A DNA stretch of 64,000 bases. Source: Chloroflexota bacterium. Its GTDB lineage: Bacteria > Chloroflexota > Anaerolineae > Anaerolineales > UBA4823. The notes beneath the pieces were generated by a model, which had not been told where the DNA came from, searched no databases, and saw nothing but the letters and a program-made list of their open reading frames with translations. The stretch lies in NCBI GenBank assembly GCA_012516075.1, contig JAAYXE010000075.1, positions 1,860 to 65,859 on the forward strand, written 5' to 3'. Of the stretch, positions 1 to 64,000 are shown piece by piece. The first letter of the stretch is position 1. Each line of letters opens with the position of its first letter. The position numbers and the translations under genes are program-made.

Positions 1-2068
1 CGTATGCTTTCTCCCCCTCACTGGTCTGGTCCGTGAAGGTATTGAGCACTTCGAACCAGGAGCGGCCATATTTCTTCGCCGGCAGCGTGAAATCTACCAG
101 CTCATGGTAGGCGTTGAACAGCAGATAGAAGCTGTCGTCCTGCACCGGTCTGCCCTGCTCGTCCGGACTGTGAATACCTTTCCCATTCAGGAAAATGGCC
201 AGCGATTTGAGCTGGTCACCCTCCCACTGCTCGTCTGTCATCTCTTCCGCTGTGGAACTGAACCAGACAATATCGCTGACCCCTGAGCCGCGGATTGGCT
301 GGCCCTGAAACCAGCGCCGCCGGCAAAAAACAGGGTGATCTTTTCGAAACTGGATCAGAAAGCGCGTGAAATCGAGCAGAGACGAGTCCACCTGATCCCA
401 GTGAAAGTAAGAGATGTCGTTGTCCTGACAGTAAGCGTTATTATTTCCCCCCTGCGTGCGGCCCACCTCATCGCCATAGAGGACCATGGGCACTCCCTGA
501 GAAAGCAGCAGTGTGGTGAGGAAGTTGCGCTTCTGGCGGTTGCGCAGGTTGTTAACCTCGGGGTCGTCGGTCGGACCTTCTACACCGCAGTTCCACGAAC
601 GGTTGTGGCTCTCACCGTCGTTGTTGTCTTCCTGGTTAGCCTCGTTGTGCTTTTCATTGTAGCTCACCAGGTCCTGCAGTGTGAACCCATCATGTGCAGT
701 GATGAAATTAATGCTCGCCGATGGACGGCGGCCGCTCACTTCGTATAAATCCGGGCTGCCGGTAAAACGGTAAGCGAACTCTCCCAGCGGCTGCTCGGCG
801 CCGCGCCAGAAGTCTCGCACGGTGTCGCGATATTTCCCGTTCCACTCCGCCCAGCCCGGCGGGAAGCGCCCCACCTGGTAGCCCCCTTCCCCGATATCCC
901 AGGGCTCGGCGATGAGCTTGACCTGGGAAATAAAGGGGTCCTGGTGGATGATGTCAAAAAAGGAGCCCAGCCGGTCTACATCGTGGAGCTCGCGCGCCAG
1001 CGCCGAAGCCAGATCAAAGCGGAACCCGTCGACATGCATCTCCAGGATCCAGTAGCGCAGACTGTCCATGATGAGCTGGAGCACATTGGGCTGCATCATG
1101 TTCAGGGTATTGCCGGTTCCAGTGTAGTCCTTATAGAAACGACGGTCTTCATCCACCAGGCGGTAATAGGCAGCGTTGTCAATGCCGCGGAAGGAGAGGG
1201 TTGGGCCTAGCTGGTTCCCTTCAGCGGTGTGGTTGTACACCACATCCAGAATCACCTCGATCCCCTCCCGGTGTAAAGCCTTGACCATGTTTTTGAACTC
1301 AGTTACCTGCTGACCGCGGCTTCCAGAATGGGCATACGGGGCGTGTGGTGCGAAGAAGCCAATCGAGTTGTATCCCCAGTAATTGCTCAACCCTTTTTCA
1401 ACCAGGCTGCGGTCGTTTACAAACTGGTGAACCGGCATCAGTTCAACAGCGGTGACCCCCAGCGATTTCAGGTATTCGATAACGGGTGGACAGGTCAGCG
1501 CTTCATAGGTGCCGCGCAGCTCGGGGGGGACATCGGGATGCTTCGCCGTAAATCCCTTCACGTGCATCTCGTAGATCACCGCTTTGTGCATCGGGATTCC
1601 AGGGGATGTATCCCCTTCCCAATCGAATGCTGGATCGATGACCACGCATTTCGGTAGAAAAGGAGCGCTGTCCCGCTCATCTTTCGACAGATCCTCGTCC
1701 GGATTCCTGACCTCGTATCCGAACATGGCATCGTCCCATTTGATCGTCCCCGCAATGGCCTTTGCATACGGATCGATCAACAGCTTGGCCGGGTTAAAGC
1801 GGTGACCGTTCTGCGGCTCATAAGGCCCGTGAACGCGATAGCCATAGAGCTGGCCGGGCTGAATCCCTGGCAGATAAATATGCCAGATCTGATGGGTGTA
1901 CTCTTTGAGAGGGATAACATCGCTCTCGCGAGTCTCATCTTCCGGATTAAACAAAACCAGTTCAACTGCGGTCGCATTTTCGGAGAAAATCGCGAAATTA
2001 ACACCCTGCCCATCCCAGGTGGCCCCTAGTGGGTAAGGCCTACCCGGCCAGATCTCTCGATCACCCAT
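1..2068 (-). CDS. glgX: glycogen debranching enzyme GlgX (GH13 isoamylase type); 3' end cut by window edge
   Basis: Absent from the ORF track because no stop lies inside the window. Own translation of the minus strand from ATG at 2068 gives [45 protein letters not shown]...[27 protein letters not shown], a typical GlgX N-terminus. The same frame was re-checked open at 1-100 (..[24 protein letters not shown]..). I did not verify that the frame stays open across the interior. Other frames hold only short ORFs. Confidence 0.85.
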
Positions 2069-2514
2069 ATGTAATTTGCTCCATTCTTTTCTATCTCTGA
2101 ATCTGGCCTGCCGCAGCAGGCTGGAACGGCTTGAAACACCCCCTGCTCCGTCCGTCAAATTGCCGTCGAAACAGCGAATATAACCACCCTGGAGAGGATT
2201 TTATCTGCTGGAGCCAGCAGACGCCATTAGGGATTTCCCTACTCGCCCGCTGACTTCCCTGATATTCGGCCAGCAGTGAACAAGCATGATTTACCACCAA
2301 AGAGAATCAAAGAGAGCCGGGTACGCCAGCCCCGGCTCTCGACAAGGAGGAGAAGAAGATGAATCGCCCTACGTCTTCATATTAACATGACTGTACATTA
2401 CGTACTTGACGACTGGGCTACGGTTAACCGACGATAACCCATCAATTCTGTCGGTTTTATCGTACAATCACCTCTCAGGCTTGCTTTTTCAGCGAAAATC
2501 GACTATTATAAGGT

Positions 2515-2553
2515 CACGAACACCCGGGTGCCCCCCTCACCCGGGTGTTCGTG
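2515..2553 (-). terminator. stem-loop downstream of the CPBP protease gene
   Basis: Perfect inverted repeat cacgaacacccgggtg / cacccgggtgttcgtg with a 6-7 nt C-rich loop, 23 nt past the stop at 2576. No clear U-run, so terminator function is uncertain. Confidence 0.4.
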
Positions 2554-2575
2554 CTTAACAGGCCCGCTCAGGCTG

Positions 2576-3706
2576 CTACATGTCCGGGAACAGCATTGCA
2601 AGCAGGATCACGCCAAAGTCATAGAGCGTGTGCACGATGATGCTTGTCGTGGTGTTGGCCCTTGCCCGCACGACGGCCATCACCAGCCCCAGCATGAAAA
2701 CAATCAGCAGCGAATCCCAGTTGTACTGCATGGCATGCAGGCTGGTAAAAAACAACGTGGGGAGCAGGATTCCCATTCGGGGCTGCAGGGCTCCGCGAAT
2801 GGCAAGTTCCTCGCCGATGCCGGCGGACAGGGAGGTCAGCACAGCGCCCACAGGTGTAAGCGCAAACCCGAGCAGCTCACTGAAGGCCTCCTCGTCGGTG
2901 ACCGGCCAGCCCATCACTTCCCACAGGCGTTGAATGCCGGAGCCAAAGTACTGCACCAGAAAGACCAGCGCAGCCGCCAGGACCACACCTCCAATAACCT
3001 GCTTCAGCGTTGGCCGCACCACTCCCAGACGTTTCCAGGCTTCTGAAAAGCTGCGCCGGATTCCAAAACCGACGGTAAATACTGCGCCTGCAGTGGTCCA
3101 CAGCAGGCCATACGCTTCAAAGCGCCGCATGCTCGCATCGCTTTCTGCGCCCCCATCCAGTTCCAGCATTTCCAGAATATTCTGCGAAAGCAGAGGCGGC
3201 GCGCCATCCACCAGCAGGGGCACAAACCCGATCAGGGTGAAAGCCAGGACAGTGACCAGTGCGATGGTGTGGACGAACGAGTCGCTGCGAATGGGAATGA
3301 CGCGGCTAAAAAGGCGGCGAACAGCAGGAATAAAGGCAAACAGGCTGATCAGCACGGCGAGCGCAATCCCCAGCAGAACAAGCACCACCGTCTGTGTGGA
3401 CCGTTCGCTTCCCTCCACCGCAATTAAGGTCAGGGACAGATTGAAAAGAACATAGACCAGGATCACAATAAAAAGCCACAGGATGGCGGCTGCGCGCGCC
3501 CAGCGGCGTTCGGATCCCAGATAGGCGAGCATCGCCAGGATCACAAAGGGGATAGTCTGGGCGCCCGCCAGCATGAACTGCCCAACTTCACCGCCCAGCA
3601 TAAACCCCAGCGCCAGGATCATTACCAGCACAAACAGGCCGCCGATGACCAGGAGGTCGCGACCGGGCTTCGTGTTCTTCTCTTCCGTGGTGGATTGAAA
3701 GTTCAC
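2576..3706 (-). CDS. CPBP-family intramembrane glutamic endopeptidase (CAAX protease-like), polytopic membrane protein
   Basis: 376 aa ORF with many hydrophobic segments. The C-terminal part carries the three CPBP motifs: GEELAIRG (EExxxR), FFTSLHA (FxxxH) and HTLYD (HxxxD/N). Confidence 0.8.
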   Translation of the reverse strand: MNFQSTTEEKNTKPGRDLLVIGGLFVLVMILALGFMLGGEVGQFMLAGAQTIPFVILAMLAYLGSERRWARAAAILWLFIVILVYVLFNLSLTLIAVEGSERSTQTVVLVLLGIALAVLISLFAFIPAVRRLFSRVIPIRSDSFVHTIALVTVLAFTLIGFVPLLVDGAPPLLSQNILEMLELDGGAESDASMRRFEAYGLLWTTAGAVFTVGFGIRRSFSEAWKRLGVVRPTLKQVIGGVVLAAALVFLVQYFGSGIQRLWEVMGWPVTDEEAFSELLGFALTPVGAVLTSLSAGIGEELAIRGALQPRMGILLPTLFFTSLHAMQYNWDSLLIVFMLGLVMAVVRARANTTTSIIVHTLYDFGVILLAMLFPDM

Positions 3707-3779
3707 AGACCCTCCTTAGATAATTATCTATTGTAACTCAAAAAAGGAAAGCTGAAGGCCCGTGAACCATAAAAATGAA

Positions 3780-3805
3780 GCCGGCCTGTCCCTCCACAGG
3801 CCGGC
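3780..3805 (-). terminator. rho-independent terminator of the sulfate transporter operon
   Basis: gccggcctgt / acaggccggc stem. On the minus strand it is followed by ttcattttta. It lies 28 nt past the cysW stop. Confidence 0.55.
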
Positions 3806-3832
3806 GTCTCCCCCCGCCGCACTAACATCTCA

Positions 3833-4708
3833 TTACACCTTTTCTTTCCTGCGCAGGAAATCTGTGCCCATTACCAGCAGGAGCGAGAAAAGCCCCAGGA
3901 CCAGGGCTGCGCTGTAAGCACCTGCATACTGGCGGTCATCCAGGGCACGGAAAATGTACAGCGTGGCTGTTTCGGTTTTCCCCTGCACGCCCCCTCCGAT
4001 CACCAGGACGGCACCAAACTCGCCCAGGGCGCGTGCAAAGGTGAGCGACAGACCGTAGATAAAACCCCAGCGCAGAGCAGGAAACGTAACCCGCCAGAAA
4101 GTTTGCCAGCCGTTGGCTCCCAGGGTAGCGGCCGCCATTTCCTGCTGCACACCGAAGTTCTCCAGCACAGGGACCAGTTCACGGACCATAAACGGAAACG
4201 TGACGAAGAGCGTAGCCAGGACCATTCCGGGTACGGCAAACGCGACCTGAATATCCAGCGCCTGGAGGACGGGCGCCAGCATACCGTTGCGCCCGAACAA
4301 CAGCAGCAGCATATACCCGACCACAACGGCAGAAAGGGCAAAAGGCATGTCGATCAGGGCATTCAGCAGATTACGCCCGGGAAATCGATGCCTGACCAGG
4401 ACCCAGGCCACCAGTGTGCCGAAAACGGCGTGAACACAGACCACCAGCACAGAGATCCACAGCGTCAACCAGAAGGCCGAGAGCACATCCGGCTTGCTCA
4501 GCTCCTGGAGTGCCTGACCCACACCAGCCTCTATCACTCCTGCCACCAGGGCAATCAGCGGCATCAGGATCAGCCCACCTACATAGAGCAGGACAAGCGC
4601 AATCAGGCCGCGGCGCACCCAGACGTTGCTGCGTTGATCTCGCATGCGCGACTGGAAAGACCGGGAAGCTGTCTGCACAGCAGCTGCAGGAATTTCTGCA
4701 ATTTCCAT
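3833..4708 (-). CDS. cysW: sulfate/thiosulfate ABC transporter permease CysW
   Basis: ORF 3833..4744. I prefer the internal ATG at 4708 (MEIAEIP...), 1 nt after the cysT stop, which gives 291 aa. ABC permease with the EAA-like loop FARALGEFGAVLVIGG. Follows cysT in a sulfate operon. Confidence 0.85.
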   Translation of the reverse strand: MEIAEIPAAAVQTASRSFQSRMRDQRSNVWVRRGLIALVLLYVGGLILMPLIALVAGVIEAGVGQALQELSKPDVLSAFWLTLWISVLVVCVHAVFGTLVAWVLVRHRFPGRNLLNALIDMPFALSAVVVGYMLLLLFGRNGMLAPVLQALDIQVAFAVPGMVLATLFVTFPFMVRELVPVLENFGVQQEMAAATLGANGWQTFWRVTFPALRWGFIYGLSLTFARALGEFGAVLVIGGGVQGKTETATLYIFRALDDRQYAGAYSAALVLGLFSLLLVMGTDFLRRKEKV

Positions 4709-4709
4709 C

Positions 4710-5564
4710 TCAACCTCTCTGTGAGCGCCGGTGTAAAAAGTCAACCAGCAGGACCAGGCTCAGGGCAATGGCGATCATGACAATCGATACCGCACTCGCC
4801 CCCAGCCGGTTCTCCGACTCCACTTCGCCCAGAACGTACACCGCCGCCGTCTGTGAATACAGAGGGATGTTACCGGCCACGATCACAATGGATCCAAATT
4901 CTCCGATGGCACGTGCAAAGCTCAACAGACCACCGCTGAGCACCGGCAGCAGCAGCGGCGGCAGGATAATGCGCCGGAAGATTGTCCAGCTCCCTGCCCC
5001 CAGCGTTGCCGCAGCATCTTCCTGGATCCGGTCGAGTTCCAGGAGCACCGGCTGGACCGTGCGCACCACAAAGGGAAAAGTGATAAACAACAGTACAAGC
5101 ACAATCCCCGGCGGCGCAAAGATCACCTGAAAGCCCAGGTTGTCTTTCAGCCATGCTCCGAGCGCCTGCTGCGGCCCGTAAAGGATCACAAACATCACAC
5201 CGGTGACCAGTGTGGGGATTGACAGCGGCAGGTCAATCAGCGAATTAAGCAGGGATTTCCCCGGAAATTCGTAGCGGACCAGCACATACGCGGTGACCAG
5301 CCCCATGACCGTATTGATCACTGTCATCAATGCCGCTGTCCAGAGGGTCAGCTTAAGGGCATGCCAGGCGACAGGAAGCGTCACCTGGCGCCACAGCTCA
5401 CCCAGCCCTTCACGCAGCCCATCCTGGAAGATGACCAGCAGCGGAATGATCAGGATGACCGCCAGGTAAGACAGCGCAACGGCGCGCACTCCCCAGCGAC
5501 CCCAGGGGAGTGGAGCCCGGCCTGGCCGGGCTCCCAGGTTTCCATCCACTACAGCAGAAGTCAT
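4710..5564 (-). CDS. cysT: sulfate/thiosulfate ABC transporter permease CysT
   Basis: 284 aa polytopic permease with the EAA-like loop FARAIGEFGSIVIVAGN. 4-nt overlap with the upstream binding-protein gene. Confidence 0.85.
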   Translation of the reverse strand: MTSAVVDGNLGARPGRAPLPWGRWGVRAVALSYLAVILIIPLLVIFQDGLREGLGELWRQVTLPVAWHALKLTLWTAALMTVINTVMGLVTAYVLVRYEFPGKSLLNSLIDLPLSIPTLVTGVMFVILYGPQQALGAWLKDNLGFQVIFAPPGIVLVLLFITFPFVVRTVQPVLLELDRIQEDAAATLGAGSWTIFRRIILPPLLLPVLSGGLLSFARAIGEFGSIVIVAGNIPLYSQTAAVYVLGEVESENRLGASAVSIVMIAIALSLVLLVDFLHRRSQRG

Positions 5565-6640
5565 TGATCCAATCCCTGAACTCTTGCAGCAGCCTGCACG
5601 TAGATGCCGTTCTCACCGAAGAAAGTGGGGGTGGCGTTTTCCCAACCACCAAATTCCTCGATGGTGAAGAGGTCTTCAACCGGCGGATACCGGTCGGCCG
5701 TGGCCGCTGCAACCTTTGGATCAGGCGAGCGCAGCCCGTATTTCGCAAAGATCTCCTGCGCCTCAGTGGTGAAGAGGAAATCGACGAAGGCTTCAACCAC
5801 TTCACGGTTTCCGTGCTTATCGACTGAGGCATCGACGATAGCGATCGGATTTTCGATCAAGAGGGTCGAGCGGGGGATCACCAGTTCGTACGTCTGACCA
5901 CTCTGCTGCCCTACCAGAACTTCGTTTTCGTAGGTGATGGCGACATCCCCGACGCCCTTCTCAAAATTCGTGATGCTTTCACGTGCGCCCTTGTCCATCA
6001 CGGTTACATTTTCCAGAACAGAGACCAGAAACTCCTGAGCAGCAGCCTCATCGCCTTCCGGAACCCCTTCGACAAAACCGCGCCGGGCCGCCCCGTACAG
6101 CGCCAGGATATTCCACATCGCTCCACCGCTGGTCTTCGCATTGGGGGTCAGAACTTCAACGCCCGGCTTCGCCAGGTCCGCCCAGTCCTTGATCCCCAGC
6201 GGGTTGCCCTCTCGCACAGCAAATGCAACAATCGAAGTGCTCACCATGCCGTTATAGGGCTTGCTGCGCCAATCATTCGTGATCAGGCCAGCTTCCTCGA
6301 TGCGGACAATATCCGCTTCCAGAGAGAGGGCGGCGATATCCGCTTCAAAGCCTTCCACAATGGCGCGCGACTGCGCGCCAGAGCCCAGATACGACTCTTC
6401 GAACTCCACCGTCTGCCCGGTTTTCTCCTTCCACTGCTGCTGGAAGATAGGAATTAATTCGCGATAGGCTTCCCGCGGGGTGGTATAAGCGCCCAGAGTT
6501 ACTTTTACCGTGCCCCCATTCGATCCTGTGTCGCTGATTTCTGAAGCAGGAGCGGCGCAGCCGGCCAGCAAAACGGCCAGCAAAATTGACAGGGGCAATA
6601 CCTGGCCAAACCAACGATGTGCGACCTTAACGATGTTCAT
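5561..6640 (-). CDS. sbp: sulfate ABC transporter substrate-binding lipoprotein (Sbp/CysP family)
   Basis: 359 aa with a lipoprotein signal (LLAVLLAGCAAP). Body resembles Sbp/CysP (..GAYTTPREAYRELIPIFQQQWKEKTGQTVEFEESYLGSGAQSRAIVEGFEADIAALSLEADI..). Confidence 0.85.
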   Translation of the reverse strand: MNIVKVAHRWFGQVLPLSILLAVLLAGCAAPASEISDTGSNGGTVKVTLGAYTTPREAYRELIPIFQQQWKEKTGQTVEFEESYLGSGAQSRAIVEGFEADIAALSLEADIVRIEEAGLITNDWRSKPYNGMVSTSIVAFAVREGNPLGIKDWADLAKPGVEVLTPNAKTSGGAMWNILALYGAARRGFVEGVPEGDEAAAQEFLVSVLENVTVMDKGARESITNFEKGVGDVAITYENEVLVGQQSGQTYELVIPRSTLLIENPIAIVDASVDKHGNREVVEAFVDFLFTTEAQEIFAKYGLRSPDPKVAAATADRYPPVEDLFTIEEFGGWENATPTFFGENGIYVQAAARVQGLDQ

Positions 6641-8568
6641 TGAAGCACCTCCTGAAGTTTCATTCTCTGTTCATCTCTGGAAAACTGCGGGGCGCGCAGC
6701 CCCATATAGTGTGAACGAACAACCAGCGCGGCATGGCCGTTGAGCCGGTTCAATACGCGACCGACAACTCCGTCCAGGGATATCTCCCCCCGGCGCAAAG
6801 TCAATGGTGCACCCAGAACAAGCAGGTCATACTTGCCGGCGCTGTCCTCGGCCAGGATTTCTTCCTGGACCTGGCCGGTGCGAATCAGGGTTTGGGCGGG
6901 TACACCCAGCGCGTTCAAAGTTCTGGCGCCGCTTTCCAGATACTGCAGGGCGCGCTGATTGGCGCTCTCGCTGGGATCTGGTGTAGATGTCACGGTCAGC
7001 AGGGTGGCCTGTGCGCCCAGATGCCGCACCAGGCGGCCGGCAAAGAGGATGTCATCTTTCCCCGGTTCACCCATCGCAACACAGATCAATGCCTTACCGG
7101 GAACAGACTGCGGGCCCAGAACCAGCAGCAGGTGGTGCTCACCGGCCTGCAGGATCTCCTCGGCCAGGCGCTGGTCTTCCTGAGGGTGATAGCCCAGGAT
7201 CACCAGATCATGGGGCTGGCGCTCCACGAGCTGCGCGACTGCCTGTGCAGGAGAGTCTTCAGAGGCCCATACGTGAATCGAGGCGAAGCCGCTGCCCATC
7301 TGCTTGCGCGCTTCCTGCAGGTGAGTTTTCATATCCGCCCGGCTGCCGCCGCAGCCCAGCAGCGTGACACGTGCGTGGGCCAGGCGGGCGATCTGTGCGC
7401 CAAGGTCGATTGCTGCCTGTGCACGCAGCGATCCATCGGTAACGATCAGGAAACTGAGACCCGGATGCGCCAGTGTGTGAATGCGGCGCACGCCCACCCA
7501 GGCTTTCTGCCCCGGCGCCAGGGGGAAGCGTGCGGCCTGATCTGGAGAACGGGTGGCATCGACGCGGATCGAGGCGCTGCCAAAGGCCACCGGAGGGGAA
7601 ATAGCCCGCACACCGGGGATCGCCGGCAGGCACAGGCGCAGGCGCTCGACAGAGCCGCCGAAAGATATTTCCTCCACTTCAGCCTGGCCCAGGCTGGGGC
7701 ACTCCAGTGATTCGGTGTCGGGCGCCAGGGCGACATCTTCCGGGCGGAACAGCACCTGCACTCGCCCGCCATCATCCGTCTGCAGCATCTCTCCGGTGGA
7801 GGGGAACTGCACGGGGCCCACGAAAACGCTGCCGTTGTGCGAACGGCCAACCAGCAAATTGGCTGTTCCCAGGAAAGTGGCAACGAATTCGGTCTGGGGC
7901 TGCTGGTAAAGCTCCTCCGGCGTCCCCACTTCGAGCAGCCGTCCGTAGCTCATCACCCCGATTCGATCGGCCAGATCGAAGGCCTCTTCCTGGTCGTGTG
8001 TGACCAGAATCGTGGTAATGCCCAGCTTGCGCTGGATAGCTTTCAACGAACGGCGCAGCTCGACGCGGATTTTCGCATCCAGCGCGCCCAGGGGTTCGTC
8101 CAGCCGCAGCACGTCCGGCTGCGAAGCCAGCGCGCGCGCCAGAGCGACACGCTGCTGCTGCCCGCCGGAGAGCTGGCGCGGCATGCGGTTCGCCAGGCCA
8201 GACAGCCCCACCAGGTCGAGCAGTTCATCCCGGCGGCGGTGGCGTTCCGCTTTGGGCACCTTTTTGACCGTCAGCCCGAACTCGATGTTCTCTCCCACCG
8301 TCATGTACTGAAACAGCGCGTAATTCTGAAAAACATAGCCCACACGCCGCTGCTGAGTCGGGAGGTGGGTGACGTCACGACCGTGAAGCAGAATCCGCCC
8401 GTGATCCAGTTCTGTCAGCCCGGCAATCAGGTTCAGGATGGTGGTCTTTCCGCTGCCGCTGGATCCCAGAAGGACGAAGAATTCCCCATCGGCAATCTCG
8501 AGAGAGACATTATTAACAACTGGATGTCCCTCATAACGTTTGGTTAGTTGTTCCAGAATGATAGACAT
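6637..8568 (-). CDS. cysA: sulfate-type ABC transporter ATP-binding protein (CysA-like) fused to two C-terminal universal stress protein (USP) domains
   Basis: 643 aa. The N-terminal ~350 aa form an ABC ATPase (GSSGSGKTT, LSGGQQQRVALARAL, LRLDEP, THDQEEA) plus a TOBE-like segment. The C-terminal ~290 aa contain two USP-like repeats (..HDLVILGYH...GEHHLLLV.. and ..YDLLVLGAP...GVVGRVLNRLNGHAALVVR). Confidence 0.8.
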   Translation of the reverse strand: MSIILEQLTKRYEGHPVVNNVSLEIADGEFFVLLGSSGSGKTTILNLIAGLTELDHGRILLHGRDVTHLPTQQRRVGYVFQNYALFQYMTVGENIEFGLTVKKVPKAERHRRRDELLDLVGLSGLANRMPRQLSGGQQQRVALARALASQPDVLRLDEPLGALDAKIRVELRRSLKAIQRKLGITTILVTHDQEEAFDLADRIGVMSYGRLLEVGTPEELYQQPQTEFVATFLGTANLLVGRSHNGSVFVGPVQFPSTGEMLQTDDGGRVQVLFRPEDVALAPDTESLECPSLGQAEVEEISFGGSVERLRLCLPAIPGVRAISPPVAFGSASIRVDATRSPDQAARFPLAPGQKAWVGVRRIHTLAHPGLSFLIVTDGSLRAQAAIDLGAQIARLAHARVTLLGCGGSRADMKTHLQEARKQMGSGFASIHVWASEDSPAQAVAQLVERQPHDLVILGYHPQEDQRLAEEILQAGEHHLLLVLGPQSVPGKALICVAMGEPGKDDILFAGRLVRHLGAQATLLTVTSTPDPSESANQRALQYLESGARTLNALGVPAQTLIRTGQVQEEILAEDSAGKYDLLVLGAPLTLRRGEISLDGVVGRVLNRLNGHAALVVRSHYMGLRAPQFSRDEQRMKLQEVLQ

Positions 8569-8750
8569 TGCAAATCCTTCACCTCACGAACATCAGTCAG
8601 CCGAAAACGACTGCAGCCGCAGCAGCATCCGACTGCCCGCGCAGTATAACCAGCCCGCGTGACAGCGGCTGTGATGCCGGAATGACAAAGCTGTGACAAT
8701 ATCAAAGGAAAAAGCAGAGTCTGTGGTACCAGCGCTGTCGGGAATCAAAA

Positions 8751-8774
8751 GGAGCCGGACATCTGTCCGGCTCC
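8751..8774 (-). terminator. rho-independent terminator after the response-regulator gene
   Basis: ggagccggaca / tgtccggctcc hairpin. On the minus strand it is followed by ttttgatt. It lies 31 nt past the stop at 8805. Confidence 0.6.
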
Positions 8775-8804
8775 CGAAAGGATAAACTGCAGCTGTTTGT
8801 CTGC

Positions 8805-9497
8805 CTATGAAGAGCGCTGCATCAGGCCGTAACCCAGGCCGGGGAGGTTCTCAATATAGGTGGGCTGCGAGGTATCGGGTTCGATTTTCGAGCGCAGGCG
8901 GCGAACCAGCTGGCGCAGCATCTCCCGGTTTCCTTTTTCGGCGCCCCAGATATGCTCGATCAAATCCTCAACGGTCACATAATGGCCGGCGTGCAGCATC
9001 AGATAATCCAGCATTCGGCTCTCGAGCGGCGTGAGCATTACCGGCTTCCGGGATCCGACCCGCACCTCGCGCCGCCCGGGGTCGAACACCAGGTCGCCAA
9101 ACTGGCGCAGTGCGGGGACAGCTGCCCTGCCCGCCCGGCGCAGGACAGCCTGAATGCGCGCCACCAGCTGGCGCGGGCTGAAGGGTTTCAGCACGTAATC
9201 GTCCGCGCCTGACTTCAAACCCCGCACAATATCCTCTTCATCCTCCCGCACGGTGAGCAAAATGACCGGGGTATCCGCCTGCTCACGGATGTGGCGCAGC
9301 ACCGTAAAACCATCCATTTTGGGGACGGTGTGTGGGAGGTTGACATCCAGGATGACAATATCCGGCCGGGCCTCTTCCCAGCGGCGCAGCCCGGAAGCGC
9401 CATCATACGCCAGCAGGACTTCAAAACCTTCCCGTCGCAGCGTAAAGGCCACCAGGTCTGCCAGAACGCGATCATCATCGACGACCAGAGCTTTCAC
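8805..9497 (-). CDS. OmpR/PhoB-family response regulator (REC + winged-helix)
   Basis: 230 aa. MKALVVDDD...DIVILDVNLP...KPF receiver motifs. C-terminal winged-helix region (..LTPLESRMLDYLMLHAGHYVTVEDLIEHIWG..). 4-nt overlap with the kinase gene. Confidence 0.9.
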   Translation of the reverse strand: MKALVVDDDRVLADLVAFTLRREGFEVLLAYDGASGLRRWEEARPDIVILDVNLPHTVPKMDGFTVLRHIREQADTPVILLTVREDEEDIVRGLKSGADDYVLKPFSPRQLVARIQAVLRRAGRAAVPALRQFGDLVFDPGRREVRVGSRKPVMLTPLESRMLDYLMLHAGHYVTVEDLIEHIWGAEKGNREMLRQLVRRLRSKIEPDTSQPTYIENLPGLGYGLMQRSS

Positions 9498-11569
9498 TGC
9501 TTTATCTCCTCTACCGCCAGCGGCACAGTAAACCAGAAGACCGCGCCGCCTCCTTCCCGACTGGTCACGCCAACCTGCCCACCCTGCGCCTCAACAATCG
9601 CTTTCACCACCGTCAGACCCAGGCCGGTACCGTACTCCGGTTTTTCGCCCTCCTGGCTCAGGCGCACAAAACGGGTGAACATGTCGGGCAACCGCTCCTG
9701 AGGGATGCCGGGACCGCGATCGGCCACCAGCACTCGCAGACTGTTCTCCTGCCACATTTCTGCCGTCAGCGTGACCTCACCGCCGGTGGCGCCGTATTTC
9801 AGTGCGTTCGCAAGCAGGTTAACCAGCGCCTGGCTGGTGCGCCGGGGGTCGGCCTGCACGGCCGGAAGTGCTTCGGGGAGCTGGACGTGCAGCACCTGCT
9901 CGTACTTATCAAACAGAGGACGCATGGTGTGAACGGCATCTTCCACGATTTCTTCAAGCGACGTCGTACGCGGGTACACACGGAAGCGCCCGGCTTCGAT
10001 GCTGGCACCCTCCAGCAGATTATCGATCAGTGTCTGCAGATTCACAATGCCCAGGTGCAGAGAATCCAGCAGTTCGTTAATTTCATCCACGCTCAGGTCC
10101 GAAAGCTGCTCCAGAAGGAGCTCGATGGACGCTGCCAGCGCAGAAAGCGGCGTGCGGAATTCGTGGGTGATGTTTGCCAGGAAGTCTCCCAGCAGGTGGC
10201 GGACGGCGTCTTCATCGCTCACGTCCCGCAGCACCAGCGCACCGTTAGGCTTACCCGCCTGAGGAGGAGCGAGCCGCGCCCCGGTGACAGACAGCGTCGC
10301 CTGGCGCCCGCTGCGTAAACTCACAACGATCTTCTGCCGCCGTCCAGGCGCCGGTATCTGTTCCGTAAAGCGCGGGCTTTCCGGAGGGGTGGGAAAGATT
10401 TCATCACAGTAACGCCCGAGTGCCTGTTCCTGTGCAACGCCAGTAATCTGTTCTGCTCCGCGGCTGAAAAAAGTGATCCTGCCCTGCTGGTCAAAAGTTA
10501 CGATGCCTTCAACGATGGCCTCCAGCAGGTGCTCGATCCACTCTTTCTCCTTGCGAAGCTGATTGACCGAATGCCGCAGGGCGATGCGTGCATCCTCCAG
10601 AGCATAGGCAACTACAGCCACCTCGGGCACACGCGTGTGCACGCGTACCGGCGTGACCAGGTCTCCGTTGCGGAAAGCCGCTGCCGTGTGGCGCAGCTCG
10701 GCCAGCGGTCGCAGGATGCGGCCGGAAAGCAGCACACCCAGAACCGATCCGAGCAGGATGACGCCCATCAGTCCAACCGCCAGGATTTGAGTCAGGCGGC
10801 GCTGTGCAGCGACCGTTTCCGAAACCGGCAGCGCCACAAGATGCTCCAGGTCGGGGGCATCCAGTGCAAAGCGCATGTTCAGGTAAGGTTCTCCGGACAA
10901 TGTCATCCGGCCAGAAGCCTCTGCATTCCCAGGGGCGGATGCCTGCCAGCCGGCCGGGTCGTCGAGCAGCGTCGTGATTACCGGGCTGCCATCGACCAGC
11001 AGCGCATGTTCCAGGCCCGTCTGCGCCTTCAGATTGCTGAGGAAAGCCTCATCCAGCGCAGTACCCACCACTACCGTCTGGCCGGTATCCAGCGGCTGGG
11101 TATCGACCAGCCAGATGTGCGGTTCATCTTCGCCGGTCAGAAAGTAACCGCTCGCACTGGAGATGCACAGTTCCGGGCCTGGAAAGGTCCCGGCCCATTC
11201 CAGCGGCGTCCCATTAGGTTTACACACAATGATGAGATCCAGCGCTGCTCCCTGCCGTAGGGTTTCCAGGTAGCGTTTCAGGGCAGAGGAATCGTCTCCC
11301 TGCAGCAGAGCGTGCAGGGTCGGGCGCTGAGCTGTGAGCACCGCCAGGTTGGTGATATCACGCTGAGCCGCGGCGTAAAGCGCCTGAGTAGTCCGGTTTC
11401 CCTGCCCCACCATCTCCCAGGACTGCCGCTCCATCTGGCTCCGAATCAACCAGATGGAGGGGATTCCCAGTGCGCCGGCCGTCAGGATCACCACCAGCGA
11501 AACGATGATGACCACCTGAACCGTCAGGCTGTCAGGGTCAAAATGAAATCGCCTGAACATATCCTTCAT
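9494..11569 (-). CDS. sensor histidine kinase (extracytoplasmic sensor, HAMP, PAS, HisKA, HATPase_c)
   Basis: 691 aa. Two TM segments flank a ~240 aa sensor domain. H-box THEFRTPLSAL. N/G boxes (LLANALKYG, DRGPGIP, GTGLGL). Confidence 0.9.
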   Translation of the reverse strand: MKDMFRRFHFDPDSLTVQVVIIVSLVVILTAGALGIPSIWLIRSQMERQSWEMVGQGNRTTQALYAAAQRDITNLAVLTAQRPTLHALLQGDDSSALKRYLETLRQGAALDLIIVCKPNGTPLEWAGTFPGPELCISSASGYFLTGEDEPHIWLVDTQPLDTGQTVVVGTALDEAFLSNLKAQTGLEHALLVDGSPVITTLLDDPAGWQASAPGNAEASGRMTLSGEPYLNMRFALDAPDLEHLVALPVSETVAAQRRLTQILAVGLMGVILLGSVLGVLLSGRILRPLAELRHTAAAFRNGDLVTPVRVHTRVPEVAVVAYALEDARIALRHSVNQLRKEKEWIEHLLEAIVEGIVTFDQQGRITFFSRGAEQITGVAQEQALGRYCDEIFPTPPESPRFTEQIPAPGRRQKIVVSLRSGRQATLSVTGARLAPPQAGKPNGALVLRDVSDEDAVRHLLGDFLANITHEFRTPLSALAASIELLLEQLSDLSVDEINELLDSLHLGIVNLQTLIDNLLEGASIEAGRFRVYPRTTSLEEIVEDAVHTMRPLFDKYEQVLHVQLPEALPAVQADPRRTSQALVNLLANALKYGATGGEVTLTAEMWQENSLRVLVADRGPGIPQERLPDMFTRFVRLSQEGEKPEYGTGLGLTVVKAIVEAQGGQVGVTSREGGGAVFWFTVPLAVEEIKQ

Positions 11570-11753
11570 TTGTCATTCAAAGGTGATCGTTCTCACTACC
11601 TTTATGATATCGCATCTTCTCCGGTCCGGGCGGTTCCATGTGTTTATTGTTGGTCTGATCACCGGCCTATAAGGCCGTATGAACAGCGGACAGGAGTGAT
11701 AAAGGTCGGGCTGAAAATATGCTGAGAGTTATCCGGAAAGATGACATGTTTCC

Positions 11754-11782
11754 TTGACAATCTGATCATACTTCAATAGAAT
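11754..11782 (+). promoter_or_regulatory. sigma70-type promoter candidate for the cysK-cysE leader
   Basis: TTGACA (11754-11759), a 17 nt spacer, then TAGAAT (11777-11782), about 285 nt upstream of the cysK ATG. Confidence 0.5.
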
Positions 11783-11802
11783 GATCCTGAATCAGGTCTT
11801 GT

Positions 11803-11859
11803 ATGGAGATTTTGAGAGAAATGTTGATGAGCTGCTCCTGTATGAGGCGGGGTCTGTAA
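11803..11859 (+). CDS. candidate 18-aa leader peptide with two Cys codons (MEILREMLMSCSCMRRGL)
   Basis: Own reading: ATG GAG ATT TTG AGA GAA ATG TTG ATG AGC TGC TCC TGT ATG AGG CGG GGT CTG TAA. Only a weak AGG about 7 nt upstream. Lies just downstream of the candidate promoter and upstream of a terminator-like structure. Confidence 0.25.
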   Translation: MEILREMLMSCSCMRRGL

Positions 11860-11925
11860 CCGCCGCTAACACTAACCAATAACCTGCTCAGGCCCTTCGA
11901 ACTCATTTCTTCCAACTGACTACTG

Positions 11926-12037
11926 AAACGGCCTCTGCCGCAGGCGGCGAACAGCAACCCCGCATCTCTTCATGGCATATGCCAGTTTTCGTCGCCTGAG
12001 TCGAGCCTCAAGCACTCGACGGCAGAAGGCCGTTTTT
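11926..12037 (+). terminator. compound stem structure ending in a U-run (attenuator/terminator candidate) in the cysK leader
   Basis: aaacggcctctgccg (11926-11940) pairs with cggcag-a-aggccgttt (12020-12035), then ttttt. Nested helices: caggcggcgaa (11941-51) with ttcgtcgcctg (11989-99); tggcatatgcca; gtcgag..ctcgac. Ends about 30 nt before the cysK ATG (SD ggagg at 12055-12059). Confidence 0.45.
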
Positions 12038-12066
12038 AATTCTTAATCGCTACTGGAGGTAATCCT

Positions 12067-12999
12067 ATGAAAATTGCAAATAATGTAACCGAGCTGGTGG
12101 GTAACACCCCTCTGGTTCGTCTTAACCGGGTGACCGAGGGCGCGGTCGCCGATGTAGTCGCTAAACTGGAGTTCTATAACCCGGCCCACAGCGTAAAGGA
12201 CCGCATTGGAGTAGCCATGATCGACGCGGCTGAAAAGGCCGGCCTGATCAACAAAGACACGATCATCGTAGAACCCACCAGCGGCAACACTGGGATTGCT
12301 CTGGCGTTTGTGTGTGCAGCGCGCGGGTACAAGCTGGTGCTGACCATGCCCGAAACCATGAGCATGGAACGCCGCATCCTGCTGCGCGCTTACGGAGCCG
12401 AGCTGATTCTGACCCCGGGCAGCGAAGGTATGGCCGGAGCGATTCGCAAGGCCGAAGAGCTGGTCGCCTCCGATCCTCGCTATTTCATGCCCCAGCAGTT
12501 TAAAAACCCCGCCAATCCGGAAATCCACCGCAGGACGACAGCCGAAGAAATCTGGCGTGATACCGATGGAAAAGCGGATATCCTGGTCGCGGGTGTCGGC
12601 ACAGGGGGAACGATCACCGGCGTCGGCGAGGTAATCAAAGAGCGCAAACCCTCTTTCCAGTGCATCGCCGTGGAACCCGAAAATTCACCGGTGCTTTCCG
12701 GAGGACAGAAGGGGCCTCACCCCATCCAGGGAATTGGCGCCGGCTTTGTCCCCGACGTGCTCAACACCCAGATCTACGATGAAGTCATCCGCGTGAAGAA
12801 TGAAGATGCTTTTGAAACCGCGCGCCGCATGGCGCGTGAGGAAGGTCTGCTGGTTGGCATCTCTTCTGGTGCGGCTACCTGGGCTGCTCTCCAGGTGGCG
12901 CGCAGACCGGAGAATGCCGGCAAGCTGATTGTGGTGATTATTCCGTCCTTCGGCGAACGCTATCTGAGCACCCAGCTTTATGCTGATTATGCTGGATGA
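12067..12999 (+). CDS. cysK: cysteine synthase A (O-acetylserine sulfhydrylase)
   Basis: 310 aa. N-terminus [23 protein letters not shown]-lysine region [31 protein letters not shown]. Confidence 0.95.
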
Positions 13000-13026
13000 C
13001 GGGATAATACAAGGAGTTAGATATCG

Positions 13027-13815
13027 ATGCTTTTCAAAGCTGCGTCGAATTCTGAAAACGTAACACTGAACGGAACCGTGAAAGCCCAAAAGACTGCTGC
13101 GAAAACCGGCATCTGGAAAACCATCCAGGAGGACGTGCGCTCTGTGCTCGAACGCGACCCCGCCGCTCGCAATGCCCTGGAGGTCATCCTCCTGTATCCG
13201 GGCCTGCATGCGGTCTGGGGATACCGGATTGCACACTGGCTCTGGGAACACAACCTGCGCCTGCTGGCGCGCGGGCTCTCCCAGTTTATCCGCCTGCTGA
13301 CCGGCATTGAGATCCACCCCGGCGCTAAGATCGGGAACGGGTTGTTCATCGATCACGGAATGGGAGTCGTGATCGGCGAGACGGCCGAGATCGGCGAGAA
13401 CGTAACCCTCTACCACGGCGTCACCCTGGGCGGCACCAGTCTTAACAAAGGGAAGCGCCACCCCACACTAGGCAGCCATGTCGTTGTGGGGGCGGGCGCG
13501 AAAGTGCTGGGCGCCATCACCATTGGTGATCACAGCCGTATCGGCGCCAATGCCGTGGTTGTCAAACCGGTTCCCCCCAATTCGGTAGTCGTGGGCGTTC
13601 CCGGGCAGATCGTCGTGCGCAGCCGCCCTGCTCCGGCCGCGAAAGGGCCAGACCTGGAACACAACCGGCTGCCCGACACTATCGGCGAGACCCTGGCCGT
13701 CATGATGGCGAAGGTGCAGGAGCTGGAAAAGAAGTTAAACGTGCAGACTCCCCAGACACCTGTCATCCACAGCCCCGATCACGGCATCTGGCACGGGGAA
13801 GATTTCTCCATCTAA
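13027..13815 (+). CDS. cysE: serine O-acetyltransferase
   Basis: 262 aa. Hexapeptide region [44 protein letters not shown]. Directly follows cysK. Confidence 0.9.
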
Positions 13816-13844
13816 TAACCACTTAGCAGTAAATATCCTTAAAA

Positions 13845-13880
13845 ACAGTCATCCGGACTGAGTACAGTCCGGATGACTGT
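13845..13880. terminator. bidirectional terminator between convergent cysE and the polysaccharide operon
   Basis: Perfect 16-bp stem acagtcatccggactg / cagtccggatgactgt with loop agta, flanked by aaaa (left) and cattt (right). Confidence 0.7.
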
Positions 13881-13900
13881 CATTTATCGCATACACGAGA

Positions 13901-14332
13901 TTATCCCGGAGGAGGAATTACACCGATGGTAAGCAGGATACAGGCATAGACGCGCTGCTCACCGGTCGCGATAACCAGCGATGTATCCTGGCTTCGGGCC
14001 GCTTCATAAAATGCAAAGCGGCCGAGGGGGCTGAGCTGCAGGTCCGCAGGTAGACAGGAGCGAAATTCAGCAAAGATAGCAGGCTCTTCCCCACTCTCCG
14101 GCACCATCACTTCTACGGCCTCGATGGGGATTTGATCCACAAGCACTTTGAGAACATCGATCACGTTGAGCACGCCGGGTGTAAAGTTGAGATAGACATG
14201 GTCGGCCTGCGGATTCGAGCCTGTCCGGTAGGGATAATTGCCATCTGCAATCAGTATTTTAGATCCGTGACCTGCAGTGGCCAGCGAACGCAGGATTTCA
14301 GGATGAAGCAGCCTGTTCTTGAGCATGATCAT
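13901..14332 (-). CDS. RbsD/FucU-family sugar mutarotase/pyranase
   Basis: 143 aa. Family signature LLHPEILRSLATAGHGSKILIADGNYP. Last gene of the minus-strand operon. Confidence 0.75.
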   Translation of the reverse strand: MIMLKNRLLHPEILRSLATAGHGSKILIADGNYPYRTGSNPQADHVYLNFTPGVLNVIDVLKVLVDQIPIEAVEVMVPESGEEPAIFAEFRSCLPADLQLSPLGRFAFYEAARSQDTSLVIATGEQRVYACILLTIGVIPPPG

Positions 14333-15431
14333 CTCCTAACGGGATATCAGGTTGTCTGGCTCTATCAACATAACGTTTCAGCCGCTGGACATATTTCTCC
14401 AGAGTAGCTGTCTCCAGCACCTTCTGACGCCCGCTGCGGCCCATTTTTCTGGCTTTCACCGGGTCAGACAGCAGGTCCACAATGGCCGCACGCAGGGCCG
14501 GAGGGTTTTTCGCGGGAACGTAAATGCCGTTTTCGCCATCCACAATCATATCACTCTGCCCGGGTGTATACGTACAGATGACCGCCTTTTCCATCGCCAT
14601 CGCTTCCAGAATGGCCGTGATACCCGCCTGAAAATCCACCGGTTCGAGGGACATCACGATAAAGGCACTGCGAGCGTAAATCTGGCGCAGTTCGCGATAA
14701 GAGAAGCGGCCGACAAGGACATTCTCGGGGATATCCCTCCCACGGGTTGTGTCGAGTCGCTTCGACCAGGGGCTGCCGGTGGCGATGACCAGCTGCACAT
14801 CCAGCCCGCGAACCGCTTCCAGCAGGGTAGGATAATCGCGAAGCTCCAGCCCGGCAGTTGAAATGAGCGGCCGGTCACCGCAGGGTATGTCGATTTCTCC
14901 TGTGTCTGTAAACTGGGGTGAGTAGAAATTCGTGTCCACCATAAACGGGATGAGCGGCACCCGTTCTGCAGGAACCTTCCAGCGTTCTCGAATAAAGCGC
15001 TGCTGCAGGGCAGCGTACACAAAGAACAGGTCGATCGTCTCCTGCAGGTTGTACAGGTCCATCAGACGTACTTTCTTCGGGGCAGTGATGCGATGAACGA
15101 TCATCAAATGCCGCGGGCGCGGACCGGAGCCGGCGAATTTCAGCAGCATCGCCAGGGGTATGCCCACCTGCTCCCCGTCGGTAAAGATCACCCGGTAGCG
15201 GCGGCGCAGGAGGAAACAGGCCCAGGCCAGCACCAGGTTCGGCCCGCCAATCTTTTCCAGCACGGGGGCCAGTTTTCCAACCACCTGCCGGGCGGCCGGG
15301 TAATCGAGCAAATCCGCGCCAAAGGCGCGGCTCATGGCCAGGTAATCCGGTTCGGGCCGGTCCCCGCGTGCAGCCTGTGTCTGAATATCTGCAGGGATCA
15401 CCCCGGAGATGGTAAGCAGGACATCGTTCAT
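14298..15431 (-). CDS. glycosyltransferase family 4 (GT-B, group 1)
   Basis: 377 aa. C-terminal GT4-type motif ..GITAILEAMAMEKAVICTYTPGQSDMIVDGENGIYVP.. Confidence 0.8.
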   Translation of the reverse strand: MNDVLLTISGVIPADIQTQAARGDRPEPDYLAMSRAFGADLLDYPAARQVVGKLAPVLEKIGGPNLVLAWACFLLRRRYRVIFTDGEQVGIPLAMLLKFAGSGPRPRHLMIVHRITAPKKVRLMDLYNLQETIDLFFVYAALQQRFIRERWKVPAERVPLIPFMVDTNFYSPQFTDTGEIDIPCGDRPLISTAGLELRDYPTLLEAVRGLDVQLVIATGSPWSKRLDTTRGRDIPENVLVGRFSYRELRQIYARSAFIVMSLEPVDFQAGITAILEAMAMEKAVICTYTPGQSDMIVDGENGIYVPAKNPPALRAAIVDLLSDPVKARKMGRSGRQKVLETATLEKYVQRLKRYVDRARQPDIPLGDDHAQEQAASS

Positions 15432-16540
15432 TGTGACCTCCGGGCGCGTTCGGTATCGATGATCTGTTTGATCAGATCCAGCAGCCGGCCTGCGTTGCGC
15501 CTGGCGTCAAAGTTCTGCCGGATCCATTCGTACGCCGCTGCACTCTGGCGGCAGCGGAGCTGGGGGTCGCTGATCAACTGGGCCAGCGCTGTATACAGAG
15601 CATTCCCATCTCCAGGAAGGATAAGATAGCCGGTCCGGCCATCCTGAACGATCTCGGCGATTCCCCCCACATCAGTTGACACGCTGGGCAGTCCGGCTGC
15701 CCCCGCTTCCGCAAGAACTACCGGCAGGCAGTCTCCAAACGTAGGCAGGCAAAAAATATGCGCACTGTGAAACAGATCTTTCAACTCAGGACTATTCGGC
15801 TGGAGATCATTGTAGACAATAACCCGCTTCTCCGGAGCCAGCACCGCTCGGGTCACCAGGTGAAGTTCAAGATTTACCGGGAACGTGTCCCGCAGGCTGC
15901 GGAAAACCTCCAGCAAAAGCCTGCCGCCCTTCCTTTCAAAATCTCCCCCCACAAATAGAATGCGGATGACATCTTCCGGTTCACGAGCCCGATCTGACTG
16001 CCAGGCCTGAACGTCAACCCCCGGAGGGATGACGTGTACTCTTTCCGGCTGGACCTCATATTCTGCAACCAGGCCATCCCGCGCCCAGCGTGACCATGTC
16101 ACCAGTGCTCGGGCAGTGTGGAAGCAATCCCGGTTCAACCGCCACTTAAAGTTCTCCAGCCATTCCGCGCTGCCCTGGTGGTCGTAATACGACCCGAGCG
16201 AATCGTACTGGCGTGGGGTGGCATCCAGCGAAACAATACCAGGAATCTGACGCATCCAGTCCTGCGAAAGCACGGCCGGAACCTGCGTGTGAAAGAAGAC
16301 TGCATCCAGCGCCTTCTCGCGCTGCATCGCTGCCAGTGCGCGGCGCGCCTGCCACCCAGATCTCAGCGTCCAGTTGCTGCGCAGCAGCGGCAAACGGTCA
16401 GCCAGGGTCCCCGACTGCCAGGAAATCCACGCCCACTGGGCGTCGACATCCGCCGCATCCTGGATGAAGCGCCGCAGGTTCAGTCCATGGGTCCTGTGGC
16501 CCAGGATTTGCTCAATGAAAAATCCAATACGGTAGCTCAC
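15428..16540 (-). CDS. glycosyltransferase family 4; paralog of 19319..20413
   Basis: 370 aa. ..LPTFGDCLPVVLAEAGAAGLPSVSTDVGGIAEIVQDGRTGYL.. The N-terminal half aligns by eye with the 19319..20413 product. Confidence 0.8.
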   Translation of the reverse strand: MSYRIGFFIEQILGHRTHGLNLRRFIQDAADVDAQWAWISWQSGTLADRLPLLRSNWTLRSGWQARRALAAMQREKALDAVFFHTQVPAVLSQDWMRQIPGIVSLDATPRQYDSLGSYYDHQGSAEWLENFKWRLNRDCFHTARALVTWSRWARDGLVAEYEVQPERVHVIPPGVDVQAWQSDRAREPEDVIRILFVGGDFERKGGRLLLEVFRSLRDTFPVNLELHLVTRAVLAPEKRVIVYNDLQPNSPELKDLFHSAHIFCLPTFGDCLPVVLAEAGAAGLPSVSTDVGGIAEIVQDGRTGYLILPGDGNALYTALAQLISDPQLRCRQSAAAYEWIRQNFDARRNAGRLLDLIKQIIDTERARRSQ

Positions 16541-16645
16541 GGTTATCTTTCCCCCGGATGTGATAGCGCCAACCTAGGCTGATGACATCCGGACTGCTGC
16601 GTTATCCCCCTGGGGCTGGAATTATGATCGATTCCCCTGGCGATA

Positions 16646-18322
16646 CTACGATTGGGGATAGAAAACGAGCAGGGTAATGGAGTACGGTGGCAGTGTCAGG
16701 TGGAGGGTGCTGTCCATAACATCAAAACTGGAATGGGTGATTCCCTCCAGATAATCCTGAGCATAGCGGAACATTTCCGCCTGAGACTGTGGGGCGTAGC
16801 CTCCCAGCCGGACTGAAACCTCAATTTGCTCGTCTGGTTGTTTATGGATCAGCATCAGATACAGCTTGCCGCTTTCCTGGTCGAGGGCTGCGTAGCTGCT
16901 GACGATGTCCTGATCATCAGACCGGGCGTGTACGGAAAGGTCCCCGAAGCGTCTTCCCTGCTCATCGAAGTTGGTGTACATGCGAAACGCATGGTAGGCA
17001 GGACTGTTGATGGGCGGGTAGGTCCAGTAAGCAGCCATGTACAGGTCTTCGCGGCCAAAAATACCGAGCACATCGGCGATTGCCAGCGCGCCGTTCATGC
17101 TTTCTTCGGCCCCCCAGTTCCACTCGCTGATGGCCAGCCGGGTCCCGGGGTAGTGTTCGGCGATCAACTGCTGCATCCGCGGGATCAGGAATACCGGCTC
17201 GTTGATCCACGATTCATCGACATAATCCGGGTCCCACAGAGAGCGTGTACTGCGCAGACGGTGAGCGGCAGTTTCCGGATCGGCGTTGGCGTTGTACAGT
17301 CCCTCCGGATAGTAATGGATATCGAGGACATCCAGCGTGCGCACCCCATTTTGTTCATCGTGCGAGCGCACTTTTTTCAAGAACCAGGGCAGAAAATCCT
17401 CTCCGCCGTGCAGCAGTTTATCACCCACGCCGGCCGCCGAATTCCAGTAGAAATACCAGCAGCAGGTGACCGGTCCTGTAATCTCCGCTTCGGGGGCTGC
17501 AGCCCTGACAGCCGCTGCGTACTGCAGGAAACGGGACAGGATTTCATCGTAGGTGGTACAGGAAGGGTGCACGTCGTAGTGCGTGTACCCCCACAGCTCC
17601 GGCTCATTGTCCATTGCCAGGAAGCGGATGTCCCATCCCTGCTCTTGAATGTGCTGTACCCATTCGATGACAAAATCCTCGTCAACCGGGATATTCGCCA
17701 GGTTGGGGTCCGCAACCTGATAAGGGTTCTCACAGGATGAACCACCGCCGTCGCCGCAGCTTCCATCTGGAAGCGGGAAAGAACAGGTGTTGTTGTCGTC
17801 GTTCTTCGCCACCCAGCCCAGAGTGGGCAGGGCCAGGCGCACCTGTGCGCCGGCCGCCAGCGTCTCGGAGATAAAGGCATCGCTGACCGAACCCTCGGGC
17901 AATCCGTAGTTCCCGTTGCGGTAGAACCAATCCCGGCCAGCGTTCCAGGCATGCCCGATCTTCCAGTTGTAACGTGTGGACGGATTGCCTCCCCAGCTGT
18001 GCAGTGTGGCGCCCATCGCCTGCAGTTCATTCGTGGGAGCGTTCGAAACCCCGTAGATGAGCGGGCTGATGGGGTGCACGTCCCGGTTTGTATCCACCAC
18101 TATCTGAAACATATCCTCATCCCCGGCTGGCGAGGGAGGCATATCAGGGGTGTCCGCAGCCGGATCCGTGGAAGCGGCGCTGGGCTCCGGCGGCAGTTCA
18201 GACAGTGTGGGCTGGGCGGGTGCCGTTTCGGTATCTCCCAAAAACACAGCCGTGGGCGTTCCACAGGAAGCCAGCAGCAGTACGGCACAGACCATCAGGC
18301 TGTGCAGTAGCCGGTTCATCAT
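16646..18322 (-). CDS. secreted lipoprotein, glycoside hydrolase (GH44-like)
   Basis: 558 aa. Lipobox LLLASCG. Pro/Ala-rich linker. ..HPISPLIYGVSN...WGGNPSTRYNWKIGHAWNAGRDW.. recalls the GH44 N-terminal signature. Family assignment is from memory only. Confidence 0.5.
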   Translation of the reverse strand: MMNRLLHSLMVCAVLLLASCGTPTAVFLGDTETAPAQPTLSELPPEPSAASTDPAADTPDMPPSPAGDEDMFQIVVDTNRDVHPISPLIYGVSNAPTNELQAMGATLHSWGGNPSTRYNWKIGHAWNAGRDWFYRNGNYGLPEGSVSDAFISETLAAGAQVRLALPTLGWVAKNDDNNTCSFPLPDGSCGDGGGSSCENPYQVADPNLANIPVDEDFVIEWVQHIQEQGWDIRFLAMDNEPELWGYTHYDVHPSCTTYDEILSRFLQYAAAVRAAAPEAEITGPVTCCWYFYWNSAAGVGDKLLHGGEDFLPWFLKKVRSHDEQNGVRTLDVLDIHYYPEGLYNANADPETAAHRLRSTRSLWDPDYVDESWINEPVFLIPRMQQLIAEHYPGTRLAISEWNWGAEESMNGALAIADVLGIFGREDLYMAAYWTYPPINSPAYHAFRMYTNFDEQGRRFGDLSVHARSDDQDIVSSYAALDQESGKLYLMLIHKQPDEQIEVSVRLGGYAPQSQAEMFRYAQDYLEGITHSSFDVMDSTLHLTLPPYSITLLVFYPQS

Positions 18323-18380
18323 TGTCGTTTTCCCTCCTCTTTAAACGTAGTCCGGGTGGATTTCCAGCGCGGAGAGCCGC

Positions 18381-19322
18381 TTACCAGCCCGGCGACAGGC
18401 GGCGCAGATACTCTTCAAGTAGCGGGTCGGGGGTCTCAGATGGTTGAACCGGCGCAGCATCCTGCCCTGCTCCAGGCAATAACCCTTCAGGTTCCTCCTC
18501 ATCCAGCAGGATCAGCTCAATCCTGTCAACGTAAAAGGTACGCTGAAACAGGGAGTCGTTTTTAATATAAAAACCGGTGACATATTCGTAATCCGGATCA
18601 TACAGCAGGTCATCCAGCCAGACCTGCACCTCAACCCATGTCTGCGGCGGGATTTCCGTGTTGATGCCCAGAAAATAAAGGCGCGTTTCTGAAAAAATAT
18701 TCTCATCATCCCCCGCCACAGAGCGGTCGCCAGCCAGCCAGTAAGGGTAGCGGTTGCTGCCCACCACGGTGAGTGCCAGATCTTCAGGGTAAAGCGCTTC
18801 GTCTCCGCTGTTGATCCACAGGCTCAGGCCCAGCACCCTGTCGCGAGGGTATATGCTCCGGGCATTTTTCCTGACCACCATGAAAAACTGCTGGAATTCA
18901 TCCGTAGGGGTCAGGGCAAGCGCTGTGCGCCCCCGCAGCGCCTGTGTGGATGTCATTTCCACATCCATACTCTGGATGTCGATTATCTCCCAGTCAGCGT
19001 GCACGCTTTCATCAAAAAGCGTGATGGTGGTCGTTTCGATCTCGGGAGATGCGGCTGCTGGTGTGGGTGTTGAGGGCCCCCCAGCAGCAGACACTGTAGG
19101 GGCCGGCGTGTTCCGCTGGTTATAGGGATCGGCAGCCGCCGGCGCGGCAAAGATGCTTTCCACACCCCCTGTTATGTGGAAGTCTTCCGGGGCAGCAAAA
19201 AAAGGATGTATGGTCGGGGTTGGCAGGGATGACCGGCTGCCCGGGGCCTCCACGACCTGTCGGGCGCACCCGCTCAGGAGAAGGAACAGCCCGGCCATCA
19301 GGGCCCAATAATGAACTTTCAT
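18381..19322 (-). CDS. hypothetical lipoprotein, possibly a carbohydrate-binding beta-sandwich
   Basis: 313 aa. Lipobox LLLLSGCA. Pro-rich linker, then a ~200 aa domain with no motif I recognise. 4-nt overlap with the upstream GT4 gene. Confidence 0.5.
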   Translation of the reverse strand: MKVHYWALMAGLFLLLSGCARQVVEAPGSRSSLPTPTIHPFFAAPEDFHITGGVESIFAAPAAADPYNQRNTPAPTVSAAGGPSTPTPAAASPEIETTTITLFDESVHADWEIIDIQSMDVEMTSTQALRGRTALALTPTDEFQQFFMVVRKNARSIYPRDRVLGLSLWINSGDEALYPEDLALTVVGSNRYPYWLAGDRSVAGDDENIFSETRLYFLGINTEIPPQTWVEVQVWLDDLLYDPDYEYVTGFYIKNDSLFQRTFYVDRIELILLDEEEPEGLLPGAGQDAAPVQPSETPDPLLEEYLRRLSPGW

Positions 19323-20413
19323 CGCTTTGTGCTCGCTATGACTTCCTCGCAGATTTCCACGATCCTCGCTGCGTTTTTATAACCGTCGAATTTTTCCTCT
19401 ACCCGGCAGCGGCCTGCAGCGCCCATCTGCCGTCTTAAACGGTGGTCCTCCAGCAGGAGCTGTAGATGCGCCAGCAGCTGGTCCACATCACCCGCGGGGA
19501 TCAAGAAGCCCGTCTGGCCGTGCTTTACGATATCTGGCACTCCGCCCACCCCAACAGCAATCACCGGCAGTCCTACTGCGCTGGCTTCCACAACAGCGAT
19601 CCCGAATGCCTCGGCCTGTGTAGGGAGCACAAAAATATCTGCGCTCTGATACAGCGCGACCAGCTCACTGGAATTAGGCTGCAGGTTGTTGAACACCTGG
19701 ACTCCCTCTACGGCGGGGATCTGTGAGCGCGTGACCAGCAGCAGTTCGGCCTGCCCCGGCGGCAGGCGGCGGAAAGCATCCAGCAGGACGTGTCCCCCTT
19801 TGCGAGAAAAATCGCCGCCGACAAACAGAATGCGCAGGGGCTCAGAAGCCCGCCGCATCTCCGCTCTGCCATTTGGGCGCCAGAAGCTGGTGTCGACACC
19901 GGGTGGAATCACCTCAATCCGCTCAGGATCGACGCCGTAATCCTGCACCAGTGAGTCGCGCGCCCAGGTAGACCAGGGAATCACGCGCGCTGCATGGGTA
20001 AACAAGCGGCGGTTGACGCTGTCCTTAAATCGACGCACGATCGCCAGACGGTCCACCCTGTGACCATATACTGCGGCCATCGCGTCATACTGGATGGGGG
20101 TGATATCGGTGCTGAGGATATATGGTTTACGTTCCACAAGGCCCGGAGCGAAGGTGGCCGGCACCTGGGTGTTGAAAAAGGTCAGGTCCCCCCGGGTCTT
20201 CCGCAGGCCGCGGTTGACCTGCAGCCATCCGGCCGCCCGGCCGCGGACCTGCTTTAACCAGGGCCAGCGGTCAGAAAGTAAACCCGGTTCGGAATACGTG
20301 ACCTCCAGCCAGTGAGCCTGAACCCGCGGCGACTGGTCGATAAAGCGGCGCAGATTCAAATAAAACGCCCGGTGGCCGATATGTTGTTCCATGACGAAAG
20401 TGGCGTGAATCAT
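19319..20413 (-). CDS. glycosyltransferase family 4; paralog of 15428..16540
   Basis: 364 aa. ..LPTQAEAFGIAVVEASAVGLPVIAVGVGGVPDIVKHGQTGFL.. Confidence 0.8.
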   Translation of the reverse strand: MIHATFVMEQHIGHRAFYLNLRRFIDQSPRVQAHWLEVTYSEPGLLSDRWPWLKQVRGRAAGWLQVNRGLRKTRGDLTFFNTQVPATFAPGLVERKPYILSTDITPIQYDAMAAVYGHRVDRLAIVRRFKDSVNRRLFTHAARVIPWSTWARDSLVQDYGVDPERIEVIPPGVDTSFWRPNGRAEMRRASEPLRILFVGGDFSRKGGHVLLDAFRRLPPGQAELLLVTRSQIPAVEGVQVFNNLQPNSSELVALYQSADIFVLPTQAEAFGIAVVEASAVGLPVIAVGVGGVPDIVKHGQTGFLIPAGDVDQLLAHLQLLLEDHRLRRQMGAAGRCRVEEKFDGYKNAARIVEICEEVIASTKR

Positions 20414-21003
20414 GGGCCGTATAACAGACCATCCCCTTCAGCGGTCAGCTGGAGCTGGCGACCATCCTGCGAGCCGGATTTCACCACTCTTGCCGGTATA
20501 CCGACCACGGTCGCCCCGGCCGGAACGTCGTGCAGCACAACCGCATTGGCGCCTATGCGCGCATCGTCACCCACATGAATGCCGCCCAGCACACGCGCGC
20601 CTGCGCCAATAAAAACGTTATCGCCAATGGTTGGAAAATCCCATTCATTGCGCATCCCGATCGTCACGCTGGCGATCACGCTGCAGTTTCTGCCCATCTT
20701 TTTCACCGAGATCACCGTACCCGCCGGATGGGCAATGTACAGTCCCCCGCCAATATCCTGGCCAATGACCATTTCGAGGCCGTACAGGAACAGGATCATG
20801 CGCTGGAAAATTCCCGGCAGCAGGGGGATGCGCCGGTGCTGGAACCAGGAGCCTATACGAAAGAGAAGCATCGCCCGCAGCGGCAGGTGCCGCCATAGGG
20901 CAGCGAGTGTATTCTTCAGAGTAACTTCAGACGGATCTGCGATTTTAGAAGGGACGATCCAGCGCTGGACATCCTGTTTGAATAAATCCCACATGCGTTG
21001 CAC
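20410..21003 (-). CDS. serine-acetyltransferase-like hexapeptide O-acetyltransferase (polysaccharide type)
   Basis: 197 aa. ..GLYIAHPAGTVISVKKMGRNCSVIASVTIG...[49 protein letters not shown]. Confidence 0.75.
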   Translation of the reverse strand: MQRMWDLFKQDVQRWIVPSKIADPSEVTLKNTLAALWRHLPLRAMLLFRIGSWFQHRRIPLLPGIFQRMILFLYGLEMVIGQDIGGGLYIAHPAGTVISVKKMGRNCSVIASVTIGMRNEWDFPTIGDNVFIGAGARVLGGIHVGDDARIGANAVVLHDVPAGATVVGIPARVVKSGSQDGRQLQLTAEGDGLLYGP

Positions 21004-21021
21004 CTCTTACCGAATCACCGC

Positions 21022-22029
21022 TTATACCGCTCGCCCTTCAACTGCCGGGGCGCCGTTCTGCAGCAGCGCCAGGAAAGCGCCAGGGCCTCCCAATTCATGA
21101 GCTGCACCCTGGTAGTAGCGTAAGTTGAACAGCGCGCTGCAGGCGGCCAGCGAAATCCGCCCCAGCCCAAACCAGTGACCCCGGCGAATCAGCCCAGACA
21201 GGATCCGCTCACTCATCGAACTGACAACCGGCCTGCCGAGTGAGACACGCACAAGCGCCCGGGTGAGGAAATGCCTGGAGGCAAATTCCTGAGCCATGGC
21301 GGGGAGAATCCAGGAATGCCCTTTTTCGCGGGCGAAAATCACGTCATTGCGGCCATAAGCGAGGGGGATATCCAGCCAGGAAGTGAAACTGCGCTCCGGA
21401 TAATGGTAGCCTACTGCCTCAGGGTTAAAAACAAACGTTAGATCGAGCCCCTCCAGCCGGTAGGCCAGTTCAACGTCCTCGGCCCGCCGGAAGCGGGGGT
21501 CAAAACCTCCGCTGGCCAGCAAATAAGTGCGTTCGACGGATGTGTTACCCGTATAAAACTGCCGGGCAGTCGGCTGCCAGTGTCCGGCCAGCATGGCCTG
21601 GTACTGCTTCTCCAGCATCTTCTGCTCCCACTGCACCCAGGGAGTCATGCGAAAATCAGATGGAGACAGCATCGGCCCCAGCACAACGGTTTTTTCTCCC
21701 CTCGACGCATGACAGTGCTGGTGCGCAGAGATTAACCCGGGCGCCGGAACCACATCATCATCGATAAAAAGGATGTATTTTCCCCGCGCCTGTTCCACTC
21801 CCACGTTGCGGGCCGCTCCGGCCCCCTGGTTATGGATCGTAAAAAACCTGAGATTGAGCGTGGTGTGCAGATGCGCCAGGTATTCGTCTGTACCATCCGT
21901 TGAACCATCCGAGACGACGACGACTTCGAAGTCGGAAAGTGGAAAATCCTGCCTCTCCAGCCCGCGGATGACTGCCTTTAACCTTTCAACGCGGTTGTAA
22001 GTTGGGATGACGACACTGAACAACAGCAT
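21022..22029 (-). CDS. glycosyltransferase family 2
   Basis: ORF 21022..22185, but the first 52 codons overlap the upstream gene. The ATG at 22029 (MLLFSVVIPTYNRVERL...VVVVSDGSTDGT, IDDD) lies 9 nt past the upstream stop codon (22041-22043). Confidence 0.8.
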   Translation of the reverse strand: MLLFSVVIPTYNRVERLKAVIRGLERQDFPLSDFEVVVVSDGSTDGTDEYLAHLHTTLNLRFFTIHNQGAGAARNVGVEQARGKYILFIDDDVVPAPGLISAHQHCHASRGEKTVVLGPMLSPSDFRMTPWVQWEQKMLEKQYQAMLAGHWQPTARQFYTGNTSVERTYLLASGGFDPRFRRAEDVELAYRLEGLDLTFVFNPEAVGYHYPERSFTSWLDIPLAYGRNDVIFAREKGHSWILPAMAQEFASRHFLTRALVRVSLGRPVVSSMSERILSGLIRRGHWFGLGRISLAACSALFNLRYYQGAAHELGGPGAFLALLQNGAPAVEGRAV

Positions 22030-22040
22030 AAGCGGTACCG

Positions 22041-22586
22041 TTAGAGAGAGCGAATCACCCGGGCGGGGACACCTGCTGCCAGAGTCATGGGCGGTATATT
22101 TTTCGTGACCACGCTGCCGGCGCCCACCACGCTGCCGGCACCAATCGTTACGCCTGGTAATACAATCACCCGGGCGCCAAGCCACACATTTTCTTCCAGA
22201 ACCACAGGAGCCGATTCAGGGCGCTCATGTCTGCGGTCTGGTTCCAGGCGGTGAAAGTTGTTATCCATGAGGATGGTGTAATTACCGATGTTGCAGTTGG
22301 GCCCAATTTGAATCGCACAGGTCACGCCGATGGAGCATCCGTAGTTGATAAACGTACTGGCCCCAATTTCGAGCTGCCCTCCTGGCTCAATGACCATCTC
22401 GACCGGCACCGGGGACGACTGCACCCGGACGCGCTCTCCAATAATCAGTTCTCCTTCGTTTTGAATAAACGCTCTCCCCCACAGGCGAACGCGAGAGCCC
22501 ACATAACTCGCATTCCGAAAATACCAGCGTGCTCGCAGTACAGCAAAAAAATGGGAAAGAGTCGTGCTGTTAATTGTTTTCATCAT
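22041..22586 (-). CDS. hexapeptide-repeat (LbH) acyl/acetyltransferase
   Basis: 181 aa. ..IGPNCNIGNYTILMDNNFH...VVLEENVWLGARVIVLPGVTIGAGSVVGAGSVVTKNIPPMTLAAGVPARVI. Confidence 0.75.
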   Translation of the reverse strand: MMKTINSTTLSHFFAVLRARWYFRNASYVGSRVRLWGRAFIQNEGELIIGERVRVQSSPVPVEMVIEPGGQLEIGASTFINYGCSIGVTCAIQIGPNCNIGNYTILMDNNFHRLEPDRRHERPESAPVVLEENVWLGARVIVLPGVTIGAGSVVGAGSVVTKNIPPMTLAAGVPARVIRSL

Positions 22587-23176
22587 CCCCCTGCCCGATT
22601 ACTGTCTCGACATTCGTCATCATCCAGGCGGCGGATGACTCTGGCCGGAGATCCGGCTACAACGCAGTTTTCATCCACCGGCCGGGTAACCACTGCTCCG
22701 GCGGCCACAATGGAACCGCTGCCAATGGTAACGCCCGGTAAAATGACGCTTCTGGCTCCAATCCAGACCCCATCTCCGATCACAACCGGCTCAGCGTACA
22801 TCTCGCCTGCCCGGCTTTGCGCACCGCCGATACGGTGCGTACTGGTAATCAGCATCACCTGCGGACCGACTGCCACATGCTCTCCGATCGTGATCGATGC
22901 GTTAAGATCCAGAAAGCATTGAATATTGAACCAGGAGGCACGGCCAACGGTCAGTCTCTTGAACATGCCCGGCCCCCCGATGAAGGTGGGCATGTCGCAA
23001 AAAAAGACGCCTTTCTCGAGGCGAAAGCCGGCCAGACGCAGTACTGCTGCCCGCAGCCTGCCACCGACATATGGGGGCAGCGGCGCAGTGAGCAGTCGGG
23101 CAAAGAGCAGGCGGGGATTATAGCCAGACAGCTCCTCATAACCTACCTGACCTAATTTTTGCAGTGCTCGATCCAC
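22583..23176 (-). CDS. hexapeptide-repeat (LbH) acyl/acetyltransferase (WcaF-like)
   Basis: 197 aa. ..ITIGEHVAVGPQVMLITSTH...VVIGDGVWIGARSVILPGVTIGSGSIVAAGAVVTRPVDENCVVAGSPARVI. Confidence 0.75.
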   Translation of the reverse strand: MDRALQKLGQVGYEELSGYNPRLLFARLLTAPLPPYVGGRLRAAVLRLAGFRLEKGVFFCDMPTFIGGPGMFKRLTVGRASWFNIQCFLDLNASITIGEHVAVGPQVMLITSTHRIGGAQSRAGEMYAEPVVIGDGVWIGARSVILPGVTIGSGSIVAAGAVVTRPVDENCVVAGSPARVIRRLDDDECRDSNRAGG

Positions 23177-23197
23177 TTCGTCTAACCCCTTAATAGT

Positions 23198-24742
23198 TCA
23201 ATGAGCAGACGTACCGGAATACAGCCAGGGCCATCGCAGCGCGCCGCCTTCCCGGGATGGCAGCAGGTCGAGATACTCGATCCGGCTGATCAGGCCCATC
23301 ATTGCACCTGTATACACCATACTCTGCATGTCCCAGGCGATGTCCACATAAGTATAGGTAAAGTGCATTACCAGGTAGAGCGTGGCAGTAGCGGCAATCG
23401 CGCGCAGGTCGGGATGGCGAACCCGGTTTACAGCCTGAGCCCCCAGCAGGATGCTGAAACCAACCATAAACAGCATCGCCATAAAGCCGCCGATCCCGGT
23501 CTTCAGCCAGATCCAGATGATCGAGTTATGCGGAAAATACTCCCACCAGGTGAAGAAGCTGATATCTGCCATGGGGACGATGATGTAGAATTTCTGGCCA
23601 AAACCCACCCCGGTGAGCGGCTTCTGGTGAACGGTGAAACCGGTGTTTATATTTTCAATTTCCCGGTAGATATTCGAAGACTGGTCGGCTGAACTGGCCT
23701 GTTCGGGGGCGATGATGGATTTCACCGCCTGGGCCGGCAGGCCCAGCGCTCCTCCGGAGTTCCAGAAGACGACCAGATAAGCGATTGCTGCAACGGCTGC
23801 CAGCGGCGCCACCAGCCAGAAAAGCCGCGGCTTTTCCCGGTAGAGGATCAGAAACAGGAGCACCAGAGCGAGCGCCAGCGTGATGAATGCGGCTCTGCGC
23901 TGTGCCGCCAGGTAAGGGATTACGAGCACGGCTGCTGCCAGCGGCAGGACCAGCTTTTTACCAGGAGACGTCTTCATCATCCAGGCTGCCAGCATGAACA
24001 CAAAGACGGTGTTCATGTGAATGGCTGCGCTGTGTTCTGTGATCGTATCAACCCCTGCCAGGCTCGCATTCAAGGTGAAAAAAAAGTGATATAAGCCCAC
24101 CAGCCCTTCTACCACCAGGGCCAGGATCGCCGCCCACATCAGGTGATTGGCATGCTCGCGCCGCTCGAGCAGGTTCGTCGATAGAACCAGCATGGCAAAC
24201 AAATAAAAGATGGGGCGCACTTCCCAGAGAGCAACATTCGGATTGCCGCCTGTCCCGATCCCATATACCAGACCCAGCCCTACGAAGACCATAAAAACCA
24301 CCGCGGGCCAGAACAGCGGCCCGGTGAAGAAGGCAGTTTTTCGCTGCATGGCGCCGCGCCCCCACCAGGAGATAAACAGCAGGATGAGGTAAGTTTCCAG
24401 AGGGTTGATGATCAGGGCATCATCCAGGTAGAGCAGCGATTCCTGGCTGGAAAAATTCTTGACAAACGGGTACCAGGGCAGCAGTGTGGAATCCCCCACC
24501 AGGGTGAGGAAAACCGTCAGATACAGCCCAACCCGGGGCTGGTAAAGGATCAGCGCCGCTCCGCACAGGTACAGCAGCCAGCCGATCCAGGCCGGGTCGG
24601 GGCCAGCAGAGATCAGGATCAGGCTGAGCAGCAGCGCAGTTCCGATCACCGCGCCAAACCACAACAGCCAGAGGGTAGACTGCCGTTTCTGCCGTTGACT
24701 GGCCAGGTATGAAGCTGGAACAGGGAGGAATTGATCGAGCAT
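23198..24742 (-). CDS. O-antigen ligase/polymerase-family membrane protein (Wzy-like)
   Basis: 514 aa with more than 10 predicted TM segments and a large loop. Sits beside Wzx/Wzz genes. Assignment is by architecture and context. Confidence 0.6.
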   Translation of the reverse strand: MLDQFLPVPASYLASQRQKRQSTLWLLWFGAVIGTALLLSLILISAGPDPAWIGWLLYLCGAALILYQPRVGLYLTVFLTLVGDSTLLPWYPFVKNFSSQESLLYLDDALIINPLETYLILLFISWWGRGAMQRKTAFFTGPLFWPAVVFMVFVGLGLVYGIGTGGNPNVALWEVRPIFYLFAMLVLSTNLLERREHANHLMWAAILALVVEGLVGLYHFFFTLNASLAGVDTITEHSAAIHMNTVFVFMLAAWMMKTSPGKKLVLPLAAAVLVIPYLAAQRRAAFITLALALVLLFLILYREKPRLFWLVAPLAAVAAIAYLVVFWNSGGALGLPAQAVKSIIAPEQASSADQSSNIYREIENINTGFTVHQKPLTGVGFGQKFYIIVPMADISFFTWWEYFPHNSIIWIWLKTGIGGFMAMLFMVGFSILLGAQAVNRVRHPDLRAIAATATLYLVMHFTYTYVDIAWDMQSMVYTGAMMGLISRIEYLDLLPSREGGALRWPWLYSGTSAH

Positions 24743-24948
24743 ATTAAAAAAACCGGTAAATTTCCTGGGATCAGCGGACTGCTGTTAGATCTGGTTCAAA
24801 AAGTAATAAGCAAACACCAGCAGCAGGCAGAGCAGCAGGAGGAGGAAGACTTTCCATTTCATCTGCATCCGCGGTTTAAAGAAGCCGGCACCAAAACTGA
24901 GAAAGAGGAACAGCACAAATAATTCCATTGATATGATCCCCGGCGCGC

Positions 24949-25662
24949 CTAGCGGTCCGCAAACAGGCGGACGAGCGGCCCGGGTGTGGAGATCCTTACC
25001 CGATTAAGAATCACACCTGCCAGCGGAAGGTGCTGGATCTTATCCAGAGCCGGGCGTACATCCTCAATCCCGGTCACGCCCTGACGCACAACCAGGCAGG
25101 TCATTGTCCCGTTGGATGCCAGTGGGACTGCGTCGCTCGTGGCCAGCAGAGCCGGGATATCCAGAATCAGATGGTCAAACTGTGACGCTAATTCGTCCAG
25201 AACGTCCCTCAATCCCTGGCTTCTGGCCACAACCGGACGCTCATACTGCTCCAGCCGGCCTGCAGGAAGGATGGACAGCTGCGGCCACCCGCTGTAAACC
25301 AGAGCTTCATCCAGAGGCAGTTTCCCATTCAACACCGCGGCCAGCCCGCCGCGCGCATCAGCCATCCGGAGATGATCAGATGGCCACCACCAGTTCAGAT
25401 CTACCAGGCAAACTTTGGTCCCATAATCATGCGCTATCAGCGCAGCCAGCGCCTGAGAGATAAACGTTACGCCCTCTTCGCGCAGAGCAGCCACCACAGA
25501 AAGGCGCTCTGGAAGCATTCCATTCCGGCCAAGCTGTGCAAGCATCTGCCGCAGACTTTCTGCTGCTGAATCCGGCACGTCGATCAATGGTTCCGCCTCC
25601 AGCATCGACAGCCTCAGATCCGTCAATGGATCATCCTGTTGTTCTTTCGTGTTTTCCCACAT
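24949..25662 (-). CDS. CpsD/BY-kinase-like P-loop ATPase homolog with degenerate Walker A and no Tyr cluster
   Basis: 237 aa. Where the Walker A is expected it reads VVAALREEGVTFISQALA (Lys replaced by Val). Walker A'-like KVCLVDLN and Walker B-like HLILDIPAL are kept. The C-terminus (..STPGPLVRLFADR) has no tyrosines. Confidence 0.6.
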   Translation of the reverse strand: MWENTKEQQDDPLTDLRLSMLEAEPLIDVPDSAAESLRQMLAQLGRNGMLPERLSVVAALREEGVTFISQALAALIAHDYGTKVCLVDLNWWWPSDHLRMADARGGLAAVLNGKLPLDEALVYSGWPQLSILPAGRLEQYERPVVARSQGLRDVLDELASQFDHLILDIPALLATSDAVPLASNGTMTCLVVRQGVTGIEDVRPALDKIQHLPLAGVILNRVRISTPGPLVRLFADR

Positions 25663-25664
25663 AC

Positions 25665-27164
25665 TTACCCCTTTTCACCGGCGCCTGCCGGCTGGATCTT
25701 ACGACTGAAAATGCGCTGAACTGCTTCCTGCACCAGGCCTTTCAGCAGTGCGAAATCGTCTGCAGGGATTACCCGCAGAAGCAGGATCAGGCTTATATAT
25801 GAAACTGCACCCACGGTGATGGGAATCAGGATGAAGTGCTGGCGGAACAACCATGTGACCGCAAACATCCCTGCCCCGGCCAGAAAAATGCGCAGCGCCT
25901 GCCATGCACTTCTAAGATTTATTCCTTCATTGCCCACCAGCTTCAACCCGTAAAGCATCATGCCCAGTTCTGTGATGAAAAAGGCGGCCGCACCCCCGAC
26001 AGCCCCGTTGTTGAAGACGGCCTGACACCAGGGGATCAGAAATAGATCCAGGGGGATGGTAACGAGGGTCGCCACAGCCATCACCCACACCCATTGCTGC
26101 TGCCGGTCCGTTGAGATCAGGTAGTAACTGATCAAAGTGTTCTGGTAGGTGAAAACCAGCACGATTCCCAATACCATCAATACCTGACCAGTGGGAGCAA
26201 ACTCTGGCCCAAAGAGAAGCACGACAAACGGTTCGGCAATGGCGATCATTCCCAAGCCAATTGGCATGCTCAACAGCAGTAAAAAGCTGGCGCTCTTCTG
26301 CGCAATTTTCACCAGTGCCTGCGGATCGCTGGTAAACAGACGAGACAGGACCGGGAAAACAGCGGTGATAAAGGCCGTGGGAATGAACAGCAGCGTGCCA
26401 AACAACTGCTCGGCGGTTCCATACCAGCCAATGCTGCTCTCATTGGCCAGGAGTGAAAGCAGGATTACATCCACCTGCTGGTAGATCACCACCAGGCCGC
26501 CAACCAGCAGATAGGGAAAGCCGGCCTGCAGCATCCAGATTCCGAGCCGCCAGTTGATCTGCAGCCGGAAAGGCTGGATCTTATGGATCGTGGAAAGCAG
26601 ATAGAAGAGCTGAAGCGAAGCGGACACCAGCGCCACTGAAGCGATGACCAGCACTCCCATATCCAGAAACAGGGCGCCCAGGGTCAACACCGTCAGGATC
26701 AGTTTGCCGGCCACTTTCCCCACAGAGAGGACATCTGCTTTCTCCAGGCCCATTAAACTGGCTTCTGCGCCGCTGATCGCGCCAAAAACCAGCATCGCCA
26801 GGCCGGTGATGGCAATGATGGAGATGGTATCTGCAGGGTAACCGGCAAAATGTACATAGGCTGCCGTGACGACCGCACCCAGCACGTAAAGCAGGGAGCG
26901 CAGAATCAGGTTGGTTCCCAGCAGCTCTGACAACCTCTGGGGAGCGCGCGCAATCTCCTTGGTCATCAGCGTATCCATACCAAAACCGGCCAGCATAGAG
27001 ACGATCGCCCAGATGGAATTCGCCAGGTGCAGCTTACCCACGATTCCCGCCCCCAGGTAGCGGGGCAGGAAAACGGTCATCAGGAGCGTAAGTGCCCAGG
27101 TGATTACCTGGGAAACCAGCAGGATCCCGGTGTTTTTAGCGATAGTCTGACCAGAGGTGCTCAT
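25665..27164 (-). CDS. wzx: Wzx-type polysaccharide flippase (MOP superfamily)
   Basis: 499 aa, about 14 TM segments. N-terminus ..IAKNTGILLVSQVITWALTLLMTVFLPRYLGAGIVGKL.. is typical of polysaccharide biosynthesis protein/RfbX. Confidence 0.8.
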   Translation of the reverse strand: MSTSGQTIAKNTGILLVSQVITWALTLLMTVFLPRYLGAGIVGKLHLANSIWAIVSMLAGFGMDTLMTKEIARAPQRLSELLGTNLILRSLLYVLGAVVTAAYVHFAGYPADTISIIAITGLAMLVFGAISGAEASLMGLEKADVLSVGKVAGKLILTVLTLGALFLDMGVLVIASVALVSASLQLFYLLSTIHKIQPFRLQINWRLGIWMLQAGFPYLLVGGLVVIYQQVDVILLSLLANESSIGWYGTAEQLFGTLLFIPTAFITAVFPVLSRLFTSDPQALVKIAQKSASFLLLLSMPIGLGMIAIAEPFVVLLFGPEFAPTGQVLMVLGIVLVFTYQNTLISYYLISTDRQQQWVWVMAVATLVTIPLDLFLIPWCQAVFNNGAVGGAAAFFITELGMMLYGLKLVGNEGINLRSAWQALRIFLAGAGMFAVTWLFRQHFILIPITVGAVSYISLILLLRVIPADDFALLKGLVQEAVQRIFSRKIQPAGAGEKG

Positions 27165-28276
27165 GGAACCGGGTTTGCCTGCTTTCCAGCTTCCTGCGTA
27201 TACGACAGGGCTGCTTCCGCATTCGGGGGCAGCAGAGGTTCATCTTCCCTGGCAGCCTGTTTATCTGGCCGCTTCCTGCGCCAGAAACGTCGCCGGGCCG
27301 GCTGAGAGAGGTCCGGAACTACGGCCAGAACGGGCAGGCCTGTCCAGTTCTGCACATCCAGCGGGAAACGGAACGTACGATCCAGCAGCGCTCCACCGGC
27401 CACAGCGATCAGGCTGAGCAGTCCACCGGAGGCGACAAATATTCCCAGCGTCATGGCCAGCTTTTTCTTCGAGCGATCCGGTTTCATGGGAACCTTAGGC
27501 GCATCGATTAAGACATACGACTGGCTGGTATCACTTTCGATCTGGGCCATGGCCAGCTGTGCATCTTCTTCCTTCTCCACAGCGCTGGTATAGCGCGCGG
27601 CAATCATGTCAATTTCATTTTCCAGGCGCCGGATTTCAATCTGTTCCACAACCGGCCGCTCGCCGCGCAGCGGTTCGGGATGAGCAGTTAAATAATCCAC
27701 CAGCTTCTGGTGCGCTGTATCCAGCTCCGCTTTATAGGCAACGATTAACTGACTGAAGAAAGCCTGGGCGGCTTCACTCTCCGCGCGCTGAGAGTTGATT
27801 TTCCACTGCACGTACCCCTGGATTACGGCATTGGCAAGCTGAGAGGCGATTACCGGATCCTCATGTGCTGCGTTTATCTGAACCTGGCTTTCCCCCAGGG
27901 GCACAGCCCACAGGTTTTTCCGCGTGGCTTCGATGACATCTTCGACAACCTGTGGACCGCCATCCATTTCCTTTTCCAGGTCTGTGTTCTGAATCACTGC
28001 ACGGATAAAGGCATCGGTCTGCAGCAGTTCATTAACGTCATTTGCCGTGGCCTGTGCAGGGGTTGACCACCAGTTGGTGTTTTCCGGGCCGATAGAATTC
28101 AGTGCAGCCAGAAAGGATTCAGCCTGTACGTAAACCACACCTTTGGCGGCATATTTGGGTTTATCAACCAGGAGGAAAACAACTCCGGCTGCCGTCATCA
28201 GCACGATGGGCAGGAGATACAGCCAGCGATGGCGGAAATAGCTTTCTAATAAACGCAGCGCTACCAGTTTGAACAT
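27161..28276 (-). CDS. wzz: Wzz/GumC-type polysaccharide co-polymerase (chain-length determinant), no kinase domain
   Basis: 371 aa. N-terminal TM, coiled-coil-rich periplasmic part, second TM (LAMTLGIFVASGGLLSLIAVAGGALL). Confidence 0.7.
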   Translation of the reverse strand: MFKLVALRLLESYFRHRWLYLLPIVLMTAAGVVFLLVDKPKYAAKGVVYVQAESFLAALNSIGPENTNWWSTPAQATANDVNELLQTDAFIRAVIQNTDLEKEMDGGPQVVEDVIEATRKNLWAVPLGESQVQINAAHEDPVIASQLANAVIQGYVQWKINSQRAESEAAQAFFSQLIVAYKAELDTAHQKLVDYLTAHPEPLRGERPVVEQIEIRRLENEIDMIAARYTSAVEKEEDAQLAMAQIESDTSQSYVLIDAPKVPMKPDRSKKKLAMTLGIFVASGGLLSLIAVAGGALLDRTFRFPLDVQNWTGLPVLAVVPDLSQPARRRFWRRKRPDKQAAREDEPLLPPNAEAALSYTQEAGKQANPVP

Positions 28277-28319
28277 GAATGCTCCTTACCTGAAATACCC
28301 TTCTCTGCCTGGGGCCGCT

Positions 28320-29642
28320 TCACGGGAGCCGGATGGACCAGATCGTAATATTGCGCGCATGCCAGTCCCCACCCGACCAGCGCTGACCCCTGAAGTGCAC
28401 GCTGGTAACCCCAGATGGAACCGGTGTCCAGTAAGAAGAGAAATGATCTTCTACATCCTTCTTCTGTGTCTGTTTTATGGCAAGCCGCCAGGTTTGCCCC
28501 TGATCGAAAGAAACTTCCAGATTTGAGCCGATCGCCGAAAAACGCAGGTAAGCACCGTCCGGCGCCGGTTTCTCAAAGACAACGGAGGGGTTTTCTGTGT
28601 CCACATAACGACGGTCGGCGTGAAGGATGGTGAACGGAACTGCGGGGCTGATCTCGACATTGTCCCAGTGCCAGGTGTTGGGCTGGCAGCTCCGGTCGCC
28701 AGGTTTTTTGCAGTCTTTATCCGGCGTGTACGAATGATGTCCGATCCGCACAACCCCCTGATCCCAGGTTAACGGCGGATCAATGGCAACGTCGAACCAG
28801 TAAAAATCATAATCCGGCAAACCAAAGCGAATACGATCACGGGAGATGTGCAGCTCAAAGGTTGTCCGCTCTGTAGGGCTGGGGGTCAGGACAGTGTCAT
28901 AAGGGATGTTGACCTGAATGTCCGGACGCCCATAATCCAGCCTCTCTTCCTTGAAGTTGCGGAAGAAAGTGGACAGGAAGTAATTCCCGCCGAACTGCAT
29001 CTCGACCAGCACAGCATCTTTCGGAGGGCCCTGCAGGTCTGGCATCCATTCCTGAGCGGGGAGCTGGAGGTTCTGACCATAGGGTGTAATCCACAGATCT
29101 ACCCAGTCCCGTAGAGAGGCGCGTTGGGTAGACATATCGAAACGGATGACCGCTTCTCCTTTCGAGAAATCCACGAGGTGGTTCGGTGTGAGATAGATTA
29201 CCCCGTAGCTTCTGTCGTTGATCGCCGTCATGACATGATCTCTGCAGTTATAGACCGTTTCTTCATAACGGCTGATTCTGTGCGTAGCCGGCGGTGGTTC
29301 ACATCCCGGGCCATGAGCGGCATCCATCGGCTCCAGACTGTAGAGGGTCTCCAGGTTGCGCGTGTGAACAGATATGTCCCAGCGCGGGGATTTAAATGTC
29401 TCCGGACTGGATGGGGCACCATCGAAAGTTTCCAGAAAATCAACCGACGGGACGGGCGTCACCTCAGGCTCCTTCGAGCCCTGGTAACGAAGGTCCAGCG
29501 GCAAATAAACCGGTGTATCATCCTGGTTTCCGGCGGCATTTGCATGAACGGGTGGAAAACCCTGCAGCAGCAGGCTGCCTAAAAACAGGCTTATAGTGCT
29601 GATGAGGGCGATTGGGTTACGGAGGATTTTCATGCTGCTCAA
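28320..29642 (-). CDS. secreted hypothetical protein (signal peptide)
   Basis: 440 aa. N-terminal signal ..LFLGSLLLQGFPPVHANA. No motif I can place. Embedded in the polysaccharide operon. Confidence 0.5.
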   Translation of the reverse strand: MSSMKILRNPIALISTISLFLGSLLLQGFPPVHANAAGNQDDTPVYLPLDLRYQGSKEPEVTPVPSVDFLETFDGAPSSPETFKSPRWDISVHTRNLETLYSLEPMDAAHGPGCEPPPATHRISRYEETVYNCRDHVMTAINDRSYGVIYLTPNHLVDFSKGEAVIRFDMSTQRASLRDWVDLWITPYGQNLQLPAQEWMPDLQGPPKDAVLVEMQFGGNYFLSTFFRNFKEERLDYGRPDIQVNIPYDTVLTPSPTERTTFELHISRDRIRFGLPDYDFYWFDVAIDPPLTWDQGVVRIGHHSYTPDKDCKKPGDRSCQPNTWHWDNVEISPAVPFTILHADRRYVDTENPSVVFEKPAPDGAYLRFSAIGSNLEVSFDQGQTWRLAIKQTQKKDVEDHFSSYWTPVPSGVTSVHFRGQRWSGGDWHARNITIWSIRLP

Positions 29643-29654
29643 TCCTTTATTTCA

Positions 29655-30860
29655 TTAGTGGCTGTTTACTGCCATAACCTCCGGATACAGGCCCATCTGC
29701 TGCAGCGCCTGCCGGACCTCGGTACAGTAGACCGGGTTCATGACAATGACCACATCCGGCCGGTATGCCAGTAAAAACTGCGGAGACTGAATTTCCTGGC
29801 CGGTTCCGGCAATGAAGGAACCGGTTTTATGTGGATTAATGTCAATGGCGTATGCGATTTCACCGGTGGTGATCCCCAGGGTTGTCAGGAAAGCGACGGC
29901 TTTGGACCCTCCACCCCACAGGACAACCTTTTTCCCCGCCCCTGTAAACCCGGCGATTTTCTGGCGCCAGGCTGCCAGCCGGTGGGGATATTGAGCGGAG
30001 AAATGATCGATTTCCTGCGCCAGCTCACTCATATCGTCCGGGAGTGCGAACAGGTTTTGAGGGCGCTCTGAAACCGGACGGGCGGCGATCATCAGATACT
30101 GGTCATCGTAATCTTTCCACAGGTCGATGACCTCGAAACCCGAGCGGGCGAATAAACGCGCCAGAGAGCCCAGGCTGAAGTAAGAGCAGTGCTCGTAGTA
30201 GATGTCCCAGAAAGCAATTTCCCCAAAAACGTAGCGGGCATTCGGGACCTGAAAGAAGATCGTCGCCTGCAGATTCTGTTCAACAGACCTGCGCACCATG
30301 CCGACAAAATCAGCAACCTGGGGAATGTGCTCCAGAGTCATTTTGCAGCACACGAAATCCCCGCCGGTAGAAACGTATTTCTCGGAATAGAAATCCTGGA
30401 TAAAGGAAACGCGTTCGTTCTGACCGACAGGGCTGCGTTCGGGCACATAAGCCGGGTCAAATCCAATGCCGGTATTTCCCCCCAGCTCGCACAGCAAAGA
30501 AAGGAACTCACCCTGACCACACCCGATCTCAATAATCCGCTTTCCATGCAGATCGAAGCGGTCGATCAATGTTTGAGCCAGGTTTTTATGGAAAGCGTTG
30601 AAGGTGGGCGAGTATCCCTGCGTGGCCTCGTAGCGGGATGAGTACTCGTGCACACCCGGGTCGAAGGCTGTATTGAAAATGAAACCGCAGCCCTGACAGA
30701 ATCCCAGGCGGATATCTCCCCGCGGATAGTTTTCCGCCTCTGAGCGGCTGTTGAGAAGCAGCACACTGTGCACGGGAACCTGCCGGATTTCATAAAAGAT
30801 TTTGATATCTATTGAGCCGCAGCCCGGACATGAGATTTTTGAAGTGTGCGAGTGAAGCAT
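29655..30860 (-). CDS. class I SAM-dependent methyltransferase with N-terminal Zn-ribbon and C-methyltransferase-type C-terminal domain (TylCIII-like architecture)
   Basis: 401 aa. CPGCGS...CQGCGF Zn-ribbon. SAM motif IIEIGCGQGEFL. Rossmann-like C-terminal VVLWGGGSKAV. Paralogous architecture to 34630..35862. Confidence 0.65.
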   Translation of the reverse strand: MLHSHTSKISCPGCGSIDIKIFYEIRQVPVHSVLLLNSRSEAENYPRGDIRLGFCQGCGFIFNTAFDPGVHEYSSRYEATQGYSPTFNAFHKNLAQTLIDRFDLHGKRIIEIGCGQGEFLSLLCELGGNTGIGFDPAYVPERSPVGQNERVSFIQDFYSEKYVSTGGDFVCCKMTLEHIPQVADFVGMVRRSVEQNLQATIFFQVPNARYVFGEIAFWDIYYEHCSYFSLGSLARLFARSGFEVIDLWKDYDDQYLMIAARPVSERPQNLFALPDDMSELAQEIDHFSAQYPHRLAAWRQKIAGFTGAGKKVVLWGGGSKAVAFLTTLGITTGEIAYAIDINPHKTGSFIAGTGQEIQSPQFLLAYRPDVVIVMNPVYCTEVRQALQQMGLYPEVMAVNSH

Positions 30861-30925
30861 ATTTTTATCCAGTGAGTAACTAATCGATCCGGCCAGTACG
30901 GTGAGCGCTGGCGATCATGCAAGCG

Positions 30926-32521
30926 TCAGACAGCGGACCTGCCCACTGTGTTCTGAAGGACGATATCGTGCCCAGATTTTGGGGCAAACCATGCTGCGAT
31001 CCGCAGAAACAACAGACTGAAGATGATGTCGAGAAGCACCCTGCCAGGTTCCTGGCCGCCGAACAGCAGAGCCGCTCCGTACAGGAGTGTTGAAATCAGG
31101 GCACAGGTCGCAGTCCAGTTCACCTTCACCCCGCTCAAGATCGCCCGTCTGCGCGCTGCAGTGGATATAAAACCGGCGGGTAAGAACAGGAGCCCGGCGT
31201 AGAGCAGCCGGTAGATGTAAACTGCCTGCGAGTTCAGACGCACACGAGTGACACCGGCCGGGGGGAAAATCCAGAAAAAGTTCACCTGGGGGATGGATGC
31301 GAAAGCATATGCGTTGTGCGGGCCATCCAGGTAAACGCGCAGGTCATTTCCATTGAAGGCGATCAGGATCCGGCGCGGGGTCGAGCTGGAGAACACCCCG
31401 GGGACGATATACTCCGGTCTACTTCCGTTTTCCCCGCTGAGGCCGTTTCGCAGGCGGATCACCAGATCTGCCCCTTCCTGACCTGCGGTGAAATTGCGCT
31501 GGTAAGGGCTGGCCGACAGGGACAGGATGCGCGCCGGTCCCCATTGCTCCGCAGCAGCAGATGTCAGGGTGATACCGATCGTAAAAGCTGAGGTCTCGAT
31601 GATACGGGATGAGGCCGGCAGCGCGGCCGGATCGATCTCCAGCCAGGCGTCACCCGCAGTATGGAGTCCGTATTCGCCAAGCTGCGGGCTTCCGTGCAGG
31701 ATCCAGCCTCCCTGTGCTGTACCGTCAGTAAATGTGGTGAAAGCAAGATTGGCAATCAGAGAGGAGCCGGAAAACACATCCCGGTCCGGGTCCGAAAAAT
31801 AAGCCTTAACCTCGCTTTCCTTCAGCGCCCGGGCAGCGATCCAGATTTCTGAAACAACCCCCTGCCAGGGCCTGTCCCCCGTTTGTTCATTGCCGACCAG
31901 CAGGGGATAAGCCGGATCCCACGATTTCAGGCTGGACCGGTCAGCCAGTGTAAGGGTAAGGATAGGGATGAACCCCGTCCACAAAACCAGGAGAGCCGCA
32001 AACCCTGCAGCAGGGATCTGCCGGAAAATTTTGCCGGTCCAATTGAAAGCCCATTCGAGCAGACGCTCCCCCAATAAACGATAGATCAATAACCCTGCGC
32101 CGGCCCCTGCAGCGTTGGCAGCCAGATCCATCCAGGCCGAGAAGCGCAGCAGATAAAACTGCAGCAGTTCAACCGAAAACGAAAGCAGAAAACCGGCAGC
32201 CAGCACGACACAGCTGGCCAGTCCGCGCCGGACAGTCAGGCGGTCCAGCAGCAGAGCACAGAAAAAACCAAAAGGTATGAATAAAAGGATATTCCCCGGT
32301 ATGTCCTGGATAACGTAAGGCGCTGTAATTTCGGAATTAAAATGCTGAACCGCCTCGACCGGATGGGGAGCATCCGCAAACACGAAATCGAACGGGAACA
32401 GTGTCAGGTAAAGGATCAGTGCAGCATTCGCCAGGAGGAAAAACCAGAAAATGCCGTGCTTAGCCCCTTCCTGCTCATATCCACTGCGAGGACGGGTTTG
32501 GAGCGGCCTTTCCACAATCAT
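30926..32521 (-). CDS. membrane protein: VanZ-like N-terminal domain + LamG/concanavalin-like domain + C-terminal TM segments
   Basis: 531 aa. VanZ-like TM bundle (..LTLFPFDF..). LamG_3-type motif GDRPWQGVVSEIWIAARALKESEVKAYF. More TM helices at the C-terminus. Confidence 0.5.
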   Translation of the reverse strand: MIVERPLQTRPRSGYEQEGAKHGIFWFFLLANAALILYLTLFPFDFVFADAPHPVEAVQHFNSEITAPYVIQDIPGNILLFIPFGFFCALLLDRLTVRRGLASCVVLAAGFLLSFSVELLQFYLLRFSAWMDLAANAAGAGAGLLIYRLLGERLLEWAFNWTGKIFRQIPAAGFAALLVLWTGFIPILTLTLADRSSLKSWDPAYPLLVGNEQTGDRPWQGVVSEIWIAARALKESEVKAYFSDPDRDVFSGSSLIANLAFTTFTDGTAQGGWILHGSPQLGEYGLHTAGDAWLEIDPAALPASSRIIETSAFTIGITLTSAAAEQWGPARILSLSASPYQRNFTAGQEGADLVIRLRNGLSGENGSRPEYIVPGVFSSSTPRRILIAFNGNDLRVYLDGPHNAYAFASIPQVNFFWIFPPAGVTRVRLNSQAVYIYRLLYAGLLFLPAGFISTAARRRAILSGVKVNWTATCALISTLLYGAALLFGGQEPGRVLLDIIFSLLFLRIAAWFAPKSGHDIVLQNTVGRSAV

Positions 32522-32548
32522 GCCAGGAGCCCGGCTCTTTTCACAGCC

Positions 32549-33514
32549 TTAAACCTGACCTCTCTCGAACGGTTTTTCCGTGCTGGTCTGCAGCCCACCT
32601 CTCAACCGGTAGGACAGGTCTTTCGCGGCAACAATCAGATCACTGATCAGATGGCGCGCATTCTTTCTGATCCAGATCAACATATAGAAGTGCCCGAGTA
32701 AACGGGTTTTCAAATCCAGCGGGTACATCCACAGGCTGGTGAGGAACTCCTTGAACATTCGCCAGTACGGGAAGATGATTTTTCCGGCTTTCGTGGGGTC
32801 AAACCAGACGGTGTACAGATGATAGTTGTTGCCGCCGCTTTCGCTCAGTCCGAACATACGATTAGACTGCTTTGCATGCCTGCGGGAAAAGAAAAGGACT
32901 TCCGGAATTTCCTCAAATCGCCCCAGCAAACCCAGCCTGGCCAGGAGAACACCATCCGCATGACCATAATTCCCCATTACGGGCGTTTGCTTTAATGCGC
33001 TTGTGCGGATCAATCCAAAGATCTCAAAGCACATGCTCCAGTCCAGCAGCAGTGAGCGAAACCGGACGGCAGGTGAAGGCGAATCGGTGGGAAGTTTTAA
33101 CGTGTAATCAAGAATGTGGTTGCGTTTTTCATCCACGATCGTAACCCGTGGATAGCTCAGCACGACCGAAGGATCCTGATCCAGAACCTCTACGGCCCGG
33201 GCGAGGTATTCGGGGGCAATATAATCATCATGCGCTGCCCATTTAAAATATTCCCCCCTTGCGAGTTCAAAGACGCGGTTAAAGTTCCAGGCAGAGCCTT
33301 TATTTACCTCACTGCGGTAATAGCGAATGCGCCCGTCCTTCGCCGCGTATGCTTCACAAATCTCCTGCGTGCGGTCCGTTGAGGCATTATCCGAGATGAT
33401 CAGTTCAAAATCCTCGAAGGTCTGGACCAGAATTGAATCAATCGCCTCCGCAAGGTAGTTCTCCCCGTTGTACACAGGTAATCCGATACTTACTCTGGGA
33501 TTCTTTTCAGGCAT
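32549..33514 (-). CDS. glycosyltransferase family 2
   Basis: 321 aa. VSIGLPVYNGENYLAEAIDSILVQTFEDFELIISDNASTDRT, AAHDD. Confidence 0.85.
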   Translation of the reverse strand: MPEKNPRVSIGLPVYNGENYLAEAIDSILVQTFEDFELIISDNASTDRTQEICEAYAAKDGRIRYYRSEVNKGSAWNFNRVFELARGEYFKWAAHDDYIAPEYLARAVEVLDQDPSVVLSYPRVTIVDEKRNHILDYTLKLPTDSPSPAVRFRSLLLDWSMCFEIFGLIRTSALKQTPVMGNYGHADGVLLARLGLLGRFEEIPEVLFFSRRHAKQSNRMFGLSESGGNNYHLYTVWFDPTKAGKIIFPYWRMFKEFLTSLWMYPLDLKTRLLGHFYMLIWIRKNARHLISDLIVAAKDLSYRLRGGLQTSTEKPFERGQV

Positions 33515-33601
33515 TTAAGTCCTCCTATGAAAGATCGTTGTACTGCCTTTGGCTCCATATCTGACTTTAAGCAGATAGGGGTGGATGATTTGATGAAATG
33601 G

Positions 33602-34558
33602 TTACTGGCCGCTCACTGCTGAAGCGTTATCTCTATAAGTGATGGTCCTGCAGTCGAGCGGCATCCGCAGTCCCCGGAAAAATCCTTCCCAGAAGTAGAA
33701 GAATTTTTTCAATCCAGACGGGCGCTTAAATTGAAAGATGAGCGCCAGTGGTTGGAGTAATCCAACCCAGAAGGCTTCATATAACGCGACAACTGCGAAA
33801 TCAATGCGGCCGCAGCGCAGCGGCTTTACGTACGCAGCGCCAATTCCGAACCAGTTTCTTCGGGTTAATTCTTTACCTTCCTGCCAGGTCCGGAATCCAT
33901 CATGTACGATCGCTACGCGATTGGTCTCAAAGATCTGCCAGCCCTGCAGCAGTAATCGAACCGCGATATCCCCTTCTTCGCAGGCCTGAAAAATCGAACC
34001 CGGGCCCAGGCATACATCAAACCCCCCAATCTGCCTGGCAGCATTTTTCCTTAATGCCATACCAGCGCCGATGCCGCGCGCGGTGCATTTGTCGATTAGA
34101 TTTTTGACCAGCTTTTCATCCCTGCGGTCATATGTGGGTATGAAGCCCAGTTCAGAATCATGAGGTGCTGCTTTAACATTACAAAAAACAACTGCAACCC
34201 GTTCGTGCTGGAGAAACACAGTGCTGATGGTGCTGATCCAGTTTTCCGGCACGATGCAATCATCGTCGGTGTAGAGGACAAATTCTCCCTTCGCCGCGGC
34301 CAGGCCGATGTTCCTGGCATGGCCGGCGCCCTTCGTTGCAGTGTGCTTATACCGGAAGCGGGGATCCCGAAAAAATTTCGAGACCGCCGCTTCCGTATCG
34401 GGCTCGCTGCTCTGGTCTACCAGGATGACCTCGAAGCAGGGGTAGTCATTCGCCAGTATGGACTCCAGCGTCGCCACTACACGGTCGCCCCGGTTGCGGG
34501 TGCAAACAACAGCCGAGACTAAGGGTGGATCATTGCTGGGGCTGGGTAGTGGATCCAT
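33602..34558 (-). CDS. glycosyltransferase family 2
   Basis: 318 aa. VSAVVCTRNRGDRVVATLESILANDYPCFEVILVDQSS, YTDDDC. Confidence 0.8.
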   Translation of the reverse strand: MDPLPSPSNDPPLVSAVVCTRNRGDRVVATLESILANDYPCFEVILVDQSSEPDTEAAVSKFFRDPRFRYKHTATKGAGHARNIGLAAAKGEFVLYTDDDCIVPENWISTISTVFLQHERVAVVFCNVKAAPHDSELGFIPTYDRRDEKLVKNLIDKCTARGIGAGMALRKNAARQIGGFDVCLGPGSIFQACEEGDIAVRLLLQGWQIFETNRVAIVHDGFRTWQEGKELTRRNWFGIGAAYVKPLRCGRIDFAVVALYEAFWVGLLQPLALIFQFKRPSGLKKFFYFWEGFFRGLRMPLDCRTITYRDNASAVSGQ

Positions 34559-34629
34559 TAAGTGCAGCGCCTTTGCTTATCCAGAAATGCCTTTTCATAC
34601 CAACCGGGGCTGTGCTGGGTCTCAGCCTG

Positions 34630-35862
34630 TCAGATCACAGTCAATTCAGGGATGGGGACGATAAACCGGCCGCCCATCTGACGGTAATTCTCCTGCTGGC
34701 GTACAATCTCATCTTTGAAATTCCAGGCCAGCAGCAGAACAAAATCCGGACGGTCGGCGACCAGCTTTTCGACCGGATAAATCTTGAGGTGATTGCCACC
34801 CATATAACGCCCGTGCTTATAGGGGTTCAGATCGACCACATATTCAACCCATTCCTGTCCGATTCCGCAGTATGCCAGCAGTGTAGTGGCCTTGGCGGCT
34901 GCGCCGTAAGCCGCCGTCCGGCAGCCCTGGCGCTTCAGGTCAGCCAGAAAGGCGCGCAAATCGCGCCGGATCTTCTGCACCCGCTCTGCAAACCCCAGGT
35001 AAAAGTCGACACGGTCCACCTGCCGCTGCGCTTCCATCTGCAGCAGGTCCTTCACCCCGGGGCCGGGATTTTCAACCGGCTCGACGAACAGGCGCAACGA
35101 ACCGCCGTGGATTGCTACCCGCCGTACGTCATTGATGTACAGCCCGTGACGCCGGAATAGCCGGTCCAGCGCGGTCACCGAGAAATAGCACAGGTGCTGG
35201 TGGTAGATGGTGTCGAACTCCCCGTGATCCACTAAATCCACCACATACGGCGCTTCAATAACGGCGACACCGGTTTCCTTGAGGATTGTCTTGATCCCGG
35301 TGGCAAACCCGTTCAGGTCAGGCACGTGGGCCAGCACATTATTGGCCAGAAACACATCTGCCCGTTTGCCCTCCTGAACCAGTGCTTCGGCAAGCCCGGC
35401 ATTAAAGAAGGTGACCAGCGTAGGGATACCCGCACCCAGCGCAACCTGGGCAGGGGCCCTGGCCGGGTCAATGCCCAGAACCGGGATGCCGCGCTCGACG
35501 AAGTTCTTCAGCATGTAACCGTCATTGCTGGCAGCTTCAACGACCAGGCTGTTCTTATCCAGCTTCCTGCTGTTCATGATCTCCAGCGCACTGGTGCGGA
35601 AGTGGTGCAGCAGCGAGGGAGAAACCGAGGAGAAGTAAGGATACTCTGCGTAAAAAAGGATTTCCGGATCTACGGTTTCCCGGATTTGCACCAGTGCGCA
35701 GTCCTGGCAGAAAACCAGGGTCAGGGGCGCTTTGTATTCGGGCTGGTCGAGCTGTGCTTCGGTCAGCAGCCGGTCGGCCAGCGGGGTCTCACCGAACTCC
35801 AGGATGGTTTCCAGCCGGGTTGAGCCGCAGGAGCGGCAGCATTCTTCGTTGCGGTAAATCAT
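34630..35862 (-). CDS. NDP-hexose C-methyltransferase-like SAM methyltransferase (TylCIII-like)
   Basis: ORF 34630..35898. I prefer the ATG at 35862 (MIYRNEECCRSCGSTRLETILEFGETPLADRL...), preceded by aaaggtggg. Zn-ribbon CxxC...CxxC, class I MTase core and C-methyltransferase C-terminal domain. Confidence 0.7.
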   Translation of the reverse strand: MIYRNEECCRSCGSTRLETILEFGETPLADRLLTEAQLDQPEYKAPLTLVFCQDCALVQIRETVDPEILFYAEYPYFSSVSPSLLHHFRTSALEIMNSRKLDKNSLVVEAASNDGYMLKNFVERGIPVLGIDPARAPAQVALGAGIPTLVTFFNAGLAEALVQEGKRADVFLANNVLAHVPDLNGFATGIKTILKETGVAVIEAPYVVDLVDHGEFDTIYHQHLCYFSVTALDRLFRRHGLYINDVRRVAIHGGSLRLFVEPVENPGPGVKDLLQMEAQRQVDRVDFYLGFAERVQKIRRDLRAFLADLKRQGCRTAAYGAAAKATTLLAYCGIGQEWVEYVVDLNPYKHGRYMGGNHLKIYPVEKLVADRPDFVLLLAWNFKDEIVRQQENYRQMGGRFIVPIPELTVI

Positions 35863-35945
35863 TGTTCCCACCTTTATTCTGTCCTGCCAGGGCTGCATAC
35901 ACCTGTCGGTTGACAGCCCTGGACGGGACTGACCTAAATGCAGGT

Positions 35946-36989
35946 TCAGGCGGCCACCGGCTGGCGCCAGCGCAGGCTCTCATCCAGGCGGCCGCTGGCG
36001 ATCAGTTCCTTGATGTGGTTAATCCGGCGGTAGCGGGGACCTTCAAACTCCTCCACCGCCAGCCCTACTTTGCGATATGCCTCGTACAGTTCCTGAACCC
36101 CTTTACGAACGGTCCACTGGGGTTGATAGCCGGGCAGCGTGGTCTCGATTTTCTCGCAGCTCACCCGGTAATTGCGTTTGTCCGGGCCGGCGTCCGCCGC
36201 AAATTCAATCCTGCTGCCCGGGACAAGCTCGGCCACAATTTCCGCCAGTTCACGGATGCGGTAATTTTCAGAAGTCCTGCCCACGTTGAATGCCTGGTTG
36301 TGGATGAGCTCACGCGGAGCCTCCAGCGCGGCAAGAAATGCCCGTGACATATCCTCGATGTGAACGACGGGACGCCAGGGTGAACCGTCGCTTTTCAGGT
36401 AAACCAGTCCGGTCGTAAATGCCCAGGCGGTGAGGTTGTTGAGCACCAGGTCGAAGCGCAGCCGGGGCGAAACCCCATAGGCTGTGGCGCTGCGCAAAAA
36501 GACCGGACTGAAGTGGTCGCTGGCCAGCTGCGTGACGTCCTTTTCCACCATGACTTTGGAAACGCCGTAAGGGGTGACCGGGTTGAAAGGAGAGCTTTCA
36601 TCCAGCCAATCCTGGCCGCCTGCACCGTAGTTGCTGCATGAGGAAGCAAAGATAAAACGCTTCACGCCGGCCTCTCTGGCAAGACGGGCCAGCCGTACCG
36701 AGGCGCGATGGTTGATTTCGAAGGTCAGTTCCGGATTGAGGTCGCCAAGGGGATCATTCGACAGGCCGGCCAGGTGAATCACCGCATCCATCCCGTCCAG
36801 ATCTGAAATTTCGACATCGCGAACGTCTTTTTTGATTTCTGGAACCTGCGCCAGTTCTGACACGTCGCCATAGGTTGAACCGGCGTATAAATTGGTATCC
36901 AGGCCGACGACCTCGTGGCCGGCTTTCAATAACATGGGAACCATTACGGTGCCCACATACCCGTTATGTCCGGTGACCAGTACTCGCAT
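35946..36989 (-). CDS. NAD-dependent epimerase/dehydratase (extended SDR)
   Basis: ORF 35946..37007. The probable start at 36989 (MRVLVTGHNGYVG) has an AAGGA upstream. Catalytic YGVSK. Not the canonical RfbG N-terminus. Confidence 0.8.
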   Translation of the reverse strand: MRVLVTGHNGYVGTVMVPMLLKAGHEVVGLDTNLYAGSTYGDVSELAQVPEIKKDVRDVEISDLDGMDAVIHLAGLSNDPLGDLNPELTFEINHRASVRLARLAREAGVKRFIFASSCSNYGAGGQDWLDESSPFNPVTPYGVSKVMVEKDVTQLASDHFSPVFLRSATAYGVSPRLRFDLVLNNLTAWAFTTGLVYLKSDGSPWRPVVHIEDMSRAFLAALEAPRELIHNQAFNVGRTSENYRIRELAEIVAELVPGSRIEFAADAGPDKRNYRVSCEKIETTLPGYQPQWTVRKGVQELYEAYRKVGLAVEEFEGPRYRRINHIKELIASGRLDESLRWRQPVAA

Positions 36990-37003
36990 GATATTTTTTC
37001 CTT

Positions 37004-37774
37004 TCAATCCCAGATTTTCCAGGGAGCGTTTCCCGATTCCCAGAGTTTGTTTAAGATTTGTTTTTCACGCAGGGTGTCCATGCACTGCCAGAACCCCTCG
37101 TGCCGGTAGGCCATCAACTGACCATCGGCGGCCAGGCGCTCCAGTGGTTCTTTCTCCCACACGGTTTCATCGCCGTCGATGTAGTCAAAAATTCCGGGTT
37201 CCAGGACGAAAAATGCCCCGTTGATCCAGCCCTCACCGATCTGCGGTTTCTCAGTAAATTCAGCCACGCGATCGCCATCGAAGACCAGGTGGCCGTAGCG
37301 AGCCGGAGGGCGAACGGCTGTCAGGGTAGCCAGCTTCCCGTGTGAACGGTGGAAGTCCAGCAGCTTGTGAAGGTTGACCGTCGAAACGCCATCCCCCCAG
37401 GTGAGCATAAAGGTTTCGTTGCACAGGTACGGCTGCAGGCGTTTGATTCGACCGCCGGTCATCGTGTGCAGGCCGGTGTCCACCAGGTCCACCACCCAGT
37501 CCTGAACATCGCCGCCGTGGTTGTAAACCCGGCCGTTCCTCAAATCCACCCGCAGATTGCTGTTAAAGGAGAAGTAATCAACCATATAACGCTTGATCAC
37601 TTCACCTTTGTAACCCAGGGCAATCACGAATTCCTTGAAACCGTAGCAGGAATAGTGCATCATGATATGCCAGAGAATAGGCTTGCCCCCGATTTCAACC
37701 ATGGGTTTCGGCCTGATCTCGGTTTCCTCCGCCAGTCGGGAACCGGCACCACCTGCCAGAATAGCTACTTTCAT
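37004..37774 (-). CDS. rfbF: glucose-1-phosphate cytidylyltransferase
   Basis: ORF 37004..37801. The ATG at 37774 is preceded by caaggaggg. MKVAILAGGAGSRLAEETEIRPKPMVEIGGKPILWHIMMHYSCYGFKEFVIALGYKG is the RfbF signature. Confidence 0.9.
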   Translation of the reverse strand: MKVAILAGGAGSRLAEETEIRPKPMVEIGGKPILWHIMMHYSCYGFKEFVIALGYKGEVIKRYMVDYFSFNSNLRVDLRNGRVYNHGGDVQDWVVDLVDTGLHTMTGGRIKRLQPYLCNETFMLTWGDGVSTVNLHKLLDFHRSHGKLATLTAVRPPARYGHLVFDGDRVAEFTEKPQIGEGWINGAFFVLEPGIFDYIDGDETVWEKEPLERLAADGQLMAYRHEGFWQCMDTLREKQILNKLWESGNAPWKIWD

Positions 37775-37804
37775 AAACCCTCCTTGTTTGAGTTCATCCA
37801 TGCT

Positions 37805-38224
37805 TCAGAGGTTTTCCACACAGGATCCGTTACGAGGTATATCCGAGCTGCTTTTTTCATCCTGATCCAGACAGCTCGAAACCAGCTTTTTCAACTCAGA
37901 TGAGCTGAACGGGTGCGTCAAAAAGCCGCAAGCCCCACGCATCTGGACTTCTCTGTGAATTCTTTCCTGGCCGCTGGCCGTGATCAAAATCACAGGGAGA
38001 TCTTTAAAGCGCTTATCAGCGCGCACTTTGTCCAGCAGGCCCAGGCCATCCAGATATGGCATGTTGATATCGCTGATCAACAGGTCAACCCTGTTTTTCT
38101 CGAGATAGGCAACTGCTTCGACCCCATTGCGTGCTGCGGCGATCACGTGGCGCTCGGACCGCAAAATCAGTTCAATCAACCGGTGCGTCAGGTAGGAATC
38201 GTCTACTACAAGAATGTTTGCCAT
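37805..38224 (-). CDS. stand-alone CheY-like receiver (REC) protein
   Basis: 139 aa. ILVVDDS...DLLISDINMPYLDG...ILITA...HPF. Confidence 0.85.
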   Translation of the reverse strand: MANILVVDDSYLTHRLIELILRSERHVIAAARNGVEAVAYLEKNRVDLLISDINMPYLDGLGLLDKVRADKRFKDLPVILITASGQERIHREVQMRGACGFLTHPFSSSELKKLVSSCLDQDEKSSSDIPRNGSCVENL

Positions 38225-38233
38225 GCAGAGCCC

Positions 38234-38683
38234 TTATAAATACTTCACCAACCGCCAGTGGTTGTCGCCCGGCGATGGGTGATAGCTGACATGATCCATC
38301 AACTGGTGAATGAGAGCCAGCCCGTATCCCCTGACCTGCAAATTGCTGGGGTCAGGAAAGGCGGCATCGGGCAGCACAAACGAACGACCTGAATCGCGCA
38401 GATCGACAGTGAAAGAACCGGGGTTCTCTGTGATTGTGAAAACAGCCCGAATCCGGCCGTCCTGCTCACCATAGGCATGCTCGAGAATATTGATGCACAG
38501 TTCATGAACGGCCAGGTGAACACGATAAGCAGCATCCTGGGCGGCTGTTAAACTCTCCTGCTGGAACAGTGCAGAGACACAGGCGCCCAGCACTTTGAGA
38601 AATGGCTGTTGGGCGGGGATATCAAGCTGAAGGCGGCAAAGGCGCCCTGTGGCCGGTGCTGTGGTATCTTTCATGCTCATCAC
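38234..38683 (-). CDS. RsbW/SpoIIAB-like serine protein kinase (GHKL, HATPase_c_2)
   Basis: 149 aa. N-box HELCINILEHAY. G1-like LRDSGRSF. G2-like RGYGLALI. 4-nt overlap with the upstream phosphatase gene. Confidence 0.75.
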   Translation of the reverse strand: MMSMKDTTAPATGRLCRLQLDIPAQQPFLKVLGACVSALFQQESLTAAQDAAYRVHLAVHELCINILEHAYGEQDGRIRAVFTITENPGSFTVDLRDSGRSFVLPDAAFPDPSNLQVRGYGLALIHQLMDHVSYHPSPGDNHWRLVKYL

Positions 38684-40200
38684 ACGCCCGTGCGTTTCAG
38701 CACAACGAGAGTCTGGTCATCGTCCGGAAGCGCACCGGCGCCGAAATCTCTGACCGCCGTATACAGGTTTTCAGCAATCTCTCTGGCCGGCAGATGCGCA
38801 AGCGATTCCAGCAGGGCCATGAGGCGCTCGTGTCCAAGCATTTCTCCGCTGGTGCTGCGCATCTCGTTGAGACCATCCGTTCCCACCACCAGCACATCTC
38901 CGATATCGAAAGGCAGAACCTGGTCACGTGTGTACGTGTCACGGAGAATTCCAACCGGTAACCCATCAGCCTGCAGCAGGCGGGCCCGGCCACTGTGGGG
39001 CAGGAAAATGACAGGAGAATGACCGGCGTTGGCATATACCAGTTCCCCACTGCCAGGCAGGATCTGGCCGACGAACAGGGTGGCAAACCTGCCCAGAGAA
39101 GAGAGATCGTCGTACAGGGCTTCATTAGCGTGGCAGATCACCCCGGCCGGGGTGGCGCTGTCCTGGTGGTTCAAATCGGTGCGAATGACACTGCGCGCCA
39201 TCGCCATCAGCAGGGCAGCCGGGACACCTTTTCCCGAAACATCACATACCACGAAGGTAAACACCCCGTTCTGTGCTGCGATAAAGTCGTAGAAATCCCC
39301 ACCCACCTGAGAGGCCGGCTGGGAAGCTGCCCACAGATCAAAGCCCGGCGCTGCCTGTACCATCTCTGGCAGCAGGCTTACCTGCACCTGGTGAGCCAGA
39401 TCCATCTCGGTGCGCAGCCGCACCAGTTCTACGTTGGCTGCCACCATGCGCACGTTTTCCACACTTGCGCCGGCAAAGCGAGCTACCGTCTGCAGCATTT
39501 TGATATCCGACGACATGAACTCACCGCCCGGACGATCTGCGGCCCCTATGGCGGCAAACGGCACCCCGGCGACCTGCACCGGCACGATCAGCAGGTTATT
39601 CAACCCAATCGTATTGCGCGGGTCATTTCTATGAATGGAGACAAACGGGCTGCTCCCCTGTTCCAACTCGGCCAGCACATGCTGCAGGCCGGCAGGGCCA
39701 TCCCAACCCTCCGGACTGCAGGCCGTATGCACGTTTCCATTTGGAAGGCGCAGGAAAAAGAAAGCTTTTTCCGCATTCACCAGAGCGGCGGCCTGCGAGG
39801 TCAGCAGGTCCATCGTCTGCTCAAGGGTGATACTGCTGCGCAGCACCTGGGTCAGTTCGTACAACGCGACCAGTTGGTCGCGGGCTTCAACCAGTTCCTC
39901 GGTGAGGCTGTTCAGATCCCGGTTCAGCGGGATTAACGCTGAAATCAAGCCGGCATCGGCGGCCAGGCGCTCCCGGGTCCCTGGCGTGTCGATCCCGACC
40001 ACGCGCAGTTCACCGACCACCTGGTGGTCTACGATAAGCGGGGCAGCAACCACCTTTCCCGGGGGAGTGTTCTCCTGAGGCCAGGCAGCCTGAAGCCGGC
40101 GCCCCTCCCACAAAGAGACCTGCGCAGCGCCTCGAGCCAGCCACGACTGCGCCAGGGCATTGATCTGGGGGCGATATGATTCCAGAACGGAAGCCAGCAT
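38680..40200 (-). CDS. GAF-domain PP2C (SpoIIE/RsbU-type) serine phosphatase
   Basis: ORF 38680..40311. The ATG at 40200 (MLASVLE..) lies 2 nt past the STAS gene stop. Central GAF-like region. C-terminal PPM motifs GGDFYDF, VCDVSGKGVPAAL, NAGHSP, GTDGL, DDQTLVVLKR. Confidence 0.8.
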   Translation of the reverse strand: MLASVLESYRPQINALAQSWLARGAAQVSLWEGRRLQAAWPQENTPPGKVVAAPLIVDHQVVGELRVVGIDTPGTRERLAADAGLISALIPLNRDLNSLTEELVEARDQLVALYELTQVLRSSITLEQTMDLLTSQAAALVNAEKAFFFLRLPNGNVHTACSPEGWDGPAGLQHVLAELEQGSSPFVSIHRNDPRNTIGLNNLLIVPVQVAGVPFAAIGAADRPGGEFMSSDIKMLQTVARFAGASVENVRMVAANVELVRLRTEMDLAHQVQVSLLPEMVQAAPGFDLWAASQPASQVGGDFYDFIAAQNGVFTFVVCDVSGKGVPAALLMAMARSVIRTDLNHQDSATPAGVICHANEALYDDLSSLGRFATLFVGQILPGSGELVYANAGHSPVIFLPHSGRARLLQADGLPVGILRDTYTRDQVLPFDIGDVLVVGTDGLNEMRSTSGEMLGHERLMALLESLAHLPAREIAENLYTAVRDFGAGALPDDDQTLVVLKRTGV

Positions 40201-40202
40201 CT

Positions 40203-40592
40203 TCAACTCCGGAAGGAACGGATGGCTTCTTCCTCTGAGAGGAAGATCTCGAATACACTGTCCAGGCGGGTCAGTTCGAAAATAATCCTGACCTGCTGCT
40301 GGATTTCGCATAAACGCACATCGCCGTTCAGCGCCTGTGCCCGCTTCTTCCCCAGCACGAGGGTAGACAGTGCCGTTGAATCGAGAAAGGTTACGCCGCT
40401 TAAATTCACCACCACAAAGGCCGGCGGCTTGCTGGCCGCAGTTTCAAGCCATTCGCGCGCCGGCATGTGACTGGTAACATCAAAATTGCCGGCGAGCCGC
40501 AGAATCTGTATTTGACCAACGGTGGAGGTGCTGTCAATCAGTCCACCATCCATTACCGGTCTGGTTTCAGGGGAATAAGGATTTAATGCCAT
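40203..40592 (-). CDS. STAS-domain protein (anti-sigma-factor antagonist family, RsbV/SpoIIAA/SypA-like)
   Basis: 129 aa. ..FVVVNLSGVTFLDSTALSTLVLG.. keeps the phosphorylatable Ser of the DS[ST]G-type motif. Confidence 0.8.
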   Translation of the reverse strand: MALNPYSPETRPVMDGGLIDSTSTVGQIQILRLAGNFDVTSHMPAREWLETAASKPPAFVVVNLSGVTFLDSTALSTLVLGKKRAQALNGDVRLCEIQQQVRIIFELTRLDSVFEIFLSEEEAIRSFRS

Positions 40593-42211
40593 ACTCTACG
40601 CCACCATACCTGAGGAGTCTGTGAAAGGATTTTCAAGTCTTCCTGCCAGGAGCGCATTACAACGTAATACACATCTGCGATGAGGATCTCCTCCAGCTCG
40701 CTTTTACCCGCTGCCTGGGTGTACCACAGCCCGGTGATGCCCGGGCGGCAGTCATTGCGCTTTTCCTGCCAGGCTTCGACAATTTTTTCCGCTTCGGTCG
40801 GCGACAGGGGTTTTACGCCCACCAGGTTGAGATCGCCGCGCAGCACGTTGATCAGTTCCGGCAGCCGGTGCCATTCGAGTTTCTCCAGGAGCCTGCCCAT
40901 TTTTGTCAGGCAGCCGTGGTCATCTCGAGTGGCAAACTGGTAAAGATTGAAAGCAGTCTGCTCCGCGTTATGTCCCCATACAACCGGGACGCCGTAAAAA
41001 ACCCGTCCGCTGGTTAACCACAGCAGCAGAGCGAGGGGGAGGGTCAGGGGCAGCGTGACCAGCAGTAAGAGCAGCGCCAGGCCGGCGTCGAAAATTCGCT
41101 TCAGCCCCCTCTCTGTAAAGGCTGCCGGCACCCGGCTCAACAGAAAGTCATCCGCTATTTGAATGCTGCTGGATGTACGGACGTCGATTACCTGATTCTG
41201 CTGCACCACACGATCCTGAAGGCGCACATACTGTCCAACATAGGTATGGTCCAGAATAGTGCTGCAGCGTACGGTCGCCCCCTGATCGATGACCACATTG
41301 GAACCGACCACAGTATACGGCCCTAATTCAACGCCTTTTCCAATACGGGAATTCTGCCCGATATAAACGGGAGGGATGATCTGCGCCTCGGGATGGATGG
41401 AGGAGCCGTTTCCAATCCACACCCCTTTCATCGCCTGACGCGCTTTATACAGCGCATAACGAGGCAGCGCTGAATTGTCCCGGCCTCTACCCGACTGGTA
41501 AAAATGCGCCAGGAAGGCCTCCTGTGCCTGCTGGTACTCTTTCAACGTCCCAAGCAAATTGCAGTAGCCTTCTTCGAAGTGCGCTCTGACTTTCCACCCG
41601 TTCTGAACCAGTGCCGTCAGCAGATCCTGGTGAATATCAAACTTCGTCCGCGCCGGGATGAAATCCAGGACCTGCGGATCCAGCAGGTAGACACCGGTAT
41701 CAACCCATCCCGCCGGGCCGGATAGCAGTTCCAGGCCAGTGACAAAGCCCTGATCATCCACTGCCAGGCGATTGCCATCGTCCCCGTTCACCCTGCTCAC
41801 GACAACCGTCGCACAGGCCCCACTGCTGATGTGTTCATCCAGCAGCTTCTCGAGATCAAAGTCAATGATCGCATCCGCTGGGACAACCAGGAACGGACTG
41901 CGCAGCCGCGAGGCAGCCAGCTTCAACACCCCGGCGGATCCCCACGGCTCGCGTTGAAGGACATATTCCAGCTCCACCCCCCAGCGGCGCCCCGAACCAA
42001 AATACGCCTCAATAGAGCCGCCGAAGGCATACAAACCGACCAGATACTTCTTTATCCCCTGCCGGGCGAGCAGTTCCAGTGGATAGGTCATTACCGGCTG
42101 GTTCAACACTGGAACCATCGCCGAAGGGAGGTTTTCCGTCAGCGGATACAGCTTCCGGGATTCTCCGGAAGCCTGCAGAAAAACCGGCAGTTCCCCTACG
42201 GATGGCATCAT
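40583..42211 (-). CDS. fusion protein: NTP-transferase-like + LbH + TM + monotopic phosphoglycosyl-transferase-like domain (catalytic motifs degenerate)
   Basis: 542 aa. The N-terminal nucleotidyltransferase fold has ASGESRKLYPLT in place of GGxGTRLxPLT. LbH repeats (IGQNSRIGKGVELGPYTVVGSNVVIDQGATV). TM helix. Bac_transf-like C-terminus has WHRLPELINVLRGDLNLVGVKP instead of [21 protein letters not shown], and PGITGLW. Confidence 0.65.
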   Translation of the reverse strand: MMPSVGELPVFLQASGESRKLYPLTENLPSAMVPVLNQPVMTYPLELLARQGIKKYLVGLYAFGGSIEAYFGSGRRWGVELEYVLQREPWGSAGVLKLAASRLRSPFLVVPADAIIDFDLEKLLDEHISSGACATVVVSRVNGDDGNRLAVDDQGFVTGLELLSGPAGWVDTGVYLLDPQVLDFIPARTKFDIHQDLLTALVQNGWKVRAHFEEGYCNLLGTLKEYQQAQEAFLAHFYQSGRGRDNSALPRYALYKARQAMKGVWIGNGSSIHPEAQIIPPVYIGQNSRIGKGVELGPYTVVGSNVVIDQGATVRCSTILDHTYVGQYVRLQDRVVQQNQVIDVRTSSSIQIADDFLLSRVPAAFTERGLKRIFDAGLALLLLLVTLPLTLPLALLLWLTSGRVFYGVPVVWGHNAEQTAFNLYQFATRDDHGCLTKMGRLLEKLEWHRLPELINVLRGDLNLVGVKPLSPTEAEKIVEAWQEKRNDCRPGITGLWYTQAAGKSELEEILIADVYYVVMRSWQEDLKILSQTPQVWWRRVWH

Positions 42212-42215
42212 CGTG

Positions 42216-43661
42216 TCACCCCTGAGCGGCAGCCGAGGTCAGGTTATCGTACAGGGCCAGCAGGCGGTGAAAATTCGCCATGGTGATCACCTGCATGACG
42301 TCTTTCGAACAGCCGCTCACGCGCAGCTCGCCGCCCGCTTCACGCGCCAGCCGGGTCATCGTAGCCAGGGCCGCCAGACCTGCGCTGGTAATGAAATCCG
42401 TTGTCGACAGATCCAGGATCACAAACGGTGATCGCTGTAGAGCCTGCTGGCAGTCTGCAATGACCTGGGACGCCGTGCCGGCGTCGAAAAAGCGCGGTCC
42501 GGTGAGCAGCACCCAGCGCCCGTGATCTCGCACGGTGCTGGTCGTGTCCGATTTGGTCTGTACCTCACCTGCGCAGCTCGTCTCTGTCCGCAGCAGGGTA
42601 TCCAGCTTAAGAAAAGCGAGCGACTTTTGAATTCGGGCCGGTACTGCCCGCAGGGCCAGGGATCCGTCCCGCTGGCGGATGATCCTGGCGAGTTCCACCA
42701 GCGTACCCAGGGCAGAGCTGTCCAGATGCTGCGCGGCGTTAAGATCGATCACCAGGTGAACAGTACGGTCGAGAGCCTGCTCTGCCAGTTCCCAGAAGCG
42801 CTGGCAGTGTTCGGCCGCCATGCTTCCCCCGATCGACAGGACGGCTGTGTCCCCTTCCATCTTTAGGTCAAGCGAGAAAGGTTGGCCCGAGTCGGAAGCT
42901 CCCCGGCGCATCTGCAGCCACTGACAGGCGAACAGAAAAGTGAATGCACCCAGATCAACCGCATAGCGGCGCCACAGGCGGCCGGGTTCCTGTATCAACC
43001 GGTACAGCCACTCCAGACCGTTCTTCTGCATCCACAGCGGGGCGCGCCTGGTGGTGCCGGTGATGAAGTCCAGGGTTCCGCCAACTCCCATCATCAGCGG
43101 AACGCCCAGCTGGTGAGCATACATACCCATCCACTTTTCCTGCTTGGGGTTGCCGAACGCGATGAGCAGAACGTCCGGCCGGGCGGCACGGATCTTCTCC
43201 GGAATAGACTCATCCATCTCCAGCACGGGTCTGTAAGGCGGGGAGTAGAAGCCGGCAATGCGCAGGGTCGGGTGACGTTCCTGAAGGATATGCGCCGCAC
43301 GCGCGGCCACCCCGGGCGCTGCTCCCAGCAAATAAATGGAATAACCCTTTTGCGCCGCCCGGGCAGCAAACCTGGGTACCAGATCAGCCCCTGCCACACG
43401 CTCTTCGATGTGCCCTCCCAGCAAACGCGCTCCCCAGACCACAGGCATTCCGTCCGCAGTTGCCAGATCGGCGTTCTGGAGCAGGTAGCGCAGCTCCGGG
43501 TCCTGACGGGCCTTAACGACAAAATCGGCATTAACGGTCACCACCTGAAACGTTCTACCGGTCGCACGGCCCTGCTGGACAAACGCTTCCATGCGCTTCA
43601 GGGTCGCTTCCATATTCAGATTGTCAACAGGCGTACCGAGAATGACGATCAGGTTTCGCAC
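42216..43661 (-). CDS. WecG/TagA/CpsF-family (GT26) glycosyltransferase fused to two C-terminal STAS domains
   Basis: 481 aa. GT26 part: ILGTPVDNLNMEATL...VVTVNADFVVKARQDPELRYLLQNADLATADGMPVVWGARLLG...FGNPKQEKW. STAS-1: ..LVIDLNAAQHLDSSALGTLVELARI.. STAS-2: ..FVILDLSTTDFITSAGLAALATMTRL.. Confidence 0.75.
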   Translation of the reverse strand: MRNLIVILGTPVDNLNMEATLKRMEAFVQQGRATGRTFQVVTVNADFVVKARQDPELRYLLQNADLATADGMPVVWGARLLGGHIEERVAGADLVPRFAARAAQKGYSIYLLGAAPGVAARAAHILQERHPTLRIAGFYSPPYRPVLEMDESIPEKIRAARPDVLLIAFGNPKQEKWMGMYAHQLGVPLMMGVGGTLDFITGTTRRAPLWMQKNGLEWLYRLIQEPGRLWRRYAVDLGAFTFLFACQWLQMRRGASDSGQPFSLDLKMEGDTAVLSIGGSMAAEHCQRFWELAEQALDRTVHLVIDLNAAQHLDSSALGTLVELARIIRQRDGSLALRAVPARIQKSLAFLKLDTLLRTETSCAGEVQTKSDTTSTVRDHGRWVLLTGPRFFDAGTASQVIADCQQALQRSPFVILDLSTTDFITSAGLAALATMTRLAREAGGELRVSGCSKDVMQVITMANFHRLLALYDNLTSAAAQG

Positions 43662-43753
43662 CAGACCTACCCTTTCCCATCCCCCACAACCGTCTCATGT
43701 AATGCAGCGGGTTCGCAGCCGCTGTATTACCCCCGAAAAACAATATATTTAAT

Positions 43754-44605
43754 TTAATATGCTCCCTTGCCAGTGATCACGGCGGGGATGGTCTTGATGA
43801 GGATCTCAATGTCTTTGAGCAGGCTTTGCTCCTGAATGTACTGCAGATCCAGTTCAACCCAGCGCTGGAAGGAAAGGTCGCTGCGGCCGGAAACCTGCTG
43901 CAGCCCGGTGATTCCGGGTACGGCATCCAGGCGAGCAAAGGTATCGAAATCGTACTGACTCACCTCAGCGGGAACCGGCGGCCGCGGTCCCACCAGGCTC
44001 ATGTTGCCCTCGATCACATTGAAAAGCTGCGGCAGCTCATCGATGCTCAGCTTACGGATCAGCCGCCCTACACGGGTCACGCGTGGATCTTGACGGATCT
44101 TGAACACCACCTTATCGGCCTCATTCATGTCCATCAACTCTTGTTTGCGCGCCTCGGCATCCACATCCATGGAACGAAACTTATAGCAGTCGAACTCCTT
44201 TCCCCACTTCCCCACGCGCTTCTGGCGAAAAATCACAGGCCCAGGGGAATCGAGCTTGATGGCGAGCGCAGTGATCGCCATCACCGGCAGGGCAAAGGGA
44301 AGAAGTCCCAGCGCCAGGATCAGGTCCAGACATCGCTTGAGATTATTTTTGATTTTGATGCGGATGACCCAGGTCAGGAGCAGCAGACGGATGCGCTGCC
44401 GGGAAAGGCCTTTATTAAACGCCTGTTGGGCATGGATTTCGACCATTCGAGCTGTTTTTTCAGCCTCGGTCAGCACCACCCTCGGGGCGTACACATCCGT
44501 ATTGTTACCTGCTTTTAGCTGATCAACCCCGCTAAAACGGTAACTACCGGTATATGGACGGAACTTATTTCCGTCGGGCAGTGGTTTTGAACGAAGCACT
44601 TGCAT
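43754..44605 (-). CDS. canonical monotopic phosphoglycosyl transferase (undecaprenyl-phosphate sugar-phosphate transferase, EpsL/PglC/WbaP-C type)
   Basis: 283 aa. ..[30 protein letters not shown]...[38 protein letters not shown]...[12 protein letters not shown]. Confidence 0.85.
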
Positions 44606-44608
44606 TGA

Positions 44609-45877
44609 TTACCCCTCATTTCTCGTCGTTCGAACCCATTCTTGCTGGCTGTGACCAAGATACACTCCCAGCACCTGTTTAACTTTCCACAGTACGAATA
44701 GCGGTACAAAGATGAAGGCCCGGTAGATTTCTCTGGGCGCCTTCACCATCTGCAATCCCGAGAAAACATAGAATGCCATCCCACCGGCCACACCCGCGCT
44801 CAGAATCAGATTGGTGCGCCCCAGCCAGAGCAGAAGCGGACTGCCGCCGGGCAGGAACCCGAGAGCGCTGCCAGCAAACAGGAGAACCGCAGCCAGCAGA
44901 TCCAGCCCGGCGAACAATGCCAGGATGGAAAATGGTGGGATGACATGTTCCACCAGTGCATCCAGATAAAGGACAGACCCGCGCAGGTCCCTTTTCAGCA
45001 GTGAAAGCCAGAATTTGCGCGCCAGATGGGGAACATAACGGCGGGCCATCTCCACCCGCCCGCTCTCCCAGCGATCATGCTGCGACTTCGACCGGCTCAG
45101 GTTGTCCGGCATCTGACCCTGCACGACTGCATCTGGGACGAAGATCACCCTTTCGCCAGCCAGCAGCAGCTTCATATGCTGTTCGATATCCTCTGTGACG
45201 GATGCAGACCAGGGGAAGCGGCGCAGCAGATCTGTGGCAAAGATCATGCCGTTGCCCTTTAACCCGGCCGATCCTCCCAGCACCATCCTCCCCAGCGGGC
45301 GCAGGTAATGCAGCCCAGCGAGAGCGATGTAGCGAATGCTCTCCGGCCCTGAACCCAGCGGACTGCGCACAGTGTAGTAAGCCTGCAGCACACGACTTCC
45401 CTGAGTTAGATAAAAATCTGCAGCAGCCAGGAAGTTCGTGGAAACTACCGAATCGGCGTCCAGGATCACCACCGCATCATCGTTGGACGTCTTCAAAAGT
45501 TTGTCGAGCGCCCACTGCAGAGCATATCCCTTGCCCCGCTTTTCGAGGTCCGTCCGCTGGTGGACGACTGCGCCCATCTGCTGTGCAACCAGCGCCGTCT
45601 GGTCCGTACAGTTATCCGCGATCACATGTACAGAGAAATGGTCGGCCGGATAATCGAGATCCGCCAGGTTTCTCAGCAAAACAGGCAGCAGTTTTTCCTC
45701 ATTGTGGGCGGGAATGAGGATGAGGAACTTGCTGCGCGACTTGCCCTGCTCTACCCGGCGCTTCCTCCCTGCCGCTTTCCAGGCTGCAAACGTCAGCAGA
45801 ACCAGATACCCAACCGGCAGGAGCAAGCCGGTTTGGAACAGGAGCAGTAAGCCTTGCAGCCAGGTAAAAAACACCAT
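44609..45877 (-). CDS. membrane-embedded GT2 with processive-synthase-type motifs (D, DxD, TED, QxxRW)
   Basis: 422 aa. N- and C-terminal TM segments. ILIPAHNEE, VVILDADS, SVTEDIE, QHDRWESG. First gene of the operon. Confidence 0.75.
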   Translation of the reverse strand: MVFFTWLQGLLLLFQTGLLLPVGYLVLLTFAAWKAAGRKRRVEQGKSRSKFLILIPAHNEEKLLPVLLRNLADLDYPADHFSVHVIADNCTDQTALVAQQMGAVVHQRTDLEKRGKGYALQWALDKLLKTSNDDAVVILDADSVVSTNFLAAADFYLTQGSRVLQAYYTVRSPLGSGPESIRYIALAGLHYLRPLGRMVLGGSAGLKGNGMIFATDLLRRFPWSASVTEDIEQHMKLLLAGERVIFVPDAVVQGQMPDNLSRSKSQHDRWESGRVEMARRYVPHLARKFWLSLLKRDLRGSVLYLDALVEHVIPPFSILALFAGLDLLAAVLLFAGSALGFLPGGSPLLLWLGRTNLILSAGVAGGMAFYVFSGLQMVKAPREIYRAFIFVPLFVLWKVKQVLGVYLGHSQQEWVRTTRNEG

Positions 45878-45970
45878 TTCCCCTTCTACACCCAGATCGA
45901 TATCTGAAAAAACGTACGTTCACCAGGCATGCTCCGCCCTTTCGACATTATTATGGGTCGAACTGTAACG

Positions 45971-45980
45971 CACGGATAAT
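45971..45980 (+). repeat. CACGGATAAT decamer, copy 1 (upstream region of the polysaccharide operon)
   Basis: Exact 10-mer read directly in the sequence. Intergenic. Confidence 0.6.
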
Positions 45981-46028
45981 ATGGGCAGAGGTCCGGTTAC
46001 CGGTTGAAAAAATAAACCGCTAAAGCGC

Positions 46029-46388
46029 TTACGAATCCGCCGGATCGTGTGGCTGCTCCTGTAGTATGGCAGCGATCAGATCGGCCTTACAGGAAACCGT
46101 GATCTCTGACTTTTGATAGATATGCAGCACATTCCTGTGCATATCCAGGGTCATGATCGGGAGATCAGGGTGTTCTTCGATCAGGTCGAGTACAAAGGGA
46201 CGATCGGCCAGCAGCAAACTTTGATCCACGATGAGCATATCAGGACGGAACCGGTTCAGCTCACTGGCCAGCCTGTTACTGGCCGCATAAGCGATTCCCT
46301 TGACGACAAGCCCCTGCACCTCGGCCAGCAGGCTTTCTACGCCTAAAGAGAGCAATCGATTCCCGTGAATGATTAGAATCCGTTTCAC
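46029..46388 (-). CDS. receiver-like (pseudo-receiver?) single-domain protein
   Basis: ORF 46029..46481. A GTG at 46388 (VKRILIIHGN...) gives a 119 aa REC-like fold. The acidic pair is replaced by HGN. A candidate acceptor Asp is retained in DMLIVDQS. The start is uncertain. Confidence 0.45.
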   Translation of the reverse strand: MKRILIIHGNRLLSLGVESLLAEVQGLVVKGIAYAASNRLASELNRFRPDMLIVDQSLLLADRPFVLDLIEEHPDLPIMTLDMHRNVLHIYQKSEITVSCKADLIAAILQEQPHDPADS

Positions 46389-46518
46389 GCCTGATCCCCA
46401 ATCCCCCGGTTTGAAGATTAAGAAAGCAAACTGTAGCAATATTACGCCAGGTGAGCCTGCACTGCTATCGCCCGGTATCACCCTGCCCGGGTTAAAAAAA
46501 GGACGATCTTATCCTATC

Positions 46519-46528
46519 CACGGATAAT
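46519..46528 (+). repeat. CACGGATAAT decamer, copy 2 (within the palindrome ACGGATAATCCGT)
   Basis: Exact 10-mer. Intergenic, between the receiver-like gene and the NarL-type regulator gene. Confidence 0.6.
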
Positions 46529-46624
46529 CCGTAGATAAACCTGTGCCGAAAAAGATGTACTACTTTCGAAAACAGTTCACCTGGCCGTTTTATCCCCGCA
46601 GCCAGGACATGGAAAACTTATCTG

Positions 46625-47314
46625 CTACGCTTGACTACCGGGCTCATTAGCGGAACTGGAAGTGCTCAACGGAGCAGCGAGGTGATATTTGCGCGCCAGT
46701 TGAGCAGCTTCGCGCCGGTTTTTTACGTGCAGCTTATCGAGGATATTGTGGATGTGAACTTTGACCGTGTTCTCAGTAATAAATAGTTGTTCTGCGATCA
46801 TCCGGTTGGTCGCCCCGCTGGCCAGAAGCCTGAGCACATCCATTTCTCTACTGGTCAGCGTGGCAAGTTCAGGCAAAGACTTTTCATTACTACCCAGCAG
46901 ACGAACGAATCGATCCAGAACACGCCCGGTCATAGCGCGTGTGAGCGCAATCTCGCCGCGCTGTAGAGCATGAATGGATGCCATCAGGTGGGAAAGGGAA
47001 GTATTTTTTAGAATATACCCCTTTGCTCCACAGCGCATTGAGCTGACAACCTGATCATCAGTCTCATTGATCCCCAGGATGACAACCTTGGCATCTGCAT
47101 GGATTTGCAGAATTGAGTGCACAATTTCAAAACCATCGATATCAGGGAGCTCTGCATCCAGCAGAATGATATCCGGGCGTAGTTGTTTTACTTTATCCAG
47201 GGTTTCACCGGCCGAACCCGCCACGCCAACGACCTCGATACCGGGCTGCTTTTTCAGCAAACTAACAAGGCCTTCTCGAAACAGTGCATGATGGTCAGTA
47301 ATGAATATTTTCAT
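46625..47314 (-). CDS. NarL/FixJ-family response regulator (REC + LuxR HTH)
   Basis: 229 aa. IFITDHH...DIILLDAELPDIDG. C-terminal LTSREMDVLRLLASGATNRMIAEQLFITENTVKVHIHNILDKL. Confidence 0.9.
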   Translation of the reverse strand: MKIFITDHHALFREGLVSLLKKQPGIEVVGVAGSAGETLDKVKQLRPDIILLDAELPDIDGFEIVHSILQIHADAKVVILGINETDDQVVSSMRCGAKGYILKNTSLSHLMASIHALQRGEIALTRAMTGRVLDRFVRLLGSNEKSLPELATLTSREMDVLRLLASGATNRMIAEQLFITENTVKVHIHNILDKLHVKNRREAAQLARKYHLAAPLSTSSSANEPGSQA

Positions 47315-47467
47315 TTTTTCTCTGAGATGTAATCAGCGTTGCGCAGAGATCTAATTCTTTGTTAAGTACGGATTAAGACCTGTGTTGTTACATAACAAAA
47401 ACGTTAAAAATGTTGTAATAGCGTGGAGTTAAAGACAAATCGGGCCGGCGTGTTAATAATTAAACGC

Positions 47468-47493
47468 AAAAAGCTCTTTCTGGTAGAAAGAGC
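47468..47493 (-). terminator. rho-independent terminator downstream of the tRNA-Ser pair
   Basis: gctctttc / gaaagagc stem. On the minus strand it is followed by ttttt. Confidence 0.55.
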
Positions 47494-47550
47494 CTGCAGT
47501 CTGACCCAGGGGGCCCTACCAAACTATCCTGGTGAGTCGAAGGACTACAG

Positions 47551-47640
47551 CGGGGAGGACAGGATTCGAACCTGCGGCCGAGTTTTTAGCCCGGCAACCG
47601 CTTAGCAGGCGGCCCCATTCGTCCACTCTGGCACCTCCCC
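47551..47640 (-). tRNA. tRNA-Ser (anticodon GCU), class II with long variable arm; CCA not encoded
   Basis: Reverse complement GGGGAGGTGCCAGAGTGGACGAATGGGGCCGCCTGCTAAGCGGTTGCCGGGCTAAAAACTCGGCCGCAGGTTCGAATCCTGTCCTCCCCG. Acceptor GGGGAGG/CCTCCCC, anticodon loop CTGCTAA, T-loop GGTTCGAATCC. Confidence 0.85.
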
Positions 47641-47659
47641 TTTTCGATGTGGAAATGGC

Positions 47660-47748
<89 letters not shown>

Positions 47749-47817
47749 TGAGCGGGCAGATTTTACCATAGAAAAAGAGACCCGGCAACGGGAGCGCTTC
47801 GAACCCGGGCTGGCTCA

Positions 47818-47827
47818 CACGGATAAT
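47818..47827 (+). repeat. CACGGATAAT decamer, copy 3 (upstream of murJ)
   Basis: Exact 10-mer. Intergenic, next to the hairpin cctgatggttgttatcagg. Confidence 0.6.
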
Positions 47828-47936
47828 CTCCTGATGGTTGTTATCAGGCCTGTGCAGGGTCCTGGTGAACTGGCAGCCAGTCAGAATAAATCGAATTATG
47901 CACATGTCCGTGCTATACTTGCGCAGAGGTCTGACA

Positions 47937-49493
47937 ATGTCGCGCATTTTCCGAATCTCACTCCTGTTAGCGTTTTTCTTTGGCCTGGAAAAGGTTCTTG
48001 GATTTGTCCGGCAGGTGCTGATCGCCCGCCAGTTCGGCATTTCCGCCGAACTGGATGCTTTCAATGCCGCCAATAATCTGCCCGATCTGTTGTTCGTGCT
48101 GATCTCGGGCGGTTCACTGGCAGTGGCATTGATCCCGGTGCTGTCGGAATATCTTGAAAAAGAAAGCCGTGAGGCTGCCTGGAACGTTTTCTCTCAGATT
48201 GCCAACCTGGTCTTTCTGGTCACCGCTGGACTTTCGCTGCTGGTCGCCGTATTTGCCCCGCAGCTTGTGCGCATGGAGCTGGGCCTGGCTCCCGGCTTTT
48301 CGAATGAACAGCAGGAACTGGTCATCAATCTGATGCGGCTGAACCTGATCGCCACACTGCTCTTCTCACTCAGCGGGCTGGTGATCGCCGGGCTGCAGGC
48401 CAACCAGCACTTTCTGCTGCCCGCAATGGCGCCCTCCATGTACGACCTGGGGATGCTCTTTGGCGTGCTGGTGCTCGCTCCGGAGAGGGGCTATTCCCTG
48501 GGACCGCTGCAGATCCCGGGTTTTGGTATGGGAGTGTACGGGCTGGTTTACGGCACGATCCTGGGTTCGGCCCTGTTCCTGGGAATCCAGATCCCCGGAT
48601 TGATTCGCTACCGCTTCCGCTGGCAGCCGTCCATCAACCTGAACCACCCTGGTGTACAGCGTGTGCTGGTGATGCTGGGGCCTCGTGTGCTGACCATGCT
48701 GTTCATCCAGCTCACTTTTATTGCCCAGGACAATGTCGCCTCCCGGCTGGCGACCGGCGCGGTAACCGCGCTGGTTTACGGCTGGTTGATCATGCAGGTG
48801 CCCGAAACACTGATCGGGACCGCCATCGGCACCGCCCTGCTGCCCACACTGTCGGAGCAAATTGCGCGCGGGGAAAGGGATCTTTTTTACCAGTCCCTCA
48901 ACCGCACCATCCGGGTGATCGTCGCCATCACCGTCCCGCTGGCCGTGCTGGTAGCAGTCGTCGTCCGGCCGGTGATCAGCATCCTGGGCTTCGGCCCGGA
49001 GGATACCGATCTGGTCGCCTGGACAGCGCGGGCATACCTGGCCGGCCTTATGGGTCATTCCCTGCTGGAAGTAGCCACGCGTTCCTTTTACGCCCGCCAG
49101 GATGCACGCACCCCTCTGATCGCCGCAGGGCTGATGTTCGGCATCTTCATCATCCTGGCGCCAATCCTGGCAAACCGTCTCGGTGCACCAGGCATCGGTC
49201 TTGCCAACGCCATCGCATTCACAGGTGAGGCGGTGTTCCTGCTGGCCCTGCTGAGCCGCCAGTTCCGGGGGGTGTTCAACCTGGGCAGCGCCTCGATACG
49301 CGTGCTCGGCGGCACACTGATCGCTGGTGCAGCCGCATACGCGGTGATCACCGGCCTGTTCATGCCACAGTTCGTTCCTGCAGAGGCCGGTCTACTCCCG
49401 AATCTGCTGCTTTCCGCAGCCGCCGGCCTGCTGGGTGTAATCGCCGTTCTGCCCTTCATCTGGCCGGAAGTAAAACTCCTGTTAAAACTTTGA
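47937..49493 (+). CDS. murJ: lipid II flippase MurJ/MviN
   Basis: ORF 47838..49493. The preferred ATG at 47937 (MSRIFRISLLLAFFFGLEKVLGFVRQVLIARQFGISAELDAFNAANNLPDLLF..) matches the MurJ N-terminus. 14-TM type. Confidence 0.85.
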   Translation: MSRIFRISLLLAFFFGLEKVLGFVRQVLIARQFGISAELDAFNAANNLPDLLFVLISGGSLAVALIPVLSEYLEKESREAAWNVFSQIANLVFLVTAGLSLLVAVFAPQLVRMELGLAPGFSNEQQELVINLMRLNLIATLLFSLSGLVIAGLQANQHFLLPAMAPSMYDLGMLFGVLVLAPERGYSLGPLQIPGFGMGVYGLVYGTILGSALFLGIQIPGLIRYRFRWQPSINLNHPGVQRVLVMLGPRVLTMLFIQLTFIAQDNVASRLATGAVTALVYGWLIMQVPETLIGTAIGTALLPTLSEQIARGERDLFYQSLNRTIRVIVAITVPLAVLVAVVVRPVISILGFGPEDTDLVAWTARAYLAGLMGHSLLEVATRSFYARQDARTPLIAAGLMFGIFIILAPILANRLGAPGIGLANAIAFTGEAVFLLALLSRQFRGVFNLGSASIRVLGGTLIAGAAAYAVITGLFMPQFVPAEAGLLPNLLLSAAAGLLGVIAVLPFIWPEVKLLLKL

Positions 49494-49509
49494 ACCGGTA
49501 AGCACCCTG

Positions 49510-51414
49510 TTGACCTGGCGAAACCTTCTTATTCTGCTCCTGAGCCTATCACTTGCGGCCTTCAGCCTGAATCCCAGATCGATGGGGGCTGCAGAGCCAT
49601 CGTGGCAGTCCAGGGTGGACCCGTGGGTGCTGCAGCAGGCTCAGACCGGCGAGGCTGAGTTCATCCTTTTTCTCAAACAGCAGGCCGATCTGAGCGCGGC
49701 TGCACAACTCCCCACGAAAGCAGAAAAAGGCGCGTTTGTTTACAAAACCCTCAAGGAAACGGCAGATGATAGCCAGCCGCCGCTGCTGCGCTTTCTTGAG
49801 GCGCAGGGTCTGGAACACCGTCCGTTCTGGATCGCGAATATGGTCTGGGTGCGAGGGGATTTTCAAGCGCTGCAGGCTCTGGCCCGGCGCAGCGACGTTG
49901 CCCGGGTTTATGCCAATCCCAGTGTTCAACTTGATCAGGCTGTACCTGCCCCGGTCGAGCGCCTTGATGGAGCGCTCACCGGGGCAGCCACGACCATCCC
50001 CTGGAACCTGACCAGAGTTGGTGTCGAAGAAGTCTGGCAGGCCGGTTTCACCGGCCAGGGCGTGGTGATCGGTGGACAGGATACCGGCTACGATTGGACC
50101 CACCCGGCACTGCAGGCCGCTTACCGGGGATGGGATGGTACCTCTGCTGATCACAATTACAGCTGGCATGATGCCATTCACGAGGACAGCCTGCCATTTT
50201 CGTCTGGCAACCGCTGCGGTTATGAATCACCGGAACCCTGTGATGACGGCCAGCACGGCACCCACACCATGGGAATCATGGTCGGCGCTGCCCCCGACCG
50301 GATTGTTGGCATGGCTCCAGGGGCGAAATGGATCGGCTGCAGGAATATGGAAAACGGCGTGGGCTCCCCGGCCACATACAGCGAATGCTTTCAGTGGTTT
50401 CTGGCGCCCACCGACCTGGAAGGAAAGAACCCCCGGCCAGACCTGGCGCCGGATATCGTCAACAATTCATGGAGCTGCCCTCCGTCAGAAAGCTGCACAG
50501 ATCCAGACGTGCTGCTCGCAGTCGTCAACAACCTGCGCCTCGCTGGGATCATGACCGTGCAGTCTGCGGGCAACAGCGGCCCCTCCTGCGGGTCCATCGA
50601 TACTCCGGCCGCCATTTACGAGGCATCTTTCACTGTTGGCAGCACAGACGAATACGATCGGGTTGTCTCCAGCAGCAGCCGTGGGCCGGTGACGGTGGAC
50701 GGCAGCTGGCGCACCAAGCCGGATGTCGCCGCGCCCGGGGCCGGTATTATTTCAACGGTTCCGGGCGGTAGTTATATTTACCTGAGCGGCACCAGCATGG
50801 CCGGCCCCCATGCAGCCGGGCTGGCTGCCCTGCTGATCTCCGCCAACCCGGATCTGCGCGGTCAGGTCGACCAGATAGAAACCATCATCAAGCGCAGCGC
50901 CGCAGCCCTCCCGGGTGAAACGGACCTCTGCACGATGTCGGGCGAGGGCAGCATTCCAAACAACAGCTACGGCTGGGGGCGGATAGACGCCGCCGCTGCT
51001 CTTCGCTATGCTGCCCAGCCCCTGTGGGTGCAGAAAAGTGCAGCCGCCTTCATCGAGCCGGGAGCACAACTGCAGTACACGCTGCAAGCCGGCGCTGGAA
51101 TCCAGGCACAGACGAACGTGGTCCTGACGGACGAAATCCCTGCAGGCACGAGGCTGGTTTCAGCGACGGGACCGTATGAGGTTACAGGTCAGACCATCAC
51201 CTGGACCTTCCCATATCTGCCAGCTGGCGATGTCCTGACCGTTTCGTTCATCGTGCAGCTCGCGCCGGAGGCCGGGAATGCGATCACCAACTCAAATTAC
51301 CGGGTGAGCAGCGATGAGTTCCCTCAGGGAGTGGCAGGCACACCAGTAACAACCGTAGTTGCATATGCACGCTTCTTTCCCTTCATGATGCAGGGCTCTC
51401 GGGTTTCTCCTTAG
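49510..51414 (+). CDS. secreted subtilisin-like serine protease (S8) with C-terminal beta-sandwich (DUF11-like) domain
   Basis: 634 aa, TTG start, signal peptide. Catalytic triad contexts VVIGGQDTGYD, HGTHTMG, GTSMAGPHAAG. Confidence 0.85.
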   Translation: MTWRNLLILLLSLSLAAFSLNPRSMGAAEPSWQSRVDPWVLQQAQTGEAEFILFLKQQADLSAAAQLPTKAEKGAFVYKTLKETADDSQPPLLRFLEAQGLEHRPFWIANMVWVRGDFQALQALARRSDVARVYANPSVQLDQAVPAPVERLDGALTGAATTIPWNLTRVGVEEVWQAGFTGQGVVIGGQDTGYDWTHPALQAAYRGWDGTSADHNYSWHDAIHEDSLPFSSGNRCGYESPEPCDDGQHGTHTMGIMVGAAPDRIVGMAPGAKWIGCRNMENGVGSPATYSECFQWFLAPTDLEGKNPRPDLAPDIVNNSWSCPPSESCTDPDVLLAVVNNLRLAGIMTVQSAGNSGPSCGSIDTPAAIYEASFTVGSTDEYDRVVSSSSRGPVTVDGSWRTKPDVAAPGAGIISTVPGGSYIYLSGTSMAGPHAAGLAALLISANPDLRGQVDQIETIIKRSAAALPGETDLCTMSGEGSIPNNSYGWGRIDAAAALRYAAQPLWVQKSAAAFIEPGAQLQYTLQAGAGIQAQTNVVLTDEIPAGTRLVSATGPYEVTGQTITWTFPYLPAGDVLTVSFIVQLAPEAGNAITNSNYRVSSDEFPQGVAGTPVTTVVAYARFFPFMMQGSRVSP

Positions 51415-51584
51415 CGGTGCTTACTCCCAGCATAATGCCCTGAATGACCTTCAGCAGTGCACCATACCACCAGCCGCTTTCCAACAGGCTCAGAACAGCT
51501 GGCAGCATACAGCGCCATGATCCATCCACCTGAAACACGGCAGCCGGACTGCCTGCCGCCTGATTTTCATTAAACCTACGAAAC

Positions 51585-51614
51585 GGGGCTCAAGCGCAGA
51601 TTGGCTTGAGCCCC
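51585..51614. terminator. stem-loop between convergent protease and ABC operon
   Basis: ggggctcaagc / gcttgagcccc (11 bp), located between convergent gene ends. Confidence 0.5.
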
Positions 51615-51636
51615 GTAAATTTAGATCACAGTATTA

Positions 51637-53202
51637 CTACACAGCCTGAGGTGTGGAAACCGGAACCTCTACAGTACCAGAGCCAGCCATGAGCAGGCCG
51701 AGTTCTTCTCTGTCCGCATCCCTGGCGTCCATTACTGCCACGATCTGCCCGTGATACATGACCGCAATACGGTCGGCAAGAGCGAGGATCTCATCCAGCT
51801 CTGCAGATACCAGCAGGACGGCGATCCCCTGATCGCGCATCTCCACCATCTTGCGGTGTATATATTCAATCGAGCCCACGTCCAGGCCGCGCGTTGGTTG
51901 ATTGGCGATCAGCAGACGCACGTCCCGGCTGAGCTCGCGAGCAACGATCACCTTTTGCTGGTTGCCGCCGGACAGGTTGGCAGCGGGCACCAGCGGGCTG
52001 GGGGCGCGCACGTCGAACAGTTTAATCAGGCGCCTGGCATGTTCGAGGATCGCATTGCCCTGGCGCTGAATACCCTGCGAAAACGGCGGCTTATAGTATG
52101 TGTTCAGCACTTCGTTATCGGCAATGGGGAACGGCAGCACCAGCCCATATTTGTGCCGGTCTTCCGGGATGTGCGAAAGGCCCAGTTCGAACAGCGCCCG
52201 GGGGTCATCCGGTGGGACGAGCTGGTTGTTCAAACGGACCTCGCCCTTCACGAACGGCCGGAGGCCCGTCAGCGCTTCGACCAGTTCAGTCTGCCCATTG
52301 CCCTGCACGCCGGCAATGCCCAGGATCTCACCGGCGCGAATCTGGAAGGAAACACCCCGAACCGCTTCAATCCCGCGCTCACCAGCGACATACAGGTCTT
52401 TTACATCCAGGACCACCTCTCCTGGTTTTGCCGGCCCCTTTTCCACCTGCAGGATGACCTCCCGGCCAACCATCATCGATGCCAGCTCCTGCTCGCTGGT
52501 CTCTGCGGGAGTGGTTGTGCCCACCACCCGGCCGCGCCGCATCACGGTGATCTGATCGGCAATGGCCAGCACTTCCTTCAGTTTATGCGTGATAAAGATG
52601 ATCGATACCCCCCGTTCGGTCAGGTTCTCGATCACTTTGAATAGATCCTCGACCTCCTGAGGGGTCAGAACAGCAGTCGGCTCATCCAGAACCAGAATGC
52701 GGACGTTGCGATACAGCGCTTTGATAATTTCCACGCGCTGCTGCACGCCCACCGGCAGCTCCTCGACCAGCGCATCGGGGTCAACGTCCAGACCGTACTC
52801 ATACGCCAGCTGCTTGATCTTCTTGCGCGCCGTGGCCATATCCAGGCTGGGGCCGCGTGTGACTTCATCTCCCAGAATGATGTTTTCAGCGACGGTAAAT
52901 ACCGGCACCAGCATAAAATGCTGGTGGACCATTCCGATGCCAAGGCGGATGGCATCGTGCGGGTCGCGGATTTCCACCGGCTTGAGTTCGCCATCTGGGC
53001 CGCCGATCAGAATTTCACCCTCATCCGGGCTGTAAAGCCCGTAGATGATATTCATCAGCGTGCTCTTACCGGCGCCGTTTTCACCCAGCAGGGCATGAAT
53101 TTCGCCCCTGCGCAGGGTGAAATTGATCCCATCGTTGGCTATAACCCCCGGGAAGCGTTTGGTGATATTGCGGACTTCAAGTGCAACGGGTGGCATCGAC
53201 AT
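51637..53202 (-). CDS. ABC transporter ATP-binding protein, duplicated NBD (BMP/nucleoside-sugar type)
   Basis: 521 aa. Two NBDs (GENGAGKST, LPVGVQQRVEI, LVLDEPT; second: LSGGNQQKVIVAREL, LIANQPTRGLD). Confidence 0.9.
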   Translation of the reverse strand: MSMPPVALEVRNITKRFPGVIANDGINFTLRRGEIHALLGENGAGKSTLMNIIYGLYSPDEGEILIGGPDGELKPVEIRDPHDAIRLGIGMVHQHFMLVPVFTVAENIILGDEVTRGPSLDMATARKKIKQLAYEYGLDVDPDALVEELPVGVQQRVEIIKALYRNVRILVLDEPTAVLTPQEVEDLFKVIENLTERGVSIIFITHKLKEVLAIADQITVMRRGRVVGTTTPAETSEQELASMMVGREVILQVEKGPAKPGEVVLDVKDLYVAGERGIEAVRGVSFQIRAGEILGIAGVQGNGQTELVEALTGLRPFVKGEVRLNNQLVPPDDPRALFELGLSHIPEDRHKYGLVLPFPIADNEVLNTYYKPPFSQGIQRQGNAILEHARRLIKLFDVRAPSPLVPAANLSGGNQQKVIVARELSRDVRLLIANQPTRGLDVGSIEYIHRKMVEMRDQGIAVLLVSAELDEILALADRIAVMYHGQIVAVMDARDADREELGLLMAGSGTVEVPVSTPQAV

Positions 53203-53205
53203 ATT

Positions 53206-54219
53206 CTACTCTTTCTCGTACGGGACACCTTCAGCAGCCGGCGGCCGCGATCTGCCGACAAATCCGGCCAGGACAATAATCGTCAGCACGTATGGCAGCA
53301 TTCCAATGAACTGGTGAGGAATGTTGAACTGCCCGGTAAATTGGAGCTGGGTTTGCAGAGCCATCGCAAATCCAAACAGCAGGGCAGCGCCCCAGGCTCC
53401 AAACGGGGTCCACTGACCAAAAATCATTACCGCCAGTGCTACAAAACCGCGGCCGTTGGTCATGGCGCGTTCAAACGAGCCCACTGATTCGAGTGTCAGG
53501 AACGCGCCGGCCAGGCCAACCACTGCGCCAGCAATAATTACGTTGGCATAGCGGATTTTGTAAACGTCGATCCCTACCGTATCCGCAGCGCGCGGGTGTT
53601 CTCCTACCGCACGAGTGCGCAGTCCCCAGCGAGTGTGGAAGAGAACGTAATGCGACAGGAAGACGAGAATGATCGCGGCATAGGTGATGGGCGGGTTGCT
53701 GAAAAAGATCGGCCCGATCAGAGGGATATCGGCCAGCGGCCCGAGGCGGATGGGCTGCAGCTTTCCGCTGGTGGTCAGGCCTGATATGTAGAAATAGCCG
53801 GTCAGGCCCAGGGCCAGGATATTGATCACGGTACCGCCGATGATCTGGTCGATTTTCAAGGTCACCGACATGAAAGCCAGCAGCAGACCCAGCAAAGCGC
53901 CGGTCAGGACGGCAACGAGTACCGCCAGAAAGAGATTGTCCAGATAAACGTTCGCCAGGAAGCCGGTAAACGCAGACAGGAGCATCTGGCCTTCGATGCC
54001 AATATTGATCACACCAGAGCGCTCGCAGATCATACCGCACAGTGCACCCAGCACAATCGGGGTTGCCTGGCGCACTGCAGATGCCAGGACAGCGGTTGTG
54101 ATCACCGGATTGGAGATATAACTGGCCAGAACGGCAACAATGAGCAGTGTGCCGTAGATGAACAGGTTTCGGTAGCGATAAAGGACGCTGTTTTTTTCTA
54201 GCTGCAGGATACCTTGCAT
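53206..54219 (-). CDS. ABC transporter permease
   Basis: ORF 53206..54309. The ATG at 54219 (MQGILQLEKNSVLYRYRN..) avoids overlap with the upstream permease stop at 54233. Confidence 0.85.
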   Translation of the reverse strand: MQGILQLEKNSVLYRYRNLFIYGTLLIVAVLASYISNPVITTAVLASAVRQATPIVLGALCGMICERSGVINIGIEGQMLLSAFTGFLANVYLDNLFLAVLVAVLTGALLGLLLAFMSVTLKIDQIIGGTVINILALGLTGYFYISGLTTSGKLQPIRLGPLADIPLIGPIFFSNPPITYAAIILVFLSHYVLFHTRWGLRTRAVGEHPRAADTVGIDVYKIRYANVIIAGAVVGLAGAFLTLESVGSFERAMTNGRGFVALAVMIFGQWTPFGAWGAALLFGFAMALQTQLQFTGQFNIPHQFIGMLPYVLTIIVLAGFVGRSRPPAAEGVPYEKE

Positions 54220-54232
54220 GGCCCTACCTCCC

Positions 54233-55351
54233 TTACTTCTGACCCCAGCCGGTGGTGAGCGCCGGGCCGGCTGCTTCTGTCGTCCGTGCGCGAATGATCC
54301 AGCGCACAATCATGTCGGCGGCCACGAAGAAAAGGATCAGGGCCTGGATTACATCGGTGATCTCTTTCGCCACTCCCGCACTGAACTGCATCTGATTGGA
54401 ACCGGCATCCATAGCGCCAACCAGAATGGAGGCGGGAATTACGCCAAAAGGATGGGTGCGGCCGAGCAGAGCGATGGTAATACCATCGAATCCGATGCCG
54501 GTGTTAAAACCGGGCTGATAGCGCCCCACAACGCCCTGCGTTTCCACTGCGCCGCCCATACCGGCCAGAAAACCGCTGATGGCCATCGTCATGACGATGG
54601 TGAATGCCACCCGCATCCCGGCATAGCGCGCCGCATAGGGGTTGAGACCTACCGTGCGGATCTCAAAACCGATGGTAGTGTAATTGAGCAGCCACCAGAT
54701 CACCACAGCCGTAATCAGGGCGATCACAAAACCAAGGGGGACGCTTCCGATGGTCGGGATACGGGCCGTGTCCAGGATCTGTGGTGTGCGCGCAACGATA
54801 TTGCTTCCGCTCGTATCTTTAAGCGGCCCGTCGGCCAGCCAATCGGTTATGTTGATGGCGACGTAGTTCATCATGATCGTAACGATCACTTCATGCGCGC
54901 CGGTAAAAGCTCGTAGAGCCCCGGGGATCATAGCAAAGAGGGCTGCCGCAACAGCGCCACCGAGTAAAGCCAGTGGTATGTGAATGACGGCCGGCAGGCC
55001 AGTCACGGCGAAACCGATCACCGCTGCAGTCAATGCACCCATGAGCAGCTGTCCCTGTGCGCCGATATTAAACAGGCCAGCTTTGAAAGCAAAGGCAACA
55101 GCCAATCCGCTGAAAATCAGGGGGGTGGCTTTTTCCAGGGTGCGTGCGATGGCATTCGTACTGCCAAAAGCACCGCGAAACAATGCACCATAAGCCTGCA
55201 AAGGCGGCGCTCCTGAAATCGCCAGAATGACAGCTCCGATCAGCATCGCCAGAAGCACCGCAGCTACCGGCACACTGATCGCGCGCCAGACAGCCACTAC
55301 GAGGGAGAGACCGGATCGCCCGGCTGAGACCCGTTGTTGTTGGTCCGTCAT
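54233..55351 (-). CDS. ABC transporter permease
   Basis: 372 aa polytopic protein, branched-chain/sugar-type permease family. Same operon. Confidence 0.85.
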   Translation of the reverse strand: MTDQQQRVSAGRSGLSLVVAVWRAISVPVAAVLLAMLIGAVILAISGAPPLQAYGALFRGAFGSTNAIARTLEKATPLIFSGLAVAFAFKAGLFNIGAQGQLLMGALTAAVIGFAVTGLPAVIHIPLALLGGAVAAALFAMIPGALRAFTGAHEVIVTIMMNYVAINITDWLADGPLKDTSGSNIVARTPQILDTARIPTIGSVPLGFVIALITAVVIWWLLNYTTIGFEIRTVGLNPYAARYAGMRVAFTIVMTMAISGFLAGMGGAVETQGVVGRYQPGFNTGIGFDGITIALLGRTHPFGVIPASILVGAMDAGSNQMQFSAGVAKEITDVIQALILFFVAADMIVRWIIRARTTEAAGPALTTGWGQK

Positions 55352-55473
55352 ATACTTAAGGATCCTTTACTTTGTGAGACAAAAATAAGGAAACATAATG
55401 AGAATATATTCTACCCGGCTTAGGCTGTTACGTAAACCTCACGATTTCTTAAAATTCGATGAGAGCAGAATCA

Positions 55474-55510
55474 GTAAGCGGCTTACTCACTGGCTGAGTA
55501 AGCCGCTTAC
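55474..55510 (-). terminator. intra-operon hairpin after the substrate-binding-protein gene
   Basis: Perfect 16-bp stem gtaagcggcttactca / tgagtaagccgcttac with loop ctggc, 34 nt past the stop at 55544. Only a weak U-tract. Confidence 0.45.
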
Positions 55511-55543
55511 GTTTACATCGTCATTCCACCGGCAGGAAAGGGA

Positions 55544-56653
55544 CTATCCGGAGGTGCCTCTTTCGATTGTGATGGAGCCGTCCAGCAGACCCTGGCGGAT
55601 CTCATCCAGGCGATCCTTGACCTCCTGAGGAATCTTGTCTTCGAAGTCATGGAAGGGGGCCAGACCAAACTCGCCCATGTAGGAGCCGCCGGGGAAGTTG
55701 CCCTCTGTATGCATGCGGATCAGGTCGGCAACGGCCGGAGAGATGAGTTTCATCGCACTGGAGACCAGGCAGGGGTGAGCCTCGGGCACTGTCTCCCACT
55801 GATCGGTGTCAACACCAATGCAGTACACACCTTCGTGGCCGGCCGATTCGATCAGCGCGCCGTTACCGGTCTTACCACCTGCGCCGAAGATCACGTCAGC
55901 GCCCTGGCTGATCGCCTGGGCAGCCGTGGTGGCGCCCCATTCCGGATCGGTAAAGGCGACGTCCAGACCGCCCGGATGGTAGGTGGAAATGATGTTGACG
56001 TCTTCATTCACGTATTTTGCGCCGGCGATGAAGCCCTCATTGAAAGCCACAACCGCGGGAACCAGATCTGTACCAAGAACGGCGGCGATCGTATTGCTCT
56101 TGGTCAGCATACCGGCCAGGGCGCCAGCCATGAAGCCCGACTTGTCTTCAGGGAAGATCAGCCCAACGACATTTTCTACTGGCTCAGAAACAAACTGGTC
56201 CACGCCGATGAAATCAATGTCCGGGTACTGCTCGGCAGCAGCCAGTGTGGCTTCACCCAGAGCAAATCCAACGGTCACGATCACATCATAGCCTTCTTCA
56301 GCGAAAAGCTGAATGTTGGCGGCGTAGTCCTTGGCGTCCTTGGTCTCGATGTAGTTAGCCTGCCCGCCGAGTTCCTCAACGGCAGCCACAACACCCTCCC
56401 AGGAGGATTGGTTGAAGGACTTGTCGTCGACTTCACCCACATCGGTCACCAGGCCGACGCACAGAACGTCCGGGCTGGAGCAGTCGCCTTCAGCCGCAGG
56501 TTCTTCTGCCGCGGGCTCTTCCGCAGCGGGTGCTTCCGTCTCTGCTGGTTCATCTGCCGGCGCTTGTGTTGGGGCGGCCTGCTGGGCGCAGGCTCCCAAC
56601 AGAAGGGCTGCGAGAATCAGAACAGAAAGGATCGCATATAGTTTTTTCGACAT
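55544..56653 (-). CDS. BMP-family (PnrA/Med-like) ABC substrate-binding lipoprotein
   Basis: 369 aa. Lipobox LLLGACA. Acidic Pro/Ala/Glu linker. ..VGLVTDVGEVDDKSFNQSSWEGV...GFMAGALAGMLTKSNTIAAVLG.. Confidence 0.85.
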   Translation of the reverse strand: MSKKLYAILSVLILAALLLGACAQQAAPTQAPADEPAETEAPAAEEPAAEEPAAEGDCSSPDVLCVGLVTDVGEVDDKSFNQSSWEGVVAAVEELGGQANYIETKDAKDYAANIQLFAEEGYDVIVTVGFALGEATLAAAEQYPDIDFIGVDQFVSEPVENVVGLIFPEDKSGFMAGALAGMLTKSNTIAAVLGTDLVPAVVAFNEGFIAGAKYVNEDVNIISTYHPGGLDVAFTDPEWGATTAAQAISQGADVIFGAGGKTGNGALIESAGHEGVYCIGVDTDQWETVPEAHPCLVSSAMKLISPAVADLIRMHTEGNFPGGSYMGEFGLAPFHDFEDKIPQEVKDRLDEIRQGLLDGSITIERGTSG

Positions 56654-56829
56654 ATTTTCTTCTCCTAAAGATCTGACGAAAGGGTTTTCTCTCCGTTCAG
56701 CAGACGGTTTTTCTCCGTAGTTGCTGTGCCGTTGCTGTGCCGGAAATCACTTTAGTGTAGCATGAAATCGCAACACAGACAATAGGATCGAGGTTGCAGT
56801 AATATGTACAGAACGATCCCTTGATGCGT

Positions 56830-57882
56830 TCATTCCCCTGTTGCTGCCTGGCCAACTCCGGTGTCGATATACCCGCCGGTCAGGTCAAGCAAAAGCTTCT
56901 CCACAAGCGCCTGCCTGCCCGGTGAGAAAAGGTCTGGATTACGGTGGGTAAGCGCAAGGGTGCTCACAGAGACATCCTCAACCTGTCCCTGCAGCAGTCC
57001 AGGAATGATTTCCAGGGCGGCCGGAAGCCAGTCCGCCTGGATCGAGGCAATCCAACGGTCTTCAGCCTCAGCCGGTGGGGCGACGCTGCCGATAATATTT
57101 ACCCCGGCCTGGGCGATATAGCCATAGATGCCCTCCTGATCTACGCCGGGAGCCACATAAATCGTCTTCACCCCCCGCACGGTCAGAGCATCGACAGCGG
57201 CCTGCATTTCTGCTTCGCCAGCAGACGCTTCCAGTTCGGAAATCAGCGGGTATTCGTCATAAGGTGGAGCCGAGGGACGGCAAAGCCCGCAAAAATAAAC
57301 AACGCCGTTGCGGAAGGCGCGTCCAGCTGTTGAACCCGGGTTGTGGATGACCCCAACCCGCCACTCTGGAGTGACGACAGCGGCCAGGTAGCCGGCCAGG
57401 AATGCCTGCTGGTCCACAGGTGCAGCCTGTGCCCCCAACTGCACCAGGTTGTCCGCCTGCGGCAGTACTGAAAAACCCAGCGCCAGAAAGCGGGTATCGG
57501 GAGCCGCAGCTGCCAGGTCGGAGAGATCTTCTGCGGGTGGCAGCGCCACGACCAGCTGCACAGGATCCGTGATATCATCCGCCGAAAGGGAAGCGGCCTG
57601 AGAAAACCCCAGCCCCGACTCGGCGGCCAGCGCGCTCAGCTCCGTCTGCAGCGCTGCTGTCAGATCCGGATCTGCGCTCTGCCGCGCGTACAGGATCACA
57701 GCAGGCACTTCCTCAGTCGGGCTCGGTTCAGGGCTGGGTGAGGCTGAGGGCACCGTATTTTCCGGTGTAGGAGAAGTGGGAATCTGCGGGGTGACTGCAG
57801 GGGGAGCCGGATTGCAGGCGCCAGCCAGGAGTGCCCCAAGGATCACAACGATGATTAACCTGTTAATACGACCGGCAGTCAA
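56830..57882 (-). CDS. divergent BMP-family-like lipoprotein
   Basis: 350 aa. Lipobox LLAGACN. Pro-rich linker. ..FLAGYLAAVVTPEWRVGVI..AFRNGVVYFCG.. resembles the BMP fold only loosely. Confidence 0.5.
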   Translation of the reverse strand: MTAGRINRLIIVVILGALLAGACNPAPPAVTPQIPTSPTPENTVPSASPSPEPSPTEEVPAVILYARQSADPDLTAALQTELSALAAESGLGFSQAASLSADDITDPVQLVVALPPAEDLSDLAAAAPDTRFLALGFSVLPQADNLVQLGAQAAPVDQQAFLAGYLAAVVTPEWRVGVIHNPGSTAGRAFRNGVVYFCGLCRPSAPPYDEYPLISELEASAGEAEMQAAVDALTVRGVKTIYVAPGVDQEGIYGYIAQAGVNIIGSVAPPAEAEDRWIASIQADWLPAALEIIPGLLQGQVEDVSVSTLALTHRNPDLFSPGRQALVEKLLLDLTGGYIDTGVGQAATGE

Positions 57883-57998
57883 AGCAACTCTCCGTCAAAA
57901 ACCTGTTCCTGGGAACAGGTTGATATTGAACGCTCAGACCATATGCAGCTGGACTTCGCTCCAAATGGCGCCCGGTTATTTTACTGTATAATTAAATC

Positions 57999-58469
57999 AT
58001 GATCGAGCTCAACATCCCCGGCCAGCCTCCTCTTCAAATTGAACACCTTGTAACAGATGTCAACGGCACCATTGCCCTGGACGGGCGCCTGTTTGAAGGT
58101 CTGGCGCGCACCCTGAACAGGCTGCGTGACAGGCTGGATATTCACCTGTTAACAGCAGATACGCACGGGAATCAGGACCTAATTGACCGCCAGATCGGTT
58201 TCTCCGCGGTGCGGATTCGACCGGGAGATGAAGCCCGACAGAAAGCCGATTATGTTCGCAACCTGGGGCCAGAACGGACTGCAGCCATCGGGCAGGGTGC
58301 AAATGACAGCCTGATGTTAAAAACCGCCGCGATCGGCATATGTGTTCTGTCAACGGAAGGTGTGGCTGTGGAAACCTTACTTGCAGCCGATATGGTCGTT
58401 CCCGACATCCAGTCCGCTCTGGCGCTGTTTGATAAACCCACGCGCCTGGTCGCAACACTGAGAAAATAA
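57999..58469 (+). CDS. HAD-superfamily hydrolase (soluble P-type-ATPase-like, COG4087 type)
   Basis: 156 aa. ..LVTDVNGTIALDG...LLTADTHGNQ...GQGANDSLMLKTAAIGICV.. Confidence 0.7.
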   Translation: MIELNIPGQPPLQIEHLVTDVNGTIALDGRLFEGLARTLNRLRDRLDIHLLTADTHGNQDLIDRQIGFSAVRIRPGDEARQKADYVRNLGPERTAAIGQGANDSLMLKTAAIGICVLSTEGVAVETLLAADMVVPDIQSALALFDKPTRLVATLRK

Positions 58470-58516
58470 CCCGCTCTCGTGGGGAGCTGCGAGCAGGCTC
58501 CTCCGGTAAGGATAGT

Positions 58517-59686
58517 ATGGATCTTCCTCAAACTGAGCAGCAACCCGACGACCCCAACCGGCTGCCCCCCGCCCGCCGGCGCAGAGCCAGGCGGCTGCTG
58601 GCCCCCCTGGACGTTGATGAGCGCGCCGCGTTCCTGGCCGAGCTGGCCCGGCGTGCCTCTCCATCCTTTGATTTCTTCCTTTTTTCTCTGCTGGCCGGGC
58701 TGGTGTTAAGCGCCGGACTGGTGCTCGACGCGCCCTTCGTGCTGGTCGCAGGCGCGGTCCTGGCTCCCTTTATGGCGCCCGTCGTCGGAATCTCTCTAGG
58801 GACCGTTACAGGCTCGGGGCGCTATTTTGCACGCAGCCTGGCCGGTGTGTTCATCGGCAGTCTGCTGGTGTTCCTGGCTTCTCTGGTTGTGGGATTCGCC
58901 GGCCAGACCTGGGCTCCGGCACAGCCGTATCTGGCCGCTGTGCACGCTCGAATTTCCTGGCTGCATTTCGCCATACTGGCGGCTGGAGGGGCGGCGACCG
59001 CAGCCTATATCGTCCATGATGAACGCAAGGCAGCCGTCTCCAGTGTGATCCTGGCTTACGGCCTCTACACGCCCCTTGCTGCTGCAGCCCTGGGCCTGAG
59101 CACCGGCATGCCGCACCTCTGGCCGGACGGACTGGTTGTTTTTGCGATCTACCTGGCCTGGGTGACCCTGTCTGGCGCGCTGGCCTTTGCGGTGCTCGGC
59201 TACCGCCCGCTGACCCTGTTCGGTTACACGCTTGGGAGCGCTGTTGCGCTGCTGGGGATCATCCTGTTCATCGGTCTGGGTGGCGCCGGTGCTGCTTTTG
59301 GCGCCCAGGTAGGCATCCCTACCCCCATTCCTTCCGCGACGCCATCGCCGACCCTCACACCGACGGTAACGCCCACGCCTGTTCCACCCACAAACACCCC
59401 ATCGCCCACACCAACACGCACGCCCACGCGCACCGCCACGATAACCCCTACCCCTTCTCCCACCCCGGTCTTCGCCGTAGTACAGGCAGCTGAGGGCGGC
59501 GGTGGTTTTGTTCGCGATGAGCCCGGTGGAGGGATCGTGGCGATATTAGGGAATGGTGCCGTGGTACAGGTGCTGCCGGAAACCGTAGAGCTGAACGGTC
59601 AGGTCTGGGTGCAGGTGATTACCGCAGATAACCAGCGCGGCTGGATGCTGCAGATCCTGCTGGCTGCACCAACGCCAACCCCATAA
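58517..59686 (+). CDS. DUF389-like membrane protein with Pro/Thr-rich linker and C-terminal SH3b-like domain
   Basis: 389 aa. TM core with ..LVAGAVLAPFMAPVVGISLG.. About 50 aa PT-rich linker (PSATPSPTLTPTVTPTPVPPTNTPSPTPTRTPTRTATITPTPSPTP). The C-terminal ~65 aa look SH3-like. Confidence 0.55.
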   Translation: MDLPQTEQQPDDPNRLPPARRRRARRLLAPLDVDERAAFLAELARRASPSFDFFLFSLLAGLVLSAGLVLDAPFVLVAGAVLAPFMAPVVGISLGTVTGSGRYFARSLAGVFIGSLLVFLASLVVGFAGQTWAPAQPYLAAVHARISWLHFAILAAGGAATAAYIVHDERKAAVSSVILAYGLYTPLAAAALGLSTGMPHLWPDGLVVFAIYLAWVTLSGALAFAVLGYRPLTLFGYTLGSAVALLGIILFIGLGGAGAAFGAQVGIPTPIPSATPSPTLTPTVTPTPVPPTNTPSPTPTRTPTRTATITPTPSPTPVFAVVQAAEGGGGFVRDEPGGGIVAILGNGAVVQVLPETVELNGQVWVQVITADNQRGWMLQILLAAPTPTP

Positions 59687-59706
59687 TTCATTACCGAGCC
59701 AGGTTC

Positions 59707-60126
59707 TTACGAGCGGGGCGGTAAACTCTGTGGACCGAAATTGTGGGGCAGCAGCGCGGCCACGGTCGTCTCCAGAGTCAGATTCCCTTCGCCATCGAAC
59801 AGGTAAACGATAGTGTCGGTTCCGAACTCTGCCAGCACCTGGCGGCAGGCCCCGCAGGGAGTCCCACCGTTATCGGTGGCGACTGCCAGGGCGGTAAACT
59901 CCCTTTCCCCGGCAGAAACCGCTTTAAACACAGCCACCCGCTCTGCACAAATGCTGGACGGATATGCGGCGTTCTCCACATTGACCCCATCATAAATCCG
60001 TCCCGAAGCGGTCAGCAAGGCTGCCCCGACCCGGTAGTTTGAATAGGGCACATAGGCCCACTGGCGCGCATCCAGAGCGGCTGCCGCCAGCTGTTCGCGA
60101 ACTTCATCCGGCAGTTTCATGGTCAT
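59707..60126 (-). CDS. cdd: cytidine deaminase
   Basis: ORF 59707..60192. The start is probably at 60126 or 60120 (MTMKLPDE..). Zn motifs CAERVA and PCGACRQVL. Confidence 0.85.
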   Translation of the reverse strand: MTMKLPDEVREQLAAAALDARQWAYVPYSNYRVGAALLTASGRIYDGVNVENAAYPSSICAERVAVFKAVSAGEREFTALAVATDNGGTPCGACRQVLAEFGTDTIVYLFDGEGNLTLETTVAALLPHNFGPQSLPPRS

Positions 60127-61387
60127 TGGCTTCTTCGCTCTCCACCCCCGAGGGCAGCCAGCGGGCGCGCACTTTGCGTATCCGCCTTCCACTGACCTGC
60201 TCCACGGTTAGCTGCAGTGAATCCTTCTCCACGGTTTCCCCTACCTCGGGTATACGTCCAAGGCTGCTGTAAATAAAACCACCGATGGTGTCAGCTTCCT
60301 CTTTGGAAATGCTGCTGCCCATGATCTCATTGAAGTCGTCCAGATCCACACGCCCCAGGAAGATGTACTCGTCGTTCGGCATGACCTGATAAGGTGCTTC
60401 TTCAGCCTGGTCATATTCGTCCCGGATCTCGCCGACCACTTCTTCAACGATGTCCTCCAGCGTAACCAGCCCGGCCACGCCGCCGTACTCGTCCACCACA
60501 ATGGCCATGTGGATGCGCTGGCTCTGCATCTCGGAGAGCAGCTCGTCGACCTTTTTGGCCTCTGGCACAAAATATGCCGGGCGCAGCAGGCTGCGCAGAG
60601 AACTCAACTGGTCGCCCTCACGCCACACACGCAGCAGGTCTTTGGCGTACAGCAGACCGAGCGTTTTGTCCACCGTCTCTTCATATACCGGGATGCGAGA
60701 ATGGCCCGAGCTCAGCATCGTATCCACGGCTTCAGACAGCGGTGTGTTTACGTCGAGGGCAACCATGTCAATGCGCGGCACCATAATCTCGCGCGCCAGT
60801 GTATTCCCGAGCTGAAAGATCGAGTAGATCATTTGCCGCTCGCCCTGTTCGAAGATGCCCTCTTCTTCGCCAGCGTCCACCAGCGTTTTCAGCTCATCGG
60901 TTGTCACCGTGCCCACATCGAGGTTAACGCCGGCATCGCGTGAGATCCCCAGCGGCAGCAGGGTTAGGAACGCAAAAATCCCCAGTAAGACGCGCACCAC
61001 TGGTGTCAATCTGACAGCCCACACTTCCGGAGCGCGCGACACATTTCGTTCAATAACCGTTTCGATTAAGAACAGGATGAACCCGACCAGTGCTGCCAGT
61101 CCTGCGGTTGCCCAGACCGTTGCTCCTCCCATGCTGCGCGAAGCCCAATAAAGGAACAGCGCTGCCAGGAAAAAGCGAGTGAGAACCAGGACGAGGTTCA
61201 GGGTAATGCGGATGCGTGCCCCAGAGGGCAGCAGCACAGAGGTGCTGTAAAGCTGCACTCCGGAGCTGTCTCGCAGAGCCAGCAGCCGGGCGTGGGTGAG
61301 CTGCACAAAAGCAGATCGCGCCGCTACGGCGATAAAATCAAGCAGCAGCAGGCCGAGGCCCAGTAAAACAAATTGTAAATCAGTCAC
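60104..61387 (-). CDS. CNNM/CorC-HlyC family protein (DUF21 + CBS pair + CorC_HlyC)
   Basis: ORF 60104..61486. The GTG at 61387 (VTDLQFVLLGL..) lies 4 nt past the glmU stop codon (61380-61382) and removes a 107-nt overlap. The CBS pair and C-terminal transporter-associated domain are recognisable. Confidence 0.8.
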   Translation of the reverse strand: MTDLQFVLLGLGLLLLDFIAVAARSAFVQLTHARLLALRDSSGVQLYSTSVLLPSGARIRITLNLVLVLTRFFLAALFLYWASRSMGGATVWATAGLAALVGFILFLIETVIERNVSRAPEVWAVRLTPVVRVLLGIFAFLTLLPLGISRDAGVNLDVGTVTTDELKTLVDAGEEEGIFEQGERQMIYSIFQLGNTLAREIMVPRIDMVALDVNTPLSEAVDTMLSSGHSRIPVYEETVDKTLGLLYAKDLLRVWREGDQLSSLRSLLRPAYFVPEAKKVDELLSEMQSQRIHMAIVVDEYGGVAGLVTLEDIVEEVVGEIRDEYDQAEEAPYQVMPNDEYIFLGRVDLDDFNEIMGSSISKEEADTIGGFIYSSLGRIPEVGETVEKDSLQLTVEQVSGRRIRKVRARWLPSGVESEEANDHETAG

Positions 61388-62732
61388 CTTTCTCCAGCCT
61401 TCGAATCTTGCGCGCAGGAACCCCAACAGCCAGTGTGTCGGGTTCCACATCCCGGGTGACCACCGAACCGGCACCCGTGCGCGCACCGGCGCCTATTTTT
61501 ACCGGCGCCACCAGCATGGTATCGCTTCCGATGAAAGCGCCCTCACCGATTTCTGTGCGGTTTTTCTTTTTTCCATCGAAATTGCAGGTGATCGTTCCGG
61601 CCCCAATATTGACGTCCGGGCCGATGGTCGCATCACCCACGTAAGAAAAGTGGCCCATTTTGGTCCCCGGGCCAAGGTAAGAATTTTTCACCTCGCCAAA
61701 ATTGCCCATGTGAACGCCCCGGGCCAGATGAGCACCTTTGCGCAGGTGGCCAAATGGACCAATTTCGACCTCATCTTCGAGCAGCGCACCTTCCAGCACC
61801 GAAGCGAGCACCCGGCAGCGGCTGCCCACACGGGTATCGCGGATGATCGTGTTGGGACCGATCGTGCAGTGATCTCCGATCTCACTTTCGCCCTGCAGAT
61901 ACGTGTTGGGGTAAATCACGGTATCCTGCCCGATGGTCACCCCCGGCTCGATATACGTAGCGGACGGATCGATCAGGGTAACACCTTCGAGCATCCAGTG
62001 ACGGTTGATGCGCCGGCGCAGCTCCGCCTCCGCCTCGGCCAGATGCACACGGTTGTTAATGCCGATCGTTTCATTAATATCTTCGATTTCGCAGGCCTGC
62101 ACCGAAACGCCTTCGGCCACCGCGACGGCTACCAGGTCTGTGAGATAGTACTCTCCTTTCGGAGAGAGGGGCACTTTCGGCAGTGCATCCCACAACCAGT
62201 CTGCGTCAAAACAGTAAGCCCCGACGTTTAACTCCCGGATCTGCAGCTGCTCCGGGGTAGCCTGCGCTTCTTCGACCACGGCCAGCACCCGTCCGTCCTC
62301 GCCGCGCACCACCCGGCCGAAACCGCGGGGATCATTCTGCACCACCGTTGTCGAAGTCACCGGTCCGTTATGCGCCAGGTGTGCCTGGACCAGGCTCTGC
62401 AGGGTTTCCGCCCGCAGCAGCGGCATATCGGCGTACGTCACAATCACCAGATCGCAGCTGCCGCGCAGCAGACCTTCTGCTTGCCGGACGGCATGCGCAG
62501 TCCCCAACTGCTCTTCCTGCAAAACATACCGGGCACGGTCTCCCAGGGCAGCGCGGATCTCATCGGCATGGTGGCCGATCACAACCACCGGCTTTTCGTT
62601 AGAAGCTTTTTCGGCAGCTTCCAGAGAGTAATGGATTAACGGGCGCCCCAGCAGCGGATGCAGGACCTTGGGAAGATCGGAGCGCATGCGGGTCCCCTGA
62701 CCGGCCGCCAGCAGTATGGATACGATTTTCAT
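61380..62732 (-). CDS. glmU: bifunctional UDP-N-acetylglucosamine pyrophosphorylase / glucosamine-1-phosphate N-acetyltransferase
   Basis: 450 aa. ILLAAGQGTRMRSDLPKVLHPLLGRPLI. Long C-terminal LbH region. Confidence 0.9.
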   Translation of the reverse strand: MKIVSILLAAGQGTRMRSDLPKVLHPLLGRPLIHYSLEAAEKASNEKPVVVIGHHADEIRAALGDRARYVLQEEQLGTAHAVRQAEGLLRGSCDLVIVTYADMPLLRAETLQSLVQAHLAHNGPVTSTTVVQNDPRGFGRVVRGEDGRVLAVVEEAQATPEQLQIRELNVGAYCFDADWLWDALPKVPLSPKGEYYLTDLVAVAVAEGVSVQACEIEDINETIGINNRVHLAEAEAELRRRINRHWMLEGVTLIDPSATYIEPGVTIGQDTVIYPNTYLQGESEIGDHCTIGPNTIIRDTRVGSRCRVLASVLEGALLEDEVEIGPFGHLRKGAHLARGVHMGNFGEVKNSYLGPGTKMGHFSYVGDATIGPDVNIGAGTITCNFDGKKKNRTEIGEGAFIGSDTMLVAPVKIGAGARTGAGSVVTRDVEPDTLAVGVPARKIRRLEKGD

Positions 62733-62880
62733 AGAATCTCCAGCTCAAGGGTTTAAAAATAAAAACGACGAGCTACCCGCGTCCGCAGCATGCAGCGCGC
62801 CGCCCGTCCTGAATTTCAACCTTAATGGATATTGACTTGAATCTTCGTCAAGCACGTGAACTACCTGTCAGGGCGAAAGG

Positions 62881-62951
62881 CTGGGGCGCCCGGATTCGAA
62901 CCAGGATATACGGATCCAAAGTCCGCTGTGCTGCCATTGCACCACGCCCCA
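62881..62951 (-). tRNA. tRNA-Gln (anticodon UUG)
   Basis: Reverse complement TGGGGCGTGGTGCAATGGCAGCACAGCGGACTTTGGATCCGTATATCCTGGTTCGAATCCGGGCGCCCCAG. U1-A72 acceptor, anticodon loop CTTTGGA, T-loop GGTTCGAATCC. Confidence 0.8.
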
Positions 62952-63103
62952 CCGTTTTCGCCTGATAACGCCCGGAAATCGGGCGCCCAACATTGTATCA
63001 CAAGGAGAAAGCAGCGTAAATAGATGTACGCACGTCAGTGCGCCTGATCCATACCGGATAACCGGTGGGGCCTCCCTCACCAGCTTAAGCCAGTGAGCGG
63101 TGT

Positions 63104-64000
63104 TCACTCGGGCACTGTCCCGCTCTCATCTTCCGCCGGTAAACCCGGCGCAAGCCCCAGGTCGAGCGCCTGCTCGTAGGGGATGGCGTCTTCATCGAGG
63201 GTGAATTCTGTTTTTTCGGCCAGATTTTCCCAGAAAGCATCCACCTCTTCCGGTTTCAATTCCACCTCTGTGTCAAGGCTGAAGAGATCAGAAACATCGG
63301 GGAGATCGGTGGACACTTCCTCTTCCGCAGGAGCTTCTTCTGGCGGGAGAACCACATCCTCAGGCGGAGCTGCCGGTTCCACCTTCCGGGTCCCTGTCTG
63401 CACCTGCTGGAGGGCCGCGGCGATCTGCGCAACCCGGTGAGAATCCAGAGGAGGCCGGGTGGAGGCGATCAACACGTCTGCGCCGGGGACCTGCAGAGCG
63501 ACCAGATCTTCATCCTTTCCCGGGAAGTGCATCAGGACATGCCGCCCGCTGTCCTCCAGGCGCTGTGCAACGCCGCCGCCGGCCCGCAGTGCAGACAGAA
63601 CGGCGGCGCGCAGCTGGATATTCTCCAGAAAGGCAGAAAAACCGCCAGACTGGGCCAGCACTCGCCCGGCGGCACTCAGCAGGCCGACAGCCTGCAGGTC
63701 CATCTCCTGCCGGAGGTTCTCAAGCTGCTGTGCGAGGCGCTCCAGTTCTTCTGACTCGGACAAAATATCCGCATCCGCCAGATTCAGGCAGGTCTGCACA
63801 GCGGTCAGAAACGCGTCCATGTCCACCGGTTTATAGAAATAAAACGCGGCCCGCGCCTCTTCTACTGCCTGGCGGACAGCAGGATCATCCACACCGGTAA
63901 TGAGAATCACCCTCAGGCCGGGTTTTCTCGCCTGAGCCCTGTTTATCAAATCCAGACCAGAAATTCCGGGGAGATAGACATCGCTAACCAGCAGATCAAC
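63104..64000 (-). CDS. response regulator (REC, 5' end outside window) with an uncharacterised C-terminal domain and acidic tail
   Basis: The ORF track starts it at TTG 63949, but own translation of 63950-64000 continues in frame: VDLLVSDVYLPGISGLDL-INRAQ.., the acceptor-Asp region of a receiver. Downstream is a ~110 aa domain (possibly Roadblock/LC7-like, a weak call) and a Glu/Pro-rich tail. Confidence 0.65.
   Translation of the reverse strand, partial: VDLLVSDVYLPGISGLDLINRAQARKPGLRVILITGVDDPAVRQAVEEARAAFYFYKPVDMDAFLTAVQTCLNLADADILSESEELERLAQQLENLRQEMDLQAVGLLSAAGRVLAQSGGFSAFLENIQLRAAVLSALRAGGGVAQRLEDSGRHVLMHFPGKDEDLVALQVPGADVLIASTRPPLDSHRVAQIAAALQQVQTGTRKVEPAAPPEDVVLPPEEAPAEEEVSTDLPDVSDLFSLDTEVELKPEEVDAFWENLAEKTEFTLDEDAIPYEQALDLGLAPGLPAEDESGTVPE

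Follow-up and report, generated by a model that had tools for sequence, protein, structure and literature searches.

The locus examined in this study raises the question of what is controlled by a serine kinase, a phosphatase and a STAS protein of the partner-switching type when their genes are packed together with a glycosyltransferase that carries STAS domains of its own. The block occupies positions 37805-43661 of a 64-kb window, by which we mean the whole stretch of 64,000 nucleotides that was analysed. As set out below, the module to which it belongs is most likely a switch that acts on proteins to start and stop the assembly of sugar chains.

Gene content and junctions

The six consecutive minus-strand genes of the block had been given their domain calls in a first-pass annotation made from the sequence alone, and all six calls were upheld by Pfam profiles (Table 1). 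The STAS and kinase folds, backed by these profiles, were also supported as folds by AlphaFold and Foldseek. The start of the phosphatase gene, previously set at 40311, was corrected to ATG 40200, two bases past the stop codon of the STAS gene, while the kinase has its probable start at ATG 38680, overlapping the stop codon of the phosphatase. For the free STAS protein the probable start is ATG 40553, giving 116 aa in agreement with the orthologue lengths, and gene callers picked that start at three of the four sites displayed. A gap of 29 nt thereby takes the place of the overlap before the free STAS gene, so that the limit of 10 nt claimed earlier for all gaps is slightly too tight, although it holds for the other junctions, where the genes either overlap or lie 2-9 nt apart. 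Such tight and overlapping junctions suggest that the genes of the block may be co-translated.

Table 1. Features of the block and of its upstream neighbours, with positions in the window
Feature	Position	Strand	Evidence or remark
GT26 (TagA/WecG/CpsF-type) + STAS1 + STAS2	42216..43661	-	Pfam, phmmer, AF2, Foldseek
NTP-transferase/LbH/PGT-like fusion	40583..42211	-	Pfam, motif alignments, AF2, Foldseek
Free STAS, SpoIIAA/RsbV type	40203..40592	-	Pfam, NCBIfam, phospho-motif
GAF-PP2C (SpoIIE/RsbU family), N-terminal conserved region	38680..40200	-	Pfam, metal-site motifs
RsbW/SpoIIAB-like GHKL serine kinase	38234..38683	-	Pfam, kinase motifs
Single-domain CheY-like receiver (REC)	37805..38224	-	Pfam, conserved residues
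Small PGT (Bac_transf)	43754..44605	-	Pfam, intact motifs, synteny
Membrane GT2 glycosyltransferase (EpsU-like)	44609..45877	-	Pfam, NCBIfam, synteny
REC-GerE response regulator	47314-46625	-	DNA-binding; ~3 kb upstream of block

Sugar enzymes were found on both flanks of the block, and profile searches of the flanking ORFs bore out the earlier statement that these are sugar-activating and sugar-transfer enzymes. The small PGT (Pfam Bac_transf 8e-65) retains the PRP motif and displays SIDELPQ in 70 of 70 sequences; to judge from these intact motifs, it is an active priming enzyme. A conserved neighbour upstream of the block, it is counted as part of the module. The adjoining GT2 protein matched Glyco_tranf_2_3 and related GT2 models in Pfam as well as EpsU in NCBIfam (244 bits, below cutoff), and contains several hydrophobic segments.

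A glycosyltransferase with tandem STAS domains

The glycosyltransferase (Pfam Glyco_tran_WecG 3.6e-65) carries STAS_2 and STAS matches at residues 275-354 and 392-477, corresponding to two tandem C-terminal domains, STAS1 (approximately residues 262-362) and STAS2 (approximately residues 380-481). A phmmer search of solved structures matched its residues 6-238 with TagA of T. italicus (7mpk, E 4e-39), while the best NCBIfam match was the Myxococcus-type EpsA, below cutoff. The AF2 model (pLDDT 92.8, pTM 0.91) matched TagA/TarA, the GT26 ManNAc transferase of the wall teichoic acid linkage unit (PDB 5wb4, 7mpk), with TM 0.91-0.94 and SpoIIAA/RsbV with TM of about 0.8 in Foldseek; MlaB and SLC26 were among the weaker structural and profile matches. 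Both enzymes have the Thr, Asn, Asp and Gln-Glu of the catalytic site and the appendage arginines: T37, N39, D65, R83, Q167, E168, R214 and R221 of TagA map to T42, N44, D70, R88, Q174, E175, R221 and R228, respectively, and each of these positions is invariant or conserved to at least 90%. By this likeness the Chloroflexota protein is predicted to be a peripheral-membrane enzyme acting on a lipid-PP-sugar just after priming. On the other hand, TagA has neither STAS domains nor known phospho-regulation, whereas the protein described here has two STAS domains, and the maker of its acceptor is of the Bac_transf type instead of the TagO/WecA type.

The C-terminal appendage of TagA is required for catalysis and membrane binding (PMC6493773), and STAS1 sits directly after the appendage of the TagA-like domain. 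The D314-S315 motif of STAS1 was present in 81 of 81 sequences. S426 of STAS2 was kept in 78 of the 81, with the preceding Asp replaced by Ala, Thr or Ser, and STAS2 may therefore escape phosphorylation. Both the invariant Asp-Ser of STAS1 and its position after the appendage are consistent with the enzyme-borne STAS domains being the direct target of the switch. Tandem STAS domains of this type were seen fused to GT26 only.

The switch proteins

The free STAS protein was recognized by Pfam (STAS 2e-18) and, above cutoff, by NCBIfam (ant_ant_sig, 64.6 bits). The serine of its FLDSTAL motif had been proposed as the phospho-Ser position, and indeed Ser72 aligned with the phospho-Ser of SpoIIAA (motif FMDSSG in 1th8_B; Ala at the serine position in the variant chain 1tid_B). 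D71-S72-T73 were kept in 64 to 66 of the 66 orthologues, the phospho-Ser position in 65. All three kinds of STAS domain are homologous to one another, the free protein being nearer to STAS1 than to STAS2.

The phosphatase (Pfam SpoIIE 6e-43, GAF 8e-7) displays the conserved PP2C metal-site motifs GGDFYD, GDVSGKG, TDG and DDDQT. In the kinase (HATPase_c_2 4.5e-22) the N, G1 and G2 boxes are kept (N-box HE..N..EHAY, DxG and GYGL), and its top NCBIfam matches are to RsbW but fall below the equivalog cutoffs, unlike classical RsbW. The receiver (Response_reg 6e-25) conserves D8/D9, D52 and T82. Its Lys104 is replaced by His in the window, the 49 orthologues recording Lys in 30, Gln in 12 and His in 3; phospho-signalling by the receiver of the window may therefore be atypical.

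A probable pseudoenzyme

The second gene of the block had been read as an NTP-transferase/PGT-like fusion, and this architecture stands (Pfam NTP_transferase 3e-23, Hexapep, Bac_transf 5.6e-29), but an ordinary enzyme it does not appear to be, as the whole family has lost the catalytic motifs. With Bac_transf the genuine PGT next to the block scored 218 bits and the fusion 101 bits. In the alignment the PGT Asp-Glu dyad is replaced by His-Arg in the fusion of the window; the second dyad position is Arg in 67 of 73 family members, and PRP has become V-K-P. Again, the nucleotidyltransferase signature GxGTR...PK is changed to A-T-x-E..K/R...P-[AST] throughout the family, a degeneration that is visible in the alignment with the active enzyme 8x7s. 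Residues 369-402 form a single, strongly hydrophobic stretch, and the AF2 model (pLDDT 90.6) found tlr0611, GMPP and eIF2B folds in Foldseek. The fusion stands apart as a family of its own, in which every source name belongs to Chloroflexota. Because both the dyad and the nucleotidyltransferase signature are lost, it is probably a membrane-anchored pseudoenzyme, serving as a scaffold or a sugar-nucleotide sensor.

The NT-LbH fold of the fusion is shared with GMPPA, which senses GDP-mannose and regulates GMPPB, and with eIF2B gamma/epsilon. GMPPA is reported to bind GDP-mannose and to act as a regulator without catalysis of its own (PMC11228364), and the fusion, with its degenerate signature, may be likened to it. 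Unlike in GMPPA and eIF2B, the NT-LbH part in Chloroflexota is joined to a PGT-like membrane domain that is probably dead. Binding of a ligand or partner in the manner of GMPPA is only a lead, drawn from this analogy.

Conservation in Chloroflexota and search for a sigma partner

Related genomes were examined within 10 kb on either side of the locus; synteny was counted in 63 Chloroflexota loci whose flanks were long enough (67 for the upstream genes), and 80 loci were clustered all-against-all. The gene linkage noticed in the single window proved to be conserved, with GT26-STAS, fusion, STAS, PP2C and kinase following in that order in 52 of the 63 loci, 43 of which also keep REC. Linkage to GT26-STAS was observed for the fusion in 61, the kinase in 57, the free STAS in 55, the PP2C in 53 and REC in 45 of the 63 loci, and wherever the free STAS occurs among them the kinase accompanies it. 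Upstream, the PGT was present in 63 and the GT2 in 44 of 67 loci (GT2 in 50 of 80 by clustering). The conserved loci show 41-55% protein identity and belong to two classes, Anaerolineae and Chloroflexia; a recent horizontal spread of one island is disfavoured by these identities and the spread across taxa.

Departures from this arrangement were also recorded. One locus (L016) has REC-SpoIIE instead of the PP2C, with a hybrid histidine kinase adjacent, and another (L053) has PHP-STAS in the place of the PP2C; these variants change the phosphatase type with the logic retained. In approximately 10-15% of the loci with enough flank, the local kinase, STAS or PP2C is absent and the DS motif is retained; in that case paralogues encoded elsewhere could supply the regulation, or the motif could have another purpose.

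The absence of a sigma partner, as reported earlier, was confirmed on a wider scale: no sigma domain was found in the scanned ORFs of at least 200 aa across the 64-kb window, and no conserved sigma or anti-sigma partner within 10 kb in the 80 related loci, since the clustering yielded just the eight families of the module in at least 49 of 80 loci and no further conserved neighbour. Beyond these distances a sigma target is conceivable. The accompanying claim that no DNA-binding protein lies next to the block needs qualification, because the REC-GerE response regulator stands about 3 kb upstream; its adjacency to the module was, however, not conserved in other genomes.

Proposed mechanism and alternatives

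We consider it probable that the locus is a self-contained module of about eight genes whose control is exerted on proteins and bears on the initial steps in building the repeat unit of a surface polysaccharide. The small PGT would prime the lipid carrier, and the TagA-like GT26 enzyme would add the second sugar as the committed step. The STAS pair directly follows the appendage, which, as in TagA, would have to fold over the active site on the membrane before the enzyme can work. The RsbW-like kinase would phosphorylate Ser315 of STAS1, probably Ser72 of the free STAS and possibly Ser426 of STAS2, and phosphorylation or kinase binding would leave the GT26 enzyme inactive or off the membrane, until the GAF-PP2C phosphatase undoes the phosphorylation and turns synthesis on. 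The free STAS and the GT26 enzyme would compete for the kinase, and the enzyme would thus hold the place of the sigma factor in classical switches. Inputs may arrive as a small molecule through GAF and through a His-Asp phosphorelay ending on the stand-alone receiver, while the NT-LbH-PGT-like protein would act as the dead membrane-anchored partner. Who phosphorylates whom, and the parts played by the appendage and the pseudoenzyme, are what we infer, and the sign of the regulation would follow that of Anabaena All4160 and V. fischeri SypA by analogy.

A rather unlikely alternative is that only the free STAS cycles through phosphorylation, whereas the GT26 enzyme is sequestered: a dimer of the kinase sits in stoichiometric amount on its tandem STAS, much as sigma is bound by an anti-sigma factor, and keeps the enzyme inactive until unphosphorylated free STAS strips the kinase off. 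SpoIIAB-type kinases are dimers with two STAS proteins bound. The two STAS domains per enzyme would suit such a complex, crystal structures of SpoIIAB-type kinases with STAS proteins (PDB 1th8, 6m36) are among the Foldseek hits, and the homology of the three STAS types and the free and enzyme-borne STAS sharing an operon in 55 of 63 loci point the same way. Nevertheless, the invariant Asp-Ser of STAS1 is easier explained by phosphorylation of the serine itself, and a fused STAS is phosphorylated directly in the Anabaena precedent.

It is improbable that the output runs through the free STAS to another target (a sigma factor encoded elsewhere, the export machinery, the PGT or the pseudoenzyme), with the GT26 STAS domains serving for docking or ligand binding as in SLC26 transporters or MlaB. 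SypA/SypE and other sigma-less switches do act via a free STAS (PMC8256260), the MlaB and SLC26 matches illustrate STAS roles outside phosphorylation, and a few loci have GT26-STAS without local switch genes. Against this, the phospho-Ser of STAS1 is as strictly conserved as that of the free STAS, the tandem STAS occurs on GT26 alone and nearly always beside kinase and phosphatase genes, and the neighbourhoods of the 80 loci show no conserved sigma factor and no other conserved candidate for the target. Several RsbV, RsbW and RsbU paralogues are often dispersed through bacterial genomes, which would allow a general stress-type switch to have landed in a polysaccharide operon by chance, but this is hardly credible and effectively refuted by the synteny survey, given the conserved order at such divergence in two classes, the tight or overlapping junctions and the physical fusion of STAS to the enzyme.

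Comparison with known systems

With the classical switches of B. subtilis (SpoIIE/SpoIIAA/SpoIIAB and RsbU/RsbV/RsbW) the block has the phospho-Ser STAS fold, the GHKL and the PP2C motifs in common, but these switches control a sigma factor, and the Chloroflexota block has none in the window or conserved in the 80 loci. SypE/SypA of V. fischeri is likewise sigma-less, lies inside a polysaccharide (syp) locus and includes a free STAS with a phospho-Ser. SypE, however, combines kinase, REC and PP2C in one polypeptide, whereas Chloroflexota use three genes and add GAF to the phosphatase; and while the target of SypA is unknown, the STAS-bearing enzyme of the operon is a candidate target here.

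The first-pass annotation knew of no described system with this architecture, but the principle has already been described for a partner-switching-like module of Anabaena sp. PCC 7120 (Harada, Matsuoka & Ehira, Mol Microbiol, June 2026; PMC13555669). There the kinase Alr3423 acts on Ser74 of All4160 (STAS + Bac_transf) and turns the enzyme off, and HenR, a REC-SpoIIE phosphatase, restores its activity. Both systems comprise a STAS domain fused to a polysaccharide-assembly enzyme, an RsbW-type kinase, a SpoIIE-family phosphatase and a receiver domain, with no sigma factor, and the Ser phosphorylation and inactivation demonstrated in Anabaena would apply to Chloroflexota by inference. They differ in the enzyme, All4160 being a Bac_transf PGT that bears a single STAS at its N-terminus, whereas the Chloroflexota protein is a TagA-like GT26 with two C-terminal STAS domains. 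The Anabaena parts are scattered and its model is without a free STAS, whereas the Chloroflexota parts form one conserved operon block with a free STAS and a pseudoenzyme. The phosphatase is REC-SpoIIE in Anabaena and GAF-SpoIIE with a separate REC here, although L016 has the REC-SpoIIE form. The principle is thus known from a cyanobacterium, and what is new here is its phylum-wide Chloroflexota form, in which the enzyme is another one and a free STAS is included. The Anabaena authors held the strategy to be specific to cyanobacteria (PMC13555669), whereas a switch-fused glycan enzyme module is found here in Chloroflexota.

Gene content and junctions of the block

The block consists of six minus-strand open reading frames occupying 37805-43661, and every domain named there by the first-pass annotation was recovered with Pfam (table below). 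Most junctions are overlaps or gaps of 2-9 nt, in agreement with the limit of 10 nt described earlier, but a gap of probably 29 nt precedes the gene of the free STAS, the STAS protein encoded separately from the glycosyltransferase. This gene most likely starts at ATG 40553 and encodes 116 aa, as judged from gene callers in three of the four places shown and from orthologue lengths. The start at 40311 formerly assumed for the PP2C gene had to be given up for an ATG 2 bases past the STAS stop codon, and the ATG of the kinase overlaps the PP2C stop codon. A promoter and terminator scan of 33-48 kb gave counts no higher than those of shuffled sequences and is thus no guide to the limits of the operon. 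A hairpin spotted by eye in the 92-nt spacer between the PGT and GT26 genes was dropped, as it folds no better than shuffled sequence (z = 0.66).

Features of the block and its surroundings in the window, from upstream to downstream, with the recurrence of module genes in related loci
Feature	Position	Strand	Support or remark	Loci
MurJ-like flippase; subtilase			divergent upstream genes	
Two adjacent tRNA-Ser genes	47550-47748	-	upstream; anticodons GCT and TGA	
REC-GerE (NarL-type) response regulator	47314-46625	-	upstream	
Small ORF			upstream; no family match	
Membrane GT2	45877-44609	-	upstream	44/67
Canonical small PGT	44605-43754	-	upstream	63/67
GT26 + tandem STAS	43661-42216	-	Pfam Glyco_tran_WecG E 3.6e-65; STAS_2 residues 275-354; STAS 392-477	
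NT-LbH-PGT-like fusion	42211-40583	-	Pfam NTP_transferase, Hexapep, Bac_transf	61/63
Free STAS	40592-40203	-	Pfam STAS; likely start ATG 40553	55/63
GAF-PP2C	40200-38680	-	Pfam GAF, SpoIIE 6e-43; start ATG 40200	53/63
Kinase	38683-38234	-	Pfam HATPase_c_2 4.5e-22	57/63
Receiver (REC)	38224-37805	-	Pfam Response_reg	45/63
Glucose-1-phosphate cytidylyltransferase			downstream; TIGR02623, 373 bits	
Dehydratase/epimerase; C-methyltransferases; GT2 and GT4 enzymes			downstream	
VanZ-LamG protein	30926-32521	-	downstream	
Wzz, Wzx, Wzy; BcsQ/ParA-like ATPase			downstream	
GH44 hydrolase	16646-18322	-	downstream	

Distribution and conservation of the linkage

Among the candidates scored in a word-index search, 1,670 relatives of the GT26-STAS protein reached E <= 0.001, and the WecG+STAS+STAS architecture was observed in the best 120 of these 1,670, at 48-56% identity; where taxon names were attached to the best 120, they were Chloroflexi, Anaerolineae or Ardenticatenaceae. 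The locus survey, with one genome per GTDB species, disclosed at least 564 relatives, and the best 80 loci (41-55% identity) were examined. Chloroflexota contributed 79 of these 80, including Anaerolineae (Ardenticatenaceae, Promineifilaceae, Anaerolineales and Thermoflexales) and Chloroflexia (Chloroflexus, Oscillochloris, Chloroploca, Viridilinea and Roseiflexaceae). Among cultured relatives, Oscillochloris and likely Chloroflexus carry the block and could be used for experiments. One locus (L066, JBLIMP010000207.1) comes from a MAG labelled Cellvibrionaceae and has the typical GT2-PGT-GT26STAS-fusion order; because the other 79 loci are all from Chloroflexota, it is probably a binning error and not a real spread to Proteobacteria. 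Two Chloroflexaceae MAGs, CAKZQX01 (L040, L050) and DAOTUI01 (L044, L051), each harbor the entire module twice, on separate contigs; one genome can thus contain it in duplicate.

During the synteny analysis, six-frame ORFs in the related loci were searched with the window proteins; downstream genes were counted in the 63 loci with at least 6.5 kb downstream, and upstream genes in the 67 loci with at least 3 kb upstream. The recurrent order is GT2, PGT, GT26-STAS-STAS, NT-LbH-PGT-like fusion, STAS, GAF-PP2C, kinase and REC, and the gene most tightly linked to GT26-STAS is the fusion. The co-occurrence of STAS, kinase, PP2C and GT26-STAS across genomes, proposed earlier as a check, is borne out: the fusion, STAS, PP2C and kinase genes were all present in 52/63 loci, and all five downstream genes, REC included, in 43/63. 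When ORFs of at least 90 aa within +/-10 kb were clustered all against all, the eight module families alone reached at least 49 of the 80 loci, and the next cluster, leaving aside antisense ORFs of module genes, was found in 33. Therefore no sigma factor, anti-sigma target or transcription factor is conserved within +/-10 kb of the 80 loci, and the module is self-contained. The block had also been described as lacking a sigma factor or DNA-binding protein as neighbour; the first part stands, as Pfam detected no sigma-factor domain in the scanned window ORFs of at least 200 aa, but a REC-GerE gene about 3 kb upstream had been overlooked. This regulator was not conserved beside the module in the related loci searched.

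The GT26 enzyme and its appendage

The GT26 domain matches TagA of T. italicus (7mpk) over residues 6-238 (phmmer E 4e-39), and TagA residues T37, N39, D65, R83, Q167, E168, R214 and R221 correspond here to T42, N44, D70, R88, Q174, E175, R221 and R228, respectively, which are invariant or at least 90% conserved in 120 homologues. The protein displays the features expected of a GT26 enzyme, namely the GT-E fold, the catalytic Thr, Asn, Asp and Gln-Glu, and a C-terminal appendage bearing Arg. The whole GT26-STAS-STAS protein was modelled by AlphaFold at pLDDT 92.8 and pTM 0.91, and Foldseek aligned the model with TagA/TarA (TM 0.91-0.94 on the target) and with SpoIIAA/RsbV (TM about 0.8). In TagA, the appendage (helices H10-H12) gives Arg221 to the active site, binds the membrane and underlies the switch from an inactive dimer to an active monomer (PMC6493773). 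The structure model places this appendage at helices 209-252, and a linker of about 10 residues separates it from STAS1, the first of the two tandem domains. That the tandem lies just past the part of TagA that determines activity suggests a concrete structural mechanism.

STAS domains and switch enzymes

The free STAS matches the antagonist type, in which helix 3 opens with a phosphorylatable Ser (DS[ST]G-type motif); its D-S-T is kept in 64-66 of 66 orthologues, and the Ser aligns with the phospho-Ser of SpoIIAA (motif FMDSSG in 1th8_B; the variant chain 1tid_B has Ala there). In STAS1, D314-S315 is retained in all 81 sequences, and in STAS2, the second tandem domain, S426 is kept in 78/81 with the preceding Asp replaced by Ala, Thr or Ser. 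Cross-scores of HMMs put the free STAS only modestly closer to STAS1. A search of a 1.84-billion representative library for tandem STAS on other enzyme classes returned, among the multi-domain matches checked, GT26 fusions or fragments throughout.

The kinase has its N, G1 and G2 boxes intact (HE..N..EHAY, DxG and GYGL conserved in 62 orthologues), and the metal-binding Asp motifs of SpoIIE-family PP2C enzymes (GGDFYD, GDVSGKG, TDG, DDDQT) are likewise conserved in the phosphatase. A sigma factor as alternative partner of the kinase was found neither in the scanned window ORFs nor within +/-10 kb of the 80 loci. The receiver keeps its acidic pocket, D52 and T82, and in the window it has His where Lys104 is usual; at this position 49 orthologues have Lys (30), Gln (12), His (3) or another residue (4), and receiver signalling may be atypical.

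The NT-LbH-PGT-like fusion

Pfam supports both domains of the protein that had been annotated as an NTP-transferase/PGT-like fusion, but the catalytic signatures of both are lost across the family. The neighbouring genuine PGT has SIDELPQ in 70/70 sequences, and its catalytic Asp-Glu aligns to His-Arg in the fusion; within the fusion family, the second position of this dyad is Arg in 67/73, and PRP has become V-K-P in 64-67 of 73. Hence the fusion lacks the Asp-Glu dyad and PRP of monotopic PGTs (Bac_transf, PglC/WbaP type). Also missing are two hallmarks of nucleotidyltransferases, the G-x-G-[TS]-R loop and, in the PK motif, the catalytic Lys: the active 8x7s has AAGKGTR...PKP and the window fusion ASGESRK...PSA (GKGTR corresponding to GESRK and PKP to PSA), with a family consensus of A-T-x-E-x-x-K/R...P-[AST]-P. 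The fold is nevertheless predicted at pLDDT 90.6 and, by Foldseek, resembles tlr0611, GMPP and eIF2B NT-LbH proteins; one strongly hydrophobic helix is left, at residues 369-402. The family is discrete, with a sharp drop in score at its edge (343 against 174 bits), and the taxonomic names attached to its members are of Chloroflexota lineages only.

These residues point to a protein that is probably a membrane-anchored double pseudoenzyme. A non-catalytic paralogue, GMPPA, binds GDP-mannose and regulates GMPPB (PMC11228364). By analogy with GMPPA, we infer that the fusion, anchored in the membrane, may act as a scaffold or sense sugar nucleotides. Conserved and probably inactive, it adds a new candidate to the pseudoenzymes that may regulate glycan assembly.

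Variant loci

A few related loci display altered parts of the switch. In L016, a REC-SpoIIE protein (13893-15044, -) with the HenR/RsbY architecture takes the place of GAF-PP2C and the free REC, and it adjoins a 1,318-aa hybrid histidine kinase (15431-19387, -) with CHASE4, HAMP, GAF, PAS, HisKA, HATPase and two REC domains. The gene directly after that of the pseudoenzyme in L072 encodes a PAS-GAF hybrid histidine kinase (10522-14415). Both variants point to a His-Asp input into the switch. Two other loci, L042 (15058-16176) and L061 (5619-6728), carry an extra PHP-PHP_C-STAS fusion of about 370 aa between the PP2C and kinase genes, and in L053 a gene of the same kind and length (13515-14621) lies at the usual place of GAF-PP2C. 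Protein phosphatases occur among PHP-family enzymes, and in L053 the PHP-STAS protein may have replaced the phosphatase as a non-orthologue. The parts change in these swaps, but a phosphatase that receives His-Asp signals is retained as the underlying logic, which supports the functional reading of the module.

Proposed mechanism and alternatives

We consider it most likely, with moderate confidence, that the kinase would phosphorylate STAS1 on the enzyme and, probably, the free STAS too, that GAF-PP2C would take the phosphate off again, and that the phosphorylation state, or kinase binding, would decide whether the appendage completes the GT26 active site at the membrane. The gated step would be the committed second one, once the PGT has primed the chain. 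For the kinase, the free STAS would compete with the enzyme, and the GAF and REC domains would provide the inputs. The sign of regulation, with the unphosphorylated form active, is taken from Anabaena All4160 and from SypA.

As the main rival we see a switch that works by sequestration alone, with phosphorylation confined to the free STAS; we regard it as unlikely. Still less probable is an output that runs through the free STAS to a target other than the GT26 enzyme encoded beside it. Chance juxtaposition, set against the recurrence of one gene order in these loci, is effectively excluded.

A bolder reading, which we advance tentatively and judge unlikely, is a true partner switch with the enzyme in the role of the sigma factor. 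In it, the kinase would be an "anti-enzyme factor" and capture GT26 by its tandem STAS, the free STAS would be the mimic that releases the enzyme, and a doubly dead pseudoenzyme would tie the switch, at the membrane, to the supply of sugar nucleotides. Given the conservation of the block in both Anaerolineae and Chloroflexia, this would be a phylum-wide control point for a glycopolymer central to the envelope or sheath in these filamentous bacteria. If true, such a switch would be a tractable model for finding the targets of SypA and other sigma-less STAS proteins.

Comparison with known systems

The direct gating of glycan assembly proposed earlier is partly supported: the wiring and the lack of a sigma partner, in the scanned window ORFs and the 80 loci, are upheld, and the gating itself is a putative mechanism. 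No described system had been known to the first-pass annotation, but the principle was published in June 2026 (PMC13555669). In Anabaena, All4160 joins a STAS at its N-terminus to Bac_transf; it is inactivated when the kinase Alr3423 phosphorylates Ser74, and its activation requires the REC-SpoIIE phosphatase HenR (PMC13555669). The authors considered STAS + Bac_transf rare outside cyanobacteria and called the strategy lineage-specific (PMC13555669).

Both systems have a STAS covalently fused to a glycan-assembly enzyme and keep the phospho-Ser position; the principle is shared, here as judged from sequence. The enzyme of Anabaena is a Bac_transf PGT, whereas it is a GT26 enzyme here, and orthology to All4160/XssP is not found; All4160 has one N-terminal STAS in contrast to two C-terminal ones, and neither Bac_transf protein of the block has a STAS. 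Moreover, the module harbors a free STAS and a probable pseudoenzyme in addition, encodes all partners together, and occurs in Chloroflexota instead of a cyanobacterium. In place of the REC-SpoIIE of HenR, the window has GAF-SpoIIE and a separate REC gene; REC-SpoIIE is present in the variant locus L016. With SypE/SypA, the module shares the kinase, REC and PP2C domain set, a free STAS and the polysaccharide context. However, SypE is one polypeptide, unlike the three genes found here, whose phosphatase has an added GAF, and it acts on a free STAS, SypA, whereas the module also contains an enzyme that bears STAS. Literature searches returned no relevant paper linking STAS with GT26, WecG, TagA or Chloroflexus, or on a Chloroflexus phosphoproteome.

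Our data suggest that phospho-STAS control of a glycan enzyme reaches beyond cyanobacteria, to a second phylum and another enzyme class (GT26, not PGT). Since the enzyme-borne STAS, free STAS, kinase, phosphatase and receiver share one conserved operon, it can be tested directly which proteins the kinase modifies and what the free STAS does, which bears on the targets of sigma-less STAS proteins (SypA).

Genomic surroundings

The block sits within a long minus-strand polysaccharide cluster of the Wzx/Wzy type, roughly 14.3-45.9 kb. The sugar-activating and sugar-transfer enzymes earlier noticed on both sides are indeed there, as the cytidylyltransferase and glycosyltransferases downstream and the PGT and GT2 upstream. 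An Rfam scan of the whole window gave three tRNAs only and no riboswitch. For the genes at 42216-45877 (-), the best NCBIfam names are those of Myxococcus-type EPS, namely EpsA (GT26, 178 bits), EpsU (GT2, 244 bits) and EPS_sugtrans/EpsZ (PGT); all three matches are below the curated cutoffs, so that the trio resembles the Myxococcus priming set with orthology not callable.

At about 29655-37801 (-), the glucose-1-phosphate cytidylyltransferase, an NDP-sugar dehydratase/epimerase and two or three C-methyltransferase-type proteins adjoin the module, and for this reason a CDP-linked, C-methylated deoxysugar is suggested in the polymer of this strain. The set recurs next to the module in only a subset of loci. 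The polysaccharide cluster also harbors a GH44 glycoside hydrolase and a 531-aa VanZ-like protein with a LamG/concanavalin-like segment.

Follow-up and report, generated by a model that had tools for sequence, protein, structure and literature searches.

Non-catalytic paralogues built from an NTP-transferase domain followed by a left-handed β-helix (LbH) include GMPPA, plant KONJAC, the γ and ε subunits of eIF2B and the large subunit of AGPase. GMPPA is itself non-catalytic, binds GDP-mannose and regulates GMPPB (PMC11228364). In polysaccharide synthesis, when bacteria commit scarce undecaprenyl phosphate (UndP) to a given polymer is an active question, and direct post-translational control of initiating phosphoglycosyl transferases (PGTs) has only just been demonstrated, for EpsW–EpsZ in 2025 and for the STAS/kinase/phosphatase module of All4160 in 2026. 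The Myxococcus PGT EpsZ is activated by the receiver protein EpsW (PMC12802240), and the Anabaena STAS–PGT All4160 is controlled by the kinase Alr3423 and the SpoIIE-type phosphatase HenR; STAS–PGT fusions are described as rare outside cyanobacteria (PMC13555669). The N-terminal DUF of WbaP (PF13727) binds UMP and may be a UMP-responsive regulatory domain (PMC10942596), and STAS systems whose target is unknown control polysaccharide or biofilm in Vibrio fischeri (SypA/SypE) and Nostoc (HmpU/V/W) (PMC8256260).

Here we analyse a fusion protein encoded in the window, the whole 64,000-nucleotide stretch of Chloroflexota DNA under study. On balance, we lean towards reading this protein as a conserved double pseudoenzyme with the role of a membrane-anchored adaptor or sensor, itself non-catalytic, in a module that initiates a Wzx/Wzy polysaccharide pathway under the control of phosphorylation. 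We found no description of the family in the searchable literature, although the sequence-network survey of PGT fusions by O'Toole (2021, PNAS) may list an NTP-transferase–PGT fusion class, and searches combining 'pseudoenzyme' or 'catalytically inactive' with phosphoglycosyl transferase returned nothing on PGTs among the top-ranked papers.

The fusion keeps two predicted enzyme folds

The fusion gene (40583–42211, on the minus strand, as are its parts and the cassette genes from GT2 to the receiver) starts with ATG and encodes 542 amino acids, comprising a pseudo-NDP-sugar pyrophosphorylase, an LbH, a re-entrant helix and a pseudo-PGT. Pfam and the translation bear out this architecture, which had been proposed in an earlier note made by reading the sequence alone. 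The N-terminal NTP_transferase-like domain (approximately residues 8–240; 41492–42190) was delimited by Pfam, Foldseek and column counts, with the Pfam match spanning residues 14–232 at 83 bits against a cut-off of 21. The LbH (approximately residues 258–351; 41159–41440) is marked by matches to Hexapep, LbH_EIF2B and GMPPB_C, with Pfam placing Hexapep/LbH at residues 263–345, and by short β-strands in the model. A hydrophobic re-entrant membrane helix (residues 370–401; 41009–41104), recognized in the translation and the predicted model and containing Pro388, leads into a Bac_transf-like (monotopic PGT) domain (40604–41101), which Pfam matches over residues 371–536 (101 bits against a cut-off of 27; E = 5.6e-29) and which, mapped onto PglC, lacks the catalytic and ligand-binding residues.

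The AF2 model of the fusion was confident (mean pLDDT 89.9, pTM 0.79). The best Foldseek matches for the N-domain were 8x7s, VTC1/KJC2 and GMPPA/GMPPB; for an NTP_transferase fold and then an LbH, the match to 8x7s reached a target-normalized TM-score of 0.84. Matches of the fusion by phmmer and Foldseek also included 7d72 (GMPPA), 8yre (KJC2) and 6caj. The model thus shows that the folds predicted for both fusion domains have been kept.

The PGT domain lacks predicted catalytic residues

Homology of the C-terminal domain to Bac_transf proteins was evident from a phmmer match to PglC (E = 6e-18). The predicted re-entrant helix carries a helix-breaking proline (P388, in 69/79 family members) and aligns to the Ser23–Pro24 helix of PglC, and the GxTGLW and D..YY motifs are present; the Pfam score of 101 bits compares with 218 bits for the canonical PGT encoded nearby (43754–44605). 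BLASTP against this PGT and phmmer against PglC (8e37/8g1n) placed H448-R449 on the Asp-Glu catalytic dyad and V466-K467-P468 on Pro-Arg-Pro, with YQFAT of the fusion paired with YKFKT(M) of the PGT. The dyad codons (40865–40870) read HR in the translation, as the earlier note had it. That note had allowed for a register misread across an indel, but neither the BLASTP nor the phmmer alignment contained an indel between the dyad and the PRP motif, and the register holds.

Mapping onto PglC, with residue roles taken from PMC10519829 and PMC10186338, revealed that both dyad residues (D93 to H448, E94 to R449) and all four basic residues of catalytic PGTs have been replaced: K59 of KFxTM by Q425 (R/H/Q/N in the family), R88 by E443 (Glu in 53/79), R111 of PRP by K467 (Lys in 71/79) and R145 by A501, in a column that is variable in the family. 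E443 and R449 form a putative charge swap. In PglC, R88 and R145 bind UndP, and mutating them cripples activity (PMC10519829). Position 449 is Arg in 76/79 members, and position 448 is variable (H30/Y15/D10/N8/Q6/C5), which leaves the pseudo-PGT with no conserved nucleophile.

The basic residues that have appeared at the former active site, R449 and K467, raise the idea of a lipid-carrier handler, in which the dead PGT pocket would bind UndP or an Und-PP-sugar without chemistry and pass the PGT product to GT26. The conserved re-entrant helix and the location of the fusion gene, with the step 1 gene on one side and the step 2 gene on the other, are consistent with such a role, but the loss of both UndP-binding arginines of PglC, with R88 turned into Glu, leaves it only a slim chance.

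The pyrophosphorylase domain keeps base-recognition residues

At 42137–42172, the phmmer alignment, family columns and translation all place a degenerate signature, ASGESRKLYPLT, where (A/G)GxGTRLxPLT would be expected. Residues A14-S-G-E-S-R-K-L21 align on A-A-G-K-G-T-R-V of 8x7s (phmmer), confirming that GGxGTRL reads SGESRKL; the catalytic Arg of this signature is absent from the fusion and from the family consensus, T-G-E-(T/S)-x-K-L. In RmlA-type enzymes, the Lys of P-K-P-M, the Lys of E-K-P and the Asp of W-x-D-x-G have catalytic roles. All three are kept in the intact relatives P0210 and P0224. In the fusion, S30 occupies the position of the P-K-P-M Lys (S/A/G in the family column), the EKP region is variable or gapped across the family, and the Asp of WxDxG is P219 in the family and L219 in the window protein. 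The NTP_transferase score is 83 bits in the fusion versus 187 bits in intact relatives. The base- and ribose-recognition motif Q...G(S/T)AG and the Asp of (A/G)D are present (Q86 in 72/79, G91 in 79/79, A93 in 75/79, G94 in 79/79 and D113 in 72/79), and T172 and G173 are also kept in the family. These alignments show that the residues predicted to bind Mg2+ and phosphate have been lost from the N-domain and that those predicted to recognize base and ribose have been kept.

This pattern fits a GMPPA-like metabolite sensor: the dead pyrophosphorylase would still take an NDP-sugar or nucleotide as ligand and restrain the adjoining PGT allosterically, as feedback or feed-forward control, with the STAS system acting in parallel and not through the fusion. 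The closest structures include the regulatory pseudo-pyrophosphorylases GMPPA and KJC2, the GDP-mannose binding of GMPPA and the possible UMP-responsive allosteric site in the WbaP DUF offer precedents, and a PGT adjoins the fusion at every evaluable locus. However, a conserved Glu17 in the former phosphate loop and the loss of all phosphate ligands make it doubtful that NTP or NDP binds in the canonical pose, and the retained base/ribose residues may be structural rather than ligand-related. A sensor also leaves unexplained the near-obligate adjacency of STAS, which reaches distant relatives. We consider this explanation unlikely, although it overlaps with the adaptor that we favour and does not exclude it.

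Residual or altered chemistry is conceivable, because two of the Arg replacements, K20 and K467, are conservative. Asp is found at position 448 in 10/79 members, and catalytic residues have migrated in some so-called pseudoenzymes (PMC10211241). Even so, it is improbable that the fusion is still an enzyme using non-canonical residues, whether as a PGT, as a pyrophosphorylase or with a new activity: a conserved nucleophile is absent, the losses extend to Glu94, R88, R145, the PKPM Lys, the second Asp and the EKP motif, both domains score only about half as high as intact relatives do, and an intact PGT always adjoins the fusion.

Substitutions at both sites are family traits

The double pseudoenzyme belongs to a large family. 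With one representative taken for each cluster at 50% identity, more than 100 of the 150 listed align almost full length, and approximately 80 full-length Chloroflexota homologues have the same PGT and NTP-transferase substitutions as the fusion. One homologue is 84% identical. Across 79 full-length homologues, mean column identity is 45%, with 14 invariant and 64 near-invariant columns. The architecture is shared by 154 proteins, of which 146 are doubly degenerate and 4 + 4 singly degenerate; none has both sites intact. Such conservation shows that the putative losses at both active sites are family traits under selection, not decay. Degeneracy of both sites would also be expected of a non-functional evolutionary relic or pseudogene. 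We rejected this explanation, to which we give next to no credence, on the grounds of the homologue conservation described above, the intact 542-codon open reading frame, the confidently predicted fold and an operon position conserved in around 55 species of two classes.

Association with STAS proteins extends to divergent members of the family. Where relatives combine a dead N-domain with an active PGT domain, a STAS gene lies directly upstream, a separate PGT not being shown at these loci. Distant relatives (around 30% identity) from other lineages, among them a deltaproteobacterial MAG, still have the PGT, the fusion and STAS together, in some cases with the kinase. No STAS domain was fused to the protein in ten longer family members scanned. 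One of these ten carries an N-terminal GT2 domain.

The fusion occupies a fixed place in a conserved cassette

Synteny was counted at 59 loci from Anaerolineae and Chloroflexia, with a 12-sequence alignment used to find related loci. The head of the cassette is a GT2 glycosyltransferase gene (44609–45877; Pfam), a variable member present at 34/50 loci. The canonical small monotopic PGT (43754–44605), with KFRSM, DE and PRP intact and matching WbaP structures at E ~1e-44, is encoded at 51/51 evaluable loci, and a GT26 (WecG/TagA/CpsF) protein with two C-terminal STAS domains (42216–43661; Pfam) at 53/54. On the other side of the fusion, Pfam identified a single-domain STAS protein of the anti-sigma-antagonist type (40203–40592; 57/59 loci), a GAF + PP2C (SpoIIE-type) phosphatase (38680–40311; 53/58), an RsbW/SpoIIAB-like serine kinase of the HATPase_c_2 type (38234–38683; 52/55) and a single-domain response-regulator receiver (37805–38224; 39/55). 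Homologues of the GAF + PP2C protein are 498–507 amino acids long, and the true start of its gene is probably an internal Met near 40200. An active G1P cytidylyltransferase (37004–37801) has a high-identity match at only around 8/59 loci.

The Pfam matches agree with the earlier identification of GT26-STAS and free STAS as the neighbours of the fusion. An overlap of 10 nt with the STAS gene, also claimed, stands if STAS starts at the ATG at 40592; it is not a conserved feature, because approximately 30–170 nt separate the two genes in relatives. The position of the fusion gene between PGT/GT26-STAS and the STAS/PP2C/kinase set is fixed in about 55 Chloroflexota species from the two classes, and carriers of the cassette include the cultured Chloroflexus islandicus and Kouleothrix aurantiaca. 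The large conserved family and the conserved whole cassette both go beyond the earlier note.

Together, the phospho-Ser STAS domains, the RsbW-like kinase and the PP2C phosphatase make up a partner-switching set. The phosphorylatable Ser is kept in both GT26 STAS domains (57/57 and 48/49), and the D-S motif of the free STAS is invariant (64/64). Neither the cassette genes of the window nor those of three relatives with full annotation include a sigma-factor domain that could mark the switched partner.

The fusion diverges like the signalling proteins

Median identity to the window proteins was 41% and 46% for the two fusion halves, 39–49% for STAS, PP2C and kinase, and 63–64% for the PGT and the GT26 catalytic domain; the divergence of the fusion matches that of the signalling proteins, not that of the enzymes. 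We analysed co-evolution by a crude mirror-tree test of 28 protein or domain pairs across 28 complete loci. The N-domain and the GT26 STAS tail were the top pair of the 28 (partial r 0.49–0.52) and stayed among the three highest-ranked pairs in 89% of subsamples. In a partner-switching system, PP2C–kinase and STAS–PP2C are the pairs expected to interact, and the signal between the N-domain and the STAS tail was on par with theirs. Shared local genealogy could contribute to this top pair, because the GT26 STAS tail and the N-domain are encoded by contiguous DNA; the signal was absent from other contiguous pairs. Co-evolution of the PGT with the pseudo-PGT (partial r 0.37 in one setting; median rank 9 of 28) was not robust to distance measure or subsampling, and we dropped it.

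The mirror-tree test also bears on whether the fusion could be the protein that the kinase holds in check. In such a system, the fusion would take the place of the sigma factor, and the RsbW-like kinase would bind it and keep it silent until it is freed by unphosphorylated STAS. The cassette has the full STAS/kinase/PP2C set and lacks a sigma factor, and the kinase adjoins the fusion in distant lineages too. However, the signal between the two fusion domains and the kinase was close to zero (−0.07 and 0.07), and the relatives at loci L083 and L087 have STAS beside the fusion and no kinase in the stretch read. We give sequestration by the kinase little credence.

Discussion

Because its two dead enzyme domains nearly always adjoin a working PGT and a phosphorylation switch, the most likely role of the fusion is to regulate or scaffold the opening steps of surface-polysaccharide synthesis, not to catalyse them. 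The suggestion, made when only the one sequence had been read, that it works as a regulatory or scaffolding subunit and not as an enzyme gains support from the conserved substitutions, the confident fold, the fixed gene position and the signalling-like divergence. In the adaptor model that we favour, the fusion would couple the first two lipid-linked steps to a partner-switching module that works independently of sigma factors. The re-entrant helix of the dead PGT domain would anchor the protein at the cytoplasmic membrane face, next to the real PGT. The dead pyrophosphorylase/LbH domain, which may have kept the ability to bind a nucleoside or NDP-sugar, would serve as a docking platform for STAS domains, both the free one and those in the tail of GT26. 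Phosphorylation of the three conserved STAS serines would be controlled by the kinase and phosphatase, and its state would decide whether GT26 (step 2) is held beside the PGT (step 1). Whether GT26 is held there would in turn determine whether UndP is committed to this polymer. Docking of GT26 cannot be a universal part of the model, because some relatives (L019, L077 and L086) are without a GT26-STAS partner.

More specifically, and only tentatively, the fusion could be the direct output partner of STAS. Its N-domain and LbH might bind unphosphorylated STAS, possibly along with an NDP-sugar, and its dead PGT might pair with the real PGT, gating the PGT–GT26 complex and the commitment of UndP. 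In that case, the fusion would be the first described pseudo-PGT and would offer a mechanistic template for STAS systems without a known target, such as those of SypA and HmpV.

The cassette is a compact and widely conserved system, and its missing link may prove to be a dedicated protein, assembled from two dead enzymes of the pathway and itself non-catalytic. If this proves true, monotopic PGTs would join the enzyme families with known pseudoenzyme regulators, and the automatic annotations 'sugar transferase' and 'NDP-sugar pyrophosphorylase' would need correcting across the family.

Comparison with known systems

The fusion shares the two-domain fold of the GMPPA-type proteins and, like them, has lost catalytic residues but retains base-recognition residues and the fold; proteins of this kind are expected to be regulatory. 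Unlike them, it is bacterial, its N-domain and LbH, with their putative ligand binding, are joined to a membrane-embedded dead PGT, and in place of an active pyrophosphorylase paralogue its conserved partners are a PGT, GT26 and a STAS system. With the catalytic domain of PglC and WbaP it has in common the Bac_transf domain, a re-entrant helix with Pro, GxTGLW and D..YY, but replacement of the dyad, the PRP Arg, K59, R88 and R145 suggests that it is a homologue and not a catalytic member. The WbaP DUF is likewise a nucleotide-binding-type domain that precedes a PGT fold, and it has been proposed as a regulator of UndP use; it differs in having another fold, in acting in cis on an active PGT and in lacking a link to a phosphorylation switch.

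Among signalling systems, the SypA/SypE and HmpU/V/W loci resemble the cassette in having STAS, kinase and phosphatase genes within a polysaccharide locus and no known sigma-factor output, although a fusion of the cassette type is not known there. EpsW–EpsZ shows that a small signalling protein can control a monotopic PGT post-translationally, and the cassette has its own single-domain receiver at most loci (39/55, as above); unlike the cassette PGT, EpsZ is a large PGT activated through dimerization, and neither a pseudoenzyme nor STAS takes part. The STAS–PGTs Anabaena All4160 and Synechocystis XssP offer a parallel in signalling components, a partner-switching-like set of STAS, kinase and SpoIIE-type phosphatase; in the All4160 system this set acts directly on the initiation enzyme, not on a sigma factor. 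In these proteins STAS is fused to an active PGT, whereas in the cassette the PGT is bare, STAS is carried by GT26 and by a free protein, and the putative double pseudoenzyme is interposed.

A three-domain protein with substituted active-site motifs

The gene at 40583..42211 (minus strand) consists of one reading frame of 542 codons. The three-part architecture that the earlier note had read from the sequence was recovered in full by Pfam, with an NTP_transferase domain at residues 14–232 (83 bits), hexapeptide/left-handed beta-helix (LbH) models at residues 263–345 and a Bac_transf domain, that of monotopic phosphoglycosyl transferases (PGTs), at residues 371–536 (101 bits). With that Bac_transf model, the canonical PGT lying two genes upstream (43754–44605) reached 218 bits. 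The note had also called both active sites degenerate, conceding that an indel might have shifted the catalytic dyad. BLASTP of the fusion against the canonical PGT paired LEKLEWHRLPELINVLRGDLNLVGVKP gap-free with its 27-residue counterpart, and phmmer comparison with PglC sequences of solved structure (8e37 and 8g1n) gave an identical register; because the two agree, the Asp-Glu dyad is His448-Arg449 and Pro-Arg-Pro is Val-Lys-Pro in the fusion. When the fusion was aligned with 8x7s, a UDP-glucose pyrophosphorylase of solved structure, A14-SGESRKL fell on A-AGKGTRV, with SGESRKL replacing the GGxGTRL signature, and Ser30 matched the Lys of P-K-P-M. Translation of the exact window coordinates reproduced both degenerate motifs. 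Pfam likewise found the neighbours named in the note, a GT26 gene with two STAS domains (42216–43661) and a free STAS gene (40203–40592); the 10-nt overlap reported between the fusion and STAS genes exists if STAS translation begins with the ATG at 40592, and is not conserved in relatives.

An AlphaFold2 model of the fusion, built on a 79-sequence family alignment, had a mean pLDDT of 89.9 and a pTM of 0.79, with nothing below 50 in any segment. Its N-terminal two-thirds matched 8x7s in Foldseek (target-normalised TM-score 0.84), followed by VTC1/KJC2, GMPPA/GMPPB, eIF2B and ADP-glucose pyrophosphorylases. Regulatory, at times non-catalytic, subunits are known in the VTC1/KJC2, GMPPA/GMPPB, eIF2B and ADP-glucose pyrophosphorylase families.

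Conservation of the substituted residues

A word-indexed search returned about 80 full-length proteins sharing the fusion's Pfam architecture, all from Chloroflexota where the source name carried a taxon (Anaerolineales, Ardenticatenaceae, Thermoflexales, Oscillochloris and Roseiflexaceae), and when cluster representatives were scanned exhaustively with HMMER, more than 100 of the 150 matches listed aligned near full length. The 79-sequence alignment has a mean column identity of 45%; 14 of its columns are invariant and 64 near-invariant, and the 'wrong' residues at the former active sites were themselves conserved. The Asp-Glu dyad is the active-site centre (PMC10186338), and PglC Arg88 and Arg145 mediate undecaprenyl phosphate (UndP) binding, their mutation strongly cutting activity (PMC10519829). 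In the fusion family, the dyad Glu is replaced by Arg at position 449 (76/79), the dyad Asp at position 448 is variable (H30, Y15, D10, N8, Q6, C5), and positions 466–468, canonically Pro-Arg-Pro, read V (76), K (71) and P (78). The counterpart of Arg88 is Glu at position 443 (53/79), that of Arg145 (position 501) is variable and that of PglC Lys59 (position 425) is R, H, Q or N. The loss of these UndP-binding residues speaks against a lipid-carrier handler, one alternative to the adaptor role proposed below. The proline of the re-entrant helix is kept (P388 in 69/79). The exchanges of PglC Arg88 for E443 and PglC Glu94 for R449 (codons ~40865–40887) form an apparent charge swap at the former PGT site, and an E443-R449 salt bridge could fill the former Mg/phosphate site.

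The N-domain consensus is A-T-G-E-(T/S)-x-K-L-x-P-L-T; the PKPM Lys becomes S, A or G, the E-K-P segment lies within a variable, gapped stretch, and the Asp of W-x-D-x-G is mostly Pro. Retained residues include Q86 (72/79), G91 (79/79), A93-G94, D113 (72/79) and T172-G173, whose counterparts in RmlA-type enzymes we take to touch base, ribose and sugar. The fold is preserved with every phosphate- and metal-handling residue gone, and the nucleoside pocket is possibly preserved, a feature on which a rival reading of the fusion as a pure metabolite sensor would draw. Judged from the alignment, degeneracy is a conserved family trait. Conservation of the substituted residues across the 79 homologues argues strongly against decay as its cause and against the view of the fusion as a relic.

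We sorted 154 retrieved proteins of the N-to-C fusion architecture, a sample skewed to relatives of the query, by key residues. Both sites were degenerate in 146, the pyrophosphorylase signature was intact and the PGT dead in 4, and the N-domain was dead and the PGT intact (KFRTM, DE, xRP) in 4; none in this biased sample had both sites intact, and within it the fusion is never a bifunctional enzyme. The intact-pyrophosphorylase class carries AAGVGSRL and PKP and, in inspected members, also EKP and WSDIG (for example, the retrieved proteins P0210 and P0224). Pfam NTP_transferase scores mirror these classes, with 187 bits for the intact P0229 versus 53–104 bits for degenerate members.

P0229, which has an additional GT2 at its N terminus, and proteins from the related loci L080 (3607–5193) and L081 (3340–4893) combine a pyrophosphorylase signature that is canonical throughout with a dead PGT domain; they may be membrane-tethered active NDP-sugar synthases, and possibly represent an evolutionary intermediate within the family. 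Conversely arranged proteins, with a dead N-domain and an intact PGT domain (KFRTM, DE, NRP), occur at L083 (9590–11503) and L087 (4579–6811), a form that may resemble a cis-regulated ancestor.

Genomic context of the fusion

Three annotated relatives on large contigs share the order (GT2), Bac_transf, WecG+STAS(+STAS), fusion, STAS, (GAF-)SpoIIE, HATPase_c_2, Response_reg; the flanking sugar-modifying and polymerisation genes vary from locus to locus. A survey of GTDB species, with one genome each, yielded 75 loci, and the window's cassette proteins were compared by tblastn with the whole locus set, which includes four from the contigs of annotated relatives. Across the 59 loci with a contiguous fusion, scoring only positions reached by the contig, a PGT (51/51) and a GT26 (53/54) lay beside the fusion, the GT26 carried a STAS tail in 52/55, and a free STAS adjoined the fusion in 57/59; the cassette held a PP2C phosphatase in 53/58, a kinase in 52/55, a receiver in 39/55 and a GT2 in 34/50. 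None of the cassettes, including those of the window and the three annotated relatives, showed a sigma-factor domain. The cassette occurs in Anaerolineae (Promineifilaceae, Ardenticatenaceae, Caldilineaceae and Thermoflexales) and in Chloroflexia (Chloroflexus islandicus, Kouleothrix and Oscillochloris). Individual loci depart from this order: STAS, PP2C and kinase are inverted 4–6 kb downstream in L040 and all absent within the 10 kb read downstream of the fusion in L044, and L019 has no GT26-STAS gene between PGT and fusion. In a MAG labelled 'Candidatus Gracilibacteria', one contig (L037) that looks mis-binned carries a full Chloroflexota-type cassette whose PGT is 64% identical to that of the window.

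The association extends beyond this phylum and architecture. In a deltaproteobacterial MAG (L077, 9740–14208), a canonical PGT is followed by a fusion of 511 aa with both sites degenerate, by an ORF of 335 aa that by eye looks like a putative metallophosphoesterase, and by a STAS and a HATPase_c_2 kinase; the GT26-STAS gene is absent between PGT and fusion. L086 has PGT, fusion, STAS, kinase and UDPGP, with a REC-SpoIIE phosphatase further along, and the P0253 contig has STAS, PGT and fusion. L080 and L081, with intact pyrophosphorylase domains, lie among PGT, GT26-STAS, STAS and kinase genes. Two of three active-PGT relatives (L083 and L087) have a STAS gene directly upstream, and the stretch read shows no PGT apart from the fusion; the third, L088, lacks the STAS. 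What these loci share is an (NTP-transferase-like + LbH)-PGT-fold protein beside a STAS, with one catalytically competent PGT domain in cis or neighbouring.

In the window, gene spacing from 45877 down to 35946 is −10 to +92 nt, consistent with one operon, save for a 109-nt overlap between STAS and PP2C that is probably an ORF-calling artefact. The longest GAF-PP2C ORF (38680–40311, minus strand) encodes 543 aa; because homologues have 498–507 aa, the true start is probably the internal Met of 'MLASVLESY' near 40200, which would leave only a few bases shared with the STAS stop. The same strand carries, from 18 to 46 kb, a Wzx/Wzy-type cluster that encodes Wzz, Wzy_C and a Polysacc_synt flippase. 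The cassette stands at the head of its long run at 18381–33514 (minus strand), which includes Wzz (27161–28276), the flippase (25665–27164), Wzy_C (23198–24742), a VanZ + LamG-like protein (30926–32521) and GT2/GT4 enzymes; two C-methyltransferase-like genes lie at 29655–30860 and 34630–35898, all on the minus strand. Directly upstream of the cassette (46029–47314, minus strand), two response-regulator-like genes recognised by eye, a putative NarL/LuxR-type regulator (46625–47314) and a putative receiver-like gene (46029–46481), may control transcription of the cluster.

Signalling genes of the cassette and a possible co-evolution signal

The phosphorylatable serine is kept in all three cassette STAS domains (free STAS D-S, 64/64; GT26 STAS1 D-S, 57/57; GT26 STAS2 x-S, 48/49), and by eye the window kinase has the usual N-box and G-box and the phosphatase the usual DxxGxG and DGL motifs. 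This set is also what an alternative reading of the fusion as a kinase-sequestered target would call upon. The PGT and the GT26 catalytic domain had a median orthologue identity to the window proteins of 63–64%. The values for the fusion halves were 41% and 46%, in the range of STAS (49%), PP2C (39%), kinase (42%) and receiver (43%). Mirror-tree analysis of 28 loci with all eight segments (28 pairs; residual correlation after removal of shared signal) placed GT26 STAS tail–fusion N-domain (0.49–0.52) and PP2C–kinase (0.43–0.55) at the top, with STAS–PP2C (0.30–0.34) in the top five and third by Spearman/p-distance. The STAS tail–N-domain pair had a median rank of 1 of 28, and 89% of 70% subsamples placed it among the first three. 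This is a weak method, and the DNA encoding the two segments is contiguous; values for other contiguous pairs were low (GT26 catalytic domain–STAS tail, 0.04; fusion C-domain–STAS, −0.05). We regard the signal as no more than a lead. The PGT–pseudo-PGT correlation across the 28 loci (0.37) was not robust.

Proposed role and comparison with known systems

The fusion is a conserved homologue of two enzymes, folded in a confident model; its homology to both families is clear, and it lacks the catalytic equipment that marks membership of either. Its gene is coupled to those for an intact PGT, a GT26 with a STAS tail and a STAS/kinase/phosphatase set lacking a sigma factor. The protein is very probably non-catalytic but functional. 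We lean, by a small degree, towards an adaptor or sensor role, in which a membrane-anchored platform couples the STAS switch to the PGT and GT26 steps. The alternatives named above, and a reading as a cryptic enzyme, are less likely. The dead PGT domain would anchor the fusion at the inner leaflet beside the PGT, and the dead pyrophosphorylase/LbH domain would read the phosphorylation state of STAS and possibly also a nucleoside or NDP-sugar; step 1 (PGT) and step 2 (GT26) would thereby be coupled or uncoupled, or the PGT modulated directly.

Database names of the homologues are automatic ('sugar transferase' and 'NDP-sugar pyrophosphorylase family protein'), and the literature searched contained no description of a pseudo-PGT or of this fusion family, although a 2021 survey of PGT fusions may list the architecture. 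Precedents for the proposed logic are GMPPA, a dead paralogue that binds ligand (PMC11228364), the PGT All4160, under STAS-dependent control (PMC13555669), EpsZ, whose activation depends on a receiver protein (PMC12802240), and the WbaP DUF, a possible UMP-responsive regulatory domain (PMC10942596). By analogy, the fusion would work most like regulatory pseudo-pyrophosphorylases of the GMPPA/KONJAC class, from which it differs in its partners and in being membrane-tethered via a second dead enzyme domain. The cassette is non-canonical partner-switching of the kind described for Anabaena All4160, wired differently: STAS-PGT fusions are rare outside cyanobacteria (PMC13555669), and here, unlike in All4160, the STAS domains are on the GT26 and on a free protein.

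Follow-up and report, generated by a model that had tools for sequence, protein, structure and literature searches.

The analysed DNA encodes a GT26 glycosyltransferase that runs on at its C-terminus into two STAS domains. This protein, GT26-STAS2, is a real fusion and is conserved widely in bacteria. Its gene lies in the window, i.e. the whole stretch of 64,000 nucleotides that was analysed, inside a conserved cassette of glycosyltransferase and partner-switching genes. On balance it is probable that the STAS domains on the enzyme are reversibly phosphorylated at Ser and that this gates a committed step early in a Wzx/Wzy polysaccharide pathway.

Architecture of the GT26-STAS2 protein

The gene is an unbroken ORF of 481 codons with a GTG start. 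An earlier sequence-only reading had placed it correctly, had left its strand (minus) unstated and had described it as a GT26 enzyme with tandem STAS domains. This architecture was borne out by Pfam, an AlphaFold2 model and Foldseek, and all peptides cited in that reading were found in the 481-aa translation. The gene and its parts are as follows:

43661..42216, minus strand: whole gene, GT26 (WecG/TagA/CpsF) with two C-terminal STAS domains (ORF, Pfam, homologues)
42906..43661, minus strand: GT26 catalytic domain with C-terminal appendage, aa 1-252 (TagA match, Foldseek, conservation)
42582..42875, minus strand: STAS domain 1 (STAS1), aa 263-360 (AF2 secondary structure, Pfam STAS_2, hhalign)
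42717..42719, minus strand: codon of Ser315, predicted STAS1 phospho-acceptor in the motif L-D-S-S-A-L-G (HLDSSAL)
42534..42581, minus strand: inter-STAS linker of variable length, aa 361-376 (pLDDT 54-65, poorly conserved columns)
42228..42533, minus strand: STAS domain 2 (STAS2), aa 377-478 (Pfam STAS 392-477, AF2, hhalign)
42384..42386, minus strand: codon of Ser426, predicted STAS2 phospho-acceptor in the motif F-I-T-S-A-G-L (FITSAGL)

The domain search that had been suggested recovered Glyco_tran_WecG at residues 64-233 (E 3.6e-65) and two STAS stretches, namely STAS_2 at 275-354 and STAS at 392-477, with each family above its gathering score. The scores were 219 bits for PF03808 (cutoff 27), 87.5 bits for PF01740 over two stretches (cutoff 22.6) and 63 bits for PF13466 (cutoff 29). 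Among the NCBIfam models, TIGR00696 (wecG_tagA_cpsF) scored 160 bits (cutoff 69) and TIGR00377 (ant_ant_sig) 82 bits (cutoff 53). The AlphaFold2 model of the full protein (pLDDT 92.8, pTM 0.91) contained two domains with the beta/alpha fold of STAS, one at 263-360 and the other at 377-478. The C-terminal region, for which a non-STAS fold had been considered, matched the folds of SpoIIAA and RsbV. Among its Foldseek matches were 1th8_B (SpoIIAA, E 2.4e-7), 6m36 (RsbV), 1vc1 and 4hyl with TM values of 0.75-0.89, normalised to target, and they include SpoIIAA complexed with SpoIIAB and RsbV complexed with RsbW. By sequence and by fold, the tail was closest to the anti-sigma antagonists SpoIIAA, RsbV and TM1442.

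At least 12 contigs, which stem from several independent samples, carried the same ORF with an identical protein. The 120 best homologues (48-56% identity) were all full-length, contained the same three Pfam families and had a common N-terminus with the consensus MRK... A database query for the architecture, likewise suggested beforehand, yielded more than 240 full-length GT26-STAS homologues in Chloroflexota, Desulfovibrionales and Verrucomicrobiota, including RefSeq proteins of the cultured Desulfovibrio inopinatus and Desulfobaculum bizertense. A false joining of a GT26 and a STAS gene by frameshift or mis-assembly near 42930-42960 is ruled out for practical purposes by these contigs, homologues and cultured strains, and the junction itself is a continuous conserved helix and linker modelled with high confidence.

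Two further candidate architectures were rejected. The extra length of relatives with 606 and 631 aa is a low-complexity Ala/Pro-rich linker and not a third STAS domain. Of the stand-alone tandem-STAS proteins (~240-260 aa), P0121 and P0124 were inspected at sequence level and look like truncated gene calls; P0124 starts within the GT26 C-terminal helix.

In sequence, the GT26 part matched TagA from the PDB (7mpk, E 4e-39, query 6-238). Its Foldseek alignments with the TagA/TarA structures 5wb4, 5wfg and 7mpk gave E values of ~1e-15, rmsd values of 1.4-2.0 and TM values of 0.91-0.94, normalised to target; thus, the GT-E fold is present. T42, D70 and R228 align with T37, D65 and R221 of TagA, the roles of which have been described together with that of the C-terminal appendage (Kattke et al. 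2019, PMC6493773). T42, N44, D70, Q174, R221 and R228 were invariant among 120 homologues. From these intact residues, the GT26 domain is predicted to be catalytically competent. The appendage (203-252) is conserved and ends in a long hydrophobic/basic helix (226-252), which is conserved as well. In TagA, the appendage must fold onto the active site, which it completes, and dock on the membrane (PMC6493773). GT26-STAS2 is ~36% identical to T. italicus TagA and agrees with it in fold (TM 0.93), in the three equivalent residues and in having the appendage. Canonical GT26 enzymes such as TagA/TarA and WecG stop at the appendage after ~240-250 aa, whereas in the GT26-STAS family one or two STAS domains follow.

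All NCBIfam equivalog scores were below their cutoffs, with 132 bits for TarA (350), 123 bits for WecG (323) and 178 bits for the best match, EpsA of M. xanthus (500). The substrate specificity should therefore not be carried over from any of these enzymes. Judging from the gene context (intact PGT, Wzx/Wzy/Wzz), the GT26 domain would transfer a sugar, the second of the chain, to a polyprenyl-diphosphate-linked primer.

The conserved cassette and the predicted phospho-acceptor Ser residues

The cassette has the order GT2, PGT (priming phosphoglycosyl transferase), GT26-STAS2, NTP-transferase/LbH/pseudo-PGT, free STAS, PP2C, RsbW-like kinase and usually REC. It was colinear, with free STAS, PP2C and kinase genes all present downstream, at 55 of the 66 Chloroflexota species loci with enough sequence; the genes upstream of GT26-STAS2 were counted among 70 loci. 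Its other members in the window are:

44609..45877, minus strand: membrane GT2 glycosyltransferase (EpsU-like), first gene of the cassette (Pfam; upstream in 47 of 70 loci)
43754..44605, minus strand: small monotopic PGT (Bac_transf; Pfam E 8e-65; upstream in 65 of 70 loci)
40583..42211, minus strand: NTP_transferase + LbH + Bac_transf-like fusion, 542 aa (Pfam; downstream in 62 of 66 loci)
40203..40592, minus strand: free single-domain STAS of the anti-sigma-antagonist type with an F-L-D-S-T motif (Pfam; 58 of 66 loci)
38680..40200, minus strand: GAF + PP2C (SpoIIE-type) Ser phosphatase (Pfam; 57 of 66 loci)
38234..38683, minus strand: RsbW/SpoIIAB-type Ser kinase (HATPase_c_2), 149 aa (Pfam; 58 of 66 loci)
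37805..38224, minus strand: single-domain receiver (REC), end of the regulatory block (Pfam; 42 of 66 loci)

The small PGT has an intact Asp-Glu dyad (IDELPQL) and would provide the lipid-linked primer for GT26 to extend. The gene of the 542-aa fusion protein starts 4 nt past the GT26 stop. Because its catalytic dyad is replaced (HRLPEL), as it is in ~75 loci and in Desulfobaculum, the protein is a probable pseudo-PGT and may serve as a membrane anchor. The GT26, GT2 and PGT genes were closest to the EpsA-, EpsU- and EpsZ-type models of NCBIfam; the GT2 gene scored 244 bits with EpsU, which is under the equivalog cutoff. Genes for Wzz, Wzx and Wzy are also located in the window. Consensus scans for promoters and terminators between 35.5 and 47.5 kb gave counts not exceeding the shuffled expectation, and no operon boundaries were called.

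The N-box (HExxxNIxxHAY), G1 (DxGxxF) and G2 (GYGL) motifs of the kinase were at least 90% conserved, and so were the metal-site and catalytic motifs of the PP2C and the D-S motif of the free STAS protein. The true start of the PP2C gene is probably the ATG at 40200, right after the STAS stop. No sigma-70 family gene was found in the cassette, either in the window or at the loci L001-L003, and the module is a non-canonical partner switch without a sigma factor. The kinase/phosphatase pair had been described as cognate-looking and as lying 1.6 kb away. The former holds as conserved synteny, given the colinear loci and a kinase gene that adjoins the enzyme gene in another phylum; the distance applies to the start of the free STAS gene past the GT26 stop, and the PP2C and kinase genes begin 2.0 and 3.5 kb past that stop, respectively, in transcriptional direction.

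In hhalign comparisons with the free STAS protein of the cassette, STAS1 gave an E value of 1e-24 and STAS2 one of 8e-19, with the Ser in register across all three STAS classes. The STAS1 motif was in register with D57-S58 of SpoIIAA. Ser315 and Ser426 are taken here to occupy the position of SpoIIAA S58 at the start of helix 2 (S58 numbering from the SpoIIAA sequence). A Ser/Thr at the phosphorylatable position had been predicted for each repeat, and it is Ser both times. The predicted phospho-acceptor motif has the form D-S-x-x-x-G. In the Chloroflexota-type set, S315 was conserved in 118 of 120 sequences and D314, G319, D417, S426 and G428 in 120 of 120 each. In a second clade, the Ser was present in 117 of 120 (STAS1) and 118 of 120 sequences (STAS2). 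All 13 loci with a single STAS domain kept the STAS1 type.

Eight of the 66 Chloroflexota loci had no partner-switching gene within 10 kb (at L081, the kinase alone was missing), and such genes were likewise not found within 10 kb at the D. inopinatus locus and one Verrucomicrobiota locus. The STAS1 Ser was lost only at L081 (S to G) and L083 (S to C), both without a kinase gene. This corresponds to none of 58 loci with a kinase and two of eight without (Fisher p ~0.013, hand-computed and uncorrected for phylogeny). The STAS2 Ser was lost or shifted at L046, L055 and L059, all with the switching module present. Both Ser were kept in six of the eight module-less Chloroflexota loci and in D. inopinatus, where the switching genes may be encoded elsewhere in the genome or structural needs, e.g. 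helix capping, may account for the retained Ser.

In two genomes, that of D. bizertense and a related one, the kinase gene is situated between the PGT and pseudo-PGT genes and adjoins GT26-STAS2. In D. bizertense, a gene for a PAS-SpoIIE (PP2C) phosphatase is adjacent to the enzyme locus. At these two Desulfobaculum-type loci, a free STAS gene was absent within 10 kb. A kinase and a PP2C gene flanking that of the enzyme, and no free STAS gene, thus suggest that both act on the fused STAS domains.

Comparison with known STAS-regulated systems

The system most similar to GT26-STAS2 is All4160 of Anabaena sp. PCC 7120, with which All2285 and Synechocystis XssP were grouped. All4160 is a STAS-PGT fusion. 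In vitro, its STAS domain is phosphorylated at Ser74 by Alr3423, an RsbW-like kinase, and HenR, a SpoIIE-like phosphatase, is bypassed by an S74A exchange (Harada, Matsuoka & Ehira, Mol Microbiol 2026, PMC13555669). In both cases, a lipid-carrier polysaccharide transferase is covalently fused to a SpoIIAA-type STAS with a conserved Ser and goes together with an RsbW-like kinase and a SpoIIE-type PP2C but no sigma factor, which for GT26-STAS2 is known from the genes. Post-translational regulation at the start of the pathway, as in All4160, is proposed for GT26-STAS2. The two differ in that All4160 is a priming PGT with a single N-terminal STAS, while GT26-STAS2 belongs to the next-step GT26 enzymes and has C-terminal, usually tandem STAS domains. 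Moreover, the kinase and phosphatase genes of All4160 are unlinked, whereas the GT26-STAS2 module including the free STAS appears to lie in the same operon. Neither of the two Bac_transf proteins of the cassette has a STAS domain according to Pfam. The STAS-PGT architecture was called essentially cyanobacterial and lineage-specific by its authors (PMC13555669), in contrast to GT26-STAS with its hosts in Chloroflexota, Desulfovibrionales and Verrucomicrobiota. Given its different enzyme and STAS placement, GT26-STAS2 is not a member of the All4160 family, though it may work like All4160.

The literature searches turned up no description of the GT26+STAS architecture. The sequence-only reading had proposed, by Rosetta-stone logic, that the fusion discloses a target class of STAS regulators. 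The idea is sound, but the concept is not new, as the phospho-regulation of All4160 was shown in 2026 (PMC13555669). What is new compared to All4160 is the other enzyme, the C-terminal tandem STAS and the other phyla.

The SpoIIAA-SpoIIAB-SpoIIE and RsbV-RsbW-RsbU modules consist of the same three protein families, and the catalytic and phospho-acceptor motifs are conserved. They use a sigma factor, while here the enzyme-borne tandem STAS seems to replace the sigma factor or a second antagonist. Within polysaccharide loci, post-transcriptional STAS phospho-switches are represented by SypA/SypE of the Vibrio fischeri syp locus and by HmpU/V/W of Nostoc, and the unphosphorylated STAS is the active form in both. 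The SypA/HmpV-type STAS proteins are free and their target is unknown, whereas the STAS domains of GT26-STAS2 are fused to a candidate target class. In the EpsW-EpsZ system of Myxococcus xanthus, a phosphorylated receiver binds the PGT (Schwabe et al., mBio 2025, PMC12802240). As is proposed for GT26-STAS2, control there is post-translational and falls on the earliest lipid-linked steps of a Wzx/Wzy pathway, in that case for an exopolysaccharide, and the circuit includes a single-domain receiver, as does the present cassette. Unlike the GT26-STAS2 cassette, it has no STAS, kinase or PP2C module.

Proposed regulation, alternatives and implications

In the favoured mechanism, the small PGT of the neighbouring gene would supply GT26 with an undecaprenyl-diphosphate-sugar primer to extend, and the fused STAS domains would receive the signal of the co-operonic kinase, GAF-PP2C, free STAS and REC. 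The RsbW-like kinase would bind and phosphorylate Ser315 and/or Ser426, the PP2C would take the phosphate off again, and the unphosphorylated free STAS would compete for the kinase. How active GT26 is would then depend on whether the tail is phosphorylated or occupied. All4160 and SypA suggest by analogy that the enzyme would be active when its tail is unphosphorylated. The tail begins right after the appendage, which in TagA folds onto the active site and docks on the membrane, and its physical effect is therefore likely to be control over membrane docking or the monomer/dimer state. The linker between GT26 and STAS1 is variable with up to ~125 disordered residues in some members, which argues against rigid allosteric coupling. 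A more specific version, put forward tentatively, is a three-partner switch in which the enzyme takes the place of the sigma factor. A dimeric RsbW-like kinase would clamp both tail STAS domains and keep the appendage off the membrane and the enzyme inactive until dephosphorylated free STAS steals the kinase and releases the enzyme.

A crude mirror-tree analysis gave positive correlations between all cassette components. The kinase correlated with the PP2C (r 0.80), the free STAS (0.62), the fused STAS2 (0.54) and STAS1 (0.49). As the kinase co-varies more with the free than with the fused STAS domains, the free STAS may be its chief partner in Chloroflexota. STAS1 distances correlated best with the NTP/LbH/pseudo-PGT protein (r 0.75; partial 0.51), whose gene adjoins GT26-STAS2 in the 62 of 66 Chloroflexota loci mentioned and in three of three Desulfovibrionales-type loci. 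These data are also what would be expected if the fused STAS domains were not phosphorylated but served as docking modules that assemble an initiation complex of GT26, the small PGT, the NTP/LbH/pseudo-PGT protein and possibly the kinase as stoichiometric binder, with the free STAS as sole substrate of kinase and phosphatase. MlaB and SLC26, both among the fold matches, use non-phosphorylated STAS domains as interaction modules. This explanation is nevertheless rather unlikely, as the phospho-acceptor Ser is near-invariant in both domains (~240 sequences), its loss from STAS1 is limited to loci without a kinase gene, some loci have a kinase and no free STAS gene, and All4160 provides a precedent for phosphorylation.

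It is less likely still that the free STAS is the true output, acting on another target, and that the STAS domains of the tail titrate the kinase/phosphatase or report enzyme abundance. In the sequence-only reading, a decoy or competitor role had stood beside that of the switch output. The trio of kinase, phosphatase and free STAS is canonical, complete and co-evolving, and outputs other than a sigma factor are known for free STAS proteins, SypA being one with a target yet to be found. A decoy, however, would have no need to be joined to always the same enzyme, as is the case in three or more phyla, and the linkage to the enzyme is kept in single- and double-STAS forms alike. The Desulfobaculum-type loci, where the kinase occurs together with a PP2C or by itself, lack a free STAS gene, which speaks against a decoy function alone.

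The module-less loci and the similarity to MlaB and SLC26 transporter STAS domains would also fit STAS domains that sense a small molecule (nucleotide, anion, lipid or sugar-nucleotide) by binding it and regulate GT26 with no part played by kinase and phosphatase. This is improbable in view of the phosphorylatable SpoIIAA, RsbV and TM1442 as top sequence and fold matches, the conserved D-S motif and the strong synteny with the kinase.

Phosphorylation of the fused STAS domains is thus the preferred explanation, and with it a control principle for which the cyanobacterial All4160 (2026) is the only experimental case would reach a further enzyme and further phyla. Regulation of the earliest lipid-linked steps after translation decides in which way envelope polymers share the scarce undecaprenyl phosphate and nucleotide sugars. 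In two of the three groups, the kinase gene, usually with the PP2C gene, is located in the same cluster; this makes a self-contained system of ~8 genes with Chloroflexus, Kouleothrix and Desulfobaculum as cultured carriers. For TagA-like enzymes, the membrane-activated C-terminal appendage offers a possible route of regulation. The GT26-STAS family adds weight to the view that, in polysaccharide loci, it is the initiation enzymes on which orphan STAS regulators act. Should the three-partner switch prove true, then, together with STAS-PGT, the lipid-linked initiation complex (PGT, GT26, pseudo-PGT) would be a general target of sigma-less STAS switches, a target class that would cover the polysaccharide-locus orphans SypA and HmpV and span at least four phyla.

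GT26-STAS2, a glycosyltransferase carrying two STAS domains

GT26-STAS2 is encoded by one unbroken ORF of 481 aa (43661..42216, minus strand). Its GTG start codon is preceded by a purine-rich stretch, and its N-terminus (MR..L) matches that of 120 homologues in the alignment. Pfam assigned Glyco_tran_WecG to residues 64-233 (E 3.6e-65) and STAS to the stretches 275-354 and 392-477, and the NCBIfam domain calls concurred. The AlphaFold2 model, predicted with 120 homologues as input, was confident (pLDDT 92.8, pTM 0.91). It consists of the GT26 body, a long helix (226-252), STAS1 (263-360), a linker of low confidence (361-376) and STAS2 (377-478). In a Foldseek comparison with the PDB, the top matches were TagA/TarA (target-normalised TM 0.91-0.94), followed by SpoIIAB-bound SpoIIAA, RsbW-bound RsbV and further anti-sigma antagonists. 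The fusion of GT26 with tandem STAS domains at 42216-43661, as proposed in the sequence-only reading, was thus confirmed by ORF, domain and fold analysis, and GT26-STAS2 is a GT26 member with bona fide SpoIIAA-type STAS domains. An artificial gene fusion was rejected because several independent samples together gave at least 12 contigs that encode the identical protein and because the best 120 database relatives (48-56% identity, all 480-535 aa) share the architecture with the same three Pfam families in 120/120 cases.

Residues 6-238 align to T. italicus TagA (E 4e-39). T42, D70 and R228 correspond to Thr37, Asp65 and Arg221 of TagA and are invariant in 120 homologues. In TagA, Thr37 and Asp65 are catalytic, while Arg221 belongs to the C-terminal appendage needed for membrane docking and catalysis (PMC6493773). 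The GT26 half is therefore judged to be intact. Compared with TagA, it differs in that the STAS tail starts right behind the helix equivalent to the appendage. The linker between this helix and STAS1 is highly variable in length among homologues. In P0123 (606 aa) it comprises ~125 aa, is Ala/Pro/Gly-rich and probably disordered; P0133 (631 aa) likewise has a late STAS1 start, and in the Chloroflexia loci L028-L056 the start of STAS1 is shifted towards the C-terminus by up to ~50 residues relative to the window protein.

Conservation of the cassette in Chloroflexota

The gene lies third among eight genes, listed here in transcription order:

45877-44609, minus strand: GT2
44605-43754, minus strand: small phosphoglycosyl transferase (PGT)
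43661-42216, minus strand: GT26-STAS2
42211-40583, minus strand: NTP_transferase/LbH/Bac_transf-like protein
40592-40203, minus strand: free STAS
40200-38680, minus strand: GAF-PP2C
38683-38234, minus strand: HATPase_c_2 kinase
38224-37805, minus strand: receiver (REC) protein

Nucleotide-sugar enzyme genes are next. Farther on, Wzz, Wzx, a BcsQ-like ATPase and a Wzy_C protein are encoded on the same strand, so that the large polysaccharide cluster is judged to be of the Wzx/Wzy type. No STAS, kinase or PP2C gene beyond those of the cassette was found in the 64-kb window. The regions 23198-28276 and 29655-35898 (both minus strand), which hold these Wzx/Wzy genes, also contain two C-methyltransferase-type proteins, two more GT2-like ORFs (judged by eye) and a VanZ and LamG membrane protein; the cluster is partly common to locus L003. 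Upstream of GT2, a 150-aa ORF with no Pfam match (46029-46481, minus strand) and an ORF resembling a LuxR/NarL-type response regulator (46625-47314, minus strand; translation read by eye) may regulate transcription of the cluster. In NCBIfam, GT2 (44609-45877), PGT (43754-44605) and GT26 (42216-43661) matched best to the Myxococcus xanthus EPS proteins EpsU, EpsZ-type and EpsA, each under its equivalog cutoff, which hints at an evolutionary relationship of the cassette to the M. xanthus Wzx/Wzy EPS pathway. The PGT of that pathway is under post-translational regulation (PMC12802240).

Three distant homologues, picked from long contigs, are encoded at loci with the gene order of this cassette. 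When one genome was scanned for each GTDB species, 80 loci were recovered, exclusively in Chloroflexota, including Anaerolineales, Ardenticatenaceae, Promineifilaceae, Caldilineaceae and Thermoflexales as well as Chloroflexus, Chloroploca, Oscillochloris, Roseiflexaceae and Kouleothrix. Gene absences in deviating loci were re-examined by profile searches. At 66 distinct loci the sequence extended 6.8 kb or more downstream; of these, the NTP/pseudo-PGT gene was present downstream in 62, free STAS in 58, PP2C in 57, kinase in 58 and REC in 42; free STAS, PP2C and kinase were all present and colinear in 55/66. A small PGT gene preceded GT26-STAS in 65/70 loci. The N, G1 and G2 boxes of the kinase were at least 90% conserved, as were the motifs of PP2C and the D-S motif of free STAS. 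In the Ardenticatenaceae locus L044, a ~380-aa ORF matching the free-STAS profile (13476-14618) occupies the PP2C slot, with free STAS and kinase genes both retained.

The fourth gene (40583-42211, minus strand) combines a sugar-1-P nucleotidyltransferase, LbH and a Bac_transf-like domain in 542 aa. In this last domain, the catalytic Asp-Glu dyad is replaced (HRLPEL, where the small PGT has IDELPQL) and VGPRP is changed to VGVKP. The replacement is kept as [H/D/N/Y/Q]-R in ~75 Chloroflexota loci and as R-E in Desulfobaculum, and the protein is probably a pseudo-PGT membrane anchor. Its gene adjoins GT26-STAS in 62/66 Chloroflexota loci and lies within the same cluster in 3/3 Desulfovibrionales-type loci. 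STAS1 showed its strongest co-variation with this protein.

Predicted phospho-acceptor serines and relatives in other phyla

The Ser expected at the phospho-acceptor position of each STAS domain was found as S315 and S426, both near-invariant in homologues:

42719-42717, minus strand: Ser315 codon (STAS1)
42386-42384, minus strand: Ser426 codon (STAS2)

In 120 Chloroflexota-type homologues, D314 (120/120), S315 (118/120) and G319 (120/120) were conserved in STAS1, and S426 (120/120), A427 (117/120) and G428 (120/120) in STAS2. A distant second set, seeded with the Desulfobaculum protein, retained the Ser in 117/120 (STAS1) and 118/120 (STAS2) sequences. In profile-profile alignments, both residues were in register with the D-S of free STAS, which is nearer kin to STAS1 (E 1e-24) than to STAS2 (E 8e-19). 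From these motifs, the fused STAS domains look phosphorylatable.

Two STAS domains were counted in 70 loci and one in 13 (Caldilineaceae, Kouleothrix and others), where it was of the STAS1 type every time. The STAS1 Ser was substituted in two loci only, namely L081 (S to G), which has free STAS and PP2C but no kinase gene, and L083 (S to C), whose cassette is interrupted by a transposase. It was lost in 0/58 loci with kinase versus 2/8 without (Fisher p ~0.013, hand-computed, with phylogeny uncorrected). The STAS2 Ser was missing or displaced in three loci retaining the switch module. On this evidence, the core regulatory domain appears to be STAS1.

A query with the STAS tail only against 1.84 billion representative proteins gave 60 clusters at E <= 1e-10. 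Of 20 examined, 16 had an N-terminal GT26, whole or cut by the contig end; the other four were P0121 and P0124 (apparently truncated gene calls), P0195, and P0210 with STAS domains only according to Pfam. P0195 / P0275 (metagenomic, 370 aa) joins an RsbW-type HATPase_c_2 kinase to two STAS domains in a single polypeptide. Two of the proteins are RefSeq entries from cultured Desulfovibrionales, namely WP_051261366.1 of Desulfovibrio inopinatus and WP_159445994.1 of Desulfobaculum bizertense. Their relatives include proteins from Verrucomicrobiota MAGs, and one of these had been named 'Anti-sigma-factor antagonist and glycosyl transferase' by its depositor. For the relative P0387 (797 aa), the precomputed Pfam matches comprise several SAM-methyltransferase families, Glyco_tran_WecG and STAS.

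In D. bizertense, the order is GT2, GT26-STAS2, PGT, HATPase_c_2 kinase and LbH/pseudo-PGT, with a PAS-SpoIIE phosphatase gene adjacent on the opposite strand and no free STAS gene within 10 kb. A related 4.3-Mb contig repeats this arrangement, kinase included. No switch genes were found near the D. inopinatus locus and one Verrucomicrobiota locus. Each of the three Desulfovibrionales-type loci has, at the downstream end of the cluster but on the other strand, a gene for a Metallophos (PF00149) phosphoesterase (L090 16427-17398, L091 13672-14628, L093 14068-15018), which lies immediately past pseudo-PGT in L091 and L093. L093 has a kinase and no PP2C within 10 kb. The phosphoesterase could be an alternative phosphatase.

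Proposed control of the GT26 step

With this parts list, the intact motifs and the linkage in two phyla, STAS-borne control of the enzyme is the best supported reading. As the fused STAS domains are the sole ones near the kinase in one phylum, they most likely serve the RsbW-like kinase and PP2C as substrates and partners. Alternatively, they could act as scaffold, decoy or ligand sensor. Under STAS-borne control, the state of the fused domains would set the GT26 step. Since the tail is attached to the appendage that TagA needs for docking and catalysis, phosphorylation or kinase binding is proposed to control membrane docking via this appendage. In the Chloroflexota cassette, free STAS would compete for the kinase, resulting in a real partner switch. 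The mirror-tree pattern, in which the kinase follows PP2C and free STAS closer than the fused STAS domains, is compatible with such competition but no proof of it.

In Anabaena sp. PCC 7120, the N-terminal STAS of All4160 is fused to a Bac_transf PGT; its Ser74 is phosphorylated in vitro by the kinase Alr3423, and S74A bypasses the phosphatase HenR (PMC13555669). GT26-STAS2 probably works similarly, and by analogy its unphosphorylated form would be the active one. The All4160 family is defined by the STAS and Bac_transf fusion and GT26-STAS2 lies outside it, whereas the GT26-STAS family joins STAS to the next pathway enzyme. This shows an independent STAS fusion in at least three phyla besides that of All4160. 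A literature search for the GT26 and STAS architecture found no paper, and the target of SypA is still given as unknown in reviews. Because the entire circuit forms one conserved cassette, it is readily testable.
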